The notes under the pieces were generated by a model. That model made no database searches. It was not told the DNA's origin and saw only the letters and a list, made by a program, of their open reading frames with translations. A DNA stretch of 64,000 nt. Source: Gemmatimonadota bacterium. Lineage in GTDB: Bacteria > Gemmatimonadota > Gemmatimonadetes > Gemmatimonadales > GWC2-71-9. Of the stretch, positions 1 to 64,000 are shown one piece after another (the stretch's first letter is position 1; each line of letters opens with the position of its first letter). The DNA lies in assembly GCA_041487875.1 (NCBI GenBank), contig JBGPOE010000003.1, forward strand, positions 12,398 through 76,397, written 5' to 3'. Both the position numbers and the translations under genes were made by a program.

Positions 1-651
1 GTCGATGTCCTCGGCCGACGCCACGCCCTGCTCGAGCATGCGCATCGCCTCGAGGCCCAGCACCACGCCCAGCCGGCTCGAGACGAATCCCGGCGAGTCG
101 CGTACCACGATGGGCTCCTTGCCAAGGAAGCGCGCGAACGCCAGAGCGCGTTCCGTGGCATCCCGGCCGATACCGGCGTGCGTCACCACCTCGACGAGCT
201 TCATCGCGTGCACCGGATTGAAGAAGTGCACGCCCACGCACCGCCCGGGGTCGTGCAACGCCCGGGCGATCTCCCCGATGGAGAGCGACGACGTGTTCGA
301 GGCGAGGAGCGCGCCCTTGGGCGCCCGCCGCTCCACTTCCGCGAGCAGGCGCTGCTTCACCTCGAGCTGTTCCACCACCGCCTCGACCACGACGTCGGCA
401 TCCGCCACGGCGGCGCCCAAGTCGGGCTCCGTGCGCACGCGGGCGCGCACCGCGGCGGCGAGTGCTTCGGTGAGCTTGCCGCGCTTCATGCCGCCCGCGA
501 GCAACCCGTCGATCTTGTTCCACGCGAGCTCCAATACAGCGGCGTTCGTGTCCGTCAGCGTGACGGCGCAGCCGGCGAGGGCGGCAACGTAGGCGATGCC
601 GTGCCCCATGGTCCCGGCGCCGACGACCGTGATGCGCGCCGTCGCGCTCAC
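1..651 (-). CDS. 3-hydroxyacyl-CoA (3-hydroxybutyryl-CoA) dehydrogenase, first 217 codons; 3' end lies beyond the window edge
   Basis: Not in the ORF track (open at window edge). My reverse-strand translation from GTG 651-649 reads VSATARITVVGAGTMGHGIAYVAALAGCAVTLTD...NTSSLSIGEIA...GVHFFNPVHAMKLVEV...LGLEAMRMLEQGVASAEDID: Rossmann GxGxxG plus HADH core motifs. GTGA overlap with the upstream stop (648-650). Confidence 0.85.
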   Translation of the reverse strand, partial: MSATARITVVGAGTMGHGIAYVAALAGCAVTLTDTNAAVLELAWNKIDGLLAGGMKRGKLTEALAAAVRARVRTEPDLGAAVADADVVVEAVVEQLEVKQRLLAEVERRAPKGALLASNTSSLSIGEIARALHDPGRCVGVHFFNPVHAMKLVEVVTHAGIGRDATERALAFARFLGKEPIVVRDSPGFVSSRLGVVLGLEAMRMLEQGVASAEDID

Positions 652-1331
652 GCCGCCCCGTCCACGATCCTGCGGGCCACGTCGGGACAGTTCGTGCAGA
701 TGCCGTCGACGCCCAGGTCGACCATGCGCTTGATGTCTTCGGCGTCGTTCGCCGTCCAGCCGAAGATCCGGCAGTTCGCGGTATGGATCGCATCGACCAG
801 GCCAGCGTCGATCAGCCCCTGGTCCTCCCACAGGGTCTGCGCCCCGGTGTCTTCCAGCTCCTCGAGGGGGCGGATGGGATAGGACGCGATGAGAATGCCG
901 CGCGGCATCTTGGGCCGCGCGAACCCGATGCGGCTGACGATGCGATGATCGAAGCTGTGCACGGCATACCGGCCCTTGGCGCCCTTATCGAGCACCGCGT
1001 AGAGCAGGCCATCGAACTGCTGCGGCAAGGACTTCACTTCGACGAACACCTGCAACGGCGCAGGGATCGCGGCCAGCGCCTCCTCGAGGGTGGGGATCGG
1101 CTCGCCGTTGGGGAGGTGCAGGGCGCCGATCTGCTTGGCCGTCGAGCGGGTGATGTGCGTGTGATTGACGGCTTCGTCGTGGTGCACGAACAGCATGCCG
1201 TCGCGCGTGGCGTGGATGTCGAGCTCCACGCCATCCGCGCCGCGGGGTTTGGCGGCCCGGAACGCGGCGAGAGAGTTTTCGCACTCGTACGCCGACGCGC
1301 CCCGATGGGCGATGACCAGGGGCCGCGTCAC
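648..1331 (-). CDS. glycerophosphodiester phosphodiesterase (GDPD) family protein
   Basis: ORF 648..1754 trimmed to GTG 1331-1329; the upstream part is Arg/Pro-rich read-through across the neighbour. VIAHRGASAYECENSLAAFRAA...GVELDIHATRDGMLFVHHDE fits the GDPD HRG...E.D...HD pattern. GTGA overlaps at both ends. Confidence 0.8.
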   Translation of the reverse strand: MTRPLVIAHRGASAYECENSLAAFRAAKPRGADGVELDIHATRDGMLFVHHDEAVNHTHITRSTAKQIGALHLPNGEPIPTLEEALAAIPAPLQVFVEVKSLPQQFDGLLYAVLDKGAKGRYAVHSFDHRIVSRIGFARPKMPRGILIASYPIRPLEELEDTGAQTLWEDQGLIDAGLVDAIHTANCRIFGWTANDAEDIKRMVDLGVDGICTNCPDVARRIVDGAA

Positions 1332-2449
1332 TGCAGCAGGCTGTCCGCCTTCTTCGCCTCGATCCAGTCCGGCTCCTTCTCGATGTCGTGCACCACCGCG
1401 ATGTCCTCGGGCCGGGGCAGCACCGATTCGAGGTACGCCGGATATTTCGCCGCGTCCAGCGGCTCGCCGTCCACGTCGAAGTGCTGGTGGGCGAACAGGC
1501 CGATGCGGCGGTTGAATTTCAGATCGGGGACCTTGAGCTGCCGCTCGCGCTCGGGGATGAACATGTTGAGCCGCTCGATCAGCTTCACGATCTCCTGGCG
1601 GTACAGGCCGCGGGCGTATTCGTTGAGCTTGGCCTTGTCGGGCTCGCTGATGTTCTCGCGCTCGTCGTAGCGGCCCTTCAAACCCCACACGTAGGCCCAG
1701 TGCGCCGAGGACGAGTTGTCGGTGCCGAACAGGTCGAAGGCCGTGGGAATCCACTTATTGAAGAAGCGCTGGATCACCTCGGGCGGCATCTTGCCCGCTT
1801 TGACGATGCGCAGCAATCCGTTGTTGCCGGTGCCCAGGTGGAACGACTCCTCCTTGAGCATCGGCCCCATCGAGCGCGACAGCGGGTCGAACGCCGACAC
1901 CGACAGCATCTTGAGCTGGAACTTGCCGTCGCGGTCGATGAACTGGGTGTAGGTGAAGAAGTCGAGCCAGTTGTCGACGATCTCGTTGAAGGAGCCCAGC
2001 AGCCGCTCGCCCTCGTCGGCGCGGCGCTCCAGCAGCTTCGCCGCCTCGCGCTTGCCTTCGTCGCCGAAATGCGAGCACAGCAGGTAGGACATCTGCCAGC
2101 CGTGCCGCATCTCTTCGGTCATCACGCGCTGCAACGACAGCAAGTCGTAGTCCGACGGCGCGTGATGCAGCAGGTTGCGCTGCTGCTCGACCGAGGCGAA
2201 CTCCGTGTCGCCCTGGTAGACGATGAGGTTCAACAGCGCGTCGCGGATGCGCTGATCGGGGATGTGCATCACGGTCGGCCACTTGCGCTGGCCCTTGTAA
2301 TGGCCGAACTCGATGTGCGGGACTTCGGGATCGCCGAACTTGGCGTCGAAGTTGAAGTCGCGCAGCGCACCCGACGGCAGACCGATCGAGTCCTGCCAGT
2401 AACGGAAGTAGTCGATCCAGTCGTCAAAGTTGCCCAGCTTGCGAACCAT
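1328..2449 (-). CDS. PaaA/BoxB-family di-iron (ferritin-like) acyl-CoA oxygenase-like protein, 373 aa
   Basis: ORF 1328..2569 trimmed to ATG 2449-2447 (MVRKLGNFDDW), 1 nt after the upstream stop. Two EExxH di-iron motifs (VMTEEMRHGW and MLKEESFHLG; KEESFH is the segment I recall from E. coli PaaA), plus QGDTEFASVEQQR and FIDRDGKFQL, which resemble BoxB as I remember it. Confidence 0.65.
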   Translation of the reverse strand: MVRKLGNFDDWIDYFRYWQDSIGLPSGALRDFNFDAKFGDPEVPHIEFGHYKGQRKWPTVMHIPDQRIRDALLNLIVYQGDTEFASVEQQRNLLHHAPSDYDLLSLQRVMTEEMRHGWQMSYLLCSHFGDEGKREAAKLLERRADEGERLLGSFNEIVDNWLDFFTYTQFIDRDGKFQLKMLSVSAFDPLSRSMGPMLKEESFHLGTGNNGLLRIVKAGKMPPEVIQRFFNKWIPTAFDLFGTDNSSSAHWAYVWGLKGRYDERENISEPDKAKLNEYARGLYRQEIVKLIERLNMFIPERERQLKVPDLKFNRRIGLFAHQHFDVDGEPLDAAKYPAYLESVLPRPEDIAVVHDIEKEPDWIEAKKADSLLQ

Positions 2450-2450
2450 G

Positions 2451-3206
2451 TCAGCGACTCCTTCGGGAAAGGGACTGCGCGATCCGTTCGCGCGCGTCCG
2501 CTGTAGCGAACAACTCGTGTTGCGTGGCGATCTCCCAATCGAGCATGGCCTCGAGCGAGGTCGCAGCACTCCGGTACAATCCTTCCTTGGCGCGCCGCAT
2601 GGCCAGCGGCGGCTGGGCAGCCCACGTCATAGCCAGGGCCCGCACTTCGACGGCGAGCCGGTCGGCCGGCACCACCTGGTCGAACACACCCAGCGCCAGG
2701 GCCTCGGCCGCGGGAATCATGCGCGCGCTCCACACCAGCTCCAGCGCTTTCGATGGGCCCACGAGGCGGGGCAAGAGCCAGCTGCCGCCCCAGTCGGGCG
2801 CGAGGCCGAGCTTCGCGAACACCTGCCCGATCTGCGCCTGGTCCGAGGCGATGCGGTAGTCGCAGGCGAGCGCGAGATTGGCGCCGCCGCCCGCCGCCGC
2901 GCCGTTCACCGCGGCCAGCACCGGCTGCGGCGCCCCACGCAACAGCAGCGCGATCGTCTTGCCCGCGGCTACCAGCGCATCACCCTCGGCGCCCAACACG
3001 GTGAGATCGGCGCCGGCGCAGAACGAGCGCCCCGCTCCCGTGAGCACGAGCACGCGCACCGCGGTCGAGCCCGCGAGCATCTTCAGCGCGTCGATCAAGT
3101 CGTCGCACAACGCGCGGTTCAGCGCGTTGAGCTTGTCGGGGCGGTTGAGCGTGACCGTGCCCACCCCGCCCGCGATGTCCACCATCACCGTATCGTAGGC
3201 GGCCAT
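2451..3206 (-). CDS. enoyl-CoA hydratase/isomerase (crotonase) family protein
   Basis: ORF 2451..4367 trimmed to ATG 3206-3204 ([29 protein letters not shown]). Crotonase motifs LTGAGRSFCAGADL and NGAAAGGGANLALACD. Start shares one nt with the thiolase stop. Confidence 0.85.
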   Translation of the reverse strand: MAAYDTVMVDIAGGVGTVTLNRPDKLNALNRALCDDLIDALKMLAGSTAVRVLVLTGAGRSFCAGADLTVLGAEGDALVAAGKTIALLLRGAPQPVLAAVNGAAAGGGANLALACDYRIASDQAQIGQVFAKLGLAPDWGGSWLLPRLVGPSKALELVWSARMIPAAEALALGVFDQVVPADRLAVEVRALAMTWAAQPPLAMRRAKEGLYRSAATSLEAMLDWEIATQHELFATADARERIAQSLSRRSR

Positions 3207-4387
3207 CAGACGCGCTCCACGATCATCGCGATGCCTTGGCCCACACCGATGCACATCGTCGCCAAGCCGTAGCGCGTTTTCGTGCGGTGCAGCGCATGCA
3301 CTAGCGTGGTCAGGATCTTCGCCCCGGTGCAGCCCAGCGGATGCCCCAGGGCGATGCCGCCGCCGTAAATGTTCGTCTTCTCGGGATCGAGCTTGAGCTC
3401 GCGCATGCAGGCGATCGCTTGCGCGGCGAACGCTTCGTTCAACTCGATCAGGTCGATCTGGTCGATGGTGAGGCCCGCCCGCTTGAGCGCTCTTTGGGTC
3501 GCGGGGATCGGACCCAGGCCCATAACACTCGGATCCACACCCGCCACCGCCGTCGCCACGACGCGCGCCAGCGGCTGCGCCCGCCCGCGACCGTCCTCGC
3601 CCGTCACCAGCAATGCCGCCGCCCCATCGTTGATGCCGCTCGAGCTGCCCGCGGTCACGGTGCCGTCGGCTCGGAAGGCGGGCTTCAACTTCGCGAGCTT
3701 CTCCGCCGACGCATCGAGGCGCGGGTATTCGTCTTTCGCGAACGTCGAGCCGTCGGGGAGCACCACGGGCACGAGCTCGTCGGTGAAGACGCAGTCCGTG
3801 AGCGCCGTTGCCGCACGCCGCTGGCTCTCGAGGGCGAACGCGTCCTGCTCGCCACGGCCGATCTTGTAGCGGGCGGCCACGACCTCGGCCGTCTCGCCCA
3901 TCGCGATCGTCCAGTCTTTCTTGAAACGGGGATTGGTAAAGCGCCAGCCCACTGTGGTGTCGGCCACCTCGGGCGTCTTCCGGCTCCACACTTCGCCGGA
4001 CTTGAGCGTCACGTAGGGGGCGCGGGTCATGTTCTCGACGCCCCCGGCGACGAAGACCGCGCCTTCGCCCGCCTTGATCGCCTGCGCGGCGCTCGCCACG
4101 GCCTGGAGTCCCGAGCCACACAGCCGGTTGACTGTTTGACCAGGCACTTCGACGGGCAGTCCTGCAAGCAGCAGCGCCATCCGCGCGACGTTGCGGTTGT
4201 CTTCGCCCGCCTGGTTGGTGCAGCCCAGGATCACGTCGTCGATCGTCCGAGGATCGACACCGCTGCGCTCCACGATCGCCTTGATCGGCACCGCAGCCAG
4301 ATCGTCGGCGCGAACGGACGCCAGACTGCCGCCGTGTTTGCCGACCGGGGTCCGGAGAGCGGCGCAAATGTACGCCTCGCGCGTCAC
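3206..4387 (-). CDS. acetyl-CoA C-acyltransferase (thiolase), PaaJ/PcaF-like
   Basis: ORF 3206..4387, 393 aa. [21 protein letters not shown] and [11 protein letters not shown] (active-site Cys region); C-terminal [20 protein letters not shown] thiolase signature. The N-terminal half resembles 3-oxoadipyl-CoA thiolases as I recall them. Confidence 0.9.
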
Positions 4388-4389
4388 GT

Positions 4390-4417
4390 TTCCCCTTTCC
4401 CCATTCCCGCTTCCCCC
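4390..4417 (-). repeat. four tandem heptamers GGGAAGC GGGAATG GGGAAAG GGGAAAC (minus-strand sense) filling the ALDH-thiolase intercistronic spacer; canonical G-quadruplex-type motif
   Basis: Plus strand shows TTCCCnn starting at 4390, 4397, 4404 and 4411, an exact 7-nt phase. mRNA sense: UGA AA GGGGGGG AAGC GGG AAU GGGG AAA GGGG AAAC GUG. Confidence 0.8.
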
Positions 4418-4421
4418 CCTT

Positions 4422-5855
4422 TCACAGCGCCACCCACACAGTCTTCGTTTCCAGATAGCTGTCGAGCGCGTCCCGCCCCAGGTCGCGCCCGTAGCCGCTC
4501 GCCTTGAATCCGCCGAACGGCGCGCCCGCGTCGTAGAAGTTGTACGCGTTGATCCACACGGTGCCCGCGCGGATGGCGCGGGCCGCGCGATGCGCCTTCT
4601 GGATATCCTTGGTCCAGATGCCCGCGGCGAGGCCGTAGATGGTGCGGTTGGCGAGTGCCACGCCGTGCTCGAAGTCGTCGAAGGAGAGCACCGCCAGGAC
4701 CGGCCCGAAGATCTCTTCGCGCGCGATGGTCATCTCGGGCACGACTTTGTCGAACACGGTCGCCTCGACGAAGTAGCCCTTACCGTTCGCCTGCGCGGCC
4801 TTGCCGCCCGCGACCAGCGCGGCGCCTTCGTCCACGCCCTTCTTGATGTAGCCCAGGACCGTATCCTGCTGCTTCTTGGAGACGAGCGCGCCGAGTCGCG
4901 TGTTCTTGTCCAGCGGATCGCCCACCGTGAGCTTCTTGGCGCTCGCGGCGAGCTGCTCCACCACCTGATCGTGCACGCTCTTCTCGACCAGCAGGCGCGA
5001 GCCCGCGGCGCACACTTCGCCCTTGCCGTAGAAGATGCCGGTTTGCGCGCCGCGCACGGCCGCCTTCAAGTCGGCGTCCGCGAAGATGATGTTGGGGCTC
5101 TTGCCGCCGAGCTCCAACGTGAGGCGCTTGTTGGTGTCGGCCGCCATCCTCATGATCTGCCGGCCGACCTCCGTGGAACCCGTGAACGAGATCTTGTCCA
5201 CGTCGGGATGGCGCACCAGCGCCGCGCCCGCGGTCGAGCCGCCGCCCGCCACCACGTTGAAGGCACCAGGCGGGAAGCCCGCCTCGAGCGCCAGCTCGGC
5301 GAAGAGCAGGGCGGTGAGCGGCGTCTCCGAGGCGGGCTTCAGCACCACCGTGCATCCCGCCGCCAGCGCGGGGGCGAACTTCCAGCTGGCGATGTTGAGC
5401 GGGAAATTCCACGGTACGATGGCGCCCACCACGCCCACCGGCTCGCGCAAGGTATAGACGAAGAACGGGCCGTCGACCGGCAGCGTATCGCCCGTGATCT
5501 TGTCGGCCCAGCCCGCGTAGTAGCGCAGCGTGTTGACCGTGAGCGTCAGCTCGATCTTCGACTCGAACAGCGTCTTGCCGTTGTGCGCCGTCTCGAGCCG
5601 CGCGAATTCGTCGAGCCGCGCCTCGAGCAGATCGCCGGCCTTGGACAAGAGCCGGCCGCGTTGGCGCGCGGAGAGGCCGCGCCAGGCGTCCGAATCGAAA
5701 CAGGCCCGCGCCGCGGCGACGGCAGTGTCCACGTCGGCCACATCGCCCAGGGCGACCTGGGCGATCACTTCCTCCGTCGCCGGGTTGACCACGGGGAAGC
5801 GTTTGCCCGAGGCCGCGGGCCGCCATTCGTTATTGATGAAAAGGTCGGTCCTCAC
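4422..5855 (-). CDS. NAD(P)-dependent aldehyde dehydrogenase
   Basis: ORF 4422..6077 trimmed to GTG 5855-5853 ([20 protein letters not shown]), which forms a GTGA overlap with the upstream stop. ALDH motifs [29 protein letters not shown] (catalytic Cys region) and EEIFGPV. Confidence 0.9.
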
Positions 5856-6661
5856 CGCCCTTTGAACTCCGCCACGCGCTTCTCGTTGTAGGCGGCGATG
5901 CCTTCCTTGGCGTCTTCGCTCTGGAACAGCTGCTGTTGCAGCTCGCGCTCGATCGCCAGCGCCGACTCGAACGGCACCTCGGCGCCCGACTGCACGGCGC
6001 GCTTGATCAGGCCGACCGCCTTCGACGCCTTGGCGGGCGGGCAGAACTGCCGGGCGTACAGCAGCACCTGCTCCCAATAGCCCGGCGCCGGGAAGATTTC
6101 GTTGACCATGCCCAGCTCTTTGGCACGGTCGAATGAGAACGTCTCACCCTTCACCATCATTTCGATCGCGAGCGACTTGCCCACGAGCCGCGCCAGACGC
6201 TGCGTGCCGCCGGTGCCCGGCAGCACACCCAGGTTCACTTCCGGCAGCCCGATCTTGCCGGCGTTTTCCTTGGCGAGGCGCATGTCGCACGCCATCGCGA
6301 TCTCGAGCCCGCCGCCCACCGTGTGCCCGTTGAGCGCGGCGATGGTGAGTTTGGGCGTCTGCTCCAGCCGGCTCAGCGTTTCGTTGGCGTGCAGGCAGAA
6401 GAAGTACTTGTAACGGGGTGTGATGCGGTTCAGGTAGGCGATGTTCGCGCCGGCGGAGAAGAACTTCTCGCCATGGCCGCGGAGCACGATCACGTGCGCG
6501 CCGTCGTCGAAACGCGCCTTCAAGATCGCCTCGTCGAGCTGGTGCATCATCTCGTAGGTGTACGTGTTGGCGGGGGGATCGTTCAGCTCGATGATCGCCA
6601 GCCCGTCCTCCACGCGGTAATCGACGAGGGTCTTCACCTGAGGTTCCGTCATGGTCGCCAT
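5852..6661 (-). CDS. enoyl-CoA hydratase/isomerase (crotonase) family protein
   Basis: ORF 5852..6661, 269 aa. Crotonase motifs RGHGEKFFSAGANI, NGHTVGGGLEIAMACD and GLPEVNLGVLPGTGGTQRL. Confidence 0.85.
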   Translation of the reverse strand: MATMTEPQVKTLVDYRVEDGLAIIELNDPPANTYTYEMMHQLDEAILKARFDDGAHVIVLRGHGEKFFSAGANIAYLNRITPRYKYFFCLHANETLSRLEQTPKLTIAALNGHTVGGGLEIAMACDMRLAKENAGKIGLPEVNLGVLPGTGGTQRLARLVGKSLAIEMMVKGETFSFDRAKELGMVNEIFPAPGYWEQVLLYARQFCPPAKASKAVGLIKRAVQSGAEVPFESALAIERELQQQLFQSEDAKEGIAAYNEKRVAEFKGR

Positions 6662-6667
6662 GCGTGC

Positions 6668-7267
6668 CTAGCCTCCGTGTACCGTGGAACGGGCCTCGGC
6701 GAACCCGCCGAGGAAGATGCGCGCGATCAAGTCCGCGAGCTGCTGAGGATCGATTTCGCCCGCGGGGTCGTACCAGTTGTAAATCCAGTTCATCATGCCG
6801 AAGAGCGCGTAGGCGGCAGCACTGCGATCCACCGCGGTCTCTTCGGGCGATGCTTCCTTGAGCAGCTTCTCGAGCAGGTCCACGTAGCGCCGCTTGATCG
6901 CATTCACGCGGCGTTGCCCCTCGCCCGTGAGCGAGTTGGCCTCGTGCGACAGGACCTTCATCTCGGCCATGTGCGCCGCGAAGAACGCCACGTGGTGGCG
7001 GATGAAGGCCTTGAGACGCTCGGTGGGATCTGACTCGGGCGCGAGCGCGGCCTTGGCGCCCTCCCAGACGCGGGTGAAGCAGCGCTCCTGGATGAGATGG
7101 AGCAGCTCCTCCTTGCCCTTCACGTAGTAGTAGATGCCCGCGAGCGACATGCCGCTCGCCGCGGCCAGATCGCGCATGCTGGTGGCATGGTAGCTCCGCT
7201 CCGCGAACACGCGGGCGGCGGCGGCCAGCAAGGCATCGAGGCGTTGGTCGTAGGGGCGCACGGGCAC
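6668..7267 (-). CDS. TetR/AcrR-family transcriptional regulator (start unresolved; longest ORF reaches 7336)
   Basis: ORF 6668..7336. HTH region SYHATSMRDLAAASGMSLAGIYYYVKGKEELL. I prefer GTG 7267-7265 (VPVRPYDQRLDALL, 199 aa) because the longer form would translate through an AT-richer palindrome. Stop lies 6 nt before the next gene's start. Confidence 0.8.
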   Translation of the reverse strand: MPVRPYDQRLDALLAAAARVFAERSYHATSMRDLAAASGMSLAGIYYYVKGKEELLHLIQERCFTRVWEGAKAALAPESDPTERLKAFIRHHVAFFAAHMAEMKVLSHEANSLTGEGQRRVNAIKRRYVDLLEKLLKEASPEETAVDRSAAAYALFGMMNWIYNWYDPAGEIDPQQLADLIARIFLGGFAEARSTVHGG

Positions 7268-7274
7268 CGGTTTT

Positions 7275-7284
7275 CGAACGTTCG
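7275..7284. promoter_or_regulatory. candidate TetR operator: perfect 10-bp palindrome CGAACGTTCG
   Basis: Sits inside TTTTCGAACGTTCGTTCGGATTC, the least GC-rich stretch of the TetR/sigma divergent region, 8 nt upstream of the preferred TetR start. Confidence 0.3.
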
Positions 7285-7344
7285 TTCGGATTCTAGCCCG
7301 CCCCGCCACCGAAAGCAACCACGCACTCCGCACCACGCACCTCT

Positions 7345-7371
7345 TAACTTTTCACCGATCCTGCACGTCAA
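7345..7371 (+). promoter_or_regulatory. candidate ECF-type promoter (TAACTT-N15-CGTCAA) upstream of the sigma gene
   Basis: AAC (7346-7348), then 17 nt, then CGTC (7366-7369), followed by GGAG and ATG 7384. Resembles the generic ECF -35 AAC / -10 CGT pattern. Confidence 0.25.
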
Positions 7372-7383
7372 CCAACGGAGCCC

Positions 7384-7935
7384 ATGGCCCAACCTCAGCC
7401 CGTCGCCGCGCCGGCGTCCGATGCGGCCCTGATTGCCGCGTGGCAGCGCGGCGACGAGCAGGCGGCGGCCGAATTGGTGCGGCGCCACGCTCGCGCGCTG
7501 GCGCGTTTTCTGGCGGGGGCGGGGGCGCCCGACGCGGACTTGGACGACCTGGTGCAGGACACGTTGATCCGGGCGTTCCGCTCGATCGAGCGGTTTCGCG
7601 GGGACTGCCAGTTCCGCACGTGGTTGTTGACCATCGGCGGAAACGTCCTGAAGGATGCCGGGCGGCGCGCGGCACGGGGTAAGGTGATTCCGCTCGACGA
7701 AGCGCTGGCGACGAGCGACGGCGATCCCCACGCCGAGGCGGAGGCGAGCGAAGCGGCGGAGCAGCTGGCCCAAGAGCTGGGCCGGTTGCCGCGGATGCAG
7801 CGGGAGGTGTTCCTGCTGCGGGCCCAGCAGGGCCTCGAGTACACGGAAATCGCGGCGGCGCTGGGGACGAGCGAGGGAGCGGCGCGGGTGCATTATCATC
7901 ACGCGCAGAAACGATTGAAGGAGAGTCTCACGTGA
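7384..7935 (+). CDS. ECF-subfamily RNA polymerase sigma-70 factor
   Basis: ORF 7384..7935. Region 2 (DLDDLVQDTLIRAFRSIERFRGDCQFRTWLLTIGGN) and region 4 HTH (LEYTEIAAALGTSEGAARVHYHHAQKRL). Confidence 0.9.
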   Translation: MAQPQPVAAPASDAALIAAWQRGDEQAAAELVRRHARALARFLAGAGAPDADLDDLVQDTLIRAFRSIERFRGDCQFRTWLLTIGGNVLKDAGRRAARGKVIPLDEALATSDGDPHAEAEASEAAEQLAQELGRLPRMQREVFLLRAQQGLEYTEIAAALGTSEGAARVHYHHAQKRLKESLT

Positions 7936-8354
7936 AACCGCACGAGATCGAGGATCCCAAGCTGCAGGAGCTGGCGCGCCGGTTGGGCGTACGGGCCGCG
8001 GAGCGTCTGGACGTGGAGCGTACAGCGGCGGCGGTCGTTGCCGAGCTGCGCCGCTCTGTACGGCAGCGCACCTGGCTTGCCTGGACCGAGATCGCGTGGG
8101 TGCGTGCCGCGGCGATGGTCGTGTTGTTCCTCGGCACGGGGATCCTGTTGCAGCCCCGGGCCACACCCGTGCGCGGTGCCTGGGACGATCCGCCGGTCGG
8201 GTCGGTGCAGGACTTGTCGGCCGATCAACTGACCCGGGTATTGGACGAGCTGGATCAGCCGGTGGACGTCACGGTGCCGGCGCCGGAAGACGCGGGTCTC
8301 GAGGACTTGTCTGAACCGCAGCTCCGCGCGTTGCTCAAATCGTTGGAGGGATGA
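7932..8354 (+). CDS. single-pass membrane protein, candidate anti-sigma factor (non-ZAS)
   Basis: ORF 7932..8354 with GTGA overlap to the sigma gene. One hydrophobic helix (IAWVRAAAMVVLFLGTGILL). The position is typical of anti-sigma factors, but there is no HxxxCxxC zinc motif. Confidence 0.45.
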   Translation: MKPHEIEDPKLQELARRLGVRAAERLDVERTAAAVVAELRRSVRQRTWLAWTEIAWVRAAAMVVLFLGTGILLQPRATPVRGAWDDPPVGSVQDLSADQLTRVLDELDQPVDVTVPAPEDAGLEDLSEPQLRALLKSLEG

Positions 8355-8911
8355 CCGTGAAGCGACTGGGGGTGGTACTCGTGCTCTGCGTGGCGCCGGG
8401 ACTCGTGGCGCAACGGCCTGACAGTGGGATGCAGGACGATTCCGCGCGCATCGAGAGCCTGCGCCAGGAGATTCAGCAGCGCTACAACGCGCGGGCACAT
8501 GAGGTATTGGGCCTTTCGCCCGCCCAGGCGGCGAAGTTCGACTCGACCCAGGAGCGCGCGTGGGGCCAGCGCCGCGACCTCATGTTGCAGCGCCGGCGGA
8601 TCAACCTGGGGTTGCAGGGGCAGATGCGTCCGGGCGTGGCGGCGCAGGCCGACAGCGTGAGCCGCTTGCTCGACGCCCGGCAGCGCGTGAACGAGTCGCT
8701 GGTGCGCGTGGACGATCAGGAAGACCGGGAGATGGCGGGGTACCTGACCCCCGTACAGCGGGCGCAGTACCAGACGTTCCGCGGCAGGTTCCGGGAGCGC
8801 ATGGGCGAAGCGATCCGCCACCAGCAGGGCACGGGCGGCGGGCTGCGCGGCCGGCCGGGGCCCGGTCGGCGTGGTGGAGGCGGGGTGCCGCCGCGGCGTC
8901 GCAGGCCGTAA
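8351..8911 (+). CDS. periplasmic LTXXQ-motif protein (Spy/CpxP/ZraP-like)
   Basis: ORF 8351..8911 with ATGA overlap. Signal peptide MTVKRLGVVLVLCVAPGLVAQ; two LTXXQ-type motifs (LSPAQAAKF, LTPVQRAQY); Gly/Arg-rich tail. Confidence 0.7.
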   Translation: MTVKRLGVVLVLCVAPGLVAQRPDSGMQDDSARIESLRQEIQQRYNARAHEVLGLSPAQAAKFDSTQERAWGQRRDLMLQRRRINLGLQGQMRPGVAAQADSVSRLLDARQRVNESLVRVDDQEDREMAGYLTPVQRAQYQTFRGRFRERMGEAIRHQQGTGGGLRGRPGPGRRGGGGVPPRRRRP

Positions 8912-8932
8912 AGGCGACGGAATGCTAGATTT

Positions 8933-8960
8933 GCAACCTTCGCGGGCACTCTCCGTAGCG
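8933..8960 (+). promoter_or_regulatory. candidate second ECF-type promoter (AACCTT-N13-CGTAG)
   Basis: AAC (8935-8937), then 16 nt, then CGTA (8954-8957), then GAGGGG and ATG 8968. Same architecture as 7345-7371. Confidence 0.2.
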
Positions 8961-8967
8961 AGGGGTC

Positions 8968-9279
8968 ATGTTCGGCATTCCAGAGTGGGCCATCGGCGTC
9001 GTCGCGATCGTGGCGGGGGTCGGCGTCGTGCAGATCCTGGTCGGGCTGGGGTACAAAGTCCTGGGCTTGCCCCGGCGCGACACCCGGAGCAGGGCCCGGG
9101 CAGTCCTGGGCATGACGCTGCCCGGCGAATCCGGCGAGCGTAGCGACTCGGGTGAGCACGCCGCGGCGCTGCAGGACGTGCAGCGTCGCATCGCGGAGCT
9201 GGAGGAGCGCGTCGATTTCGCTGAGCGTCTGCTGGCGCAACACAAGGACGCCGCGCAGCTCAACCCGCCGGGCAAGTAA
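8968..9279 (+). CDS. small single-pass membrane protein with C-terminal coiled-coil motif (PspB-like architecture), paralogue A
   Basis: ORF 8968..9279, 103 aa, with GAGGGG upstream. N-terminal helix WAIGVVAIVAGVGVVQILVGLGY; C-terminal [27 protein letters not shown]. Confidence 0.6.
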   Translation: MFGIPEWAIGVVAIVAGVGVVQILVGLGYKVLGLPRRDTRSRARAVLGMTLPGESGERSDSGEHAAALQDVQRRIAELEERVDFAERLLAQHKDAAQLNPPGK

Positions 9280-9282
9280 AGC

Positions 9283-9561
9283 GTGCCACCGGACCTCTTC
9301 TACACGCTCTTCCTCATCACGGTGATAGGTGGCTTCACCGCCATCGTGACGTGGCCGTTGATGCGCGCATTCGCCGACCGCATCCGCGGGCACGGCGCCG
9401 CAGCCGGCACCGAGCAGCTGCAGGCCCAGCAAGACGCGCTGGCGCGCGACCTGGAGCAGACCCGCCACGACGTGGCGGAGCTGCAGGAGCGGCTGGACTT
9501 CGCCGAGCGGCTGCTGGCGAAGCAGCAGGACCCGGCGCGCATCGCGCCGCCGCCGCGTTAG
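9283..9561 (+). CDS. small single-pass membrane protein with C-terminal coiled-coil motif (PspB-like architecture), paralogue B
   Basis: ORF 9283..9561, 92 aa; GTG start 3 nt after the paralogue A stop. N-terminal helix [22 protein letters not shown]; C-terminal [23 protein letters not shown]. Confidence 0.6.
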
Positions 9562-9581
9562 ATTCCTCCCCCACGATCCGC

Positions 9582-9666
9582 GCCCGAGTGGCGGAATGGC
9601 AGACGCAGGGGACTCAAAATCCCCCGGGGGGCAACCCCTGTGTGAGTTCGACTCTCACCTCGGGCA
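9582..9666 (+). tRNA. tRNA-Leu (anticodon CAA), class II with long variable arm, no encoded CCA
   Basis: Acceptor GCCCGAG/CTCGGGC plus discriminator A; D-arm GCGGAATGGCAGACGC; anticodon stem-loop GGGGA-CTCAAAA-TCCCC; variable arm CGGGGGGCAACCCCTGT; T-arm GTGAG-TTCGACT-CTCAC. Confidence 0.9.
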
Positions 9667-9685
9667 TTGAACGGAAGGACCGTCC

Positions 9686-10507
9686 GTGAAGCTCGAGACC
9701 CAGTGGGTCAACTGGTCCGCCGGCGCCGAGACCGTGCGCGTGTTCCTGGCACGCCCCGCCGTCGTCGCTCAGCCGATTCCCGCCATCGTGGTCATCCAGG
9801 AAATTTGGGGCGTGGACGACCACATCCAGGACTTGGTCGGCCGCTACGCCGCAGCAGGCTACTACGCGGTAGCACCCGATCTCTTCGCCACCGACGGCCG
9901 CCGCCCTGTGACACTCGCCCCCGAGCGCATCCGGACGGTGGTCCGCGTGCTCGACACGTTGCCGTCCGCGTCCTGGTCCGACGCCGCCGCGCGTGATGCG
10001 GCCGTCGATCGCCTCCCCGAAAGTGAACGCGCCGGCGCGCGTGAGACGATCGGCGTAATCCTGAACCCCAACCGTCCAACCGACCGTTACCTGGCGCTGC
10101 TGCGGGCGACCTGCGCCGCCCTGCGACACGACCCCGCATGCACGGGTCGCATTGTCAGTGTCGGGTATTGCTACGGCGGTTTGCTTTCGGCGCGGCTGGC
10201 GGGGCTCGAGCCCGAGCTGGGCGCGGCGGTCATCTATTACGGCATGTCGCCGGACGTAGCGCTGCTACCTAACTTGCGCTGCCCGTTGCTCGGGTTCTAT
10301 GGGGAGTTGGACACGCGCATCACGAGCACGGTGCCGGCCTTCGCCGAGGCGCTGCGGCGGGCAGGGAAGCGGTTCGAGTCGCACGTCTATCCCCAGGCGC
10401 CGCACGCCTTCTTCAACGACACCAGGCCCGCCTACCACGTGGACGCGGCGCGCGACGCGTGGGCGCGCACCCTGATGTTCTTCGCGACCGAGTTGCGCAG
10501 CGCCTAG
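9686..10507 (+). CDS. dienelactone hydrolase family alpha/beta hydrolase
   Basis: ORF 9686..10507, 273 aa. [18 protein letters not shown], nucleophile-elbow region VGYCYGG, C-terminal [11 protein letters not shown]. Confidence 0.75.
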
Positions 10508-10528
10508 GCGCCGTTACCGCAGGCCCCC

Positions 10529-10912
10529 ATGCGCACTCTTCATGATGTGCCAGGACCAGCATTCCACTGGGCTCGCCTCAAGGTCGATGCAGCGTCGCAG
10601 CTGCGCCGGGGAGCCTGGTACCGCATCATAAAGCTCACGTCCGTGGAAGCAACGCTGAACGTGAAGGGGACGCCTGTCGCCGTACCCCGGGCCCAGCTCC
10701 AGCTGTCTTCCGAGCCCGTTTTGCGCTGGAGCGTCGTGCCAGCCCCCCGAGGGGCACCTCGTTTCCCGTCCGCGTGGGGCCCACGCTACGCGGTCTGCCC
10801 CAACTGCCGCGACCGCGCCCGGTTGCTCGGCCAGCCCACTACGATGCGGTGCCACCGCTGCAACGGGCTGTTCGCGGTGGCGTGGGACGAATCCTACCTC
10901 GTGCAGGCGTAG
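10529..10912 (+). CDS. hypothetical protein with C-terminal CxxC...CxxC zinc ribbon, tandem paralogue 1
   Basis: ORF 10529..10912, 127 aa. WARLKVDAASQLRRGAWYRII...RWSVVPAP...YAVCPNCRDRARLLGQPTTMRCHRCNGLFAVAWDESY. Confidence 0.6.
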   Translation: MRTLHDVPGPAFHWARLKVDAASQLRRGAWYRIIKLTSVEATLNVKGTPVAVPRAQLQLSSEPVLRWSVVPAPRGAPRFPSAWGPRYAVCPNCRDRARLLGQPTTMRCHRCNGLFAVAWDESYLVQA

Positions 10913-11036
10913 GTCTTGACGGAAGCCGTATGGCACCCGAAGACGTGGGAAGCGAGACGTGTGTCGGCCGTCACAGTCTCTACGGTCGCATGTCGACACA
11001 TTACGGGCCCCATCTCAAGCGGCGCGAGAGCACACG

Positions 11037-11390
11037 ATGATGCAGTGGGCTCGGCTCCAGGCCAATGTCGATTGCCACTTGCGGCGCGGCGGCTGGTACC
11101 GCGTCCTTCGGATGGCATCCGTCGAAGCCGTCCTCGACGTGAGCACGGGCCCGGTGCCCGTCCTGGTCCCCTTCCTCGAAATCACGCAGACGCCGCCGCG
11201 GCGCTGGACCGTCGTCCCGCGCCCGGCCAACGCCGTCAACATGCCGCCGAGCTGGGGCAGCGAGTACGCCGTGTGCCCGAGTTGTCGCCACCGCGAGCGA
11301 CTGCCCGGGCATCCTAAGCAGCTGCGCTGCGAGCGGTGCCAGAGCGATTTTGCCGTCGCGTGGGACGAGCACTACCAGCCCGCGTTCTGA
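11037..11390 (+). CDS. hypothetical protein with C-terminal CxxC...CxxC zinc ribbon, tandem paralogue 2
   Basis: ORF 10959..11390 trimmed to ATG 11037 by alignment with paralogue 1. MMQWARLQANVDCHLRRGGWYRVL...RWTVVPRP...YAVCPSCRHRERLPGHPKQLRCERCQSDFAVAWDEHY. Confidence 0.6.
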   Translation: MMQWARLQANVDCHLRRGGWYRVLRMASVEAVLDVSTGPVPVLVPFLEITQTPPRRWTVVPRPANAVNMPPSWGSEYAVCPSCRHRERLPGHPKQLRCERCQSDFAVAWDEHYQPAF

Positions 11391-11482
11391 GAAGAAGGAC
11401 CTGCTAACAACTCCCTGGGCCGACCGCCCGTTCCAGTACCATATTATTGGCGATCCCCAGCCGCGAGAGGCCGAGCGCCGTC

Positions 11483-12118
11483 ATGTCCGCCACCACCATC
11501 ATCATCGCCCTCTGCTTGCTCGCCTTCGGGCTGGCCTTCTTAGGCGCCGCCGTTACGGCGTTCCGCCGCCGGCATTGGATCGGTGGCATGATGCGCGGGC
11601 TGTCGGGCCTGCTGCTGCTCACGCTCGCGGCTCTGCTCGCCACCATCGTGGTGGGGATTCGGGGCTACCGCGCCCTGACCTTCGAAGAAGTGGCCGCCAC
11701 GGTGAAGACCGAGCCGCTCGGCCCCCATCGCTTTCGCGCGACCATCACGTTCCCCGACACCCGGATCGCCATGTACGAGCTGTCCGGCGACGCGTTCTAC
11801 GTCGACGCCCACATCCTCAAGTGGCGCGCGTGGGCCAACCTGCTGGGTCTGCACACGGCCTACGAGCTCGACCGGGTCGCCGGCCGTTACAACGACGTGA
11901 CCGACGAGCAGTCCCAACCGCACACCGTCTACCCGATCGGCAAGAACAAGCCCGTAGACCTGTTCTTCCTCGCCCGCCGCACGCTGCTCGGCGCGATGGT
12001 GGACGCCGAATACGGCTCAGCCGCCTTCATCGCGGGGAACAAGCCAGCCGAGTACGAGGTGAGAGTCTCGACCACCGGCCTGTTGATGCGACCCGTCGTG
12101 CATTCCTCTCTACCATAG
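11483..12118 (+). CDS. hypothetical membrane protein (two N-terminal TM helices plus soluble domain); start may be TTG 11447
   Basis: ORF 11447..12118. MSATTIIIALCLLAFGLAFLGAAVTAF and GLSGLLLLTLAALLATIVVGI helices, then FYVDAHILKWRAWANLLGLHTAYELDRVAGRY. I recognise no family. Confidence 0.5.
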   Translation: MSATTIIIALCLLAFGLAFLGAAVTAFRRRHWIGGMMRGLSGLLLLTLAALLATIVVGIRGYRALTFEEVAATVKTEPLGPHRFRATITFPDTRIAMYELSGDAFYVDAHILKWRAWANLLGLHTAYELDRVAGRYNDVTDEQSQPHTVYPIGKNKPVDLFFLARRTLLGAMVDAEYGSAAFIAGNKPAEYEVRVSTTGLLMRPVVHSSLP

Positions 12119-12182
12119 TCCTTGCAACCGCTGACAACTCGCCGTCTGGCAACTTCACTGATGACCGTCGACTGACGTCTGC

Positions 12183-12725
12183 TTACTTGTAGAAGTCCGC
12201 ATACGCCACCAACGCCCGTTGCACTCCCTTGTCGATCTGCTCCCCCATATACGTCGGCAACTGCCCCGCGACGGCGCGAATCTGTTCCGCCGCCCTGGGC
12301 ACGGCCCCTGGGCGTATTCCTTTATAGTGTTCGCACAGCCCCGCCCGCACCGCGCTGAGCACCCAGGGCTTGGTCTCGACGGTCGCCTTGGTGACCACCA
12401 CACGCGCCACCGCGCCGTCGGTCGTGAACCCCACCGCCACCTCCAGGGGACCGTGCGGCGAATCCACCCGCACGAAGATCAGCGCGCCGACCGGCGCCCC
12501 GGCGTGTTTCCCCGTGTAGAACCGCAGCACGCCGTCTTCCGGGCTCCAATCGACCGCCTCGTGCAGCTTGTGGGCATCGGGATCGGAGAGATGCAGCTCC
12601 CGCTCGAACCAGGCGTCCGCGGCGGGGAAGATCTGGCGCACGACGTCCACGCGCTTCACCAGCTCCACCGTGGGCGTCACGTGCAATAGCAGTGCGGCGA
12701 GCCCGCCGTATAGGATCGTAAGCAT
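12183..12725 (-). CDS. membrane-anchored FMN-binding-domain-like protein (NosR/RnfG-type FMN_bind fold suspected)
   Basis: ORF 12183..12860 trimmed to ATG 12725-12723, which forms an ATGA overlap with the upstream stop. N-terminal helix MLTILYGGLAALLLHV; IFPAADAWFERELHLSD and GPLEVAVGFTTDGAVARVVVTKATVETKPW resemble FMN_bind domains as I recall them. Confidence 0.55.
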   Translation of the reverse strand: MLTILYGGLAALLLHVTPTVELVKRVDVVRQIFPAADAWFERELHLSDPDAHKLHEAVDWSPEDGVLRFYTGKHAGAPVGALIFVRVDSPHGPLEVAVGFTTDGAVARVVVTKATVETKPWVLSAVRAGLCEHYKGIRPGAVPRAAEQIRAVAGQLPTYMGEQIDKGVQRALVAYADFYK

Positions 12726-13273
12726 CACGCAGCTCCTTGCCGTCCGAACCACATCCGCCGGACGGCGATCACGGTCACGATGGTGTACGCCACGCCCATC
12801 GCCCATCCCCCTGCGACCGTCACGATCGCGAACGCGGGCGACACGAGCTTCACGAGCCACATCCCGGCAAAGTCGAGCCAGGGAGCCGCGAAGAGCAGGG
12901 TGATCAGGGCGAGGCCGGCGTTACGGGGCAGCGCGAGCCCCAGGACCACGAGCGACAGCACCGCGGCGATCACGCCGTACATCGGCACGTGCACGTGCGT
13001 GTCCTGGATCAGCAGGTCGAGATCCACCGCGTGGTGGTCCTCGGCCGCCAGCTGGCCCATGGTGAGGGGATGCTCGACCACGACGGTCGTATCGGGCGGC
13101 ATCGCCATGTGCATCGCGGGCCCGGCGTAGGTTTGGGCGACCTGCTTGGGCCCGAACCCGGCGTACACCCCCACCATCCACGCGCCGAAGAGATAGGCCC
13201 AGCCGAACGTCGCGAGCAGGCACGTCACGAGCCACTTGAGTCGAGTGTCGGCATGGCGCAGGTCGTAGAGCAT
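12725..13273 (-). CDS. integral membrane protein with His/Met-rich extracytoplasmic loop
   Basis: ORF 12725..13273, 182 aa, with AGGAGG upstream. About four hydrophobic helices by eye; loop GPAMHMAMPPDTTVVVEHPLTMGQLAAEDHHAVDLDLLIQDTHVHVPMYG. Confidence 0.6.
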   Translation of the reverse strand: MLYDLRHADTRLKWLVTCLLATFGWAYLFGAWMVGVYAGFGPKQVAQTYAGPAMHMAMPPDTTVVVEHPLTMGQLAAEDHHAVDLDLLIQDTHVHVPMYGVIAAVLSLVVLGLALPRNAGLALITLLFAAPWLDFAGMWLVKLVSPAFAIVTVAGGWAMGVAYTIVTVIAVRRMWFGRQGAA

Positions 13274-13282
13274 GCGCGCCTC

Positions 13283-14335
13283 CTAAAAGAGGTACACGAG
13301 CTCGACCACCGCTCGCGTGTCGGTCGAGCGCCGGCCGCCCGTGGCATCCGCAAAGAACGGTTGCGTCGAGTGATCGAAGCGCAGGGCGCCCCGCACGGCG
13401 ATCTGGGGCAGCCGGAACCGCGTGTGCTCGATGGTGGTGAAGATCCCTTCCTGAGCGCTCGAGAAGTACCACATCGGTCCGATCGTCAGCGACTCGAGGG
13501 TCTGGGCGGTGCCGGTGAGTGCGCCGCCTGAGTCGGCGACGCGATCGTAGCGCGCGGCGAGTCCCACACGGTTCGTCAGTTTCCAAAATCCCGTGGCCGC
13601 GACCGCACGCCACTCCAGCGCGCCCCCCGCTTGCTGCTCGCGGCCGGCGTGCGCCTCAACCCCCACAATGAGCCGGTCCGCATCCACCGTGACGTCGCCC
13701 GAGAGCAGGGCGCGCTGGTGCGCGTCGGTCGAATCGCGCTCGGGACCGTACGTGCCCGTGGCGGCGAGCGTCACGCGCTCGGTGGGCAGCCACTGCACCC
13801 GCAGCTCGCCCGTCTTGCCGCGATTATTGTCGGGATCGGCGCTCCAACCATTGGCCGCGACGGCCGTGAGCTCGAGCCGCGGCGAGGCGGTGAGCCGGGC
13901 TGCCACGCCCGTGAACTTCACCGGACGCGCCAGTTCGAAGGTGAAGGAGCTCGTGGGCAGGAAGTTGAGCGGCTCGTCGTCGCGCTCGACGCCCAGGGGC
14001 GCGTCGAACCGGCCGAAGACGAGTGACCAGCGATTCGCCCCGGCGGGGGTCCAGCTCACGATCAGGTTGTCGATTACAGTGGACGACGTGCCATTATCAA
14101 GCGCCGTGGTGAGCTGTCCGAAGAAATACGCGTCGCCCGCCGGCTTGAAGAGACTCAGCGCCATCTTGCCGGCGGTAAAGCCGTTTGTCTTGAGCGCGCG
14201 GTCGTACCCCGCCTGGCCTATCGCGAAGCCGGTCAACGTGACCGGCTGAGGTGCCTCGAACGACACTTGCGTCTCCTGAGCCGTGGCGGTGGTCGTCGCC
14301 CAGACGCCCAGGAGGCACCACCATGCGTTGCGCAT
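13283..14335 (-). CDS. outer-membrane beta-barrel (porin-like) protein
   Basis: ORF 13283..14335, 350 aa, with GGAGG upstream. Signal peptide MRNAWWCLLGVWATTTATAQ; alternating amphipathic strands; C-terminal AVVELVYLF with terminal Phe. Confidence 0.65.
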   Translation of the reverse strand: MRNAWWCLLGVWATTTATAQETQVSFEAPQPVTLTGFAIGQAGYDRALKTNGFTAGKMALSLFKPAGDAYFFGQLTTALDNGTSSTVIDNLIVSWTPAGANRWSLVFGRFDAPLGVERDDEPLNFLPTSSFTFELARPVKFTGVAARLTASPRLELTAVAANGWSADPDNNRGKTGELRVQWLPTERVTLAATGTYGPERDSTDAHQRALLSGDVTVDADRLIVGVEAHAGREQQAGGALEWRAVAATGFWKLTNRVGLAARYDRVADSGGALTGTAQTLESLTIGPMWYFSSAQEGIFTTIEHTRFRLPQIAVRGALRFDHSTQPFFADATGGRRSTDTRAVVELVYLF

Positions 14336-14388
14336 GTGGCTCCTCCGAAGTGCTGCGATGTGTGGAACGAATTGCCCACCTCACGCCG

Positions 14389-14730
14389 TCAGGCGGAGGC
14401 GATCGGAGGAGGCGTCTCGGGAGCGAAAGACGGGGAAAGGGGAAGGGGGAAACGGGAAGCGTGCGGCGCCAGCACGAGGCCGACGACGGTGACGGCAACG
14501 CGCGCCGGGGCGTCCGCCACGGCATCAGGGGCCGCCGCGTCGAGCGCGCCGATCATCTGATCGCAAAAGCACGGCCCCTCGGCGGGCGTCGGATGCCCGT
14601 GATGGTGTCCCATCGCGCCGTAATGGTGGTGGCACAGGAGCGCCGCTTCGAGCCCGACAAAGCCCGGCCCCGCGGCCAGCCAAGAGGCGGCCGCCAGTGT
14701 GAGCGCGAGCGCGGTCGAGCGACGTCGCAT
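14389..14730 (-). CDS. small exported/membrane His-rich protein (CHHHYGAMGHHHGHP...PCFC)
   Basis: ORF 14389..14730, 113 aa, with AGGAG 3 nt upstream of the ATG. Hydrophobic N-terminus ALALTLAAASWLAAG, His cluster, CxC, and a second hydrophobic segment VAVTVVGLVLAP. The architecture reminds me of DUF2946-type proteins (unverified). Confidence 0.5.
   Translation of the reverse strand: MRRRSTALALTLAAASWLAAGPGFVGLEAALLCHHHYGAMGHHHGHPTPAEGPCFCDQMIGALDAAAPDAVADAPARVAVTVVGLVLAPHASRFPLPLSPSFAPETPPPIASA
14433..14460 (+). repeat. four tandem heptamers GGGAAAG GGGAAGG GGGAAAC GGGAAGC
   Basis: GGGAA starts at 14433, 14440, 14447 and 14454, an exact 7-nt phase. Lies inside the 3' part of the minus-strand His-rich gene, where it encodes RFPLPLSPSF. 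Confidence 0.8.
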
Positions 14731-14837
14731 GGGCTCCTAGTGTATGCCTCGTGGGCCGACTGGCGCAACCCGTCGGGCCCCATGTAAACTGCACTTGATA
14801 CGTTACTTACCCTGACCTCGGATTGGCGTTCACCTCC

Positions 14838-15989
14838 ATGACCAGCATGGCCCCACCGTTGCCGGAAGCCCTCGCGCCCAAAGGGCTCGAAGGCGTCGTC
14901 GCCAACGAGTCCTCCATCTGCTACGTGTTCGGCGGCGAAGGCCGCCTGATCTACCGCGGCTACGACATCGGCGACTTGGCCGAGCACTCGACCTTCGAGG
15001 AAACGGCCTACCTGCTGCTCAAGGGCGACCTGCCGACCAAGGACGCGCTCAAAGCCTTCACCGCCGAGATCAAAGCGGCGCAAAAGCTCGACCGCGTGAT
15101 TCTGCGCATCATCAAGGACGCCCCGCGCGACGCCAAGCCGATGAACGTGCTGCGCACGGCGGTGAGCGCGGCCGTCTTTGTGGACCCCGACAAGAATGAC
15201 AACACTCCCGCCGCCGAATACCGCAAGGCGGTGCGACTGATCGCGCAGCTGCCGACCATGGTGGGGACGTTCCACCGGCTGCGTACGGGCCAGAAGCCGC
15301 TCGCCCCACGGCGCGGCCTGTCGCTCGCGGCGAACTGCCTGTACTTGCTCACGGGGGCGATCCCGGATGCGGACGTCGAGCGCGCGTTCGACGTGGCGCT
15401 GATCCTCCACGCCGACCACGAATTGAACGCCTCCACGTTCGCGGCACGGGTGATCGCCGCGACGCTGGCCGACGTGCACGGCGCGGTCACCGGGGCCATC
15501 GCCGCGCTCGCGGGCCCGCTGCACGGCGGCGCCAACGCCGAAGTGATGAAGATGCTGCTCGAGATCAAGACGCCCGACCAGGCCGAGGCGTGGATCCGCA
15601 ATGCGCTCGCGCAGAAGAAGAAGATCATGGGCTTCGGCCATCGCGTGTATCGCACCGCCGACCCGCGTGCCGCTCAGCTGCGCCGCGTCGCCGAGGAGCT
15701 GGGGCGCAAGGCCGGCCAGCCGCAGTGGTTCGCGATCCAGCGCGTGATCGAAGACGTGATGCGGCGCGAGAAGGGCCTGTACTGCAACGTCGACTTCTAC
15801 TCCGCCTCGACGTACTACGCGATGGGGATTCCGCTCGATCTGTTCACACCGATCTTCGCCGTCAGCCGCATCAGCGGCTGGTGCTCCCATATCCTGGAGC
15901 AGCACGCCGACAACCGGCTGATCCGGCCGCGCGCGGAATACGTGGGTCCGATGAATCGCACGTGGACCCCGCTGCGAAAGCGGGGCTGA
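14838..15989 (+). CDS. gltA: citrate synthase (short, ~380-aa type); alternative TTG start 14823
   Basis: ORF 14823..15989. [26 protein letters not shown] and [14 protein letters not shown] citrate synthase signatures. Confidence 0.9.
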
Positions 15990-15991
15990 CC

Positions 15992-17212
15992 GTGGCCGGG
16001 GCGGCGGTGGGGGCGAAGATCGATTGGCGCGACGGGCGCTGGGTGGTTCCCGACGCGCCCATCATTCCGTTCATCGAAGGCGACGGCACCGGGGCCGACA
16101 TCTGGCGCGCCGCGCAGCGCGTGTTCGACGCGGCGGTGGCCAAGACGTCCGGCGGCAAGCGCCGCATCGTGTGGCGCGAGGTCCTGGCCGGCGAGAAGTC
16201 CTTCAAGGCCAACGGGAGCTGGCTCCCCGACGAGACGCTCGCCACCATCCGCGAGCACCGCGTGGCCATCAAGGGCCCGCTCACGACGCCCGTGGGCGGC
16301 GGCATTCGCTCGCTCAACGTGGCGCTCCGTCAGGTGCTCGACCTCTACGCCTGCGTACGGCCGGTGCGTTGGTTCAAGGGCGTGCCCAGCCCGGTCAAAG
16401 AGCCCGCCAAGCTCGACGTGGTCATCTTCCGCGAAAACATCGAAGACGTGTACGCCGGGATCGAATACGAAGCGGGCAGCGACCAGGCGAACCGGCTGCG
16501 CCAGTTTCTCGTCGCCGAGCTCGGCGCCAAGATCCGCGAGCAGAGCGCGCTGGGCATCAAGCCCATGTCGAAGTTCGGCTCGCAGCGGCTGGTAGTGAAG
16601 GCGATCCAATACGCGCTCGACAACGGCAAGCCGTCGGTGACGCTCGTCCACAAGGGCAACATCATGAAGTTCACCGAGGGCGCCTTCCGCGACTGGGGCT
16701 ACGAGGTCGCGAAACAACAATTCGGTGCGCAAACGATCACCGAAGCGGATGCGGGAAGCGGGAAGCGAGAAGCGGGAAGGGTGCTGATCAAGGACCGCAT
16801 CGCCGACGCGATGTTCCAGCAAGTCTTGTTGCGCCCCGACGAATACTCGGTGCTCGCGACGCCGAATCTGAACGGCGACTATCTGTCCGACGCCTGCGCC
16901 GCTCAAGTGGGTGGCCTGGGCATGGCGCCAGGCGCCAACATCGGCGACGGCTTCGCCGTGTTCGAAGCGACGCACGGCACGGCACCCAAGTACGCGGGTC
17001 AAAACAAGATCAACCCCGGCAGCGTCATTCTCTCGGGCGCCATGCTGTTCGACGAGATCGGCTGGAAGGACGCCGGCACGGCGATCCGGCGCGGCATCGA
17101 GGGCGCTCTCGCCGCCAAACGGGTCACCTACGACCTCGCCCGCCAGATGCCCGGAGCCACCGAGGTCTCGACCTCTGCCTTCGGCGACGCCATTATCGAG
17201 CACCTCGCATGA
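15992..17212 (+). CDS. icd: NADP-dependent isocitrate dehydrogenase (prokaryotic homodimeric type)
   Basis: ORF 15590..17212 trimmed to in-frame GTG 15992 (or 16007), just after the gltA stop. [16 protein letters not shown] and [27 protein letters not shown] align with E. coli Icd as I recall it. Confidence 0.9.
16753..16780 (+). repeat. four tandem heptamers GGGAAGC GGGAAGC GAGAAGC GGGAAGG inside icd
   Basis: Units start at 16753, 16760, 16767 and 16774. They encode part of [14 protein letters not shown] in a loop region that is variable relative to E. coli Icd. Confidence 0.75.
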
Positions 17213-18696
17213 ACAGTGCGCTCGCCCCCCAGCCGCTCGCGCAGATCGAAACGCCGCTCTTGGCGGTGGCCCTCGCCACGGGCACCGCGCTGCCGCCGTC
17301 GCTGGCCGAGCTGGACAAGGCGGCGGGCGGCGTTCTGACGCGCGCCGTCGCCGACTTCAAGGGCAAGCGTGACGACGTCCTGCTGATGTACCCGGCGGGC
17401 GGCAAGGCACAGCGCATCCTCCTCGTGGGAATGGGCAAGGCCCAGGAAGTGACGCGCAACGCCATCCGCCGCGCGGCGGGCGTCGCCGCCAAACGGGCCC
17501 GGATGCTGGGCGCCGCGCGGTTCGCATTCGGCGTGGCGACTGAAGCGCGCAACGGCCTGGGCGCGAAGGACCTGGCGCAGGTCGTGGTGGAAGGCGCCGC
17601 CCAGGGCGCCTGGGCGTTCACCGAGCTGAAGCAGAAGCCGGAAGATCCCAAGCCCGAAGTCGACGCCGTGCAGGTCGTGGTCGATAAATCCGAGGCGACC
17701 GATGCCGAAGCGGGCCGCAAGATCGGCGACGCGGTGGCCGCGGGTCACCGGCTCACGCGCTACCTCCAGATGCAGCCGGGCAACGTGTGCACGCCCAGCT
17801 ACCTCGCCGCGCGAGCCAAGGAGTTGGCCAAGCAGCACGGCTTTTCCGTGACCGTGCTCGACCGTGCTCAGCTCAAGGCCGAGGGGATGGGCGCGCTGCT
17901 GGCCGTGGCGCAGGGATCCGTGGAGGAGCCGCGCTTCATCGTGCTCGAGTACAAGGGCGCGGGTGACCAAGCGCCGATAGTGCTCGTCGGCAAGGGCGTG
18001 ACGTTCGACTCGGGCGGCATCTCGATCAAGCCGGCCCAGAACATGGAAGAGATGAAGTTCGACATGTCGGGCGCCGCGGCGGTGCTCGGCACGTTCGAGG
18101 TGCTGGGGCGGCTCAAGCCGCGCGCCAACGTCGTGGGTCTCATTCCGGCCACCGAGAACCTTCCGTCGGGCACGGCCGTGAAGCCCGGCGACGTGATCCG
18201 CAGCCACTTCGGCAAGACGATCGAAATCATCAACACGGACGCCGAGGGCCGGCTGATCCTGTGCGACGCGCTGTCCTATGCCCGGCGCTTCAAGCCGGCC
18301 GTGGTGCTCGACGCGGCCACGCTCACCGGCGCCGTCACCATCGCGTTGGGCCACGCGGCCATCGGCATCATGGGCAACGACGACACGGCGGTCGAGGAGG
18401 TGCGCGCGGCGGGCGAGCGCGCGGGCGAGCGCTGCTGGCCGCTGCCCCTGTGGGACGACTACCGCGAGCTGATCAAGTCCGACATCGCCGACGTGAAGAA
18501 CTCCGGCGGCCGGGCGGCAGGCACGATCACCGGCGCCTGGTTTCTGCGCGAGTTCGTGGACGGTTTCCCCTGGGTCCACCTCGACATCGCGGCCACCGCG
18601 TACACGGAAAGCGACGCGCCCAACCAGGCCAAAGGGCCCACCGCCATCGGCGTGCGTCTGTTTACGGAATTCGTCCTCACGCGCGCCGGCGTTTAA
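17209..18696 (+). CDS. pepA: leucyl aminopeptidase (M17)
   Basis: ORF 16024..18696 trimmed to ATG 17209, which forms an ATGA overlap with the icd stop. [16 protein letters not shown] and [15 protein letters not shown]17 signatures. Confidence 0.9.
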
Positions 18697-18709
18697 CTCG
18701 CCCGATCGC

Positions 18710-20524
18710 ATGCCCGGTTGCGCGCGGCTGACAGGAATCATTGCCATCGCGCTCGCGGCGGGCGCGCCGCTCGCCGCGCAGCAGGACAGCGCCGCTCGTC
18801 GTCCGGTAACGCCCGCGGTCCAGGACACGACGCAGTGCGATTCCACGGCCCGCAAGGACACGACCGGCCGCGACACGTTGGCGGTCCTGGTGCCGCGGTT
18901 TCCGGCGCCTATCCCCGCAGGTCCGCTGCCCATCGGCGCGCGCTGGACCTTCACGGCCGACTCGTTCCTCTTCTCCAACGTCCGCACGCTGGCTGACCTG
19001 CTCGCGCACGTGCCTGGTGTCTACGTCGCGCGGGGCGGCTTTTACGGGCAGGCGGAGATCGTCCTCTATGCCGGGCGGGGTCCCTTGAGTCTCGAGATCT
19101 ATTGGGACGGCGTGCCGTACCTGCCCCTGGGCCGCGATTCGGTCTACGTCGACCCCGCGCGCATTTCGCTGGCGCCGCTCGAGCGGGTGGATGTCGTGGT
19201 CGTGGCGGCCGCGCTGCGCGTGTACCTCGTGACCGCGCGGCAGCGGTCCACCGCCACCACCACCGAAGTAGGCATTCTGACCGGCTATCAGAGCATCGCG
19301 GCCTATCGCCTCGGCTATCAGCGTCGCTGGCGCTCGGGCGCGGGCTTCTCGCTCGTGGCCGACTGGAACACGCTCGACGGTGGGCCCGGCACCTCCACCA
19401 CCAAGTTCGCCGACGCCGACATCTGGCTCGAGGGGCAGTACGTCCCCAACGAGCGGATTGGCGCGTCGTACCAAGTCCTGAGCTCCACCTGGACGCGCGG
19501 CGAAGAGTCGGGCCTGGTGGATCGTTGGGCCTTCAAGCGCCGCGATGGCATCTTTCGCGCTTTCCTGGCCACGCGCGGCGACGGCTTCGGCCCGCGGCTC
19601 GACCTCGCCGTGGTGAGCGCCGCCGTATCGCGCGACAGCGCCGTCGCCACCCAGACGCTGTGGCAGAATCAGCTCACCGCGAGCGAGAACTGGCCCCGCG
19701 CGCATGCGGAGCTCACCGCACGCTTCGCGTCGCAGCCGCGGCCGTTCCAGCTCGCCGCCGCCGCCGCCTGGGATCCGGTGCCCCGGCTGACGCTCGCCGC
19801 CGACGCCCGTCATGCCGCCTACAGTTCCAGCCGCACCGGCGACCGCATCCATCTGAGCGCGGGCCTGCGCCTGCCACTTGGCCTCTCGGCGCGCGGCGAC
19901 CTGGCGACGAGCCATGAAGTGGCGGCCCCGTCGCTCCGCGCGAGCGCGGCGCAGCGCCTCACCGACGTGAGCGGTGCCGTGCGGTGGGAGTCGCCGCGGC
20001 TGACCGTCGAGATCGGCGGCGGGCAGGCCGGTGAGTTCCTTCCCGATTCGGGATTCGCGGCGGGGATCAAGTCGATCGGGACGCTGGGCCTGACGCCCGC
20101 CCACCGCTACGTCACGGCGAATGCCAGCGTGCGGCCGGTCTCGGGGCTCGAGCTCGCAGGCTGGTACTTCCACCCGACGGGCCTGGGCGGTGGCGACTTC
20201 GAGCCGCCGCAGCACGCCCGGCTGTCGGCCGCGTTCCACTCCAAGTTCTGGCGCGTCTTCCGGAGCGGTGTGTTCGATCTCCGGGGTGAGGTCGCGATGG
20301 AGTCGTGGAGCCGCGGCTTCGGCGGGTTCGCGGACTCGACCGGCGTGCCGCTGCAGCTCGCGGGCGCCACGTTTGTCGAAACGAACATCGAGATGCGGAT
20401 TGCGGGCGTCACCATCTACTACATCATCCGCAACACCAACGGCATGCGCGCGAGCTACGTGCCGGGCCTCGGCTACCCCAAACGCTTCCAGTTCTACGGC
20501 GTGCGCTGGGTGTTCACCAACTGA
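18710..20524 (+). CDS. outer-membrane beta-barrel protein with TonB-dependent-receptor plug-like N-terminal region
   Basis: ORF 18710..20524, 604 aa. Signal peptide IIAIALAAGAPLAAQ; LADLLAHVPGVYVARGG...LEIYWDGVPY...LERVDVV is plug-like; long strand-rich remainder ending YGVRWVFTN. Confidence 0.6.
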   Translation: MPGCARLTGIIAIALAAGAPLAAQQDSAARRPVTPAVQDTTQCDSTARKDTTGRDTLAVLVPRFPAPIPAGPLPIGARWTFTADSFLFSNVRTLADLLAHVPGVYVARGGFYGQAEIVLYAGRGPLSLEIYWDGVPYLPLGRDSVYVDPARISLAPLERVDVVVVAAALRVYLVTARQRSTATTTEVGILTGYQSIAAYRLGYQRRWRSGAGFSLVADWNTLDGGPGTSTTKFADADIWLEGQYVPNERIGASYQVLSSTWTRGEESGLVDRWAFKRRDGIFRAFLATRGDGFGPRLDLAVVSAAVSRDSAVATQTLWQNQLTASENWPRAHAELTARFASQPRPFQLAAAAAWDPVPRLTLAADARHAAYSSSRTGDRIHLSAGLRLPLGLSARGDLATSHEVAAPSLRASAAQRLTDVSGAVRWESPRLTVEIGGGQAGEFLPDSGFAAGIKSIGTLGLTPAHRYVTANASVRPVSGLELAGWYFHPTGLGGGDFEPPQHARLSAAFHSKFWRVFRSGVFDLRGEVAMESWSRGFGGFADSTGVPLQLAGATFVETNIEMRIAGVTIYYIIRNTNGMRASYVPGLGYPKRFQFYGVRWVFTN

Positions 20525-20553
20525 TTGACCTAAGTGCTTTGCGCGACTAAGCT
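20525..20553 (+). promoter_or_regulatory. candidate sigma-70 promoter TTGACC-N17-TAAGCT ahead of yicC
   Basis: -35 at 20525-20530, -10 at 20548-20553. It is only 9 nt before GTG 20563, so the mRNA is near-leaderless or the true start is ATG 20575. Confidence 0.35.
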
Positions 20554-20562
20554 TAAAGTCTT

Positions 20563-21438
20563 GTGCCACGCAGCATGACGGGGTACGGCTCAGCCGACGG
20601 GACGGTGCTCGGCGGGCGGCTGCGGATCGAGATCCGCACCGTCAACCACCGGTATTTCAACCCCCAGTTGAAGCTGCCACCGGACCTGGCGGGCATCGAA
20701 GGCGAGCTGCGCGAGCGGCTGCGGCAGCGGCTCGAGCGCGGCCACGTGGCCGTCACGGCACGCTGGATCGAGCCGCCCGAGACGTCCGGGGGCCTCGCGG
20801 TCGACGTGGAGCGGGCGCGCCAGGTGCTCGCCGCGGCCAAGGACTTGAAGCGGACGTTGAAGCTCAAGGGCGAGCTCGACCTCGCGTTCGTCGCGCGGCA
20901 GCCCGACGTGTTCGTCTTCAAGGACGGCGAGGGCGCGGCGGTGACGTGGGACGACGTGCAGGAGCTGGTCGAGCGCGCGGCGCGCGACGTGCTGGTCATG
21001 CGCGAGCGGGAGGGACGGGCCCTCACGGCCGATCTGACGCAACGGCTCGACACGCTCGCGACGCAGGCGGATCGCATCGCCGAGCGGGCGCCGCACCGGC
21101 TCACGGCGGAGTACGATCGTCTCAAGCAGGCTGTGACAGAGTTGACCGGGGGCGTGCGGCTGGACGAACAGCGGCTGGCGCAGGAGCTGGCGCTGCTCGC
21201 CGACCGGGTGGACATCAACGAAGAGCTGGTGCGATTCCGCACGCACCTCAGCGCCTGCCGTCAGGCACTCGCGGGTAGCGAGGCGGCGGGCAAGCAGCTG
21301 GGGTTCCTCGCGCAGGAGCTGTTGCGCGAGACGAACACGATGGGCTCCAAGGCGAACGACGCCGCGATCACGCAAGCGGTGATCGTGATGAAGGGCGAGC
21401 TCGAGAAGTTCCGGGAGCAGCTGGAGAACCTGGAGTGA
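20563..21438 (+). CDS. yicC: YicC-family stress-induced protein (endoribonuclease YicC-like)
   Basis: ORF 20563..21438. PRSMTGYG...IEIRTVNHRYF N-terminus and the C-terminal ETNTMGSKAND...ELEKFREQLENLE are typical of YicC. Confidence 0.85.
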   Translation: MPRSMTGYGSADGTVLGGRLRIEIRTVNHRYFNPQLKLPPDLAGIEGELRERLRQRLERGHVAVTARWIEPPETSGGLAVDVERARQVLAAAKDLKRTLKLKGELDLAFVARQPDVFVFKDGEGAAVTWDDVQELVERAARDVLVMREREGRALTADLTQRLDTLATQADRIAERAPHRLTAEYDRLKQAVTELTGGVRLDEQRLAQELALLADRVDINEELVRFRTHLSACRQALAGSEAAGKQLGFLAQELLRETNTMGSKANDAAITQAVIVMKGELEKFREQLENLE

Positions 21439-22085
21439 CACCGACGCTCGTCGTCCTGTCGGCGCCTTCGGGCGGCGGCAAGACGACCATCACGAAGGAA
21501 GTCCTGGCGCGACGGCACGACGTGGGCTACTCGGTATCAGCCACGACACGCGCGCCGCGGCCGGGCGAGCGGGACGGGGAGTCGTACCACTTCCTGACGC
21601 CGGCACGGTTCGCCGAGATGGAAGGGCAGGGGGCGTTCCTCGAGACCGCCGAGTACGCCGGCGCCCGCTACGGGACGCTGAAGACCGAAGTGGACAGGGT
21701 CCTCGCGTCGAGCCGGCACGTGGTGCTCGACATCGAGATCGTCGGCGCCAGGCGGGTGCGGGAGCTATATCCGTGGCCCCGCTCGGTGGAGATCTTCGTC
21801 CTGCCGCCCTCGGTCGAGGTGCTGATCGAGCGGTTGCGGGGACGCAATACGGAGTCGGGCCAGACGCTGGCGCCGCGCGTGAGGCAGGCGATCACCGAGC
21901 TGGCCGAAGCGCAGGGGTTCGACTACCGCATCGTCAACGATGCGCTGGACGACGCCGTAGCGGCGGTGAACGACATCATCGATGGGCGGCGGCCGCGCCA
22001 GCCGCCCACCGCGGAGGAGCGGCGCTGCATCAGCGCGCTGGTCCGCGGGCTGGAGCAGTTCACCAACAACGCGAAGTGGGCATAA
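21435..22085 (+). CDS. gmk: guanylate kinase
   Basis: ORF 21435..22085. P-loop SAPSGGGKTT, YSVSATTRAPRPGERDGESYHF. Confidence 0.9.
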   Translation: MTPTLVVLSAPSGGGKTTITKEVLARRHDVGYSVSATTRAPRPGERDGESYHFLTPARFAEMEGQGAFLETAEYAGARYGTLKTEVDRVLASSRHVVLDIEIVGARRVRELYPWPRSVEIFVLPPSVEVLIERLRGRNTESGQTLAPRVRQAITELAEAQGFDYRIVNDALDDAVAAVNDIIDGRRPRQPPTAEERRCISALVRGLEQFTNNAKWA

Positions 22086-22094
22086 GGAGCAGGC

Positions 22095-22307
22095 ATGCGC
22101 ATTGTGACGCCGAGTGAAGTCGCCGCCCAGACACAGAACAAGTATCTGGGGGTGCTGGTGGCGGCGAAGTTCGCCCGCTACGTCAACGAGTTTCCCCGCG
22201 ACCGCTCGGTGACCTTCGAGCAGAAACTCACCACGCGCGCGTTCGAAGAGCTGGTGCGGGGCAAGCTGCAGTTCAAGCTGGTGCGGCGGCGGCGGCAGGA
22301 GGTCTGA
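22095..22307 (+). CDS. rpoZ: DNA-directed RNA polymerase subunit omega
   Basis: ORF 22095..22307, 70 aa. NKYLGVLVAAKFARYVN...TRAFEELVRGKL; conserved gmk-rpoZ synteny. Confidence 0.8.
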   Translation: MRIVTPSEVAAQTQNKYLGVLVAAKFARYVNEFPRDRSVTFEQKLTTRAFEELVRGKLQFKLVRRRRQEV

Positions 22308-23497
22308 TGGCGTTCGCCGGCCGTCACGTCGTACTGGGCGTGTCGGGCGGGATCGCCTGTTACAAGAGCTGCACGCTGGCGCGGCGCCTCACCGAGGCAG
22401 GCGCCACCGTGGACGTGGTGCTGACGGCGGCGGCAGGGGAGTTCGTGCGGCCCGTCACGTTCGAGGCGCTCACGGGGCGCCCGGTCCTCACCTCCCTGTG
22501 GGAGCGGGGCCGGGCGCTCGCGCACATCGGCCTCGCCAAACAGCCCGATTTGGTGATTCTGGCGCCAGCCACGGCCAACTTGTTGGCGCGCGCCGCGTCC
22601 GGCCTGGCGGACGACGTGCTCAGCGCGATCATTCTCGCGCGCCAGGGGCCGGTTCTGTGTGCGCCGGCGATGAACGATCAGATGTACGCCCATCCGGCCA
22701 CGGTCGAGAACTTGAAGACGCTGCGCCAGCGCGGCTGGATCTTCGTGGGGCCCGAAACGGGCGCCCTCGCCGAGGGACCGAGCGAGCGCCCGGGCCGGAT
22801 GAGCGAGCCCGAGACGATCGTCGCCGCCGCCGAGCGGCTGCTGGGGACGCGCGCGCCCTGGGCCGGCAAACGGGTGATCGTGACGGCCGGGGCGACGCGC
22901 GAGCATCTCGATCCGGTGCGGGTGCTCACCAATCCCGCGAGCGGGCGCATGGGCTACGCGCTCGCCGAGGCGGCGGCGCTGCGCGGCGCGGACGTGGTGC
23001 TCGTGACGGGGCCCACCGAGCTGCCGCTCCCCTACGGCGTCGTCGTGCACCGGGTGGAGACGACGGCCGAGATGCTCACGGCCCTGCAATCGCTGGTGAA
23101 GCAGGCCGACGCGCTCGTGATGGCGGCGGCACCCGCCGACTATCGTCCCCGTGTCGCCGCCAAAACCAAGCAGCCCCGCTCGGCGGGCACGCTCACGGTC
23201 GAGTTGGAAGCGACGCCCGACATTCTCGCGACGCTCAAGACCCCGGCCAAGTGTCTGCGCATCGGCTTCGCGCTCGAGACCGGCGGCGGCCGCGCGCGCG
23301 CCCAGGCCAAGTTGCGGGAGAAGCGTCTCGACTACATCATCTTGAACGACGCGCTCGAGCCCGGCGCGGGGTTTGGAGTCGCCACCAATCGCGTGACCAT
23401 CATCGGCAAGCGCGGCGAGCCCATCGAGCTGCCGCTCCTGCCGAAGCGCGACGTGGCGGAACGCATCCTCGACGCGGTGGAGCGGGAGCTCGCGTGA
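22307..23497 (+). CDS. coaBC: bifunctional phosphopantothenoylcysteine decarboxylase / phosphopantothenate-cysteine ligase
   Basis: ORF 22307..23497. VVLGVSGGIACYKS flavoprotein N-terminus, PAMNDQMY, and the C-terminal CoaB domain ITAGATREHLDPVRVLTNPASGRMG. Confidence 0.9.
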   Translation: MAFAGRHVVLGVSGGIACYKSCTLARRLTEAGATVDVVLTAAAGEFVRPVTFEALTGRPVLTSLWERGRALAHIGLAKQPDLVILAPATANLLARAASGLADDVLSAIILARQGPVLCAPAMNDQMYAHPATVENLKTLRQRGWIFVGPETGALAEGPSERPGRMSEPETIVAAAERLLGTRAPWAGKRVIVTAGATREHLDPVRVLTNPASGRMGYALAEAAALRGADVVLVTGPTELPLPYGVVVHRVETTAEMLTALQSLVKQADALVMAAAPADYRPRVAAKTKQPRSAGTLTVELEATPDILATLKTPAKCLRIGFALETGGGRARAQAKLREKRLDYIILNDALEPGAGFGVATNRVTIIGKRGEPIELPLLPKRDVAERILDAVERELA

Positions 23498-24273
23498 CCG
23501 ACCCCCGGGCCCTGGCGCGGGCCTACTTGGAGCAACAGCAGTCGCTGGGGACCGATGCGGTGGTGCTGCCAGAACAGGGCGCCGGCCCCTCGGCCACTCC
23601 GGGCTCGCGCCCGGGGTCAGTTGGAGCTTCGCCCGAGCCCGCCGCATCGAGCGCGCTTCCTCCTCCTGGGCTCTCCTTCGATCCGCCCTCGGCCGATCTG
23701 TTCGCCGCCGATCCGCTGCAGCAGGCGGCGACGATCGCCGCTATCGCCGAGATCGTGGCCGGGTGTCGCAAGTGTCGCCTCTGCGAGAGCCGCGCGCACA
23801 CGGTGCCCGGTGAGGGACCCGCCGATGCCCGCCTGGTGGTGGTGGGTGAGGGCCCGGGGCGCACCGAAGACGCGACCGGACGGCCGTTCGTGGGGCCGGC
23901 AGGCGAGCTGCTCACAAAGATCCTGGCGGCGATAGATTTGCCGAGGGAACGGGTGTACATCTGCAATGTGGTGAAGTGCCGGCCGCCGGAGAACCGCACG
24001 CCGCAGTACGACGAAGTCGCGGCGTGCCTCCCGTACCTGCACCGGCAGCTCGAGCTGCTCAAGCCGAAGGTGATTCTCGCGATGGGCGGTACGGCGGCGC
24101 AGTCGCTGCTCGCGACCAAACAGGCGCTCGGCGCGCTGCGTAATCACGTGCACCGCTACCGCGGCATCCCGGTGATCGTCACGTATCACCCGGCCGCGCT
24201 GCTTCGCAACCCGAACTGGAAGAGACCAACCTGGGATGACGTCCGCATCGCCCGTCGCATCCTCGACGACTGA
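23494..24273 (+). CDS. uracil-DNA glycosylase, family 4
   Basis: ORF 22498..24273 trimmed to GTG 23494, which forms a GTGA overlap with coaBC. CRKCRLCESR, VVVGEGPGRTEDATGRPFVGPAGELL and NVVKCRPPENR motifs. Confidence 0.85.
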   Translation: MTDPRALARAYLEQQQSLGTDAVVLPEQGAGPSATPGSRPGSVGASPEPAASSALPPPGLSFDPPSADLFAADPLQQAATIAAIAEIVAGCRKCRLCESRAHTVPGEGPADARLVVVGEGPGRTEDATGRPFVGPAGELLTKILAAIDLPRERVYICNVVKCRPPENRTPQYDEVAACLPYLHRQLELLKPKVILAMGGTAAQSLLATKQALGALRNHVHRYRGIPVIVTYHPAALLRNPNWKRPTWDDVRIARRILDD

Positions 24274-25651
24274 GCGCGAGTTCTCCGGCCGCCAGGCTCC
24301 CTGGAGCAACGAGGCGGAGCAGGCCGTGCTCGGCGCCATGCTGCTCGACCAGGACGCGGCGCTGAAGGCAGCCGAGTTCCTCGACGATACGATGTTCTAT
24401 CGCGAGGGGCATCGTCTCCTGTTCCGCGCGATGATCGCGCTGACCGAGCGCGGCGACGTGATCGATCCCGTCACGCTGCGTGACGAGCTGGCGCGCCGCG
24501 GCGATCTCGATCGCGCGGGCGGCATCGAATACGTCTCGACGCTCATCGACGTCGTCCCCACCGCCGCCAACGTCGAGTACCACGCGCGCATCGTCCGCGA
24601 CAAGGCGGTGCTGCGCCGCCTGGTCGAAGCTGCGACCGGCATCATCCAGGACGTCTACGAGGGCCACACCGCCGCGGGAGAGGTGCTCGACAATGCCGAG
24701 CATCGCGTCTTCCAGGTCGCTCAGTTCCGCCGCGCCGAGGAGTTCACGCGCATCAAGGAGCTGATCTGGCCCACCATGGAGCGCATCGAGCAGCTGCAGG
24801 CGGGCGCCGGCTCCGTGACGGGCGTCCCCAGCGGCTTCACCGACCTGGACCGTCTCACCGCGGGATTCCAGCGCGCCGACCTCGTCATCCTCGCGGGCCG
24901 GCCCTCCATGGGGAAGACGGCGTTCGCACTCAACGTGGTGCAGCACGCGGCCATCGAGCACAACGTGAAGGTCGCGATTTTCTCGCTGGAAATGTCCAAG
25001 GACGCGCTGGTGCAGCGGCTGCTCTGCTCCGAGGGGCTGGTGGACGCCCAGCGGCTGCGGCGCGGCCAGCTGCGCGACGACGATTATCCCCGCCTCGCCC
25101 GCGCCGCGGGGCTCTTGGGGCAGGCGCCGATCTGGATCGACGACTCGGCCTCGCTCACGCCGCTCGCGATGCGTTCCAAGGCGCGCCGCCTCAAGGCGGA
25201 GCACGACATCGGCCTCGTGATCGTGGATTACCTCCAGCTGATGCAGGGTCCCAGTGATTCGGAAAACCGCCAGCAGGAGATCTCCTACATCTCCCGCTCG
25301 CTCAAAGCCCTGGCCAAGGAGCTTGATATCCCCGTCGTGGCGCTGTCGCAGCTGTCGCGCGCGCCGGAGCAGCGCGGCGGCGAGCACCGCCGGCCGCAGC
25401 TCTCCGACTTGCGCGAATCAGGCGCCATCGAGCAGGACGCCGACGTCGTCTGTTTCATCTATCGCCAGGAGTTCTACGACGGACCCGTCGATCCCAAGAG
25501 CAACGAGAGCATCGAGGGCGTCGCCGAAGTGATCGTGGGCAAGCAGCGCAACGGCCCCACCGGGACCGTGAAGCTCTACTTCAAGAAGGAATTCACCCGC
25601 TTCGACAACTTCTCGCCGCGCGAGGCGCCGCCCGAGGCCGTCGGTGTCTAA
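24236..25651 (+). CDS. dnaB: replicative DNA helicase
   Basis: ORF 24236..25651. SNEAEQAVLGAML N-terminus, Walker A AGRPSMGKTAF, IVDYLQLM, SQLSRAPEQR. Confidence 0.9.
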   Translation: MTSASPVASSTTEREFSGRQAPWSNEAEQAVLGAMLLDQDAALKAAEFLDDTMFYREGHRLLFRAMIALTERGDVIDPVTLRDELARRGDLDRAGGIEYVSTLIDVVPTAANVEYHARIVRDKAVLRRLVEAATGIIQDVYEGHTAAGEVLDNAEHRVFQVAQFRRAEEFTRIKELIWPTMERIEQLQAGAGSVTGVPSGFTDLDRLTAGFQRADLVILAGRPSMGKTAFALNVVQHAAIEHNVKVAIFSLEMSKDALVQRLLCSEGLVDAQRLRRGQLRDDDYPRLARAAGLLGQAPIWIDDSASLTPLAMRSKARRLKAEHDIGLVIVDYLQLMQGPSDSENRQQEISYISRSLKALAKELDIPVVALSQLSRAPEQRGGEHRRPQLSDLRESGAIEQDADVVCFIYRQEFYDGPVDPKSNESIEGVAEVIVGKQRNGPTGTVKLYFKKEFTRFDNFSPREAPPEAVGV

Positions 25652-26999
25652 GGCGCGCTCCGTGTTCCGCTGCACCGAGTGCGGCGCGGAGCAGCCGAAA
25701 TGGGCGGGGCGCTGCGACGCGTGTGGGACGTGGAATACACTGGTGGAAGAGGCGGTCGGGCGCTCAGGCGGTCGGGCGGTCAAACGCTCCGATGTGTCCT
25801 CTCATCCGCCTGTCCGCCTGTCCGCCGTGGGGAGTGGGGCACTCGGCCGCTGGCCCACCGGTCTCGCCGAGTTCGACTTCGTGCTGGGTGGCGGCATTGT
25901 CCCGGGATCGGTCGTGCTGGTGGGCGGCGAGCCCGGCATCGGGAAATCGACGCTCTTGTTGCAGTGCGCCACGCGACTCGAGCACGCTGGCGTTTCGACG
26001 CTGTACGTCTCGGGCGAAGAGTCGCCCGAGCAGATTCGCATGCGGGCCGATCGCCTGGCCGACGACGCCGGCGCGGTGCATGTGCTGGGCGAGACGCGGC
26101 TCGAGGCGATCATCCATCACGCGGCGGCGCTCAACGCACGCGTCGTCTTCGTCGATTCCATCCAGACCACCTACACCGACGAGCTCGAGGGCGCCCCCGG
26201 CAACGTGGGCCAGGTGCGCGAATGCGCCGCGCGGCTGATGCGCTTCGCCAAGGAAGCCGGGCCCGCGGTCGTCCTCGTGGGCCATGTGACCAAGGGCGGC
26301 GGCATCGCCGGCCCGCGCACGCTCGAGCACATCGTCGACACGGTGCTCTACTTCGAGGGCGAAGCGACGCTCGATCACCGCATCCTGCGCGCCGTGAAGA
26401 ACCGCTTCGGCTCGGTGGACGAAATCGGCGTGTTCCGCATGACGGGGCAGGGCCTCGAGCCCGTGGCCGATCCCGCCGCCGCCTTCCTCGCCGGCCGGAA
26501 CTCAGGGATCGCGGGGTCGGCCGTGACGGCACTGATGGAAGGCACCCGGCCCATGCTGGTCGAAATCCAGGCGCTCGCCGCCAAGGCAGGCTTCGGCACG
26601 CCGCAGCGGGTGGCGACGGGCCTCGACCAGCGGCGGCTCGCCGTATTGCTCGCCGTGCTGGAGCGGCGCGGCGGGCTGGCGGTCTCGGGACTCGACGTGT
26701 TCGTGAACGTGACGGGCGGCGTGCGGCTGCTCGAGCCATCGACCGATCTCGCCGTGGTGGCGGCGCTCGTCTCGAGCGTACACGACCGCCCCGTGCCGGC
26801 CGACGCGCTGTTCCTGGGCGAGGTGGGCTTGGGCGGCGAAGTGCGACCGGTGGCGGGCGTGGAACGCCGGCTCGCCGAGGCCGGGCGCCAGGGATTCCGC
26901 CGCGTGTTTCTCTCGGCGCGCTCACGCGTGGCACCGCAAGGGCTGGACGTGGTGGGGTTGGAGGGCATCGGTGAGCTCGCGCGCCGCCTCGCCGCCTGA
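25644..26999 (+). CDS. radA: DNA repair protein RadA
   Basis: ORF 25644..26999. N-terminal zinc finger CTECGAEQPKWAGRCDACGTWNT, Walker A GGEPGIGKSTL, KNRFG motif, Lon-like C-terminal domain. Confidence 0.9.
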   Translation: MSKARSVFRCTECGAEQPKWAGRCDACGTWNTLVEEAVGRSGGRAVKRSDVSSHPPVRLSAVGSGALGRWPTGLAEFDFVLGGGIVPGSVVLVGGEPGIGKSTLLLQCATRLEHAGVSTLYVSGEESPEQIRMRADRLADDAGAVHVLGETRLEAIIHHAAALNARVVFVDSIQTTYTDELEGAPGNVGQVRECAARLMRFAKEAGPAVVLVGHVTKGGGIAGPRTLEHIVDTVLYFEGEATLDHRILRAVKNRFGSVDEIGVFRMTGQGLEPVADPAAAFLAGRNSGIAGSAVTALMEGTRPMLVEIQALAAKAGFGTPQRVATGLDQRRLAVLLAVLERRGGLAVSGLDVFVNVTGGVRLLEPSTDLAVVAALVSSVHDRPVPADALFLGEVGLGGEVRPVAGVERRLAEAGRQGFRRVFLSARSRVAPQGLDVVGLEGIGELARRLAA

Positions 27000-27675
27000 C
27001 GTCGGGGTCGTGGTCGTGGCCGCGGGCTCGGGGATCCGCGCGGGCCCCGGCGAGCCCAAACAGTTCCGCCCGATCCTTGGCGTGCCGATGCTGCTGCGCG
27101 CGCTGCGGCCCTTCACCTCGCATCCCGATGTGGCCCACGTCGTGGTCGTGTTGCCGCCGGCGTTTGCGGAGCGGCCGCCCGAGTGGCTCGGCAAACTCGT
27201 GGGTGAGCGTCTGGCGCTGGTGGCGGGCGGCGCGCACCGCGTCGACTCGGTGCGCAGCGGCTTGGCGGCGCTCGGCCCCGCCGTGGAAGTCGTCCTGATA
27301 CACGACGCCGCGCGACCGTTCGTCAGCCGCGGCACGGTGGACGCCGTCGTGGCGCTCGCCCGCGAGGGCGTGGGTGCCGTAGCCGCGATCCCGATGGGCG
27401 ACACCGTGAAGGAAGCCAACGAGCTGAATCGCATCGAGCGGACCATTCCTCGCGCCCGGTTGTGGCGCGCCCAGACTCCGCAAGGATTCCCGCGCGCCAT
27501 GCTGCACCAGGCGTTCGAGCGTGCGGGGCCGAACCCGCCCGTCACGGACGACGCCGAGCTGTGCGAGCGTGCGGGTTTCCCGGTGGAGATCGTCCCCGAC
27601 TCGCCCCACAACCTGAAAGTCACCACCGCCGACGATTTGCGGCTGGCCGAAGCGCTGGCGCGTGAGGTGCGGTGA
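26971..27675 (+). CDS. ispD: 2-C-methyl-D-erythritol 4-phosphate cytidylyltransferase (start uncertain)
   Basis: ORF 26971..27675. VVVAAGSGIRAG...KQF, VLIHDAARPF, LWRAQTPQGF. Confidence 0.85.
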   Translation: MSSRAASPPDVGVVVVAAGSGIRAGPGEPKQFRPILGVPMLLRALRPFTSHPDVAHVVVVLPPAFAERPPEWLGKLVGERLALVAGGAHRVDSVRSGLAALGPAVEVVLIHDAARPFVSRGTVDAVVALAREGVGAVAAIPMGDTVKEANELNRIERTIPRARLWRAQTPQGFPRAMLHQAFERAGPNPPVTDDAELCERAGFPVEIVPDSPHNLKVTTADDLRLAEALAREVR

Positions 27676-28325
27676 ATCCGCTGCCGTTTCGCTCGGATGC
27701 CGACGTGGCCGCAGCGCTCGCGCCCGTTGCCGCGCACCTCGAGGCGGGTGGCCTGCTCGCCTATCCTACCGAGACCGTGTACGGCCTCGGATCGCGGGCC
27801 AAGCCGGATGACGTGCGGGCGCTGGCTCAACTCAAGGGCCGCCAGCCCGACAAGCCATTTCTTCTCTTGATCGCGAACCACGAGATGGCGGCAGCCCAGG
27901 GACTCGCCTTCACCGACGCGGCGCGCGCCATGGCGCGCGCGTTCTGGCCCGGGCCCCTCACGCTCGTGCTGGCGGGCGGTGGCGGCCGCCTCCCCGATCA
28001 GCTACGCGGTCCCGAGGGGGGCTTCGCGGTCCGCTGGACGTCGCACCGCGGCATGGCCCGGCTGATCGCCGGACTGGGAGCGCCCATCACCTCCACCTCG
28101 GCCAACCTGCCGGGGCAATCGCCCGCGCCCGGGGCGGCCGCGATCCTGCGGGATTTCGCCCCGGCCGTCGCGGATCGGCGCCTGTTGGTGCTCGACGGTG
28201 GGGTGCTCGGCAATTCGCCCCCCTCAACAGTGATCGATTGCACGCGCCCGCGCGCCCGCTTGGTGCGCGAGGGCGCGATCACGCTCGCCGAGCTGCGGCG
28301 GACCGTGGGGCACTTCGCACCATGA
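27672..28325 (+). CDS. tsaC: L-threonylcarbamoyladenylate synthase (YrdC/TsaC/Sua5 family)
   Basis: ORF 27672..28325. LAYPTETVYGLGSRA, KGRQPDKPFLLLI, WPGPLTLVL, TSTSANLPGQ. Confidence 0.8.
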   Translation: MNPLPFRSDADVAAALAPVAAHLEAGGLLAYPTETVYGLGSRAKPDDVRALAQLKGRQPDKPFLLLIANHEMAAAQGLAFTDAARAMARAFWPGPLTLVLAGGGGRLPDQLRGPEGGFAVRWTSHRGMARLIAGLGAPITSTSANLPGQSPAPGAAAILRDFAPAVADRRLLVLDGGVLGNSPPSTVIDCTRPRARLVREGAITLAELRRTVGHFAP

Positions 28326-28801
28326 TCAGCCGCATTCTCCTCGTCTGCACGGGCAACATCTGCCGCAGTCCCCTCGCCGAGGCGCTGCTGCGGCGTGACC
28401 TCACTGCGCGCGGGTTCCCCGAGATCGACGTCGGGTCGGCTGGGACGGGCGCGTGGGACGGTGCTCCGGCCTCTGAGGGGGCGTACCTGGTGGGGCTCGA
28501 GCGCGGGCTGGATCTGTCGGGCCATCGCGCGCGGCTGCTCACGCGCGAGCTGGTGGAAGGCGCCGATCTGGTGCTCACCATGGCGCGGCACCACCGGGCG
28601 CGGGTGGAGGAGTTGGGCGGGGAAGGGCGCGTGTCCGTGCTCGGCGAGTACGCCGGCCGCGACGGCGACGACGCGGAGGTGAGCGACCCGTTCGGCGGCG
28701 ACCTCGACGTGTATCGCGACACCTGCGCCGAGCTCGAGGCGCTGAGCGTGGCCGTCACCGAGCGGCTCGCGCGGGAGCGACAGAGTGGAGATCGGCGCTA
28801 G
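28322..28801 (+). CDS. low-molecular-weight protein-tyrosine (or arginine) phosphatase
   Basis: ORF 28238..28801 trimmed to ATG 28322, which forms an ATGA overlap. Active-site loop VCTGNICRSP (CX5RS) and downstream DP(F)GG. Confidence 0.8.
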   Translation: MISRILLVCTGNICRSPLAEALLRRDLTARGFPEIDVGSAGTGAWDGAPASEGAYLVGLERGLDLSGHRARLLTRELVEGADLVLTMARHHRARVEELGGEGRVSVLGEYAGRDGDDAEVSDPFGGDLDVYRDTCAELEALSVAVTERLARERQSGDRR

Positions 28802-29598
28802 CACCCGCCTGTTGGCGGTGCTGGGCGACCCCGTCGCTCACTCGCTCTCTCCCGCCATGCACAACGCGGCCATCCGCGCCCTGGGGTTCGACGCCGTGTA
28901 CGTGGGGCTGCGCGTGCCGGCGGCCGCGCTCCCGGACGTGCTCGCCGCACTCGCCGCGATCGGCGCCGCGGGCAACGTCACCATACCGCACAAAGAAGCG
29001 GTGGAACGCCACGTCACGCGCAAAACCGATGCGTGCGTCAAGGTCGGGGCGTGCAATACGTTCTGGGTGGAGCGCGGCACCCTGGTGGGCGATAACACCG
29101 ACGTGACCGGCGTCCGCGCGGCGCTCGGTGCGCTGGGTGCCGACGGCGCGCGGCGTTGGCTGGTGCTCGGGACGGGCGGCTCAGCGCGCGCGGTGGCGAT
29201 TGCCGCGGCCGCCGCCGGCGTGGAGCTGCGCGTGCGCTCCCGCGCGCCCGAGCGCGCCGCCCGCTTCGCCGCCTGGGCGGCCGAGCACGGCGCCCGCGCC
29301 GCCGTCTGCAAAGACGGGGAGCCCGCCGAGGTCGTGATCAATGCCACACCCCTGGGACTCGCACCCAACGACCCGCTGCCAGCCGATCCCGCGCGACTCA
29401 CGGGCGTGCGCTGGGCGCTGGACATGGTGTACGCCGCGGGGCTGACCCGCTGGGTTCAGGCGCTGCGGGCGGCGGGTGTGGCGGCACACGACGGCCGCGA
29501 GATGCTGGTGCGCCAGGGAGCCGCTGCCTTCGACCGCTTCTTCCCCGAGGCGAGCGCCCCGCTCGAAATCATGCGCGCGGCAGTCGCCCGCGCGCTCC

Positions 29599-29606
<8 letters not shown>
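28785..29606 (+). CDS. aroE: shikimate 5-dehydrogenase
   Basis: ORF 28785..29606. LLAVLGDPVAHSLSPAMHNAA, NVTIPHK, GDNTDVTG, LGTGGSARA. Confidence 0.85.
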
Positions 29607-32546
<2,940 letters not shown>

Positions 32547-32550
<4 letters not shown>

Positions 32551-33296
32551 GACAGCTGCTCTTCGCCGCGAACTGGAAGATGCACATCGGGCCGCCCGAG
32601 GCCCGTGCGTACCTCGCGACGTTCATGGCAGCGTACCCACCGCACCCCGATCGCGAGGTGTGGTTCTTCCCTCCGGCCGTGTCCATCGAGGCCGCGGCAA
32701 ACGCCGCCGCACAGCGCGCCGATCTGCGCGTCGGGGCGCAGGACATCCATTGGGAGCCGAACGGCGCATACACCGGGGCAGTCTCGGGTGCGCTGGCGGC
32801 TCAGGCCGGGGCGCGCGCCGCGTTGGTCGGTCACTCCGAGCGCCGCCACGTGTTCGGCGAGAGCGATGCCGACACCCAAAAGAAGGTCCGCGCCGCGCTC
32901 GCCGCTCAGCTCGCGCCGATCCTGTGCGTGGGAGAGACCTTGGGCGAGCGCGAGGCCGACGAGACTCTGGCCGTGGTCACGCGACAGCTCGCCATCGCCC
33001 TGGGGAGCCTCGACGGCGCGGCGCTGGGAGAGATCGTCATCGCCTACGAGCCCGTGTGGGCGATCGGCACGGGCAAGAACGCCACGCCGCAGGACGCCGC
33101 GCTGGTACACCGCCACATTCGGGCCTGGCTGGTGGAGCGTCGCGCTGCTCGGACGCGGGTGCTGTACGGCGGCAGCGTGAACCTGAAGAGCATCGCGGAG
33201 CTCCTGGCCCAGCCCGAGTTGGACGGCGTGCTTGTGGGTGGCGCGTCGCTGGAAGCCGATGGCTGGGCTCGACTTGTGCGGACGGCAGCGGCCTAG
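32547..33296 (+). CDS. tpiA: triose-phosphate isomerase
   Basis: ORF 32262..33296 trimmed to GTG 32547, which forms a GTGA overlap. FAANWKMH, VGHSERR, AYEPVWAIGTG, YGGSV. Confidence 0.9.
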
Positions 33297-33312
33297 GTAT
33301 TATCCCCCCGCC

Positions 33313-33669
33313 ATGTACACCACCCTGCTCGCCATCTTGCTGCTGGACGCCGTGATCCTCACCACCGCCGTGTTGTTTCAAGCGGGGCAGGGCGGCGGGC
33401 TCGCATCGCTGGGCGGCGGCGCGGGTACCGAGACATTCATGGGTGGCCGCCAGGCGGTTACGCTGCTCACCAAGGTCACGTGGTGGTGCAGTGGGATCTT
33501 CCTCTTTCTCGCGCTGGTGCTCGCGGTCATGCAATCGCATGCGGGCGTGGCGCGGTCCGTGATCGAGCAGAATCTCCCCGCGCAACAGCAACAGGCCCCG
33601 GCGCAGACCGCGCCGCTGCCGCTGCCGACGACTCCCGCGCCGACCACGCCGAGTACGCCGCATCGCTGA
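33313..33669 (+). CDS. secG: preprotein translocase subunit SecG with Pro/Thr/Ala-rich C-terminal tail
   Basis: ORF 33232..33669 trimmed to ATG 33313. LFQAGQGGGLASLGGGAG core motif and two TM helices; conserved tpiA-secG synteny. Confidence 0.8.
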   Translation: MYTTLLAILLLDAVILTTAVLFQAGQGGGLASLGGGAGTETFMGGRQAVTLLTKVTWWCSGIFLFLALVLAVMQSHAGVARSVIEQNLPAQQQQAPAQTAPLPLPTTPAPTTPSTPHR

Positions 33670-34765
33670 CCGCCTTCCCGCCTACGTCCTGCTCGAGGAC
33701 GGCGCCTGCTTCCACGGCACCGCGCCCTTGGGTTTCGAGCCGTCGTGCGCGGAAGTCGTGTTCACCACCAATCTCTCGGGATACCAGGAGGTCTTCACCG
33801 ATCCCTCCTACCTCGGGCAGATCGTGGTGATGACGGCACCGATGATCGGCAACTACGGCATCAATCCCGACGACATCGAATCGGACCGCCCACGCGTCGC
33901 GGGCGTGGTGGTGCGCGAGCTGTCGCTCAAGCCATCCAACTGGCGCTCGACCGGCTCGCTGCTCGACTGGTTGTCGGAGGCGAAGGTGCCGGTGGTGGCC
34001 GACATCGATACGCGTCAGCTCACGCGTCACATCCGCTCCAAGGGCGCCATGCGCGGCGTCATGGCCGTGGGCGATGCGCCGAGCGACGCCGTGCGGCGGG
34101 CGCTCGCCGCATCGCCGTCGATGGACGGGCTCGACCTCGCGAGCGCCGCGACGATCAAGTCGGAGTACGGCGAAGGACCGGCCACCGCCAAGTACCATGT
34201 GGTGGCCTACGACTACGGCATGAAGCGCAACATTCTGCGGTTGTTCATTCAGAATGACTGTCGCGTGACCGTCGTGCCGGCCGGGACACCCGCGGCACGC
34301 ATTCGTGAGCTCGAGCCGGACGGGTTGTTTCTCTCCAACGGCCCGGGCGACCCCGCGGCAGTCGGCTACGCGATCAAGACGATCCGCGAGCTGGGCGACG
34401 GCACGCTGCCGATCTTCGGGATCTGCCTCGGCCACCAGCTGCTCGGGCTCGCGTTCGGCGGACGGACCACCAAGCTGCCCTACGGTCACCGTGGCGGTAA
34501 CCACCCCGTGCGTGATCTCACGACAGGGCAAGTACTTATCACGTCGCAAAACCACGGCTTCGCCGTCGAGGGCGACACCAGCGGCGTCCCCGGCGCCGCG
34601 GCGCTGGAGGTGACGCACCTGAATCTCAATGATCACACCGTCGAAGGCGTGCGCCACCGCGAGTACCCGATTTTCGCCGTCCAGTATCACCCGGAAGCAT
34701 CACCGGGCCCACACGACGCCCAACCGCACTTTCGGCAGTTCCTCCAAGCTCTTGACAGTCAATAG
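33662..34765 (+). CDS. carA: carbamoyl-phosphate synthase small (glutamine amidotransferase) subunit; start codon unresolved (no in-frame ATG/GTG/TTG upstream of conserved N-terminus)
   Basis: ORF track starts at TTG 33728, but the same frame upstream encodes AYVLLEDGACFHGTAPLG, which aligns with the conserved CarA N-terminus (E. coli SALLVLEDGTQFHGRAIG). Downstream: VVFTTNLSGYQEVFTDPSY, GICLGHQ, HGFAV, QYHPEA. Confidence 0.85.
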   Translation: MADRLPAYVLLEDGACFHGTAPLGFEPSCAEVVFTTNLSGYQEVFTDPSYLGQIVVMTAPMIGNYGINPDDIESDRPRVAGVVVRELSLKPSNWRSTGSLLDWLSEAKVPVVADIDTRQLTRHIRSKGAMRGVMAVGDAPSDAVRRALAASPSMDGLDLASAATIKSEYGEGPATAKYHVVAYDYGMKRNILRLFIQNDCRVTVVPAGTPAARIRELEPDGLFLSNGPGDPAAVGYAIKTIRELGDGTLPIFGICLGHQLLGLAFGGRTTKLPYGHRGGNHPVRDLTTGQVLITSQNHGFAVEGDTSGVPGAAALEVTHLNLNDHTVEGVRHREYPIFAVQYHPEASPGPHDAQPHFRQFLQALDSQ

Positions 34766-34781
34766 GTAAGGTCCATATTAT
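34752..34781 (+). promoter_or_regulatory. near-consensus sigma-70 promoter TTGACA-N18-TATTAT upstream of the HU/IHF gene
   Basis: -35 TTGACA at 34752-34757; -10 TATTAT at 34776-34781 (or ATATTA with N17). Overlaps the carA 3' end, 40 nt before ATG 34821. Confidence 0.45.
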
Positions 34782-34820
34782 GCCCCCGCTCGCCCGCCCT
34801 GGGCCCTGCTGGGGGAACGG

Positions 34821-35141
34821 ATGACGAAGGCCGATCTCGTCGAGAAGGTCACCGCACAAATCGCCCGCACGGCGGGTCCGCTCATTTCCAAAAAGGACTG
34901 CGCCCGGGTCGTCGACTCGTTCCTGGACGCGGTGAAGGCCGCGCTGGCCGAGCAGCATAACATTGAGATACGCGGGTTTGGGACCTTCAAGATCCGTCAG
35001 CGGAAGACGCGAATGGCCCGCAATCCCCGCACCGGCGATCCGGTGGAAGTGGCGGCGCGGCCGGTACCTGTCTTCAAGCCCAGCAAGGAGTTGCGCGCGA
35101 TGGTCGCCGACGCGAACGCGCGCGTGAGCGCGCCGTCCTGA
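34821..35141 (+). CDS. HU/IHF-family DNA-binding protein
   Basis: ORF 34821..35141, 106 aa. MTKADLVEKV..., IEIRGFGTFKIRQRKTRMARNPRTGDPVEV beta-arm signature. Confidence 0.85.
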   Translation: MTKADLVEKVTAQIARTAGPLISKKDCARVVDSFLDAVKAALAEQHNIEIRGFGTFKIRQRKTRMARNPRTGDPVEVAARPVPVFKPSKELRAMVADANARVSAPS

Positions 35142-35165
35142 CTCCCGGCACGGAACGGCGCAGCG

Positions 35166-35200
35166 GCGGCCCGGACTAAACGTCTGGGCCGCTTTGTTTT
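35166..35200 (+). terminator. Rho-independent terminator
   Basis: 11-bp stem GCGGCCCGGAC / GUCUGGGCCGC (one G-U pair), 5-nt loop UAAAC, followed by UUUGUUUU, 25 nt after the HU/IHF stop. Confidence 0.7.
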
Positions 35201-35240
35201 GGCTGGTGTATCCAGGTTGAACCCTCGCTCCGGAGCCCGC

Positions 35241-37031
35241 GTGCTGCGCCAACTCGGTGTGCTGACGCTCGTTGCGTTGCCGCTCACCGCCCAAACCGTG
35301 AACTACGAAGTCTCGGTGCTGCCGGCCGACAATCTGTTTCACGTCAAGGCGGATCTTCCAGCCGCCGGAAAAGACACGCTGTATCTCTCCCTGCCGGCGT
35401 GGAGTCCCGGGAATTACGAGATCCAGAATTACGCGCGCTACGTCCGGCACTTCACCGTGCATGGCGCCGACGGCTCGGCGCTCTTCTGGGATCGCTTCGA
35501 CAAGGACACGTGGCGCGTGACGACGGGGAAGCGCGATCGCGTTACGGTCGAGTTCGACTACCTGGCCGACACGGTCGACTTGTCGATCGCGCGTGTGCGG
35601 GGCGATTGGGGCCAATTCCTCGGCACGAATCTGTTTCTGTACGAGGAAGGACAGCTTGCGCGGCCCGCCGCGGTGCGCTTCGCGCTGCCGTCGGGGTGGC
35701 GCGTGACCACCGCCCTCGCCGCGGGCGCCGGGGGTGCGTACTCCGCGCCCGATTATCACACCTTGGCGGACGCGGAAACGTTCGTGGGACGGTACGCGCT
35801 CGATTCCGTACCGGTCGCGGGGCACTGGATTCGCCTGGCTCTCTACCCCCAGGGCGACTACACGCCCGCCGTGGCGAAGAACCTGCGCGACGTGATCCAG
35901 CGCGCGGCCACGACGCAGGACGATCTCATGGGCGGCCCGCCGTACGACACGTATACCATCTTCTTCAGCGTGATCCACGAGCCGGTCGGTTTCGGGGGCG
36001 GCCTGGAGCACGCGGCTTCTCAGTACGATATCATGCCGGCGGGTCCCGACTTCGCGGACGAGCGCGGCCAGCTGGGCTCGTTCATTCGCCCGCTGATCTC
36101 GCACGAGTTCTTCCACTTGTGGAACGTGAAGCGGATCCGGCCCGCGGAGATGTGGCCGTACGACTATCATGCCGAACAGTTCACGCCGCTCCTCTGGTGG
36201 TCGGAGGGTGTCACCGACTACTACGCCGACCTCACCAACGTACGCTCGCGCCTGTGGACGGAGAGCGACTTCCTGAACAACATCGCGGCGAACATGCACG
36301 AGGTGGGCGCGGCGCCGGAGCCGTGGAGCGAGGAAGATGGCAGCGTGGCGACGTGGATCAACGAGATCTACGTCAACAGCTCGCAGCTGTACTATCCGAA
36401 AGGCTCGCTCACCGGCCTGTTGCTCGACGTGTCCATCCGCGACGCGACCGACAACAAACATTCCCTGGACGACGTGATGCGCGGCCTGTTCACCCGCTAT
36501 TACAAGCAGGAGAAGGGGTTCACGACCGCCAACCTGCTGGCCTTGTTGAAGGAAGCGGGCCTGCCCGACCCCGACGGCTTCTACGCACGCTACATCAACG
36601 GGCGCGACCCGCTGCCGTACGACTCCGTGTTGGCCCGAGCGGGAATCGTGGTGACGCGCCGCGACGAGTCGACCCCGCTGCTCGGCGTGTCGTCGGGGCT
36701 CACCGCGGACGGCCAGGTCGAGGTGCAGGGCGTGCAACCGGGGAGCGCGGCCGCCGAGGCGGGGCTCGCGCCGGGCGACGTGCTGCTGCAAGTCGGCGAG
36801 GTCACGATTCGTGGCGACCAGGATTGGGGCGAGGCGTTTCGCAGCCGCTTCCGTGGGCAGAACGGCCAAGCGGTAACGATCACAGTGCGCCGCAACGGGC
36901 AACCGCGCACGCTGCAGACGCACGTGCGCGAGCGAATTCAGTCGGCGTTCGCGGTGTCCAAGGCGGCCTCGCCCACAGCCCGGCAGGCGAAGATCTGGAG
37001 CGGCCTCACGGCGGGAACGACGAGCCCGTGA
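35241..37031 (+). CDS. M61 (glycyl aminopeptidase family) metallopeptidase with C-terminal PDZ domain
   Basis: ORF 35199..37031. TTG 35199 lies inside the terminator U-tract, so I prefer GTG 35241 (signal peptide LRQLGVLTLVALPLTAQ). Zinc motif ISHEFFHLWNVKRIRP; PDZ-like GVQPGSAAAEAGLAPGDVLLQVG. Confidence 0.8.
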   Translation: MLRQLGVLTLVALPLTAQTVNYEVSVLPADNLFHVKADLPAAGKDTLYLSLPAWSPGNYEIQNYARYVRHFTVHGADGSALFWDRFDKDTWRVTTGKRDRVTVEFDYLADTVDLSIARVRGDWGQFLGTNLFLYEEGQLARPAAVRFALPSGWRVTTALAAGAGGAYSAPDYHTLADAETFVGRYALDSVPVAGHWIRLALYPQGDYTPAVAKNLRDVIQRAATTQDDLMGGPPYDTYTIFFSVIHEPVGFGGGLEHAASQYDIMPAGPDFADERGQLGSFIRPLISHEFFHLWNVKRIRPAEMWPYDYHAEQFTPLLWWSEGVTDYYADLTNVRSRLWTESDFLNNIAANMHEVGAAPEPWSEEDGSVATWINEIYVNSSQLYYPKGSLTGLLLDVSIRDATDNKHSLDDVMRGLFTRYYKQEKGFTTANLLALLKEAGLPDPDGFYARYINGRDPLPYDSVLARAGIVVTRRDESTPLLGVSSGLTADGQVEVQGVQPGSAAAEAGLAPGDVLLQVGEVTIRGDQDWGEAFRSRFRGQNGQAVTITVRRNGQPRTLQTHVRERIQSAFAVSKAASPTARQAKIWSGLTAGTTSP

Positions 37032-37053
37032 GCGGCGCTGTATACTTCCCAGC

Positions 37054-37311
37054 ATGACACGCGACGGCACGGTGACCGTGCGCTTCTTCGCCCGCTACGC
37101 GGAGCTGGTGGGACGCGAGGAGGCGAGTCTGACGCTGCCGCTGCCCGCCACGGTGGCCGACGTTGTGCGCCACGCGCGAGCCGCACTGCCGGGCGCGGCG
37201 CAGTTGCCCGAGCGCCCGCTCGCGGCGGTGAACCTGAAGCACGCGCGGGCCGAGACACCGGTGAGCGCCGGCGACGAAGTGGCACTGCTGCCACCGTTGG
37301 CGGGCGGATGA
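37054..37311 (+). CDS. moaD: molybdopterin synthase sulfur-carrier subunit
   Basis: ORF 37054..37311, 85 aa, ThiS/MoaD-like, ending in ...LLPPLAGG (C-terminal Gly-Gly). Confidence 0.8.
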   Translation: MTRDGTVTVRFFARYAELVGREEASLTLPLPATVADVVRHARAALPGAAQLPERPLAAVNLKHARAETPVSAGDEVALLPPLAGG

Positions 37312-37751
37312 ACCACCTCACGCGCGCTCCGATCTCGGTCGCGGAGCTGGTTGCGGCCGTCGCCTCGCCCGCGTGCGGTGGTACCTGTCTGTTCCTCGGT
37401 ACGGTGCGCGACGCGCCCGATGACGGCGGCGTGACGGGCATCGAGTACTCAGGTTACGACGCCATGGCGAACGCCGAACTCGACCGCATTCTCGCGGAGG
37501 TGGTGAAGCGCTGGCCCAACGCACGCGTCGCCGTGCGGCACCGGCTCGGCCTCGTGCCGACGGAGGAGGCGAGCATTGGGATCGCCGCGGCCGCGCCCCA
37601 CCGCGCGGAGGCGTTCGGCGCCTGCCGCTACGTAATCGAGGAAGTGAAGCAGCGCCTGCCCATCTGGAAGAAGGAGCTGCGCGCCGACGGCTCGACGCTG
37701 TGGGTGGATCCCCAAGGCCGGCCCGCGGTGGTAGGACCGGAGGGGACGTGA
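37308..37751 (+). CDS. moaE: molybdopterin synthase catalytic subunit
   Basis: ORF 37308..37751 with ATGA overlap. LFLGTVRD...IEYSGYDAMA...IAAAAPHRAEAF...IEEVKQRLPIWKKE. Confidence 0.85.
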   Translation: MNHLTRAPISVAELVAAVASPACGGTCLFLGTVRDAPDDGGVTGIEYSGYDAMANAELDRILAEVVKRWPNARVAVRHRLGLVPTEEASIGIAAAAPHRAEAFGACRYVIEEVKQRLPIWKKELRADGSTLWVDPQGRPAVVGPEGT

Positions 37752-38773
37752 TCCAAGACGCTCTCAAGCGGCCGCTTGGCTCGCTGCGCGTGTCGGTCAC
37801 CGACCGCTGCAACCTGCGCTGCCGCTACTGCATGCCGGAAGAGGAATACGTGTGGCTGCCGCGCGCATCGCTGCTCACATTCGAGGAGATCGCGCGCCTC
37901 ACGCGGGTGTTCACGGGCTTGGGGGTCACCAAGGTCCGCCTCACTGGCGGCGAGCCCTTGCTGCGCCACGAGCTGCCGGCGCTGGTACGGCTGCTGCGCG
38001 ACAATGCAAGCGTCCGCGATCTCGCCCTCACCACCAACGGTGTCCTGCTCGCCAAGCATGCCGCGGCGCTGCGCGCCGCGGGCCTCAGCCGGGTGACCGT
38101 GAGCCTCGACACGCTGCGGCCCGAGCGGATGGAGGAATTCGCGCGGAGCGCCCGGCACGCCGACGTGCTCCTGGGGATTGCCGCGGCGCGGGCCGCTGGA
38201 TTCGAGCGCTTGAAGCTCAACACGGTGGTGGTACGGGGCTTCAACGACGATGAGATCGTCGACCTCATCGAGTTCGGCCGGGCGCACGCGGCCGAAGTCC
38301 GCTTCATCGAGTACATGGACGTCGGCGGGGCGACGCATTGGACGGCGGAGCAGGTCGTATCGCAGCGCGAGATGCTCGAGCGCCTGACCGCCCGGTACGA
38401 ATCCGTCACGCCCGTACGGGACGATGCCGATCCGCGCGCGCCGGCCGAGCGGTTCCGGCTGCCGGATGGCACGACCTTCGGCGTGATCGCGTCGGTCACG
38501 GCGCCCTTCTGCGCGAGCTGCGATCGCAGCCGGCTCACGGCCGACGGCACGTGGTTCCTGTGTCTCTATGCGGAGCGGGGCGTGGATCTGCGCGAGCCCT
38601 TGCGAGCTGGCGCGTCCGACGAAGATCTCGCCGCATTGATCAGCGACACGTGGCGCGCGCGCACCGATCGCGGCGCCGAGCAGCGGTTGAGCGTCGCCCA
38701 GCGCGGGGCGCTCTATCAGATCGACGCGTTGCGCGCCGACCCGCGCCGGGAAATGCACACGCGGGGCGGGTGA
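37748..38773 (+). CDS. moaA: GTP 3',8-cyclase (radical SAM)
   Basis: ORF 37700..38773 trimmed to GTG 37748, which forms a GTGA overlap. LRVSVTDRCNLRCRYCMP radical-SAM cluster, RLTGGEPLL, and C-terminal cluster FCASCDRSRLTADG. Confidence 0.9.
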   Translation: MIQDALKRPLGSLRVSVTDRCNLRCRYCMPEEEYVWLPRASLLTFEEIARLTRVFTGLGVTKVRLTGGEPLLRHELPALVRLLRDNASVRDLALTTNGVLLAKHAAALRAAGLSRVTVSLDTLRPERMEEFARSARHADVLLGIAAARAAGFERLKLNTVVVRGFNDDEIVDLIEFGRAHAAEVRFIEYMDVGGATHWTAEQVVSQREMLERLTARYESVTPVRDDADPRAPAERFRLPDGTTFGVIASVTAPFCASCDRSRLTADGTWFLCLYAERGVDLREPLRAGASDEDLAALISDTWRARTDRGAEQRLSVAQRGALYQIDALRADPRREMHTRGG

Positions 38774-38777
38774 GGGG

Positions 38778-41176
<2,399 letters not shown>

Positions 41177-41177
<1 letters not shown>

Positions 41178-43090
41178 TACTTGTAGCTCCGCTGGGCGAG
41201 GTGCACGTGCTCGAACTCGAGCGGCTCCTTCTCGAGCCGCGGCTCCTGGCCCACGCCGGTGAACTGCCACGCCGCGGCGAACGAGAAGCGCGCATCGTCG
41301 CGCTTGGCTTCGCCGTCGGGCGTTTGATACTCCTCGCGGAAATGGCCGCCGCACGACTCCTCACGCTGCAGCGCGTCGCGGCACATCAGCTCGGCAAATT
41401 CGAGGAAGTCGGCGACGCGGCCGGCCTTCTCGAGCGACTGGTTGAAGTCTTCACCCTTGCCGCCAACGTAAACGTCCTTCCAATAGCGCTCGCGCAGCTC
41501 CCGGATCGTGGTCATCGCCTGCCGCAGGCCGGCCGCGTTACGCGACATGCCGCAGGCGTTCCACAAGAGCGCCCCCAATTCGCGGTGAAACGAGTCCACG
41601 CTGCGGCTGCCGTTCGCGGCCAGGAGCTTCTGGGTGCGGTCGGCCACCTCGGCCTCGACGCGGCGGAACTCGGCGTGCTCAGGTGTGACCTTGCCGAGCT
41701 TCGCCTGGGCGAGGTAATCACCGATGGTGTAGGGCAGGATGAAGTAGCCGTCCGCCAGCCCCTGCATCAGGGCGCTCGCGCCCAGCCGGTTGGCGCCGTG
41801 GTCGGAGAAATTCGCTTCGCCGATCACGTGGAGGCCAGGGATCGTGCTCATGAGGTTGTAATCGACCCACAGGCCGCCCATGGCGTAGTGCGGCGCGGGG
41901 TAGATCTTCATCGGCACGCGGTAGGGATCCGCGCCCGTGATCCGCTCATACATCTCGAACAGGTTGCCGTAGCGCTCGGCGATGGCCTGGCGGCCCACGC
42001 GGCCGATGGCGTCGCGGAAGTCGAGGTAGACGCCGTGGCCGCCGGGCACCACGCTGTGTCCCGCATCGCACATTTCTTTGGCGCGGCGCGAGGCTACGTC
42101 GCGCGGCACCAGGTTACCGAAGCTCGGGTACATGCGCTCGAGGTAGTAATCGCGCTCGGCGTCGGGGATCTGATCGGGCGCGCGCGCGTCACCCGCGCGC
42201 TGGGGCACCCACACGCGGCCGTCGTTGCGGAGCGATTCGCTCATCAGCGTGAGCTTCGACTGGTGCTCGCCGTGCGCCGGGATGCAGGTCGGATGGATCT
42301 GCGTGAAGCAGGGGTTGGCGAACGCGGCGCCGCGCTTGTGCGCACGCCACGTGGCCGTGACGTTGCACCCTTTCGCGTTGGTCGAAAGGAAATACACGTT
42401 GGCGTAGCCGCCCGTGGCGAGCACGACGGCGTCGCCCGCGTGGGAGGAGATCTTGCCGGTGACGAGGTCGCGCACCACGATACCGCGCGCCTGGCCGTCG
42501 ATCACCACCACGTCGAGCATCTCGGCGCGCGGATACATCGCCACCTGGCCGATGCCGATCTGGCGTTCCAGCGCCTGGTAGGCGCCGAGCAGCAGCTGCT
42601 GGCCGGTCTGCCCGCGGGCGTAGAACGTGCGGGACACCTGCGCGCCGCCGAACGAGCGGTTGGCGAGCAGGCCGCCGTAGTCGCGCGCGAACGGCACGCC
42701 CTGCGCCACGCACTGATCGATGATGTTGACGCTGATCTGCGCCAGGCGGTACACATTCGCCTCGCGCGAGCGGAAGTCGCCGCCCTTCACCGTGTCGTAG
42801 AACAGCCGCCAGATCGAGTCGCCGTCGTTCTGATAGTTCTTCGCCGCGTTGATGCCGCCCTGCGCCGCGATCGAGTGCGCGCGGCGCGGACTGTCCTGGA
42901 AGCAGAAGCAGGAGACCCGGTAGCCCAGCTCCGCCAGCGACGCCGCAGCCGACGCACCCGCCAGGCCCGACCCCACGACGATGACGTGGAATTTCCGCTT
43001 GTTCGCCGGGTTGACGAGCTTCATCTCGAAGCGGTGGGTGTCCCACTTCTGCTGGATCGGGCCGCCGGGCACGCGCGATTGCAGGGTCAT
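41177..43090 (-). CDS. sdhA: succinate dehydrogenase/fumarate reductase flavoprotein subunit (type B, Bacillus/Wolinella-like)
   Basis: ORF 41177..43090, 637 aa. [29 protein letters not shown] (FAD-His region), [10 protein letters not shown]. Confidence 0.9.
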
Positions 43091-43093
43091 GGC

Positions 43094-43771
43094 TTAGCGC
43101 ACCGCCCCGGCGAGGACCGCGGCGGGAACCGCGATGAACCCGCCCGCCACCGCCAGACTGAAGACCAGCGCGGCGCCGCGGCGCCAGCGGTTGTACTTGG
43201 GATGATTGAGGCCCAGCGTCTGGCAGCCGGAATAGATGCCGTGGTACATGTGGAGGCAGAGCACGACCATCGCGCCGACGTAGGCGACGGCCACCGGCAC
43301 ACGCGTGAAGCTCGCCACGAGGTTGTGATAGACGTCGCCCGGAAGGAAGCTCGGGTTCGCCTTGCCGAACGTCAGATCCAGGAGGTGAAACACGACATAG
43401 AGGAGAATGATGACGCCGCCCCAGCGCATCGTGCGGGCGGCGTACGTTGTCTCGATCAGGTCGAGCCGGCGGTAGCCGTCCGGCCGTGCCGCCCAGCTGG
43501 CGCGCGTGACCACCCACGCCGCCCAGATGTGCAATCCCACCGACGCGAGCAGAATGATGCGCGCGATCCACAGGAGCTGACCGCGCCCGAAGAACGGCGC
43601 GCCCATCGTGCGCAGTCCTTCCGCGTACGCGTTGAAATGCTCGGGCCCCTGGAAGACCTTCAAGTTGCCGATCATGTGCGCCAGCACGAAGCCGAGCAGG
43701 ATGACGCCCGTCGCGGCCATGATGACTTTCTTGCCGACGAGCGATCCGACCAGGCGCTGCACACGGGACAT
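43094..43771 (-). CDS. sdhC: succinate dehydrogenase cytochrome b subunit (single five-helix, di-haem type)
   Basis: ORF 43094..44026 trimmed to ATG 43771-43769 (MSRVQRLVGS). Five hydrophobic helices with conserved His in LAHMIGNL, GLHIWAAW, VFHLLDL and LHMYHGI. Confidence 0.75.
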   Translation of the reverse strand: MSRVQRLVGSLVGKKVIMAATGVILLGFVLAHMIGNLKVFQGPEHFNAYAEGLRTMGAPFFGRGQLLWIARIILLASVGLHIWAAWVVTRASWAARPDGYRRLDLIETTYAARTMRWGGVIILLYVVFHLLDLTFGKANPSFLPGDVYHNLVASFTRVPVAVAYVGAMVVLCLHMYHGIYSGCQTLGLNHPKYNRWRRGAALVFSLAVAGGFIAVPAAVLAGAVR

Positions 43772-43916
43772 CGCGGCTCCCAGAGAGCGGGTGAGAACGG
43801 ACAGATGATACCTGCGACGAGGCATCGGGAGCAAGGGAACGGCCGCGGAGCAGCCGGTGTTACTTTGGTGGACTCTCGCGTGGCGGACACAGTGCTGTCG
43901 GGATCGGAGTGACACG

Positions 43917-45158
43917 ATGACCGCACGGCCGCGGGTGGTCGTGGTGGGCGGAGGGTTCGGCGGACTGCGAGTCGCCCGCGCGCTGGCGCGCGCGCCGGTG
44001 GACGTCGTCCTGCTCGACCGGCACAACTATCACCTGTTCCAGCCGCTGCTCTATCAGGTCGCCACCGCGGGGCTCGAGCCCGAATCCATCGCCCGCCCGG
44101 TGCGCACCATCCTGCGCAAACAGCGCAACTTCGATTTCCGCCTTGCTGAGGTGACCGGCGCGGACCTGGCGCGGCGCGAGCTCGCGACCGACGGCGGCCC
44201 CGTCAGCTACGACTTCCTGGTGCTCGCGATGGGCGGCGAGACGAATTACTTCGGCCTCGACGGCCTGCAACACCATGCGCTCGGACTCAAGGACATCGAC
44301 GAGGCGGAGCTGATCAAGAACCGCGTGCTGGCGTCCTTCGAGCACGCGATGGTGGAACCCGTGGCCGAGCGCCGTCGCGCCCTGCTCACGTTCGTCGTGG
44401 TGGGCGGGGGCCCCACGGGCATCGAGATGGCCGGCGCCCTGTCCGAGCTGATCCGCCTGGTCCTCGTGAAGGACTATCCGCGGCTCAACGTGAAGGACGT
44501 GCGGGTGCTCTTGCTCGAAGCGACCGACCGTCTCCTCGCCGCCGTGCCGGCGCCGCTCGCCGACGCGGCCGCGCGGACGTTGTGGAGCAAGATGGTCGAG
44601 GTGCGCTACGGCGCGGCCGTCGCGGACTACGACGGCGACACCGTCCGCCTGAAGGGGGGCGAGGCGATCCCGGCCCGCACGCTCATCTGGGCGGCGGGCG
44701 TGCGCGCCGCGAGTCTTGCCGCGAAACTCGGCCTCCCCACCGCGGGGCAGGGCCGCGTTCGGGTGCAGCCCACGCTCCAGGTAACGGGGCACCCCGAGGT
44801 GTACGTGATCGGTGACGCCGCATATGTGGAGAGCGGCGGGCAGCCGCTGCCGATGGTGGCGCCCGTGGCGATCCAAATGGCACAGGTAGCGGCGGACAAT
44901 ATCCAGCGCCACCTGCGGGGCGAGCCGCCGGTGGTATTCCAGTTTCGCGACCCGGGCACCCTCGCCACGATCGGTCGCAACGCCGCGGTGGCTTACATCC
45001 ACGGCATCTCGTTCCGCGGTTTTCCCGCGTGGGTCGTCTGGCTGGTGGTGCACTTGATCCAGCTCATCGGCTTCCGCAACAAGCTGGTGGTGCTCATCAA
45101 CTGGGCGTGGGATTACTTCGCCTACGAGCGCGCCGCGCGCCTGATCACGCGGCCTTAG
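43917..45158 (+). CDS. ndh: type II NADH:quinone oxidoreductase (NDH-2)
   Basis: ORF 43857..45158 trimmed to ATG 43917. VVVVGGGFGGL, NYHLFQPLLYQVA, second dinucleotide fold VVVGGGPTGIEMAG, IGDAA. Confidence 0.85.
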   Translation: MTARPRVVVVGGGFGGLRVARALARAPVDVVLLDRHNYHLFQPLLYQVATAGLEPESIARPVRTILRKQRNFDFRLAEVTGADLARRELATDGGPVSYDFLVLAMGGETNYFGLDGLQHHALGLKDIDEAELIKNRVLASFEHAMVEPVAERRRALLTFVVVGGGPTGIEMAGALSELIRLVLVKDYPRLNVKDVRVLLLEATDRLLAAVPAPLADAAARTLWSKMVEVRYGAAVADYDGDTVRLKGGEAIPARTLIWAAGVRAASLAAKLGLPTAGQGRVRVQPTLQVTGHPEVYVIGDAAYVESGGQPLPMVAPVAIQMAQVAADNIQRHLRGEPPVVFQFRDPGTLATIGRNAAVAYIHGISFRGFPAWVVWLVVHLIQLIGFRNKLVVLINWAWDYFAYERAARLITRP

Positions 45159-45421
45159 CGGGTCGAGCGGACTCCCGAGTGGGTGGGCGCCGGCGCCGGC
45201 CCGCGCCGCACCACGCCGTTCCAGCCGCACGACAGGCACCAGCGCCGCTGCAGCCCCGGCAGGCAGCGGTCGAGCAGCGCGTGGCGCACGGGCAGCATGT
45301 CCATGTCGCAATGCGGGCACGCGGGCCCCCGCGGCACCAGGAAATACGCCACGCCGAGCACCATTGCCAGCCGCAGCAGCACCGTCGCAAACAGCACCGC
45401 GACGATCACCCAGTCGTCCAT
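45155..45421 (-). CDS. small membrane-anchored zinc-ribbon protein (hypothetical)
   Basis: Tail of ORF 45155..46303, trimmed to ATG 45421-45419. MDDWVIVAVLFATVLLRLAMVLGVAYFLV helix, then CPHC...CLSC. Third codon positions are G/C-rich like real genes. No family recognised. Confidence 0.4.
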   Translation of the reverse strand: MDDWVIVAVLFATVLLRLAMVLGVAYFLVPRGPACPHCDMDMLPVRHALLDRCLPGLQRRWCLSCGWNGVVRRGPAPAPTHSGVRSTR

Positions 45422-45595
45422 ACGCACAATGTGGTGCGACGAGCGCGACGGGCGCAACGCGGGCCGCGCTCTGGACGCGCTCTCAGGTCCCGGCGTAACT
45501 TGAGCGCCCCGATAGAGCCGCAGCGCGGGGTCGCGGCCGCGCGTAGGGCAGATAGCTTCGCGCCCGGTGTCGCCGTACACTCTCGGAGGGAACGC

Positions 45596-48052
45596 ATGCG
45601 CTCGTCGCTCGCTCGCGCTTCGCTGCTGTGCGCCGTCGTCCTGCCGTACGCCCTGCTCGGCCAGAACCCGCCCGCGCCCCCCCAGCGGCCCGAGCGGCCG
45701 GCCGAAGGCCCCAAACCCTACGCGCAGGTGATCACCGCCGAAGCCACCAACGACACGGGCGTGTTCATCGTCCACCGCCTCGCCGAGAAGCTGTACTTCG
45801 AGATCCCGCGCGCCGCCTTGGAGCGGCCGTTCTTGTTGGTGGCGCGCTACAGCGCCACGCCCGCCGGCACGCGCTACGCGGGCGAAGAGCTGAATGACCG
45901 TGTCGTCCGCTGGCAACGAGTGGGGAACCGCGTCCTGCTGCGCAACGTGAGCTACACGGTGGTAGCCGACTCGACGGCCCCGGTATCGCGGGCGGTGCAG
46001 CTCTCCAACTTCGAGCCCGTGATCCAAAGCTTCAACGTGGCGGCGTACAGCCCCAACGCGGACAGCAACGCGGTGATCGACGTCACTCCGCTGTACACCA
46101 CCGACGTGCCCGAGCTGTCGGCGCGGCGTGCGCTGCGCGCCCGCCGTCTCGACCCCGCGCGCTCGCTGATCGAGCGGGCCGTCACGTTCCCCACCAACGT
46201 CGAAGTCGAGGCGCTCCAGACGTACGAGATGGCGGATTCGGGTGGGCCGGGCGCCGGCCCCTTCGGCGGCGGCGAGAGCAGCAGCGCGTCGGCGCTGGTC
46301 CACTACTCAATGGTGCTGCTCCCCGCGCGCCTGATGAAGCCGCGCCTGTGCGACAACCGCGTCGGCTACTTCTCGGTGACACAGAGCGACTACGGCACCG
46401 ACGAGCACCGCGTCGCCCAGAAGTGCTACATCACGCGCTGGCGTCTCGAGCCCAAGGATCCGTCGGCCGCCGTGAGCGATCCGGTGAAGCCGATCATCTT
46501 CTACATCGACCCCGCGACACCCGCGAAGTGGGTGCCATGGCTCAAGAAGGGGATTGAGAGCTGGGAGCCCTTGTTCCGCGCTGCGGGCCTCTCGAACGCG
46601 ATTCAAGCCCGGATGGCGCCCACGGCGGCCGAGGACCCGCGCTTCTCGCTCGAAGACGCCCGCTACTCGTCGGTCCGCTGGCTGCCGTCGCCGATCGAGA
46701 ACGCGTATGGGCCGCACATCTCGGACCCCCGCACCGGCGAGATCCTGCAGACCTCCATCGGGTTCTATCACAACGTGATGAACCTGGTGCGCGACTGGTA
46801 CTTCGTGCAGGCCGGGCCCATGGATCCGCGCGCCAAGATCCTGCCTCTGCCCGATTCATTGATGGGCGAATTCCTCGCCTACGTGGTGGCGCACGAGGTC
46901 GGACACACGCTCGGCTTCCCGCACAACATGAAGTCCTCCGCTTCCTATCCGGTCGATTCCCTGCGCAGCCGCACGTTCACGGCGCGCTACGGCGACGAAG
47001 CCTCGATCATGGACTACGGCCGCTTCAACTACGTGTCCCAGCCCGGCGACGGAGCGCGCCTCATTCCGATCCAGGGACCCTACGATTACTACGCGATCAA
47101 CTGGGGTTACCGCCCGCTGCCGGCCGCGGCGACGCCGGACGCGGAGCGGCCCATCCTCGACTCGCTGGCGCGCTTGCAGGATCGCAATCCGATGCTGCGC
47201 TTCGGCAACGCCGACGGCATCGATCCGGAGGCGCAAACCGAGGATCTCGGATCCGACCCCATCGCGGCCACGACCCTCGGCCTGCGGAATCTCGAGCGCG
47301 TCATGCCGCTGCTCTTGCCCGCCACCACCACCGACCGCCTCAAGGATTACGACGACCTGAACGAGATGTACGACCAGGTCCTGGGCCAGTGGCAGCGCGA
47401 GCTGGGGCACGTGGTGACGCTGGTGGGCGGCGTGTACCGCGCCGAGCACTATCCCGACCAGCCGGGACCGATCTTCACGCCGGCCTCGCGCGCGCGGCAG
47501 CAAGCGGCCGTGGCCTTCTTGAACGACCGCGCCTTCCGCACGCCGGAGTTCCTGCTCGACCAGGACGTGTTGCGCCGAGTGAAGCAATCGGGCGTGGTGG
47601 ACCAGATCAGCCGCGCGCAAACGGCGCTGCTCGCCGCGCTGTTCAACGACAGCCGCATGAACCGTCTGGTGGAGCAGGAGGCAATGGCGACGGCCGCGGC
47701 GCCGGCGTACCGCCTCAGCGACCTGTTGGGCGACGTGCGGCGCGGCCTGTTCACCGAGCTTAGGCGGGGCACCGCCATCGAGGTCTACCGCCGCAACCTG
47801 CAGCGCAACTTCATCACGCTGCTCACCGACAAGCTCGCGCCGACGCCGCCGCCCCCGCCCGTGCCGCCGTTCCCGGGGTTCATTCCGCCGGCGCCGCGGC
47901 CCGATGAGGCGCGCGCGATGATTCGCGGCGAGCTGCGCGATCTCGACGCCGCGCTCGCGACCGCCCTTCCCAAAGTGACCGATCGCGAAACGCGGGTGCA
48001 CCTGCAGGACCTGCGGTTCCGGATCGATCAGGCCCTTCACCCCAAGACGTGA
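45596..48052 (+). CDS. secreted zinc-dependent metalloprotease (HExxHxxGxxH; DUF4953/DUF5117-type as I recall)
   Basis: ORF 45029..48052 trimmed to ATG 45596, with GGAGGG upstream. Signal peptide SLLCAVVLPYALLGQ; zinc site VVAHEVGHTLGFPHN. Confidence 0.75.
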   Translation: MRSSLARASLLCAVVLPYALLGQNPPAPPQRPERPAEGPKPYAQVITAEATNDTGVFIVHRLAEKLYFEIPRAALERPFLLVARYSATPAGTRYAGEELNDRVVRWQRVGNRVLLRNVSYTVVADSTAPVSRAVQLSNFEPVIQSFNVAAYSPNADSNAVIDVTPLYTTDVPELSARRALRARRLDPARSLIERAVTFPTNVEVEALQTYEMADSGGPGAGPFGGGESSSASALVHYSMVLLPARLMKPRLCDNRVGYFSVTQSDYGTDEHRVAQKCYITRWRLEPKDPSAAVSDPVKPIIFYIDPATPAKWVPWLKKGIESWEPLFRAAGLSNAIQARMAPTAAEDPRFSLEDARYSSVRWLPSPIENAYGPHISDPRTGEILQTSIGFYHNVMNLVRDWYFVQAGPMDPRAKILPLPDSLMGEFLAYVVAHEVGHTLGFPHNMKSSASYPVDSLRSRTFTARYGDEASIMDYGRFNYVSQPGDGARLIPIQGPYDYYAINWGYRPLPAAATPDAERPILDSLARLQDRNPMLRFGNADGIDPEAQTEDLGSDPIAATTLGLRNLERVMPLLLPATTTDRLKDYDDLNEMYDQVLGQWQRELGHVVTLVGGVYRAEHYPDQPGPIFTPASRARQQAAVAFLNDRAFRTPEFLLDQDVLRRVKQSGVVDQISRAQTALLAALFNDSRMNRLVEQEAMATAAAPAYRLSDLLGDVRRGLFTELRRGTAIEVYRRNLQRNFITLLTDKLAPTPPPPPVPPFPGFIPPAPRPDEARAMIRGELRDLDAALATALPKVTDRETRVHLQDLRFRIDQALHPKT

Positions 48053-50136
48053 GCCTTCGCATGCGCCCGACGTACTTCGCTCTGCTCACGCTCGGCGCCG
48101 TCACCACGGCCGCCGCGCAAACCCCGCTCGGCTTCTCGAGCGCCGCCGCCGCGCATGAAGACAGCGTGGAGCGGCTGCTCCTCGCCGTGCCCGATACCGC
48201 GAGCGCGCGGGCGTTCTCGCGCGACCTGAGCGCACGGCCGCACGTCGCGGGCACGCCCGCGCAGGCCGTGACGCGCGACTACGTGTTGGCGAAGCTGCGC
48301 GCGTGGGGCCTGGACAGCGTGTGGAGCCAGGCGTACGACGTCTACATCCCGTGGCCCGAGACGGTCCAGGCATGGGTCATCCCGAGCGCCGGCGCCGCGC
48401 CGCAGCGCCTCGCGGTAGGGGAGCCCCTGCTCGCGGCGACGCCCGGGCCCGCCGTGCCGCCCTTCAACGGCTACACCGGCGACGGCGACGTCACCGCCCC
48501 AGTGGTCTACGTCAATTACGGCCTGATCGACGACTACAAGGTCCTCGATTCGCTGGGCGTGAGCGTCAAGGGCAGGATCGCGATCGCGCGCTATGGGCGC
48601 TCGTTCCGCGGCATCAAGGCGCGCGAAGCCGAGCGCCACGGCGCCGTCGGCTTGATCATCTACTCCGATCCGCAGGACGACGGGTATTTCCGCGGCGACG
48701 TCTATCCCAAAGGGCCGTTGCGGCCGCCGTTCGGCATCCAGCGCGGCTCGATTCTCAACGTCAACGGCGACCCCACGACACCCGGCTACGCGTCACTTCC
48801 GGGCGCGCGCCGCGTGCCCGAAGAGTCGCTCCCGGTACCGCACATTCCGGTGATGCCGATGGGCTACGGCAACGCCCAGAAGATTCTCGGCCTCCTGGCG
48901 GGCGCGTCCGTGCCGCAGGGTTGGCAGGGGGCGCTGCCGTTCCGCTACCATGTGGGGTCGGGCCCCGTACGCGTCCACTTGCTGGTCCGGCGCGAGCACG
49001 GCGCCCGGGCGATGCACCCGATCTGGGACACGTTCGGCATGATCCGCGGCGCCACGACCCCCGATGAGTGGGTGATCGTGGGCGGGCACCGCGACGCCTG
49101 GACGCCCGGCACCGCCGACAATATCTCCGGCACCGTCACGGTGCTCGAGGCGGCGCGCGCGTTCGCGCAGCTCGCGCGCCAGGGGATCCGGCCCGCCCGC
49201 ACGCTGATCTTCGCCACGTGGGACGCGGAGGAGTGGGGGTTGATCGGCTCGACCGAATGGGCGGAGCAGATGGAAGATCAGTTGCGCGCGCACGCGGTCG
49301 CCTACATCAACGAGGACGACGTCACCCAGGGACTCAACTTCGGCGGCGACGGCTCACCCTCGCTCAAGCGCCTGATCCGCGACGCGGCCCGCGTGGTGCC
49401 CGATCCGTCGGGGACCGGCACCGTGTTCGCCGCCTGGGTGAAGCGCACCAAGGGCGACAGCGGACTCGGCAACATGGGCGGCGGCTCGGACTTCCAGGGC
49501 TTCTATCATCACATCGGCATCCCGTCGGGCGGCGTGGGGTTCGGCGGCCCCAGCGGCGTGTATCACTCGATGTACGACTCGTACGACTGGATGATCCGGT
49601 TCGGCGACAAGGGCTACCGCGAGCACCAGGCCACCGCGCGACTCGTGAGCGTCATGATGGCGCGGCTGGGCGACGCCCAGGTGGTGCCGCTTGACTACAC
49701 GGGCTTCGGCACCGAGATGACGGGGCTCGTGGCCGAGCTCGACAGCGGCATCGCCAAGAAGGGATGGACCGTCAGCACCCAAGGGCTGAAGGACGCGCTG
49801 GGGCGGTTCACCGACGCGGCGCGGGCGTTCGCCACCGCGCGTGACAGCGTGCTCGCCGCCGGCGCGGCCAGGCCGTGGGGGCCCGTCAACGCCGCGCTGA
49901 TGCAAGTGGAGCGCCGGCTCACGCGGCCTGAGGGACTCAAGTCCAACAGCTGGTTCAAGAGCCTGCAATTCGCATCGGACGTGGACAACGGCTACGCCAC
50001 CCTCGCGTTTCCCTCGGTGGCCGAAGCGATCCGCTACGCCGACGCCGCGACCACCGCGCGCGAGCTGGCCGATCTGGCCGCCCGCGTGGACCAGGCCCGC
50101 GCCGCGCTGGAGGAGGCGCGCGCGGCCCTGCGCTAG
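48049..50136 (+). CDS. M28-family peptidase with PA domain and transferrin-receptor-like dimerisation domain (glutamate carboxypeptidase II-like)
   Basis: ORF 48049..50136 with GTGA overlap. Signal peptide ALLTLGAVTTAAAQ; PA region VVYVNYGLIDDY...GRIAIARYG; GGHRDAWTPGTADNISG, FATWDAEEWGLIGSTEW. Confidence 0.8.
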   Translation: MSLRMRPTYFALLTLGAVTTAAAQTPLGFSSAAAAHEDSVERLLLAVPDTASARAFSRDLSARPHVAGTPAQAVTRDYVLAKLRAWGLDSVWSQAYDVYIPWPETVQAWVIPSAGAAPQRLAVGEPLLAATPGPAVPPFNGYTGDGDVTAPVVYVNYGLIDDYKVLDSLGVSVKGRIAIARYGRSFRGIKAREAERHGAVGLIIYSDPQDDGYFRGDVYPKGPLRPPFGIQRGSILNVNGDPTTPGYASLPGARRVPEESLPVPHIPVMPMGYGNAQKILGLLAGASVPQGWQGALPFRYHVGSGPVRVHLLVRREHGARAMHPIWDTFGMIRGATTPDEWVIVGGHRDAWTPGTADNISGTVTVLEAARAFAQLARQGIRPARTLIFATWDAEEWGLIGSTEWAEQMEDQLRAHAVAYINEDDVTQGLNFGGDGSPSLKRLIRDAARVVPDPSGTGTVFAAWVKRTKGDSGLGNMGGGSDFQGFYHHIGIPSGGVGFGGPSGVYHSMYDSYDWMIRFGDKGYREHQATARLVSVMMARLGDAQVVPLDYTGFGTEMTGLVAELDSGIAKKGWTVSTQGLKDALGRFTDAARAFATARDSVLAAGAARPWGPVNAALMQVERRLTRPEGLKSNSWFKSLQFASDVDNGYATLAFPSVAEAIRYADAATTARELADLAARVDQARAALEEARAALR

Positions 50137-50183
50137 CGCGCGGGCACGCCCGCACGCAAATTCCCGGCAGCAGGGAGACAGCC

Positions 50184-50615
50184 ATGGCGAATGCAGCGGG
50201 AGAACAGACGCGGGTCATCGTGTGGTACGCGGTGTGGGCGACCATCTGCGCGGCAGGGGCCGGCCTGCTCGCGTCGCTCGTGCACACCTGGTTCTTCAGC
50301 TACACCCCCGGCCGCTCGGCGCTCGTCGAAACGCTCGTGCGCGACCTGGTCGTGGCGCTGGCGATCGCGGCGGGGCAGGGCGCCGTGGCGCTCGCCACCG
50401 GGAGCGTCCTCGCGCGCATGGGGCGCGTCCTCCAAGGCACCGTGCTGCTGGGCTTGATCCTGTTCGCGTTCGACTTCGTGATGGATTTTCTGCAGATGGC
50501 CGTGCCGGCCCTGGAAGCGGGGTGGGTGCCGGATCTCATCATCCTGGCAGCGGCCGCCGTGCTGATCACGCTGTGGGGCGCCCGGAAGCAGGAGGCTACA
50601 ACTTCGGCAACGTAA
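50184..50615 (+). CDS. hypothetical integral membrane protein (about four TM helices)
   Basis: ORF 50184..50615, 143 aa, with GGGAGA upstream. The sequence is hydrophobic throughout. Its 3' end overlaps the dcd 3' end by 20 nt. Confidence 0.5.
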
Positions 50616-51156
50616 TCCCCCGCTGCGCCTGGTACTTCCCCTTCTTGTCCTTGTACGACACCGCGCACTCATCGCCCGGATCCGCCGTAAAGAACAGCAC
50701 CTGGGCGATCCCTTCGTTCGCGTAGATCTTGGCGGGGAGCGGCGTCGTGTTGGAGATCTCGAGTGTGACGTGTCCCTCCCATTCCGGTTCGAACGGCGTG
50801 ACGTTGGTGATGATGCCGCAACGCGCATAGGTGCTCTTGCCTACACAGATCGTGAGCACGTTCCGCGGGATGCGGAAATATTCGATGGAGCGGGCGAGGG
50901 CGAACGAATTGGGCGGCACCACGCACACATCGCCCTTGAATTCGACAAACGAGCGCGGATCGAACGCCTTGGGGTCCACAATCGCCGACAGAGCGTTGGT
51001 GAAGATCTTGAACTCGGGCGCCACGCGCATGTCGTAGCCGTAGGACGAGACGCCGTAGGAGATCGCGCCCGCGCGCACCTGCCCGTCGGCGAACGGCTCG
51101 ATCATCGCGTGCTCGGTGGCCATGCGCCGGATCCAGCGGTCGGACTTGATGGACAT
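50596..51156 (-). CDS. dcd: dCTP deaminase
   Basis: ORF 50596..51180 trimmed to ATG 51156 ([13 protein letters not shown]). [42 protein letters not shown]. Confidence 0.9.
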
Positions 51157-51204
51157 GGGGGCGCAATATATCGGCGCCATCGTGACTTACGCCACTCGAC
51201 TCGG

Positions 51205-51233
51205 TTGACATGCGTGCCGCCGTGCGGTAGGTT
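51205..51233 (+). promoter_or_regulatory. candidate sigma-70 promoter TTGACA-N17-TAGGTT for the nuo operon
   Basis: -35 at 51205-51210, -10 at 51228-51233. Followed by the small hairpin GTGAA-TTTT-TTCAC (51246-51259) and GAGG before ATG 51267. Confidence 0.4.
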
Positions 51234-51266
51234 TTTCGGCGTCTAGTGAATTTTTTCACGAGGCCG

Positions 51267-51644
51267 ATGCTCCAATCCTACGTCCCGCTCCTGTTCCTTT
51301 CGATCTTCGTCGCGGCGAATGCGGTGGGGATGATCGCGGCGTCCCATCTCCTCATGCGGCGCCGGCCCACCACGGTGAAGGAGACGCCATACGAGAGCGG
51401 CATGCCGCCGCTGGGGAGCGCGCACGAGCGGTTCTCCGTGAAGTTCTACCTCATCGCCATGCTGTTTATCATCTTCGACATCGAAACCGTGTTCTTGATC
51501 CCCTGGGGCACGATCTTTTTCGGCGCAGACCAGGCGGGCGGGCTCGGCATGGGCTTCCTGCTCGTCGAGATGCTCGTGTTCCTCGCGATCTTGGCCGTCG
51601 GCTACCTCTACGTGTGGAAGCGCGGCGCCCTGGAGTGGGACTGA
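51267..51644 (+). CDS. nuoA: NADH-quinone oxidoreductase subunit A (alternative GTG start 51246)
   Basis: ORF 51246..51644. [33 protein letters not shown]. Confidence 0.85.
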
Positions 51645-51645
51645 C

Positions 51646-52266
51646 ATGAAGCGCGTGCTCGCCACCACGGAAGTGCCGGGCCAGAGCCCCAACTACCTGC
51701 TCGCCAAGTTCGAGCAGCTGGTCAATTGGGCGGTGAACAGCTCGCGGGCCAACTCGCTGTGGCCGATGCCCTTCGGCACGGCGTGCTGCGCCATCGAGTT
51801 CATGGCCACGGCCGCGAGCCGCTACGATTTCGCCCGCTTTGGCATGGAGCGGCAGGCATTCTCGCCCCGCCAGGCCGACGTGCTGATCTGCGCCGGCCGC
51901 CTGCCTTTTAAGCTTGCGCCTGTTATCCGCCGCGTCTACGACCAGATGCCGCAGCCCAAGTGGGTCATCTCGATGGGGGCGTGCGCCTCGAGCGGCGGCA
52001 TTTTCGACAATTACGCCATGGTGCAGGGCATCGACACGATCGTGCCGGTGGATGTGTACGTGCCGGGCTGCCCGCCTCGGCCCGAAGGCCTGCTCTACGG
52101 CATTCTGCTGCTCCACAAGAAGATCAAGGGTGAGTCGCTGTTCGACCCGGTGGCGCGCCGCGACGAACAGCCGCTCGACGCCCATGGGCTGCGGCTCTCG
52201 CCCGAGCAGATCGACGAGATCTCGGAGCCGTTCGGCAACTCCGTCCACCAGTTCCGCTCGGCGTGA
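51646..52266 (+). CDS. nuoB: NADH-quinone oxidoreductase subunit B
   Basis: ORF 51646..52266. [18 protein letters not shown] and VPGCPPRPE cluster-N2 cysteines. Confidence 0.95.
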
Positions 52267-52880
52267 ACCCGTCCGCCGACGCGCTGCGCACGACCTTCGG
52301 ATCCGCGATCGGCCGCGCGCTCGACGTGCGCGGCGACACCATCGTCTACATCCAGCGCGAGCGCCTGCTGGATGTGATGCGCTGGCTGCGCGACACGCCG
52401 GGGCACGAATACCACTACCTCGTCGACGTCACGGCCGTGGAATACCGCGACCGCGAGCGCCCGCTCGAAGTGGTCTACTTCCTGCGCGCGCTGCACCGCC
52501 AGGCCGATCTGCGCGTGAAGGTGGAGCTCGATCCCGCGGGCGAGCTGACGGTGGATTCGGTCGTGTCGCTGTGGGCCGGGGCTGACTGGCTGGAGCGGGA
52601 AGTCTACGACATGTTCGGGATCACCTTCCGCGGCCACCCCGACTTGCGCCGCATCCTCATGTGGGAGACGTACCGCGAGGGCTATCCGCTGCGGAAAGAC
52701 TTCCCGCTGCGGGGACGGTTCTCCCGCGCCGAGCAGGTGCGCCAGGCCTTGAACGCCAATCCCGAAGCGAACTACTCGCTGGAAGAGCTGTCCATCGCCG
52801 ACGCCTACCAGGAGCTGCCGGCCGACATGCGCGAGCGCCTGCGTAAGGGCGAGCGCGGCGGCGTGCGGGAGTCGGAATGA
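52263..52880 (+). CDS. nuoC: NADH-quinone oxidoreductase subunit C
   Basis: ORF 52263..52880. [24 protein letters not shown], a 30-kDa subunit signature. Confidence 0.9.
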
Positions 52881-54151
52881 GCAAGCGCACGATCGAGCTC
52901 GAGCTCGCGACGCCGGGGCTCGACGCGCAGGGCGCGCCCCACCGCGTGCCGCTCGCGCCGCCGCCGCAACAAGAGCCCGACCTCGGGGGCGAGCACCTGC
53001 TCGTCAACCTGGGACCCCAGCATCCCGCTACGCACGGCGTGCTGCGGCTGGTGGTCGAGCTCGACGGCGAGACCGTGGTGCGGGTCATCCCGCACATCGG
53101 CTACCTGCACTCGGGCTTCGAGAAGCTGGGCGAGTACCGCCACTACAACCAGATCATCCCGCTCACCGACCGGACGGACTATCTGTCGCCGATGGCGAAC
53201 AATGTCGGCGTGGCGCTCGCCGCGGAAAAACTGATGGGCATCGAGATCACGCCGCGCTGCACCGTGCTGCGGGTGATCGCCTGCGAGATGAGCCGCATCA
53301 TCTCGCACATGGTTTGGCTGGGCACCACGTCGATCGACTTGGGTGCATTCACCCCGTTCCTATGGGCGTTCCAGGAGCGCGAGCGCATCTACAACCTGCA
53401 GGAGATGTGGACCGGCGCGCGCCTCACGACGAGCGTCACGCGCGTGGGCGGCATGATGGCCGACATTCCCGATGGGTTCGTCGCGGGGCTGCGCCACTTC
53501 ATCGAGACCTATCCCAAGACCCTGGACGAGATCGACCGCGTGCTCACCCGCAACGCGGTGTGGGCGGGACGGACGCAGGGCATCGGCATCCTCACGCGCG
53601 ACGAGGCGATCAACCTGTCGCTCTCGGGGCCTATGTTGCGCGCCAGCGGCGTGGCCTACGACGTACGCAAGGACAAACCGTACTTGGGCTACGAGACCTA
53701 CGACTTCGACGTCCCGGTGGGCGAGCACGGCGACGTGTACGACCGCTACCTGGTGCGGCTGGAGGAATGCTATCAGTCGAACCGCATTCTGGCGCAGGCC
53801 GTGGACCGCCTGCCGGACGGCCCGATCAACGTGGACGACCCGCGCGTGATCCTGCCGCCCAAGTCGCGCGCGATGAGCGACATGGAAGCCATGATCTACC
53901 ACTTCAAGCAGGTGATGGAAGGCGTGAAGGCGCCGGTAGGCGAGGCGTACGTGGGGATTGAGAACCCGAAGGGCGAGCTGGGCAATTACTTCGTGTCGGA
54001 CGGCACCGCGAAGCCGGTCCGCTGGCGCATCCGGCCGCCGTCCTTCATCAACCTGGCGTCGATCGCCAGGATGGCGGAGGGCCACCTGTTGAGCGACCTG
54101 ATCGCCATCAACGCGTCGGTGGACATCGTCATGGGCGAGATCGATCGATGA
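52877..54151 (+). CDS. nuoD: NADH-quinone oxidoreductase subunit D
   Basis: ORF 52877..54151. LGPQHPATHGVLRLVVELDGE, IGYLHSGFEK, ends VDIVMGEIDR. Confidence 0.95.
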   Translation: MSKRTIELELATPGLDAQGAPHRVPLAPPPQQEPDLGGEHLLVNLGPQHPATHGVLRLVVELDGETVVRVIPHIGYLHSGFEKLGEYRHYNQIIPLTDRTDYLSPMANNVGVALAAEKLMGIEITPRCTVLRVIACEMSRIISHMVWLGTTSIDLGAFTPFLWAFQERERIYNLQEMWTGARLTTSVTRVGGMMADIPDGFVAGLRHFIETYPKTLDEIDRVLTRNAVWAGRTQGIGILTRDEAINLSLSGPMLRASGVAYDVRKDKPYLGYETYDFDVPVGEHGDVYDRYLVRLEECYQSNRILAQAVDRLPDGPINVDDPRVILPPKSRAMSDMEAMIYHFKQVMEGVKAPVGEAYVGIENPKGELGNYFVSDGTAKPVRWRIRPPSFINLASIARMAEGHLLSDLIAINASVDIVMGEIDR

Positions 54152-54660
54152 GCGCGAATCACGCGCCGGCGGGCACGGAGGAATATCAGCCCGTCTTCAC
54201 CGGCAAGACGCTGGACCAGCTCAACACCATCCTCACCCGCTACCCCACCAAGCAGGCGGCGTTGCTGCCCGCGCTGTGGCTGGTGCAGGCAGCGCGCGGC
54301 TGGATCTCCGACCGCAACATGGCGGAGGTGGGCGAAGTGCTGGGCATCACGCCCGCCTATGTGAAGGGCGTGGTGACCTTCTACACGATGTACCACCAAC
54401 ACCCCGTGGGCCGGAACTTCGTGCAAGTGTGCACCACGTCGCCGTGCAACATCTGCGGCGCCGAGGAAGTGGTGAAGGCGCTGCTCCGGGAGACGGGCGC
54501 GGGCGACTTGGGCGCCACGAGCCCCGACGGCAGGTGGACCGTGATCGAGGTCGAATGCCTCGGCGCCTGCGGCTTCGCCACGCCCGTGCTCATCAACGAC
54601 GACTTCATTGAATCCGTCACGCCGGACAAAGTTCCGGAGCTGGTGAGGAAATACAAGTGA
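54148..54660 (+). CDS. nuoE: NADH-quinone oxidoreductase subunit E
   Basis: ORF 54148..54660. 2Fe-2S cysteines in VCTTSPCNICG and ECLGACGFATP. Confidence 0.9.
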   Translation: MSANHAPAGTEEYQPVFTGKTLDQLNTILTRYPTKQAALLPALWLVQAARGWISDRNMAEVGEVLGITPAYVKGVVTFYTMYHQHPVGRNFVQVCTTSPCNICGAEEVVKALLRETGAGDLGATSPDGRWTVIEVECLGACGFATPVLINDDFIESVTPDKVPELVRKYK

Positions 54661-54712
54661 ACGCTCAGCGTCTTGCCGTCTTGGCGTCCGGCAACGGCGC
54701 GGGGGAGGGCTG

Positions 54713-55996
54713 ATGGGTTACCCCCAGAAGCCGCATGCGCGCGAGACCGTGGTGCTGTCGAAGCATTTCGGCGACGCCGACGCGAAGAGCTACAAAGGCT
54801 GGGTGAAGCGCGGCGGGTACGAAGCGCTGCAGAAGGCTTTGGCGATGGATCCCGCGGCGGTGATCGAGGAAGTGAAAGCCTCGGGGCTGCGGGGACGCGG
54901 CGGCGCGGGCTTCCCCACGGGGCTCAAGTGGTCCTTCATGCCGAAGGAGAAGAAGAAGCCCCACTACCTGTGCGTGAACGCCGACGAGTCGGAGCCCGGC
55001 ACCTTCAAGGACCGCGAGATCATGCGGTGGACACCGCACGCCCTGCTCGAGGGCACGGCCATCGCCGCGTACGCGATCCGCGCCGAGATCGCCTACATCT
55101 ACATCCGCGGCGAGTTCACCGAGCCGTTCGCGGTGATGGAGCAGGCGCTCGCCGAAGCGAACCAGGCGGGCGTGTTCAAGGACAAGGTCAAGGTCTATCT
55201 GCACCGCGGCGCCGGCGCTTACATCTGCGGCGAAGAGACGGCGCTGATGAATTCGATCGAGGGCAAGCGCGGCAATCCGCGCATCAAGCCGCCGTTCCCG
55301 GCGGCCGCCGGCGTGTTCGGCATGCCCACGACCATCAACAACGTCGAGACCCTCGCGGCCGTGCCCCACATCTTGAAGCAGGGGGCCGCCTGGTACAAGG
55401 CGCTGTGCCTCTCGAATCCCAAGAGCACGGGCACCAAGCTCTTCTCGGTGTGCGGCCACGTGCAGCGGCCCGGCAACTACGAAGTGACGATGGGGTTCCC
55501 GCTGAAGGACCTGCTGTACGAGCTGTGCGGCGGCATGCGCGCCGGCCGTACGCTCAAGGCGTGCATCCCCGGCGGGTCGTCGGTACCGATCCTCAACCGC
55601 GAAGAGATCGAGGCCACACTGCTCGACTACGAGGGCGTGGTGGAGCGGGGCTCGATGCTCGGCTCGGGCGGCGTGATCGTGTTCGACGATACCGCGGACA
55701 TGGTCTACCAGATCATGCGGCTCGCCAAGTTCTACGCCCACGAATCGTGCGCCCAGTGCACCCAGTGCCGCGAGGGCACGGCATGGACCGTGAAGATCAT
55801 GGAACGGATCCTCGCGGGGCAGGGCAAGATGCAGGACTTGGACCTGCTGCTCGACCTGTCGGACAACATGACCGGGAAGACGATCTGCGTCTTGTCGGAC
55901 TCGTGCGCGGCGCCGGTGGTATCGGGCATCAAGAAATTCAAGAACGAATTCGAAGCCTACATCACGGGCAAGCGCCGCCCTGTCGCAGCGGACTGA
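54713..55996 (+). CDS. nuoF: NADH-quinone oxidoreductase subunit F
   Basis: ORF 54713..55996. GLRGRGGAGFPTGLKWSF, NADESEPGTFKDR, ESCAQCTQCREG. Confidence 0.95.
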   Translation: MGYPQKPHARETVVLSKHFGDADAKSYKGWVKRGGYEALQKALAMDPAAVIEEVKASGLRGRGGAGFPTGLKWSFMPKEKKKPHYLCVNADESEPGTFKDREIMRWTPHALLEGTAIAAYAIRAEIAYIYIRGEFTEPFAVMEQALAEANQAGVFKDKVKVYLHRGAGAYICGEETALMNSIEGKRGNPRIKPPFPAAAGVFGMPTTINNVETLAAVPHILKQGAAWYKALCLSNPKSTGTKLFSVCGHVQRPGNYEVTMGFPLKDLLYELCGGMRAGRTLKACIPGGSSVPILNREEIEATLLDYEGVVERGSMLGSGGVIVFDDTADMVYQIMRLAKFYAHESCAQCTQCREGTAWTVKIMERILAGQGKMQDLDLLLDLSDNMTGKTICVLSDSCAAPVVSGIKKFKNEFEAYITGKRRPVAAD

Positions 55997-56020
55997 AAGC
56001 TGAGGGCTGATGGCTGACGG
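55993..56020 (+). repeat. four tandem heptamers CTGAAAG CTGAGGG CTGATGG CTGACGG spanning the nuoF stop and nuoG start
   Basis: CTGA starts at 55993, 56000, 56007 and 56014. The first three TGAs (starting 55994, 56001 and 56008) together cover all three reading frames. The nuoF stop is 55994-55996 and the nuoG ATG is 56010-56012. Confidence 0.8.
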
Positions 56021-57575
56021 CTCTATCAACCTGACGATCGACGACGTCACGCTCAGCGTGCCCGCGGGTACCCTCCTGATCGAGGCCGCCAAGCAGGCGG
56101 GCGTGCTGGTGCCGCACTATTGCTACCACCCGGGCCTGCCGGTGGCGGGCGTGTGCCGCATGTGCCTGGTCGAGGTCGAGAAGGCGCCCAAGCTCCAGAT
56201 CGCCTGCGCCACGCAGGTGGCCGAAGGCATGGTGGTGCGCACGCAGTCGGCGCAGGCCAAGAAGGGCCGCACCGGCGTGCTCGAGCTGCTGCTCATCAAT
56301 CACCCGCTCGATTGCCCCATCTGCGACCAGGCGGGCGAGTGCGAGCTGCAGGACTTCACGTTCCAGGAAGGCCGTCCGGCCACGCGGTACAGCCCGGACT
56401 ACGCCAAGCGCTTCAACCCCGTGGAAGACTTCGGGCCCGACGTGCTATACGTGCCCAACCGCTGCATCCTGTGCACCCGCTGCGTGCGGTTCATGGAGAA
56501 CGTGGCGGAGGAGCCGGTCTTGAACGTCTCCGAGCGCGGCGACCGCGCCTACATCGGGATTCATCCCGACGCGCGGCTCGATCATTCCTGGGCGGGCAAC
56601 GTGGTGGACCTCTGCCCGGTGGGATCGCTCCTGTCGAAAGACTTCCTGCACAAGGCGCGCGCCTGGGAGCTCGACAAGACCGCGTCGGTGTGCACCGGCT
56701 GCTCGCAGGGGTGCAACCTCACGCTCGACACGCGCGACAACGTGGTGGTGCGCGTGCGGCCGCGCGTCAATCTCGACGTGAACCGCTACTTCATCTGCGA
56801 CCACGGCCGCATGAACTACCGCTGGATGAACCGCGGAGACCGCATCGAGGCGCCGCTCGTGAAGCACGACGGCGCCTACCGTGCCGTCGACTGGGACGAA
56901 GCGCTCGATCGCGCGCGCGCGGCACTGCGCGGGGCCCAGGGCAAGGCGGTGGCCCTGGTGTCGCCGCGGGCGTCCACCGAGGCACTGTTCCTCGCGCGCC
57001 GCCTGCTGGGCGGATTCGATTTCACCGGTGCGTTCCAGCTCGTCATGGGCGAGGCGGCCCCGCTCTCGGGCGTCCCGAATCTGGCGCTGCGCCCCGAGCG
57101 CGCGCCCAACGGCAACGGCGCGGGGCTGTTGGGCTACGGGACGGACTTCGCCGCCGCGGTCGGCGCCGCGGCGTCCGCGGCCGTGGTGCTCGTGCTGGAC
57201 GAGCCCCAGACCGCGGTCGAGACCGACGGCACGCTCATCTACCTCGGCACCGTGCCGCCCGAGCACGAGAGCAAGCGCACACCAGACATCGTGCTGCCCA
57301 TCACCAACGTCGCCGAGGAGGAAGGCAGCTTCGTCAACCGCGACGGCCGGGTCCAGCGCTACCTCCAGGCCAAACCCGCGCCCGGCATGGCGCGCCCCGC
57401 GTGGTGGGTGCTCACGGAGCTGCTGCGGAGCGGCGAGCAGGGAGCGCGGACGGCGGGAGAGGTGTTTGATCAGCTGGCGCAGTCCGTTGACGCGTTCGCC
57501 GGCCTGAGTTACGCCGAGCTGGGCCTCGGTGGCAAGAAGATCGCGGCGGGGAAGCCCGCGGGAGTGCCAGCGTGA
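56010..57575 (+). CDS. nuoG: NADH-quinone oxidoreductase subunit G (short form, 521 aa)
   Basis: ORF 56010..57575. CYHPGLPVAGVCRMCLVEV, HPLDCPICDQAGECELQD, CILCTRCVRF, CPVGSL. Confidence 0.9.
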   Translation: MADGSINLTIDDVTLSVPAGTLLIEAAKQAGVLVPHYCYHPGLPVAGVCRMCLVEVEKAPKLQIACATQVAEGMVVRTQSAQAKKGRTGVLELLLINHPLDCPICDQAGECELQDFTFQEGRPATRYSPDYAKRFNPVEDFGPDVLYVPNRCILCTRCVRFMENVAEEPVLNVSERGDRAYIGIHPDARLDHSWAGNVVDLCPVGSLLSKDFLHKARAWELDKTASVCTGCSQGCNLTLDTRDNVVVRVRPRVNLDVNRYFICDHGRMNYRWMNRGDRIEAPLVKHDGAYRAVDWDEALDRARAALRGAQGKAVALVSPRASTEALFLARRLLGGFDFTGAFQLVMGEAAPLSGVPNLALRPERAPNGNGAGLLGYGTDFAAAVGAAASAAVVLVLDEPQTAVETDGTLIYLGTVPPEHESKRTPDIVLPITNVAEEEGSFVNRDGRVQRYLQAKPAPGMARPAWWVLTELLRSGEQGARTAGEVFDQLAQSVDAFAGLSYAELGLGGKKIAAGKPAGVPA

Positions 57576-58744
57576 CTTTTTTCCTCGTCACGTCGATCAT
57601 CAAGATCGTCGTCGTCTTCAGCGTGACCCTGGTGGGCGTGGCGTTCCTCACGTATGTCGAGCGCCGCGTGTGCGCCTTGATGCAGGACCGCCTCGGCCCC
57701 AACCGGGTGGGCCCGCAGGGCCTGTTGCAGCCCGCCGCTGACGGTCTCAAGAGTCTGCTGAAGGAAGAGACGCTCCCGGCCCAGGCCGACAAGCTGCTGT
57801 TCCTGCTGGCGCCGATGATCTCCTTCATTCCCGCGCTGATGACGTTCGCCGTCATTCCATTCGGCTCGCCGCTCCCCACCAAGTGGGGCGACGTGCCGCT
57901 GGTGGTCGCGGACCTGCCGGTCGGGTTCCTCTACATCCTGGCGATCAGCTCGCTCGGCGTGTACGGCATCACGCTGGCCGGCTGGTCGTCGAACAACAAG
58001 TACGCGCTGCTCGGCGGGCTGCGCGCTTCGGCGCAGATGATCTCCTACGAGATCGCCTTGGGGCTGAGCACGGTGGCCGTCCTGCTCCTGTCGGGCAACG
58101 TGACGCTGTCGGCGATCATCGCGCGCCAGGCCTCGGCGTGGCCCGTGACCTGGAACGTGTTTCCGCTGGGGCTCGCGTATTGCGTCTTCATCATCGCGGC
58201 CTTCGCCGAAACCAACCGCTTGCCGTTCGATCTGGCGGAAGCCGAAGCCGAGCTCGTGGCGGGCTATCACACCGAGTACAGCGCGATGAAGTTTTCGATG
58301 TTCTACATCGCCGAGTACGCGAGCATGGTGACGCAGGCGGCGCTCGTCTCCACACTGTTCTTCGGCGGCTGGGACATCCCCTTCACGACGTGGGACAATA
58401 CGCCGCCGTGCACCGTGTGGAAGACGCTCCTCACCGTCGCGGCGTTCACCTTCAAGGTCTGGTGCTTCCTCTTCCTCTATATCTGGGTGCGCTGGACGCT
58501 GCCGCGCTTCCGCTACGACCAGCTGATGGCACTGGGCTGGAAGATCCTGTTGCCGTTCGCCCTCTTCTACCTCACGATCATCGCCTCGGCGGTGTGGTTC
58601 CTGCACGCGCAGCTTGGCTGGGAGTATGACACACGCTTTGCCGCCGTGCTGTTCGGGATCAACGTGATCCTTGGCGGGTTCGTGTTCCTCGTGCTCGACC
58701 GCGGCCGCATCGTGTCCGGCTCGGTCGCGCGGGAGCGGGCCTGA
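57572..58744 (+). CDS. nuoH: NADH-quinone oxidoreductase subunit H
   Basis: ORF 57572..58744. ERRVCALMQDRLGPNRVGP, GWSSNNKYALLGGLR, AETNRLPFDLAEAEAELVAGYHTEYS. Confidence 0.95.
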   Translation: MTFFLVTSIIKIVVVFSVTLVGVAFLTYVERRVCALMQDRLGPNRVGPQGLLQPAADGLKSLLKEETLPAQADKLLFLLAPMISFIPALMTFAVIPFGSPLPTKWGDVPLVVADLPVGFLYILAISSLGVYGITLAGWSSNNKYALLGGLRASAQMISYEIALGLSTVAVLLLSGNVTLSAIIARQASAWPVTWNVFPLGLAYCVFIIAAFAETNRLPFDLAEAEAELVAGYHTEYSAMKFSMFYIAEYASMVTQAALVSTLFFGGWDIPFTTWDNTPPCTVWKTLLTVAAFTFKVWCFLFLYIWVRWTLPRFRYDQLMALGWKILLPFALFYLTIIASAVWFLHAQLGWEYDTRFAAVLFGINVILGGFVFLVLDRGRIVSGSVARERA

Positions 58745-59250
58745 TGCCCATCGGTGTGAAGATCATGAAGCGGCCCGGGGCGCAGACGTCCTACGTGCTG
58801 GCCACGCTCAAGGGGATGCTGCTTACGCTGCGGCACTTGTTCCGGCCCAAGGTGACGATGCAGTACCCGGAGCAGCGCAGCACGCCCGACTGGACCATCT
58901 CGCAGCGCTGGCGCGGCACGCACCGCATGCTCACCGACGAGCAGGGCCGGGCGAAGTGCGTGGCCTGCGGCCTGTGCCCGCAGATCTGCCCCGCCAACTG
59001 CATCAAGCTGGTGCCCGGGGAAGATGAGGAAGGGCACCGCTACCCGCTGATTTACGAGATCGACGAGTTCCGCTGCGTGTTCTGCGGCTACTGCCAGGAA
59101 GTGTGCCCCGAAGAGGCGATCCACGTCGGCGTGCACTACGAGAATTCCGAGTACTCGCGCGACCGCTTTGTCTACGACCTCGAGCGGCTGTGCGCGCAGA
59201 CGCACCCCGTCTCGACGCTGTGGGACCCCTCCGACCCCAAGGGGGAGTGA
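58744..59250 (+). CDS. nuoI: NADH-quinone oxidoreductase subunit I
   Basis: ORF 58744..59250. Two ferredoxin motifs, CVACGLCPQICP and CVFCGYCQEVCP. Confidence 0.95.
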   Translation: MPIGVKIMKRPGAQTSYVLATLKGMLLTLRHLFRPKVTMQYPEQRSTPDWTISQRWRGTHRMLTDEQGRAKCVACGLCPQICPANCIKLVPGEDEEGHRYPLIYEIDEFRCVFCGYCQEVCPEEAIHVGVHYENSEYSRDRFVYDLERLCAQTHPVSTLWDPSDPKGE

Positions 59251-59254
59251 GCGG

Positions 59255-59778
<524 letters not shown>

Positions 59779-59779
<1 letters not shown>

Positions 59780-60074
59780 TGCTCTTCGGACCGTCGCTCG
59801 CCGTCTCGGCGATGCTGTTCGTGATCGGCGTGGCGGGCGTGCTGGTACGCCGCAACGCGATCGTGATCTTCATGTGCGTGGAGCTGATGCTCAACGCCGT
59901 GAATCTGACGTTCGTGGCATTGGCCCAGCGCCTCGGCGTGGCCGGGCAAATCTTCGTGTTCTTCGTGATGGCGGTGGCGGCGGCCGAGGCGGCCGTGGGA
60001 CTCGCGATCATCCTCGCGATCTTCCGCCACAAGGAGAGCGTGGACCTGCGCAACATCAACCTGCTGAGGGGCTG

Positions 60075-60075
<1 letters not shown>
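59779..60075 (+). CDS. nuoK: NADH-quinone oxidoreductase subunit K
   Basis: In-frame part of ORF 59320..60075, from ATG 59779. [29 protein letters not shown]. Confidence 0.9.
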
Positions 60076-62054
<1,979 letters not shown>

Positions 62055-62057
62055 CCC

Positions 62058-63545
62058 ATGTACCAGCACTGGGTCCTGACCGCGCTGCTCGTGTGGCCCG
62101 TCGTGGCGGCGGGTGTCGTGCTGCTCGCGCCGGAACACTGGGCCAAGCACCTGGCGCTGGTCGCGACGGTGGCGGAATTCGCGCTGTCGGTGCCGCTGTG
62201 GTGGACGTTCGCGCCGGACGGCGGCTTCCAGTTTGTGCAGCAAACACTATGGGTGCCGGCCTGGGGCATCAGTTACGCCGTGGGCGTGGACGGCATTTCC
62301 CTGTTCCTCGTCCTGCTCACGACCTTCCTGATGCCGCTGTCGGTGCTCGGCAGCTACAACTACATCACCAAGAAGGAGCGCGGCTATTACGCGCTGCTCC
62401 TGACGCTCACGTCGGGCATGATCGGCGTGTTCGTGGCGCTCGATCTGTTCTTCTTCTATGTGATGTGGGAAGTGATGCTCATCCCGATGTACTTCATCAT
62501 CGGTGTGTGGGGCGGCGAGAACCGCCTCTACGCGGCGATCAAGTTCTTCATCTATACCATGTTCGGCTCGCTGCTGATGCTGGTGGCGATCCTGGCGCTG
62601 TACCTCACCGTCGGCAGTCGCACGGGCGTCTACTCGTTCGGGTATGACCACCTCCTGGCGAACATCGGCACGCTCGGCTCCGTCGCGTGGTGGTACTTCG
62701 CGGCGTTCGCGCTCGCGTTCGCCATCAAGGTGCCGATTTTCCCGTTCCACACCTGGCTGCCGGACGCTCACGTCGAGGCGCCGACCGCGGGCTCGGTGAT
62801 CCTCGCCGGCATCCTCCTGAAGATGGGGACCTACGGCTTTCTGCGGTTCGCGCTGCCGTTCTTCCCCGGCGTGGCGCTGCATCCCGTGGTCCAAACGGTG
62901 ATGGTCACGCTCGCCCTCGTGGGCATCATCTACGGCGGTCTCGTGGCGATGGTGCAGCCCGACTTCAAGAAGTTGATCGCGTATTCGTCGGTGGCGCATC
63001 TGGGCTTCGTGATGCTCGGTATCTGGGCGCTGACCGTACAGAGCGTGCAGGGCGCGCTGCTCGTGATGATCAACCACGGGCTCTCGACGGGCGCGTTGTT
63101 CTTCCTGGTAGGCATGCTGTACGAGCGGCGCCACAGCCGCCTGATCGACGCGTACGGCGGCATCGCGCGCGTGGTCCCGCTGCTCGCCGCCGTGCTCACG
63201 ATCGTATCGCTGTCGTCGATCGGCTTGCCCGGCACCAACGGGTTCGTGGGAGAGTTCCTCGTCCTGGTCGGGTCGTTCCAGACCTATCCCGTCGCCACGG
63301 CCATTGCCACGACGGGCGTGATCATCGCCGCGGCGTACCTGTTGTGGGCGCTGCAGCGCATCATCTACAATCCGCTCGACAAGCACGAGAACGAGAAGCT
63401 GCGCGATCTCACCCCACGCGAGCTGGCGGTGCTGATCCCGCTGCTCGCGGGGATCCTGTGGATCGGCGTCTACCCGCAGCCGATCCTGCGGCGCATGGAG
63501 CCCGCGGCCCGCCACTTCATCGAGCTCGTGAAACCCGGCAAATGA
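62058..63545 (+). CDS. nuoM: NADH-quinone oxidoreductase subunit M
   Basis: ORF 62058..63545. FFFYVMWEVMLIPMYFIIGVWG, FPFHTWLPDAHVEAPTAGSVILAGILLKMG. Confidence 0.95.
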   Translation: MYQHWVLTALLVWPVVAAGVVLLAPEHWAKHLALVATVAEFALSVPLWWTFAPDGGFQFVQQTLWVPAWGISYAVGVDGISLFLVLLTTFLMPLSVLGSYNYITKKERGYYALLLTLTSGMIGVFVALDLFFFYVMWEVMLIPMYFIIGVWGGENRLYAAIKFFIYTMFGSLLMLVAILALYLTVGSRTGVYSFGYDHLLANIGTLGSVAWWYFAAFALAFAIKVPIFPFHTWLPDAHVEAPTAGSVILAGILLKMGTYGFLRFALPFFPGVALHPVVQTVMVTLALVGIIYGGLVAMVQPDFKKLIAYSSVAHLGFVMLGIWALTVQSVQGALLVMINHGLSTGALFFLVGMLYERRHSRLIDAYGGIARVVPLLAAVLTIVSLSSIGLPGTNGFVGEFLVLVGSFQTYPVATAIATTGVIIAAAYLLWALQRIIYNPLDKHENEKLRDLTPRELAVLIPLLAGILWIGVYPQPILRRMEPAARHFIELVKPGK

Positions 63546-64000
63546 GTCTCGATCTCTCGCTCTCGCGCGACATGCTGACGGCGCTGCTGCCGGAGCTCGT
63601 GCTCACCGGCTGGGCGCTGGTGCTGCTCTGTGTCGTGGCGTGGCGCCACCGCACCGTCGCGGACCTGCGCCTCGCGGGCTGGATCACCCTCGCCGGTCTC
63701 GCATCCGCCGGCGCCGCCGCCTGGTGGCTGTGGTGGAATGCGGCGCACGCCGAGGGGCTGTCGCCGATGATCGCGGCGGATGATTTCCGCTACGTCACCG
63801 CGGGCCTGTTCCTCGGCGCCGCGGCGCTGACCGTGTTGTTTTCCTTCGATTACCTCGAGCGCGAGCAGCTCCTGGCACCCGAATACTTCGTCCTCGTCGT
63901 GTTCGCCACGCTCGGCATGATGCTGATGGGCGGCGGCGAGGACTTGATGGTCATCTTCCTGGGCCTCGAGCTGATGTCGGTGAGCGTGTACGTCCTGGCG
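63542..64000 (+). CDS. nuoN: NADH-quinone oxidoreductase subunit N, 5' part (runs off window)
   Basis: Not in the ORF track (open-ended). ATG 63542 forms an ATGA overlap with the nuoM stop. My translation MSLDLSLSRDMLTALLPELVLTGWALVLL...EYFVLVVFATLGMMLMGGGEDLMVIFLGLELMSVSVYVLA is typical of NuoN. Confidence 0.85.
   Translation, partial: MSLDLSLSRDMLTALLPELVLTGWALVLLCVVAWRHRTVADLRLAGWITLAGLASAGAAAWWLWWNAAHAEGLSPMIAADDFRYVTAGLFLGAAALTVLFSFDYLEREQLLAPEYFVLVVFATLGMMLMGGGEDLMVIFLGLELMSVSVYVLA

Follow-up and report, generated by a model that had tools for sequence, protein, structure and literature searches.

A short BoxB-type di-iron oxygenase in a Gemmatimonadales operon points to a possible variant of aerobic benzoyl-CoA degradation

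The window analysed here (the whole 64-kb stretch of DNA) comes from a soil Gemmatimonadales bacterium and carries at its first positions a tightly packed, TetR-controlled operon. Eight minus-strand genes encode, in order, a TetR-family regulator (6668..7336, longest open reading frame 222 aa; Pfam TetR_N 2.8e-14, TetR_C_24 1.4e-30), the 269-aa crotonase ECH1 (5852..6661; ECH_1 1.2e-52), a 477-aa NAD(P)-dependent aldehyde dehydrogenase, ALDH (4422..5855; Aldedh 2.5e-185), a 393-aa PcaF/PaaJ-like thiolase (3206..4387; Thiolase_N/C), the 251-aa crotonase ECH2 (2451..3206; ECH_1 6.9e-60), a 373-aa short BoxB-type di-iron oxygenase, sBoxB (1328..2449; PaaA_PaaC, PF05138, 1e-13), a 227-aa GDPD-family protein (648..1331; GDPD 6.4e-33) and the 3-hydroxyacyl-CoA dehydrogenase HADH, which runs off the window (1..651; 3HCDH_N 2.6e-59). 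Successive genes meet at a 6-nt gap (TetR/ECH1), a 4-nt overlap (ECH1/ALDH, GTGA), a 34-nt gap (ALDH/thiolase), a 1-nt overlap (thiolase/ECH2, TGATG), a 1-nt gap (ECH2/sBoxB) and two further 4-nt overlaps (sBoxB/GDPD and GDPD/HADH). Gene coordinates and Pfam matches agree with the gene order proposed in the first-pass annotation, and its account of the junctions (4-nt or 1-nt overlaps or gaps of at most 6 nt, apart from one 34-nt spacer) was exact. No minus-strand terminator-like site was found in positions 1-7700, so none is internal to the operon. The eight-gene order is repeated in at least 27 independent Gemmatimonadota MAG contigs and is, therefore, not a chance arrangement.

The count of eight genes holds for the window, to which a near-identical JGI contig (L001) reaching approximately 9.7 kb past window position 1 adds a ninth co-directional gene, encoding a 269-aa Amidohydro_2 protein and located 44 nt after HADH, just outside the window. 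The same contig gives the full length of HADH as 286 aa, of which the window holds the N-terminal 217. The first-pass annotation had remarked on the absence of a reductase, a dihydrolase, a CoA ligase and paaBCDE and had proposed looking for such genes past the edge; boxA, boxC, paaBCDE and CoA ligase genes were found neither in the approximately 9.7 kb of L001 nor in the other 57 kb of the window, where the parts examined outside the operon are housekeeping genes. Within the Gemmatimonadota operon itself there is neither a CoA ligase nor a reductase nor a BoxC homologue, and boxA and boxC were never adjacent to sBoxB in the loci examined.

The di-iron protein belongs with BoxB, as a short relative in a clade of its own, and is not PaaA-like. 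It scores 51 bits against PF05138 (cut-off 28.5), 229 bits against the BoxB model TIGR03225 (cut-off 499) and 44 bits against the PaaA model (cut-off 280), so its earlier description as PaaA/BoxB-type stands for BoxB and falls for PaaA. In the PDB its sequence matches BoxB 3PER (E 2e-54, residues 45-356 covered), and an AF2 model (pLDDT 80.5) has its best fold match in BoxB (TM 0.81) as opposed to PaaA (TM 0.46-0.50). Both EExxH motifs reported at first pass were confirmed, at residues 112-116 (EEMRH) and 200-204 (EESFH), and its placing in size between PaaA and BoxB was also correct, the 373 aa of sBoxB comparing with 471-481 aa in BoxB chains and 311 aa in PaaA. Relative to BoxB it lacks approximately 100 residues, comprising the N-terminal region, the C-terminal tail and two internal segments, one of 18-20 residues after the second EExxH helix and the other within the C-terminal half.

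BoxB, known from Azoarcus evansii and Burkholderia (PDB 3PER, 3PM5 and 3Q1G), is the oxygenase component of benzoyl-CoA 2,3-epoxidase in their BoxABC(D) pathway; sBoxB shares 46-51% identity with most canonical representatives across a core of approximately residues 45-217. The six BoxB iron ligands (E120, E150, H153, D211, E240 and H243; PMC5489048) are conserved as E83, E113, H116, D172, E201 and H204. They are invariant across a 53-sequence alignment, which has 125 invariant columns, and are lost in one distant representative, P0193. Five of the seven benzoyl-pocket residues are also kept, namely the Gln that hydrogen-bonds the thioester (Q116, BoxB numbering) and T119, S123, F193 and F203 (PMC5489048). 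The other two, beside the iron site, differ throughout the short clade (Tyr replaces F206, and Ile or Val replaces T210; Y167 and I171 in sBoxB) and, therefore, the substrate or regiochemistry of sBoxB may differ from that of BoxB. The sequences show that the family is strongly selected, with cluster representatives sharing 72-93% identity in the Gemmatimonadota set and 80-100% in a Binatia-type set that also takes in members from other phyla.

That the oxygenase is a single subunit had been listed as a departure from known pathways. The observation is correct, but BoxB itself is a monomer that requires no partner of the PaaC kind, and a single subunit is its normal state (PMC4498308); what sets the operon apart is the absence of BoxA and BoxC. 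In place of these, the partners of sBoxB are small crotonases and Amidohydro_2, or, in other phyla, a NuoEF-like pair or genes resembling those of 4-hydroxybenzoyl-CoA reductase (HBCR). Compared with PaaABCDE, the phenylacetyl-CoA 1,2-epoxidase, and the PaaG-Z-F-H-J steps, the operon shares the Pfam family of the oxygenase, a PaaG-like isomerase, a hydratase, an ALDH, an HADH and a 3-oxoadipyl-CoA-type thiolase; it differs in having no PaaB, PaaC, PaaD or PaaE and no PaaZ-type MaoC-ALDH fusion, and none of its lower-pathway proteins reaches its Paa equivalog cut-off.

ECH1 keeps both catalytic glutamates (GGGLE...GLPE), matches PaaF (172 bits) and PaaG (126 bits) in NCBIfam, both under cut-off, and in the PDB has 2PPY as its best match (PaaF 141 bits, PaaG 86 bits). 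It adjoins the short BoxB in many non-Gemmatimonadota loci and is at least as conserved (61-73% identity across phyla versus 57-64% for sBoxB in the same loci); we regard it as a candidate partner of the oxygenase, acting as a hydratase or in ring hydrolysis. It has the crotonase fold and, of all the neighbours of the oxygenase, is the one most tightly co-conserved, which parallels the partnership of BoxB with BoxC (PMC4498308), which is reportedly required to relieve product inhibition of BoxB (PMC4498308). Unlike BoxC, however, ECH1 is a single-domain protein whose closest solved relatives are ordinary hydratases, and BoxC is absent from its best 60 PDB matches.

ECH2 lacks both catalytic glutamates and carries an Asp in APDWGG; in PDB alignments Asn and Phe occupy the hydratase Glu positions. 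PaaG (TIGR02280) is its second-best model (179 bits, cut-off 345), and its PDB matches include PaaG (144.5 bits) and PaaF (117 bits), from which we class it as a putative isomerase (PaaG-like) type crotonase. The thiolase scores 544 bits against PRK09050 (cut-off 605) and 535 bits against TIGR02430 (cut-off 597) and passes the general acetyl-CoA C-acyltransferase model (458 versus 241 bits); by these scores it is closest to the 3-oxoadipyl-CoA thiolases PcaF/PaaJ. The nearest NCBIfam models of ALDH are phenylacetaldehyde dehydrogenase StyD (582 bits, cut-off 850) and betaine-aldehyde dehydrogenase (548 bits, cut-off 669). Because ECH1, ECH2, ALDH and HADH reach no equivalog cut-off among the NCBIfam models, their step assignments rest on analogy. 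The GDPD gene is translationally coupled on both sides and its product matches the GDPDs 2PZ0 and 1V8E. Its motifs HR, EN, ExD, HD and ExK are invariant or nearly so in 41 syntenic orthologues, whose overall identity is only 36-85%; the active site is predicted to be intact, and the protein has no place in the chemistry proposed below.

Translation of the TetR gene probably starts at the in-frame GTG at 7267 (199 aa) rather than at 7336 (222 aa). The regulator's closest NCBIfam models, SACE_7040 and Bacillus FadR, are both under cut-off. Eight nt upstream of this GTG, at 7275..7284, is a perfect 10-bp palindrome, CGAACGTTCG, with no other perfect copy in the window. We searched 40 related loci for it, allowing at most one mismatch, in the 260 nt that precede the region encoding the TetR helix-turn-helix. 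The palindrome or its 14-bp variant CGAACGATCGTTCG is near TetR in 32 of them, from several phyla, most often approximately 50-60 nt upstream of that region. A TetR gene with an upstream palindrome accompanies sBoxB across phyla, and we regard CGAACGTTCG as a candidate TetR operator.

The sBoxB family, which is uncharacterised, occurs in at least 590 species-level genomes; its carriers are uncultured soil bacteria, numbering in the hundreds, and all 80 loci listed are from MAGs. In one locus (L075) sBoxB adjoins a benzoate-CoA ligase family gene (645 bits, cut-off 375), and in five non-Gemmatimonadota loci its neighbours are 4-hydroxybenzoyl-CoA reductase-like alpha, beta and gamma subunits (alpha 983 bits, cut-off 995). 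CoA-transferase subunits are also found beside it in other phyla. A thioredoxin-like 2Fe-2S ferredoxin and a NuoF-like FMN/[4Fe-4S] flavoprotein lie next to sBoxB in six loci of the neighbour scan and again, for a Binatia-type cluster considered separately (P0321, with 81% identity to the protein of L053), in all six contig places found. It is plausible, from this gene context, that the pair replaces BoxA in other phyla; the sole NuoF-like match in our window is NuoF of complex I, 39% identical to the reductase-type NuoF. In many genomes the neighbours are unrelated, e.g., FabH, MutY and PtsP.

Taken with the gene set and its order, sequence homology, the fold, and the conservation of ligands and synteny, these neighbours lead us to favor, with moderate confidence, the view that the operon encodes a variant of the aerobic benzoyl-CoA (Box) CoA-thioester ('hybrid') ring-cleavage route that does without BoxA and BoxC. 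The variant CoA-thioester epoxidase or hydroxylase pathway put forward in the first-pass annotation thereby gains support, and where that annotation left the thioester unnamed, context in other phyla suggests benzoyl-CoA or a close aryl-CoA. We infer the substrate, the order and assignment of the steps, the electron donor and the regulator ligand as follows. With O2, and with two electrons supplied by a ferredoxin or reductase encoded at an unlinked site, sBoxB would epoxidise or hydroxylate the aromatic ring of its substrate, benzoyl-CoA or a close aryl-CoA. Isomerisation and hydrolytic opening of the ring product would fall to the small crotonases, perhaps aided by Amidohydro_2, with hydratase-type ECH1, the most conserved partner, as the best candidate for the BoxC role, and ALDH would oxidise the resulting aldehyde. 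ECH2, ECH1, HADH and the PcaF/PaaJ-like thiolase would then convert a dicarboxylyl-CoA via 3-oxoadipyl-CoA-type intermediates to acetyl-CoA and succinyl-CoA. TetR would repress the operon at CGAACGTTCG, probably sensing an acyl-CoA. Counting against this reading are the score far under the BoxB cut-off, the missing BoxB residues, the two changed pocket positions, the absence of a ligase, a reductase and a BoxC homologue in the Gemmatimonadota operon given the reported need for BoxC, step assignments made by analogy, a GDPD that the chemistry does not use, and the unrelated neighbours of sBoxB in many genomes. Together, the operon and the spread of the family point to an as yet unstudied form of aerobic degradation of aromatic acids.

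It is possible, if rather unlikely, that the operon instead acts on another CoA thioester, which could be an aryl-CoA carrying substituents or a heterocycle, an acyl-CoA that is alicyclic or unsaturated, or the side chain of a phenylpropanoid, with sBoxB a hydroxylase or epoxidase of specificity unlike that of BoxB, the ECH, HADH and thiolase performing ordinary beta-oxidation, and GDPD and ALDH feeding in lipid- or glycerophosphodiester-derived compounds. The clade-wide pocket changes, a score well under the BoxB cut-off, a TetR nearest FadR-type fatty-acid regulators, an ALDH nearest phenylacetaldehyde and betaine-aldehyde dehydrogenases, a GDPD with a seemingly intact active site coupled to sBoxB, and the lack of a ligase to fix the substrate would all fit. 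Yet the thioester-binding Gln and most benzoyl-orienting residues are kept, benzoate-CoA ligase family and 4-hydroxybenzoyl-CoA reductase-like neighbours occur in other phyla, the thiolase and ECH2 resemble 3-oxoadipyl-CoA thiolases and PaaG, and GDPD is confined to Gemmatimonadota operons while sBoxB, ECH1 and TetR co-occur across phyla.

We consider it improbable that the cluster is biosynthetic or detoxifying, yielding a metabolite derived from a ring-oxidised CoA ester, rather than serving growth on aromatic acids. Paa intermediates feed tropone formation, which offers a model, and in many genomes sBoxB stands alone or with only the reductase pair and no lower pathway; the Gemmatimonadota sBoxB, however, is embedded in a full degradative set (ALDH, HADH and thiolase) under a repressor, with no PKS, NRPS or tailoring enzymes nearby. 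Still harder to credit is a decayed, non-catalytic BoxB remnant with a structural, PaaC-like role in a generic beta-oxidation operon. Its shortness, the lack of a dedicated reductase near the Gemmatimonadota sBoxB and the ligand loss in P0193 would suit a remnant, but the ligand invariance in the alignment, the identity among Gemmatimonadota representatives, the confident fold prediction and the ferredoxin-flavoprotein pair dedicated to sBoxB in other phyla argue for an enzyme. Finally, since the window stops within HADH, part of the operon is missing from it, and a conventional Box or Paa pathway might have been cut by the edge, with boxA/boxC or paaBCDE just outside. This is essentially refuted: past the edge L001 continues with Amidohydro_2 and then only with unrelated genes, which encode M16 peptidases, amidohydrolases, ribosomal proteins and a secreted protein of 249 aa, the operon boundaries are repeated in dozens of contigs, and sBoxB sits in a short clade apart from canonical BoxB.

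sBoxB is not the only truncated PF05138 member. SSO1313 (PDB 4MUD), an archaeal 'ring oxidation complex / phenylacetic acid degradation-related protein', matches it with E 1.4e-16 and TM 0.79 (normalised to SSO1313), but is a much more distant protein of 235 aa that comprises the helical core only.

The short BoxB family described here is an abundant, uncharacterised lineage of di-iron proteins whose usual partners have been replaced. CoA-dependent epoxide ('hybrid') routes are the known way of breaking aromatic rings at low or fluctuating oxygen, and two oxygenase systems of this kind have been characterised, BoxAB with BoxC and PaaABCDE. The short BoxB proteins, represented in the window by the 373-aa sBoxB (1328-2449, minus strand), add a third, compact lineage that is plentiful in soil metagenomes (clusters at 90% identity run into the thousands and species-level genomes to at least 590) and, as far as seen here, restricted to uncultured bacteria. 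We favor a scenario in which sBoxB is the oxygenase of a variant aerobic benzoyl-CoA (Box) pathway that operates independently of BoxA and BoxC; this is the best-supported reading of our data, and we hold its mechanism with moderate confidence.

sBoxB is encoded in an operon of eight co-directional minus-strand genes, identified by ORF listing and frame-by-frame translation and assigned to families by Pfam with strong E-values throughout. In transcriptional order these are a TetR regulator (6668-7336), the 269-aa crotonase ECH1 (5852-6661), an aldehyde dehydrogenase (ALDH, 4422-5855), a thiolase (3206-4387), the crotonase ECH2 (2451-3206), sBoxB, a GDPD protein (648-1331) and a 3-hydroxyacyl-CoA dehydrogenase (HADH, 1-651) that crosses the window edge. 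From one gene to the next there is first a gap of 6 nt, then an overlap of 4 nt, a gap of 34 nt, an overlap and a gap of 1 nt each, and finally two overlaps of 4 nt. Gene order and junctions are exactly those reported in the first-pass annotation, and the operon it described is a real feature. A scan of the coding strand over 1-7700 detected no terminator-like site; candidate internal terminators and promoters were dismissed, the scan matches lying on the plus strand only and occurring at chance level.

As the operon runs off the window, it had been envisaged that boxA and boxC, or paaBCDE, might lie just past the edge. A JGI metagenome contig (L001) that encodes an identical 373-aa sBoxB, and whose called genes agree with those of the window in order and length, reaches about 9.7 kb further than window position 1; it contains no exact copy of the window's first 2000 bases. 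On this contig HADH is 286 aa at full length and is followed, after a 44-nt gap, by a ninth co-directional gene encoding a 269-aa Amidohydro_2 protein with an N-terminal HxH motif. Beyond it are genes for a secreted protein of 249 aa, for M16 peptidases and amidohydrolases (two of each) and for ribosomal proteins L27 and L21, and nowhere in the 9.7 kb is there a boxA, boxC, paaBCDE or CoA ligase gene. Judged by domain content and gene size, boxA and boxC are also missing from those window genes that could be identified by annotation or translation and from the annotated operon neighbours in 80 related loci. Thus, whereas BoxB has linked genes for a reductase (boxA) and a dihydrolase (boxC), sBoxB has neither among the genes examined; and whereas PaaA operates within PaaABCDE, sBoxB is found without PaaB, PaaC, PaaD or PaaE in the window or in L001. 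The sole NuoF-like match in the window, NuoF of complex I (54794-55984, 39% identity), was not considered specific and was rejected as a dedicated reductase.

The first-pass annotation had called the oxygenase PaaA/BoxB-type, and only the second half of that label is borne out. sBoxB scores 229 bits, in three separate stretches, against the BoxB model TIGR03225 (below the equivalog cut-off of 499.1) and 43.6 bits against the PaaA model TIGR02156 (cut-off 280), while exceeding the gathering threshold of the PaaA_PaaC ferritin-like family PF05138 (51.4 versus 28.5 bits). Among solved structures, Azoarcus evansii BoxB matches residues 45-356 with an E-value of 2e-54 and PaaA reaches only about 1e-5. 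An AlphaFold (AF2) model built from 53 homologues (pLDDT 80.5, pTM 0.82) gave the same picture: BoxB chains fill the top 11 places in a Foldseek search (E 1e-18, TM 0.80-0.82), as against TM 0.46-0.50 for PaaA. Going by sequence and predicted fold, then, sBoxB is BoxB-type rather than PaaA-type. In a neighbour-joining tree of cluster representatives the short proteins (about 366-385 aa) stand apart from the canonical BoxB clade, whose members are about 465-480 aa long. Relative to canonical BoxB, the 373-aa sBoxB shows four deletions: the N-terminal region, 18-20 residues that follow the second EExxH helix, a segment of the C-terminal half and the C-terminal tail are all missing.

BoxB carries out the NADPH- and O2-dependent 2,3-epoxidation of benzoyl-CoA and requires BoxA in catalytic amounts only. 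Given this requirement, and because BoxB is itself monomeric (PMC4498308), the single oxygenase subunit noted in the first-pass annotation is correctly observed but is not in itself a departure from Box. The missing BoxC is more notable, as BoxC has been reported both to co-purify with BoxB and to lift the product inhibition of that enzyme (PMC4498308).

The active site bears both on this assignment and on the main rival to our reading, which is that the operon acts on a different CoA-ester substrate. Residue roles were taken from PDB 3PM5 (PMC5489048; see also PMC4498308) and mapped through the alignment with BoxB from the PDB. All six di-iron ligands of A. evansii BoxB (Glu120, Glu150, His153, Asp211, Glu240 and His243; PMC5489048) are kept in sBoxB, as E83, E113, H116, D172, E201 and H204, so that a loss of metal ligands, which would have counted against an oxygenase, is not seen; the six are invariant in 53 family members and kept in nearly all full-length representatives. 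Seven second-shell residues orient benzoyl-CoA in BoxB (Gln116, Thr119, Ser123, Phe193, Phe203, Phe206 and Thr210; PMC5489048), and sBoxB retains five of them: the Gln that hydrogen-bonds the thioester, T119, S123, F193 and F203. The other two are changed, F206 to Tyr167 and T210 to Ile171. Nearly all canonical BoxB representatives have Phe and Thr at these positions and most members of the short clade have Tyr and Ile/Val, and this clade-wide pocket signature keeps the different-substrate rival in play, as do the sub-threshold model scores, the lack of a ligase in the operon and the presence of a GDPD for which our scheme has no explanation. We nonetheless prefer the benzoyl-CoA variant. What the data show directly is homology, ligand conservation, fold, synteny and neighbours; the substrate and the assignment of steps are predictions. 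Under this variant, we infer that sBoxB would oxygenate benzoyl-CoA, or a close aryl-CoA, on the ring; the small crotonases, perhaps together with Amidohydro_2, would isomerise and open the product; ALDH would oxidise the aldehyde arising from ring opening; and ECH2, ECH1, HADH and the thiolase would complete a 3-oxoadipyl-CoA-type sequence.

The remaining enzymes of the operon were compared with characterised families. ECH1 keeps both crotonase catalytic glutamates and is hydratase-like (141 bits to PaaF versus 86 bits to PaaG among PDB entries); the 60 solved structures that match it best do not include BoxC. In PDB alignments ECH2 has Asn and Phe in place of the two hydratase glutamates and keeps the Asp of an isomerase-type loop (APDWGG); it is nearer PaaG than PaaF and scores 179 bits on the PaaG model TIGR02280 (cut-off 345). 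The thiolase scores best on the 3-oxoadipyl-CoA thiolase models, at 535 bits on TIGR02430 and 544 on PRK09050, below the respective cut-offs of 597 and 605, and exceeds the threshold of the general thiolase model. ALDH is a generic class 1/2-type enzyme, with the phenylacetaldehyde and betaine-aldehyde dehydrogenases as its nearest models. GDPD matches PF03009 with 115 bits (threshold 23.6), and its HR, ExD, HD and ExK motifs are invariant or nearly so in 41 syntenic orthologues despite overall identities of 36-85%; it is predicted to be a working phosphodiesterase. It is translationally coupled to sBoxB and HADH throughout Gemmatimonadota and evolves faster than its neighbours. In the sBoxB loci of other phyla that we examined there is no GDPD, except in two (L022 and L031) where sBoxB is Gemmatimonadota-like. 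One protein (P0031, 565 aa), found on a single ENA contig, joins sBoxB residues 1-352 to GDPD residues 12-227 by BLAST, with loss of the HR motif; we did not accept this fusion as functional evidence since it is most likely a deletion or an assembly artefact.

The neighbourhood of sBoxB is stable within Gemmatimonadota and variable outside it. The order TetR-ECH1-ALDH-thiolase-ECH2-sBoxB-GDPD-HADH-Amidohydro_2, in many cases with a third crotonase gene before Amidohydro_2, is found on at least 27 Gemmatimonadota contigs over which sBoxB identity falls from 97% to 67%. Near-complete Gemmatimonadales assemblies with the operon include CAVZRK010000006.1 and CAVZBP010000003.1. The third crotonase gene is absent from the window's own lineage (L003-L018); where present it usually lies between HADH and Amidohydro_2 (L020, L021, L024, L025, L027, L031-L033, L035-L039, L041, L042, L044 and L047), and in L023 and L028 it follows HADH on contigs that end before Amidohydro_2. 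The recurring core in other phyla consists of TetR, ECH1 and sBoxB. Across phyla, in the same loci, ECH1 is 61-73% identical, sBoxB 57-64%, ECH2 41-44%, HADH 33-46% and TetR 37-45%, so that ECH1 is conserved at least as well as sBoxB and far better than ECH2, HADH or TetR. A search with ECH1 as query was uninformative on its association with sBoxB; the 120 matches listed were all at least 85% identical, with named sources all in Gemmatimonadales.

Outside Gemmatimonadota sBoxB is accompanied by several other kinds of gene. A Binatia chromosome carries ECH1, sBoxB and a benzoate-CoA ligase family protein in succession (645 bits, cut-off 375), and CoA-transferase A and B subunits lie near sBoxB in two loci. 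Five loci, of Terriglobia and other Acidobacteriota (L049, L051, L061, L063 and L076), have 4-hydroxybenzoyl-CoA reductase-like gamma, alpha and beta genes about 1-2 kb downstream of sBoxB. The alpha subunit scores 983 bits (cut-off 995) and beta carries an extra Cys-rich insertion; in two of the five (L061 and L076) an Amidohydro_2 gene comes after beta. 4-Hydroxybenzoyl-CoA reductase is known from anaerobes, and its occurrence in one gene string with an O2-dependent oxygenase, which sets an enzyme of anaerobes beside an aerobic step, was unexpected. In six further loci (L050, L053, L066, L068, L079 and L082) the genes directly downstream of sBoxB encode a thioredoxin-like 2Fe-2S ferredoxin of 107 aa (PF01257) and a NuoF-like protein of 419 aa with Complex1_51K, SLBB and NADH_4Fe-4S domains, and the same trio occurs in six of six contig places found for a separate Binatia-type cluster (P0321). 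The adjacency is strict in Binatia-type genomes (the six loci just named and L083-L088). This pair would make up a complete path for electrons from NAD(P)H to iron and could plausibly stand in for BoxA; it is a candidate for a new reductase module of a di-iron oxygenase. Genes for UbiD, a radical-SAM protein and PtsP were seen upstream in these loci.

In other genomes sBoxB sits amid genes that look unrelated by sequence or Pfam; many neighbours in non-Gemmatimonadota loci are of this kind, among them LipA, NuoA, a glutamine amidotransferase, a Macro-domain protein, FabH, MutY and PtsP. In Terriglobia and related Acidobacteriota the acyl-CoA operon also contains a MUG-like G/U mismatch DNA glycosylase homologue (170-176 aa; 101 bits on PRK10201, cut-off 144) with no obvious role there; it lies upstream of sBoxB in L046, L058, L061, L073 and L077 and between ECH1 and ECH2 in all of these except L061.

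With regard to distribution, a word-index search with sBoxB scored 7025 clusters at E <= 0.001, canonical BoxB included, and the best 120 of these are 72-93% identical to the window protein. Seeding with a Binatia homologue listed at least another 120 clusters at 80-100% identity, with members from Udaeobacter, Eisenbacteria and Deltaproteobacteria. When one genome per species was scanned, at least 590 carried the family; the best 80 are all MAGs and come from Gemmatimonadota, Acidobacteriota, Binatia, Rokubacteria, Zixibacteria, Chloroflexia, Armatimonadetes, Planctomycetota, Proteobacteria, Bacteroidota and Eisenbacteria. All named cluster members are MAGs, and the search turned up no cultured carrier. 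Annotation pipelines disagree on these proteins, JGI naming them benzoyl-CoA 2,3-dioxygenase or epoxidase subunit B and NCBI 'Phenylacetic acid catabolic protein'. Our literature search returned nothing specific on short BoxB, or on a Box pathway lacking BoxA and BoxC, in Gemmatimonadota, Acidobacteria or Binatia.

The cautious earlier proposal of a variant epoxidase or hydroxylase pathway for a CoA thioester is thus supported and can be sharpened to an abundant short BoxB lineage with replaced partners. If sBoxB is a functional aryl-CoA epoxidase, surveys that demand boxA/boxC or the BoxB equivalog cut-off would underestimate the extent of aerobic benzoyl-CoA catabolism in soil; it would become apparent how small a part of BoxB, and which substitute partners, are enough for ring epoxidation and opening; and 4-hydroxybenzoyl-CoA reductase-like enzymes would be linked, in a testable way, to an oxygen-dependent pathway. 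A bolder reading, which we think rather unlikely, is that the short BoxB clade constitutes a widespread aerobic system for aryl-CoA ring cleavage, minimal and modular in make-up, among uncultured phyla of soil (Gemmatimonadota, Acidobacteriota, Binatia and others). On this speculative account: (i) sBoxB would work without BoxA, drawing on interchangeable electron donors that include a dedicated NuoE/NuoF-like ferredoxin-flavoprotein pair; (ii) a plain 269-aa crotonase, possibly aided by Amidohydro_2, would replace the large two-domain BoxC; (iii) carbon might exit as CO2 through ALDH and a decarboxylase, not as formate; and (iv) the GDPD-fold enzyme of Gemmatimonadota would have been recruited to a new, non-lipid role in ring-cleavage chemistry.

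A probable control element was found at the head of the operon. The perfect palindrome CGAACGTTCG occurs as a single perfect copy in the window, at 7275-7284, 8 nt upstream of an in-frame GTG. Of 40 loci, 32 have this sequence or its 14-bp form CGAACGATCGTTCG (at most one mismatch) in the 260 nt that precede the TetR helix-turn-helix region, most often at a distance of about 50-60 nt. The loci that bear it (L003-L080) span phyla, including Terriglobia and Bacteroidota. The conserved palindrome is probably the operator of TetR, whose effector, like the electron donor of sBoxB, is a matter of prediction. The position of the palindrome implies that TetR is a 199-aa protein starting at 7267, so that the annotation, with its start at 7336, makes the protein about 23 codons too long.

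Elsewhere in the window, the genes identified by annotation or from their translations are of a housekeeping kind, namely an ECF sigma cluster, citrate synthase, isocitrate dehydrogenase, leucyl aminopeptidase, DnaB, RadA, GAPDH, PGK, MoaADE, malate dehydrogenase, succinate dehydrogenase, peptidases and the complex I operon. Those flanking the operon region at 14823-18696, 39478-44026 and 51246-63545 (citrate synthase, isocitrate dehydrogenase, leucyl aminopeptidase, malate and succinate dehydrogenase and the complex I nuo operon) place this catabolic operon in a core chromosomal region with no obvious island; GC content over the first 16 kb is flat, at 0.63-0.71. Divergent from TetR, at 7384-9561 on the plus strand, a 183-aa ECF sigma factor is followed by four small proteins (140, 186, 103 and 92 aa) with no Pfam match, the last two apparently membrane proteins, and this cluster is probably a sigma/anti-sigma unit. 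Further along the plus strand, at 10529-10912 and 10959-11390, are tandem genes for paralogous small proteins of 127 and 143 aa, which have no Pfam family in the JGI gene calls and have in common a C-terminal CxxC...CxxC zinc-ribbon-like motif (AVCPxCRxR...RCxRC...FAVAWDE).
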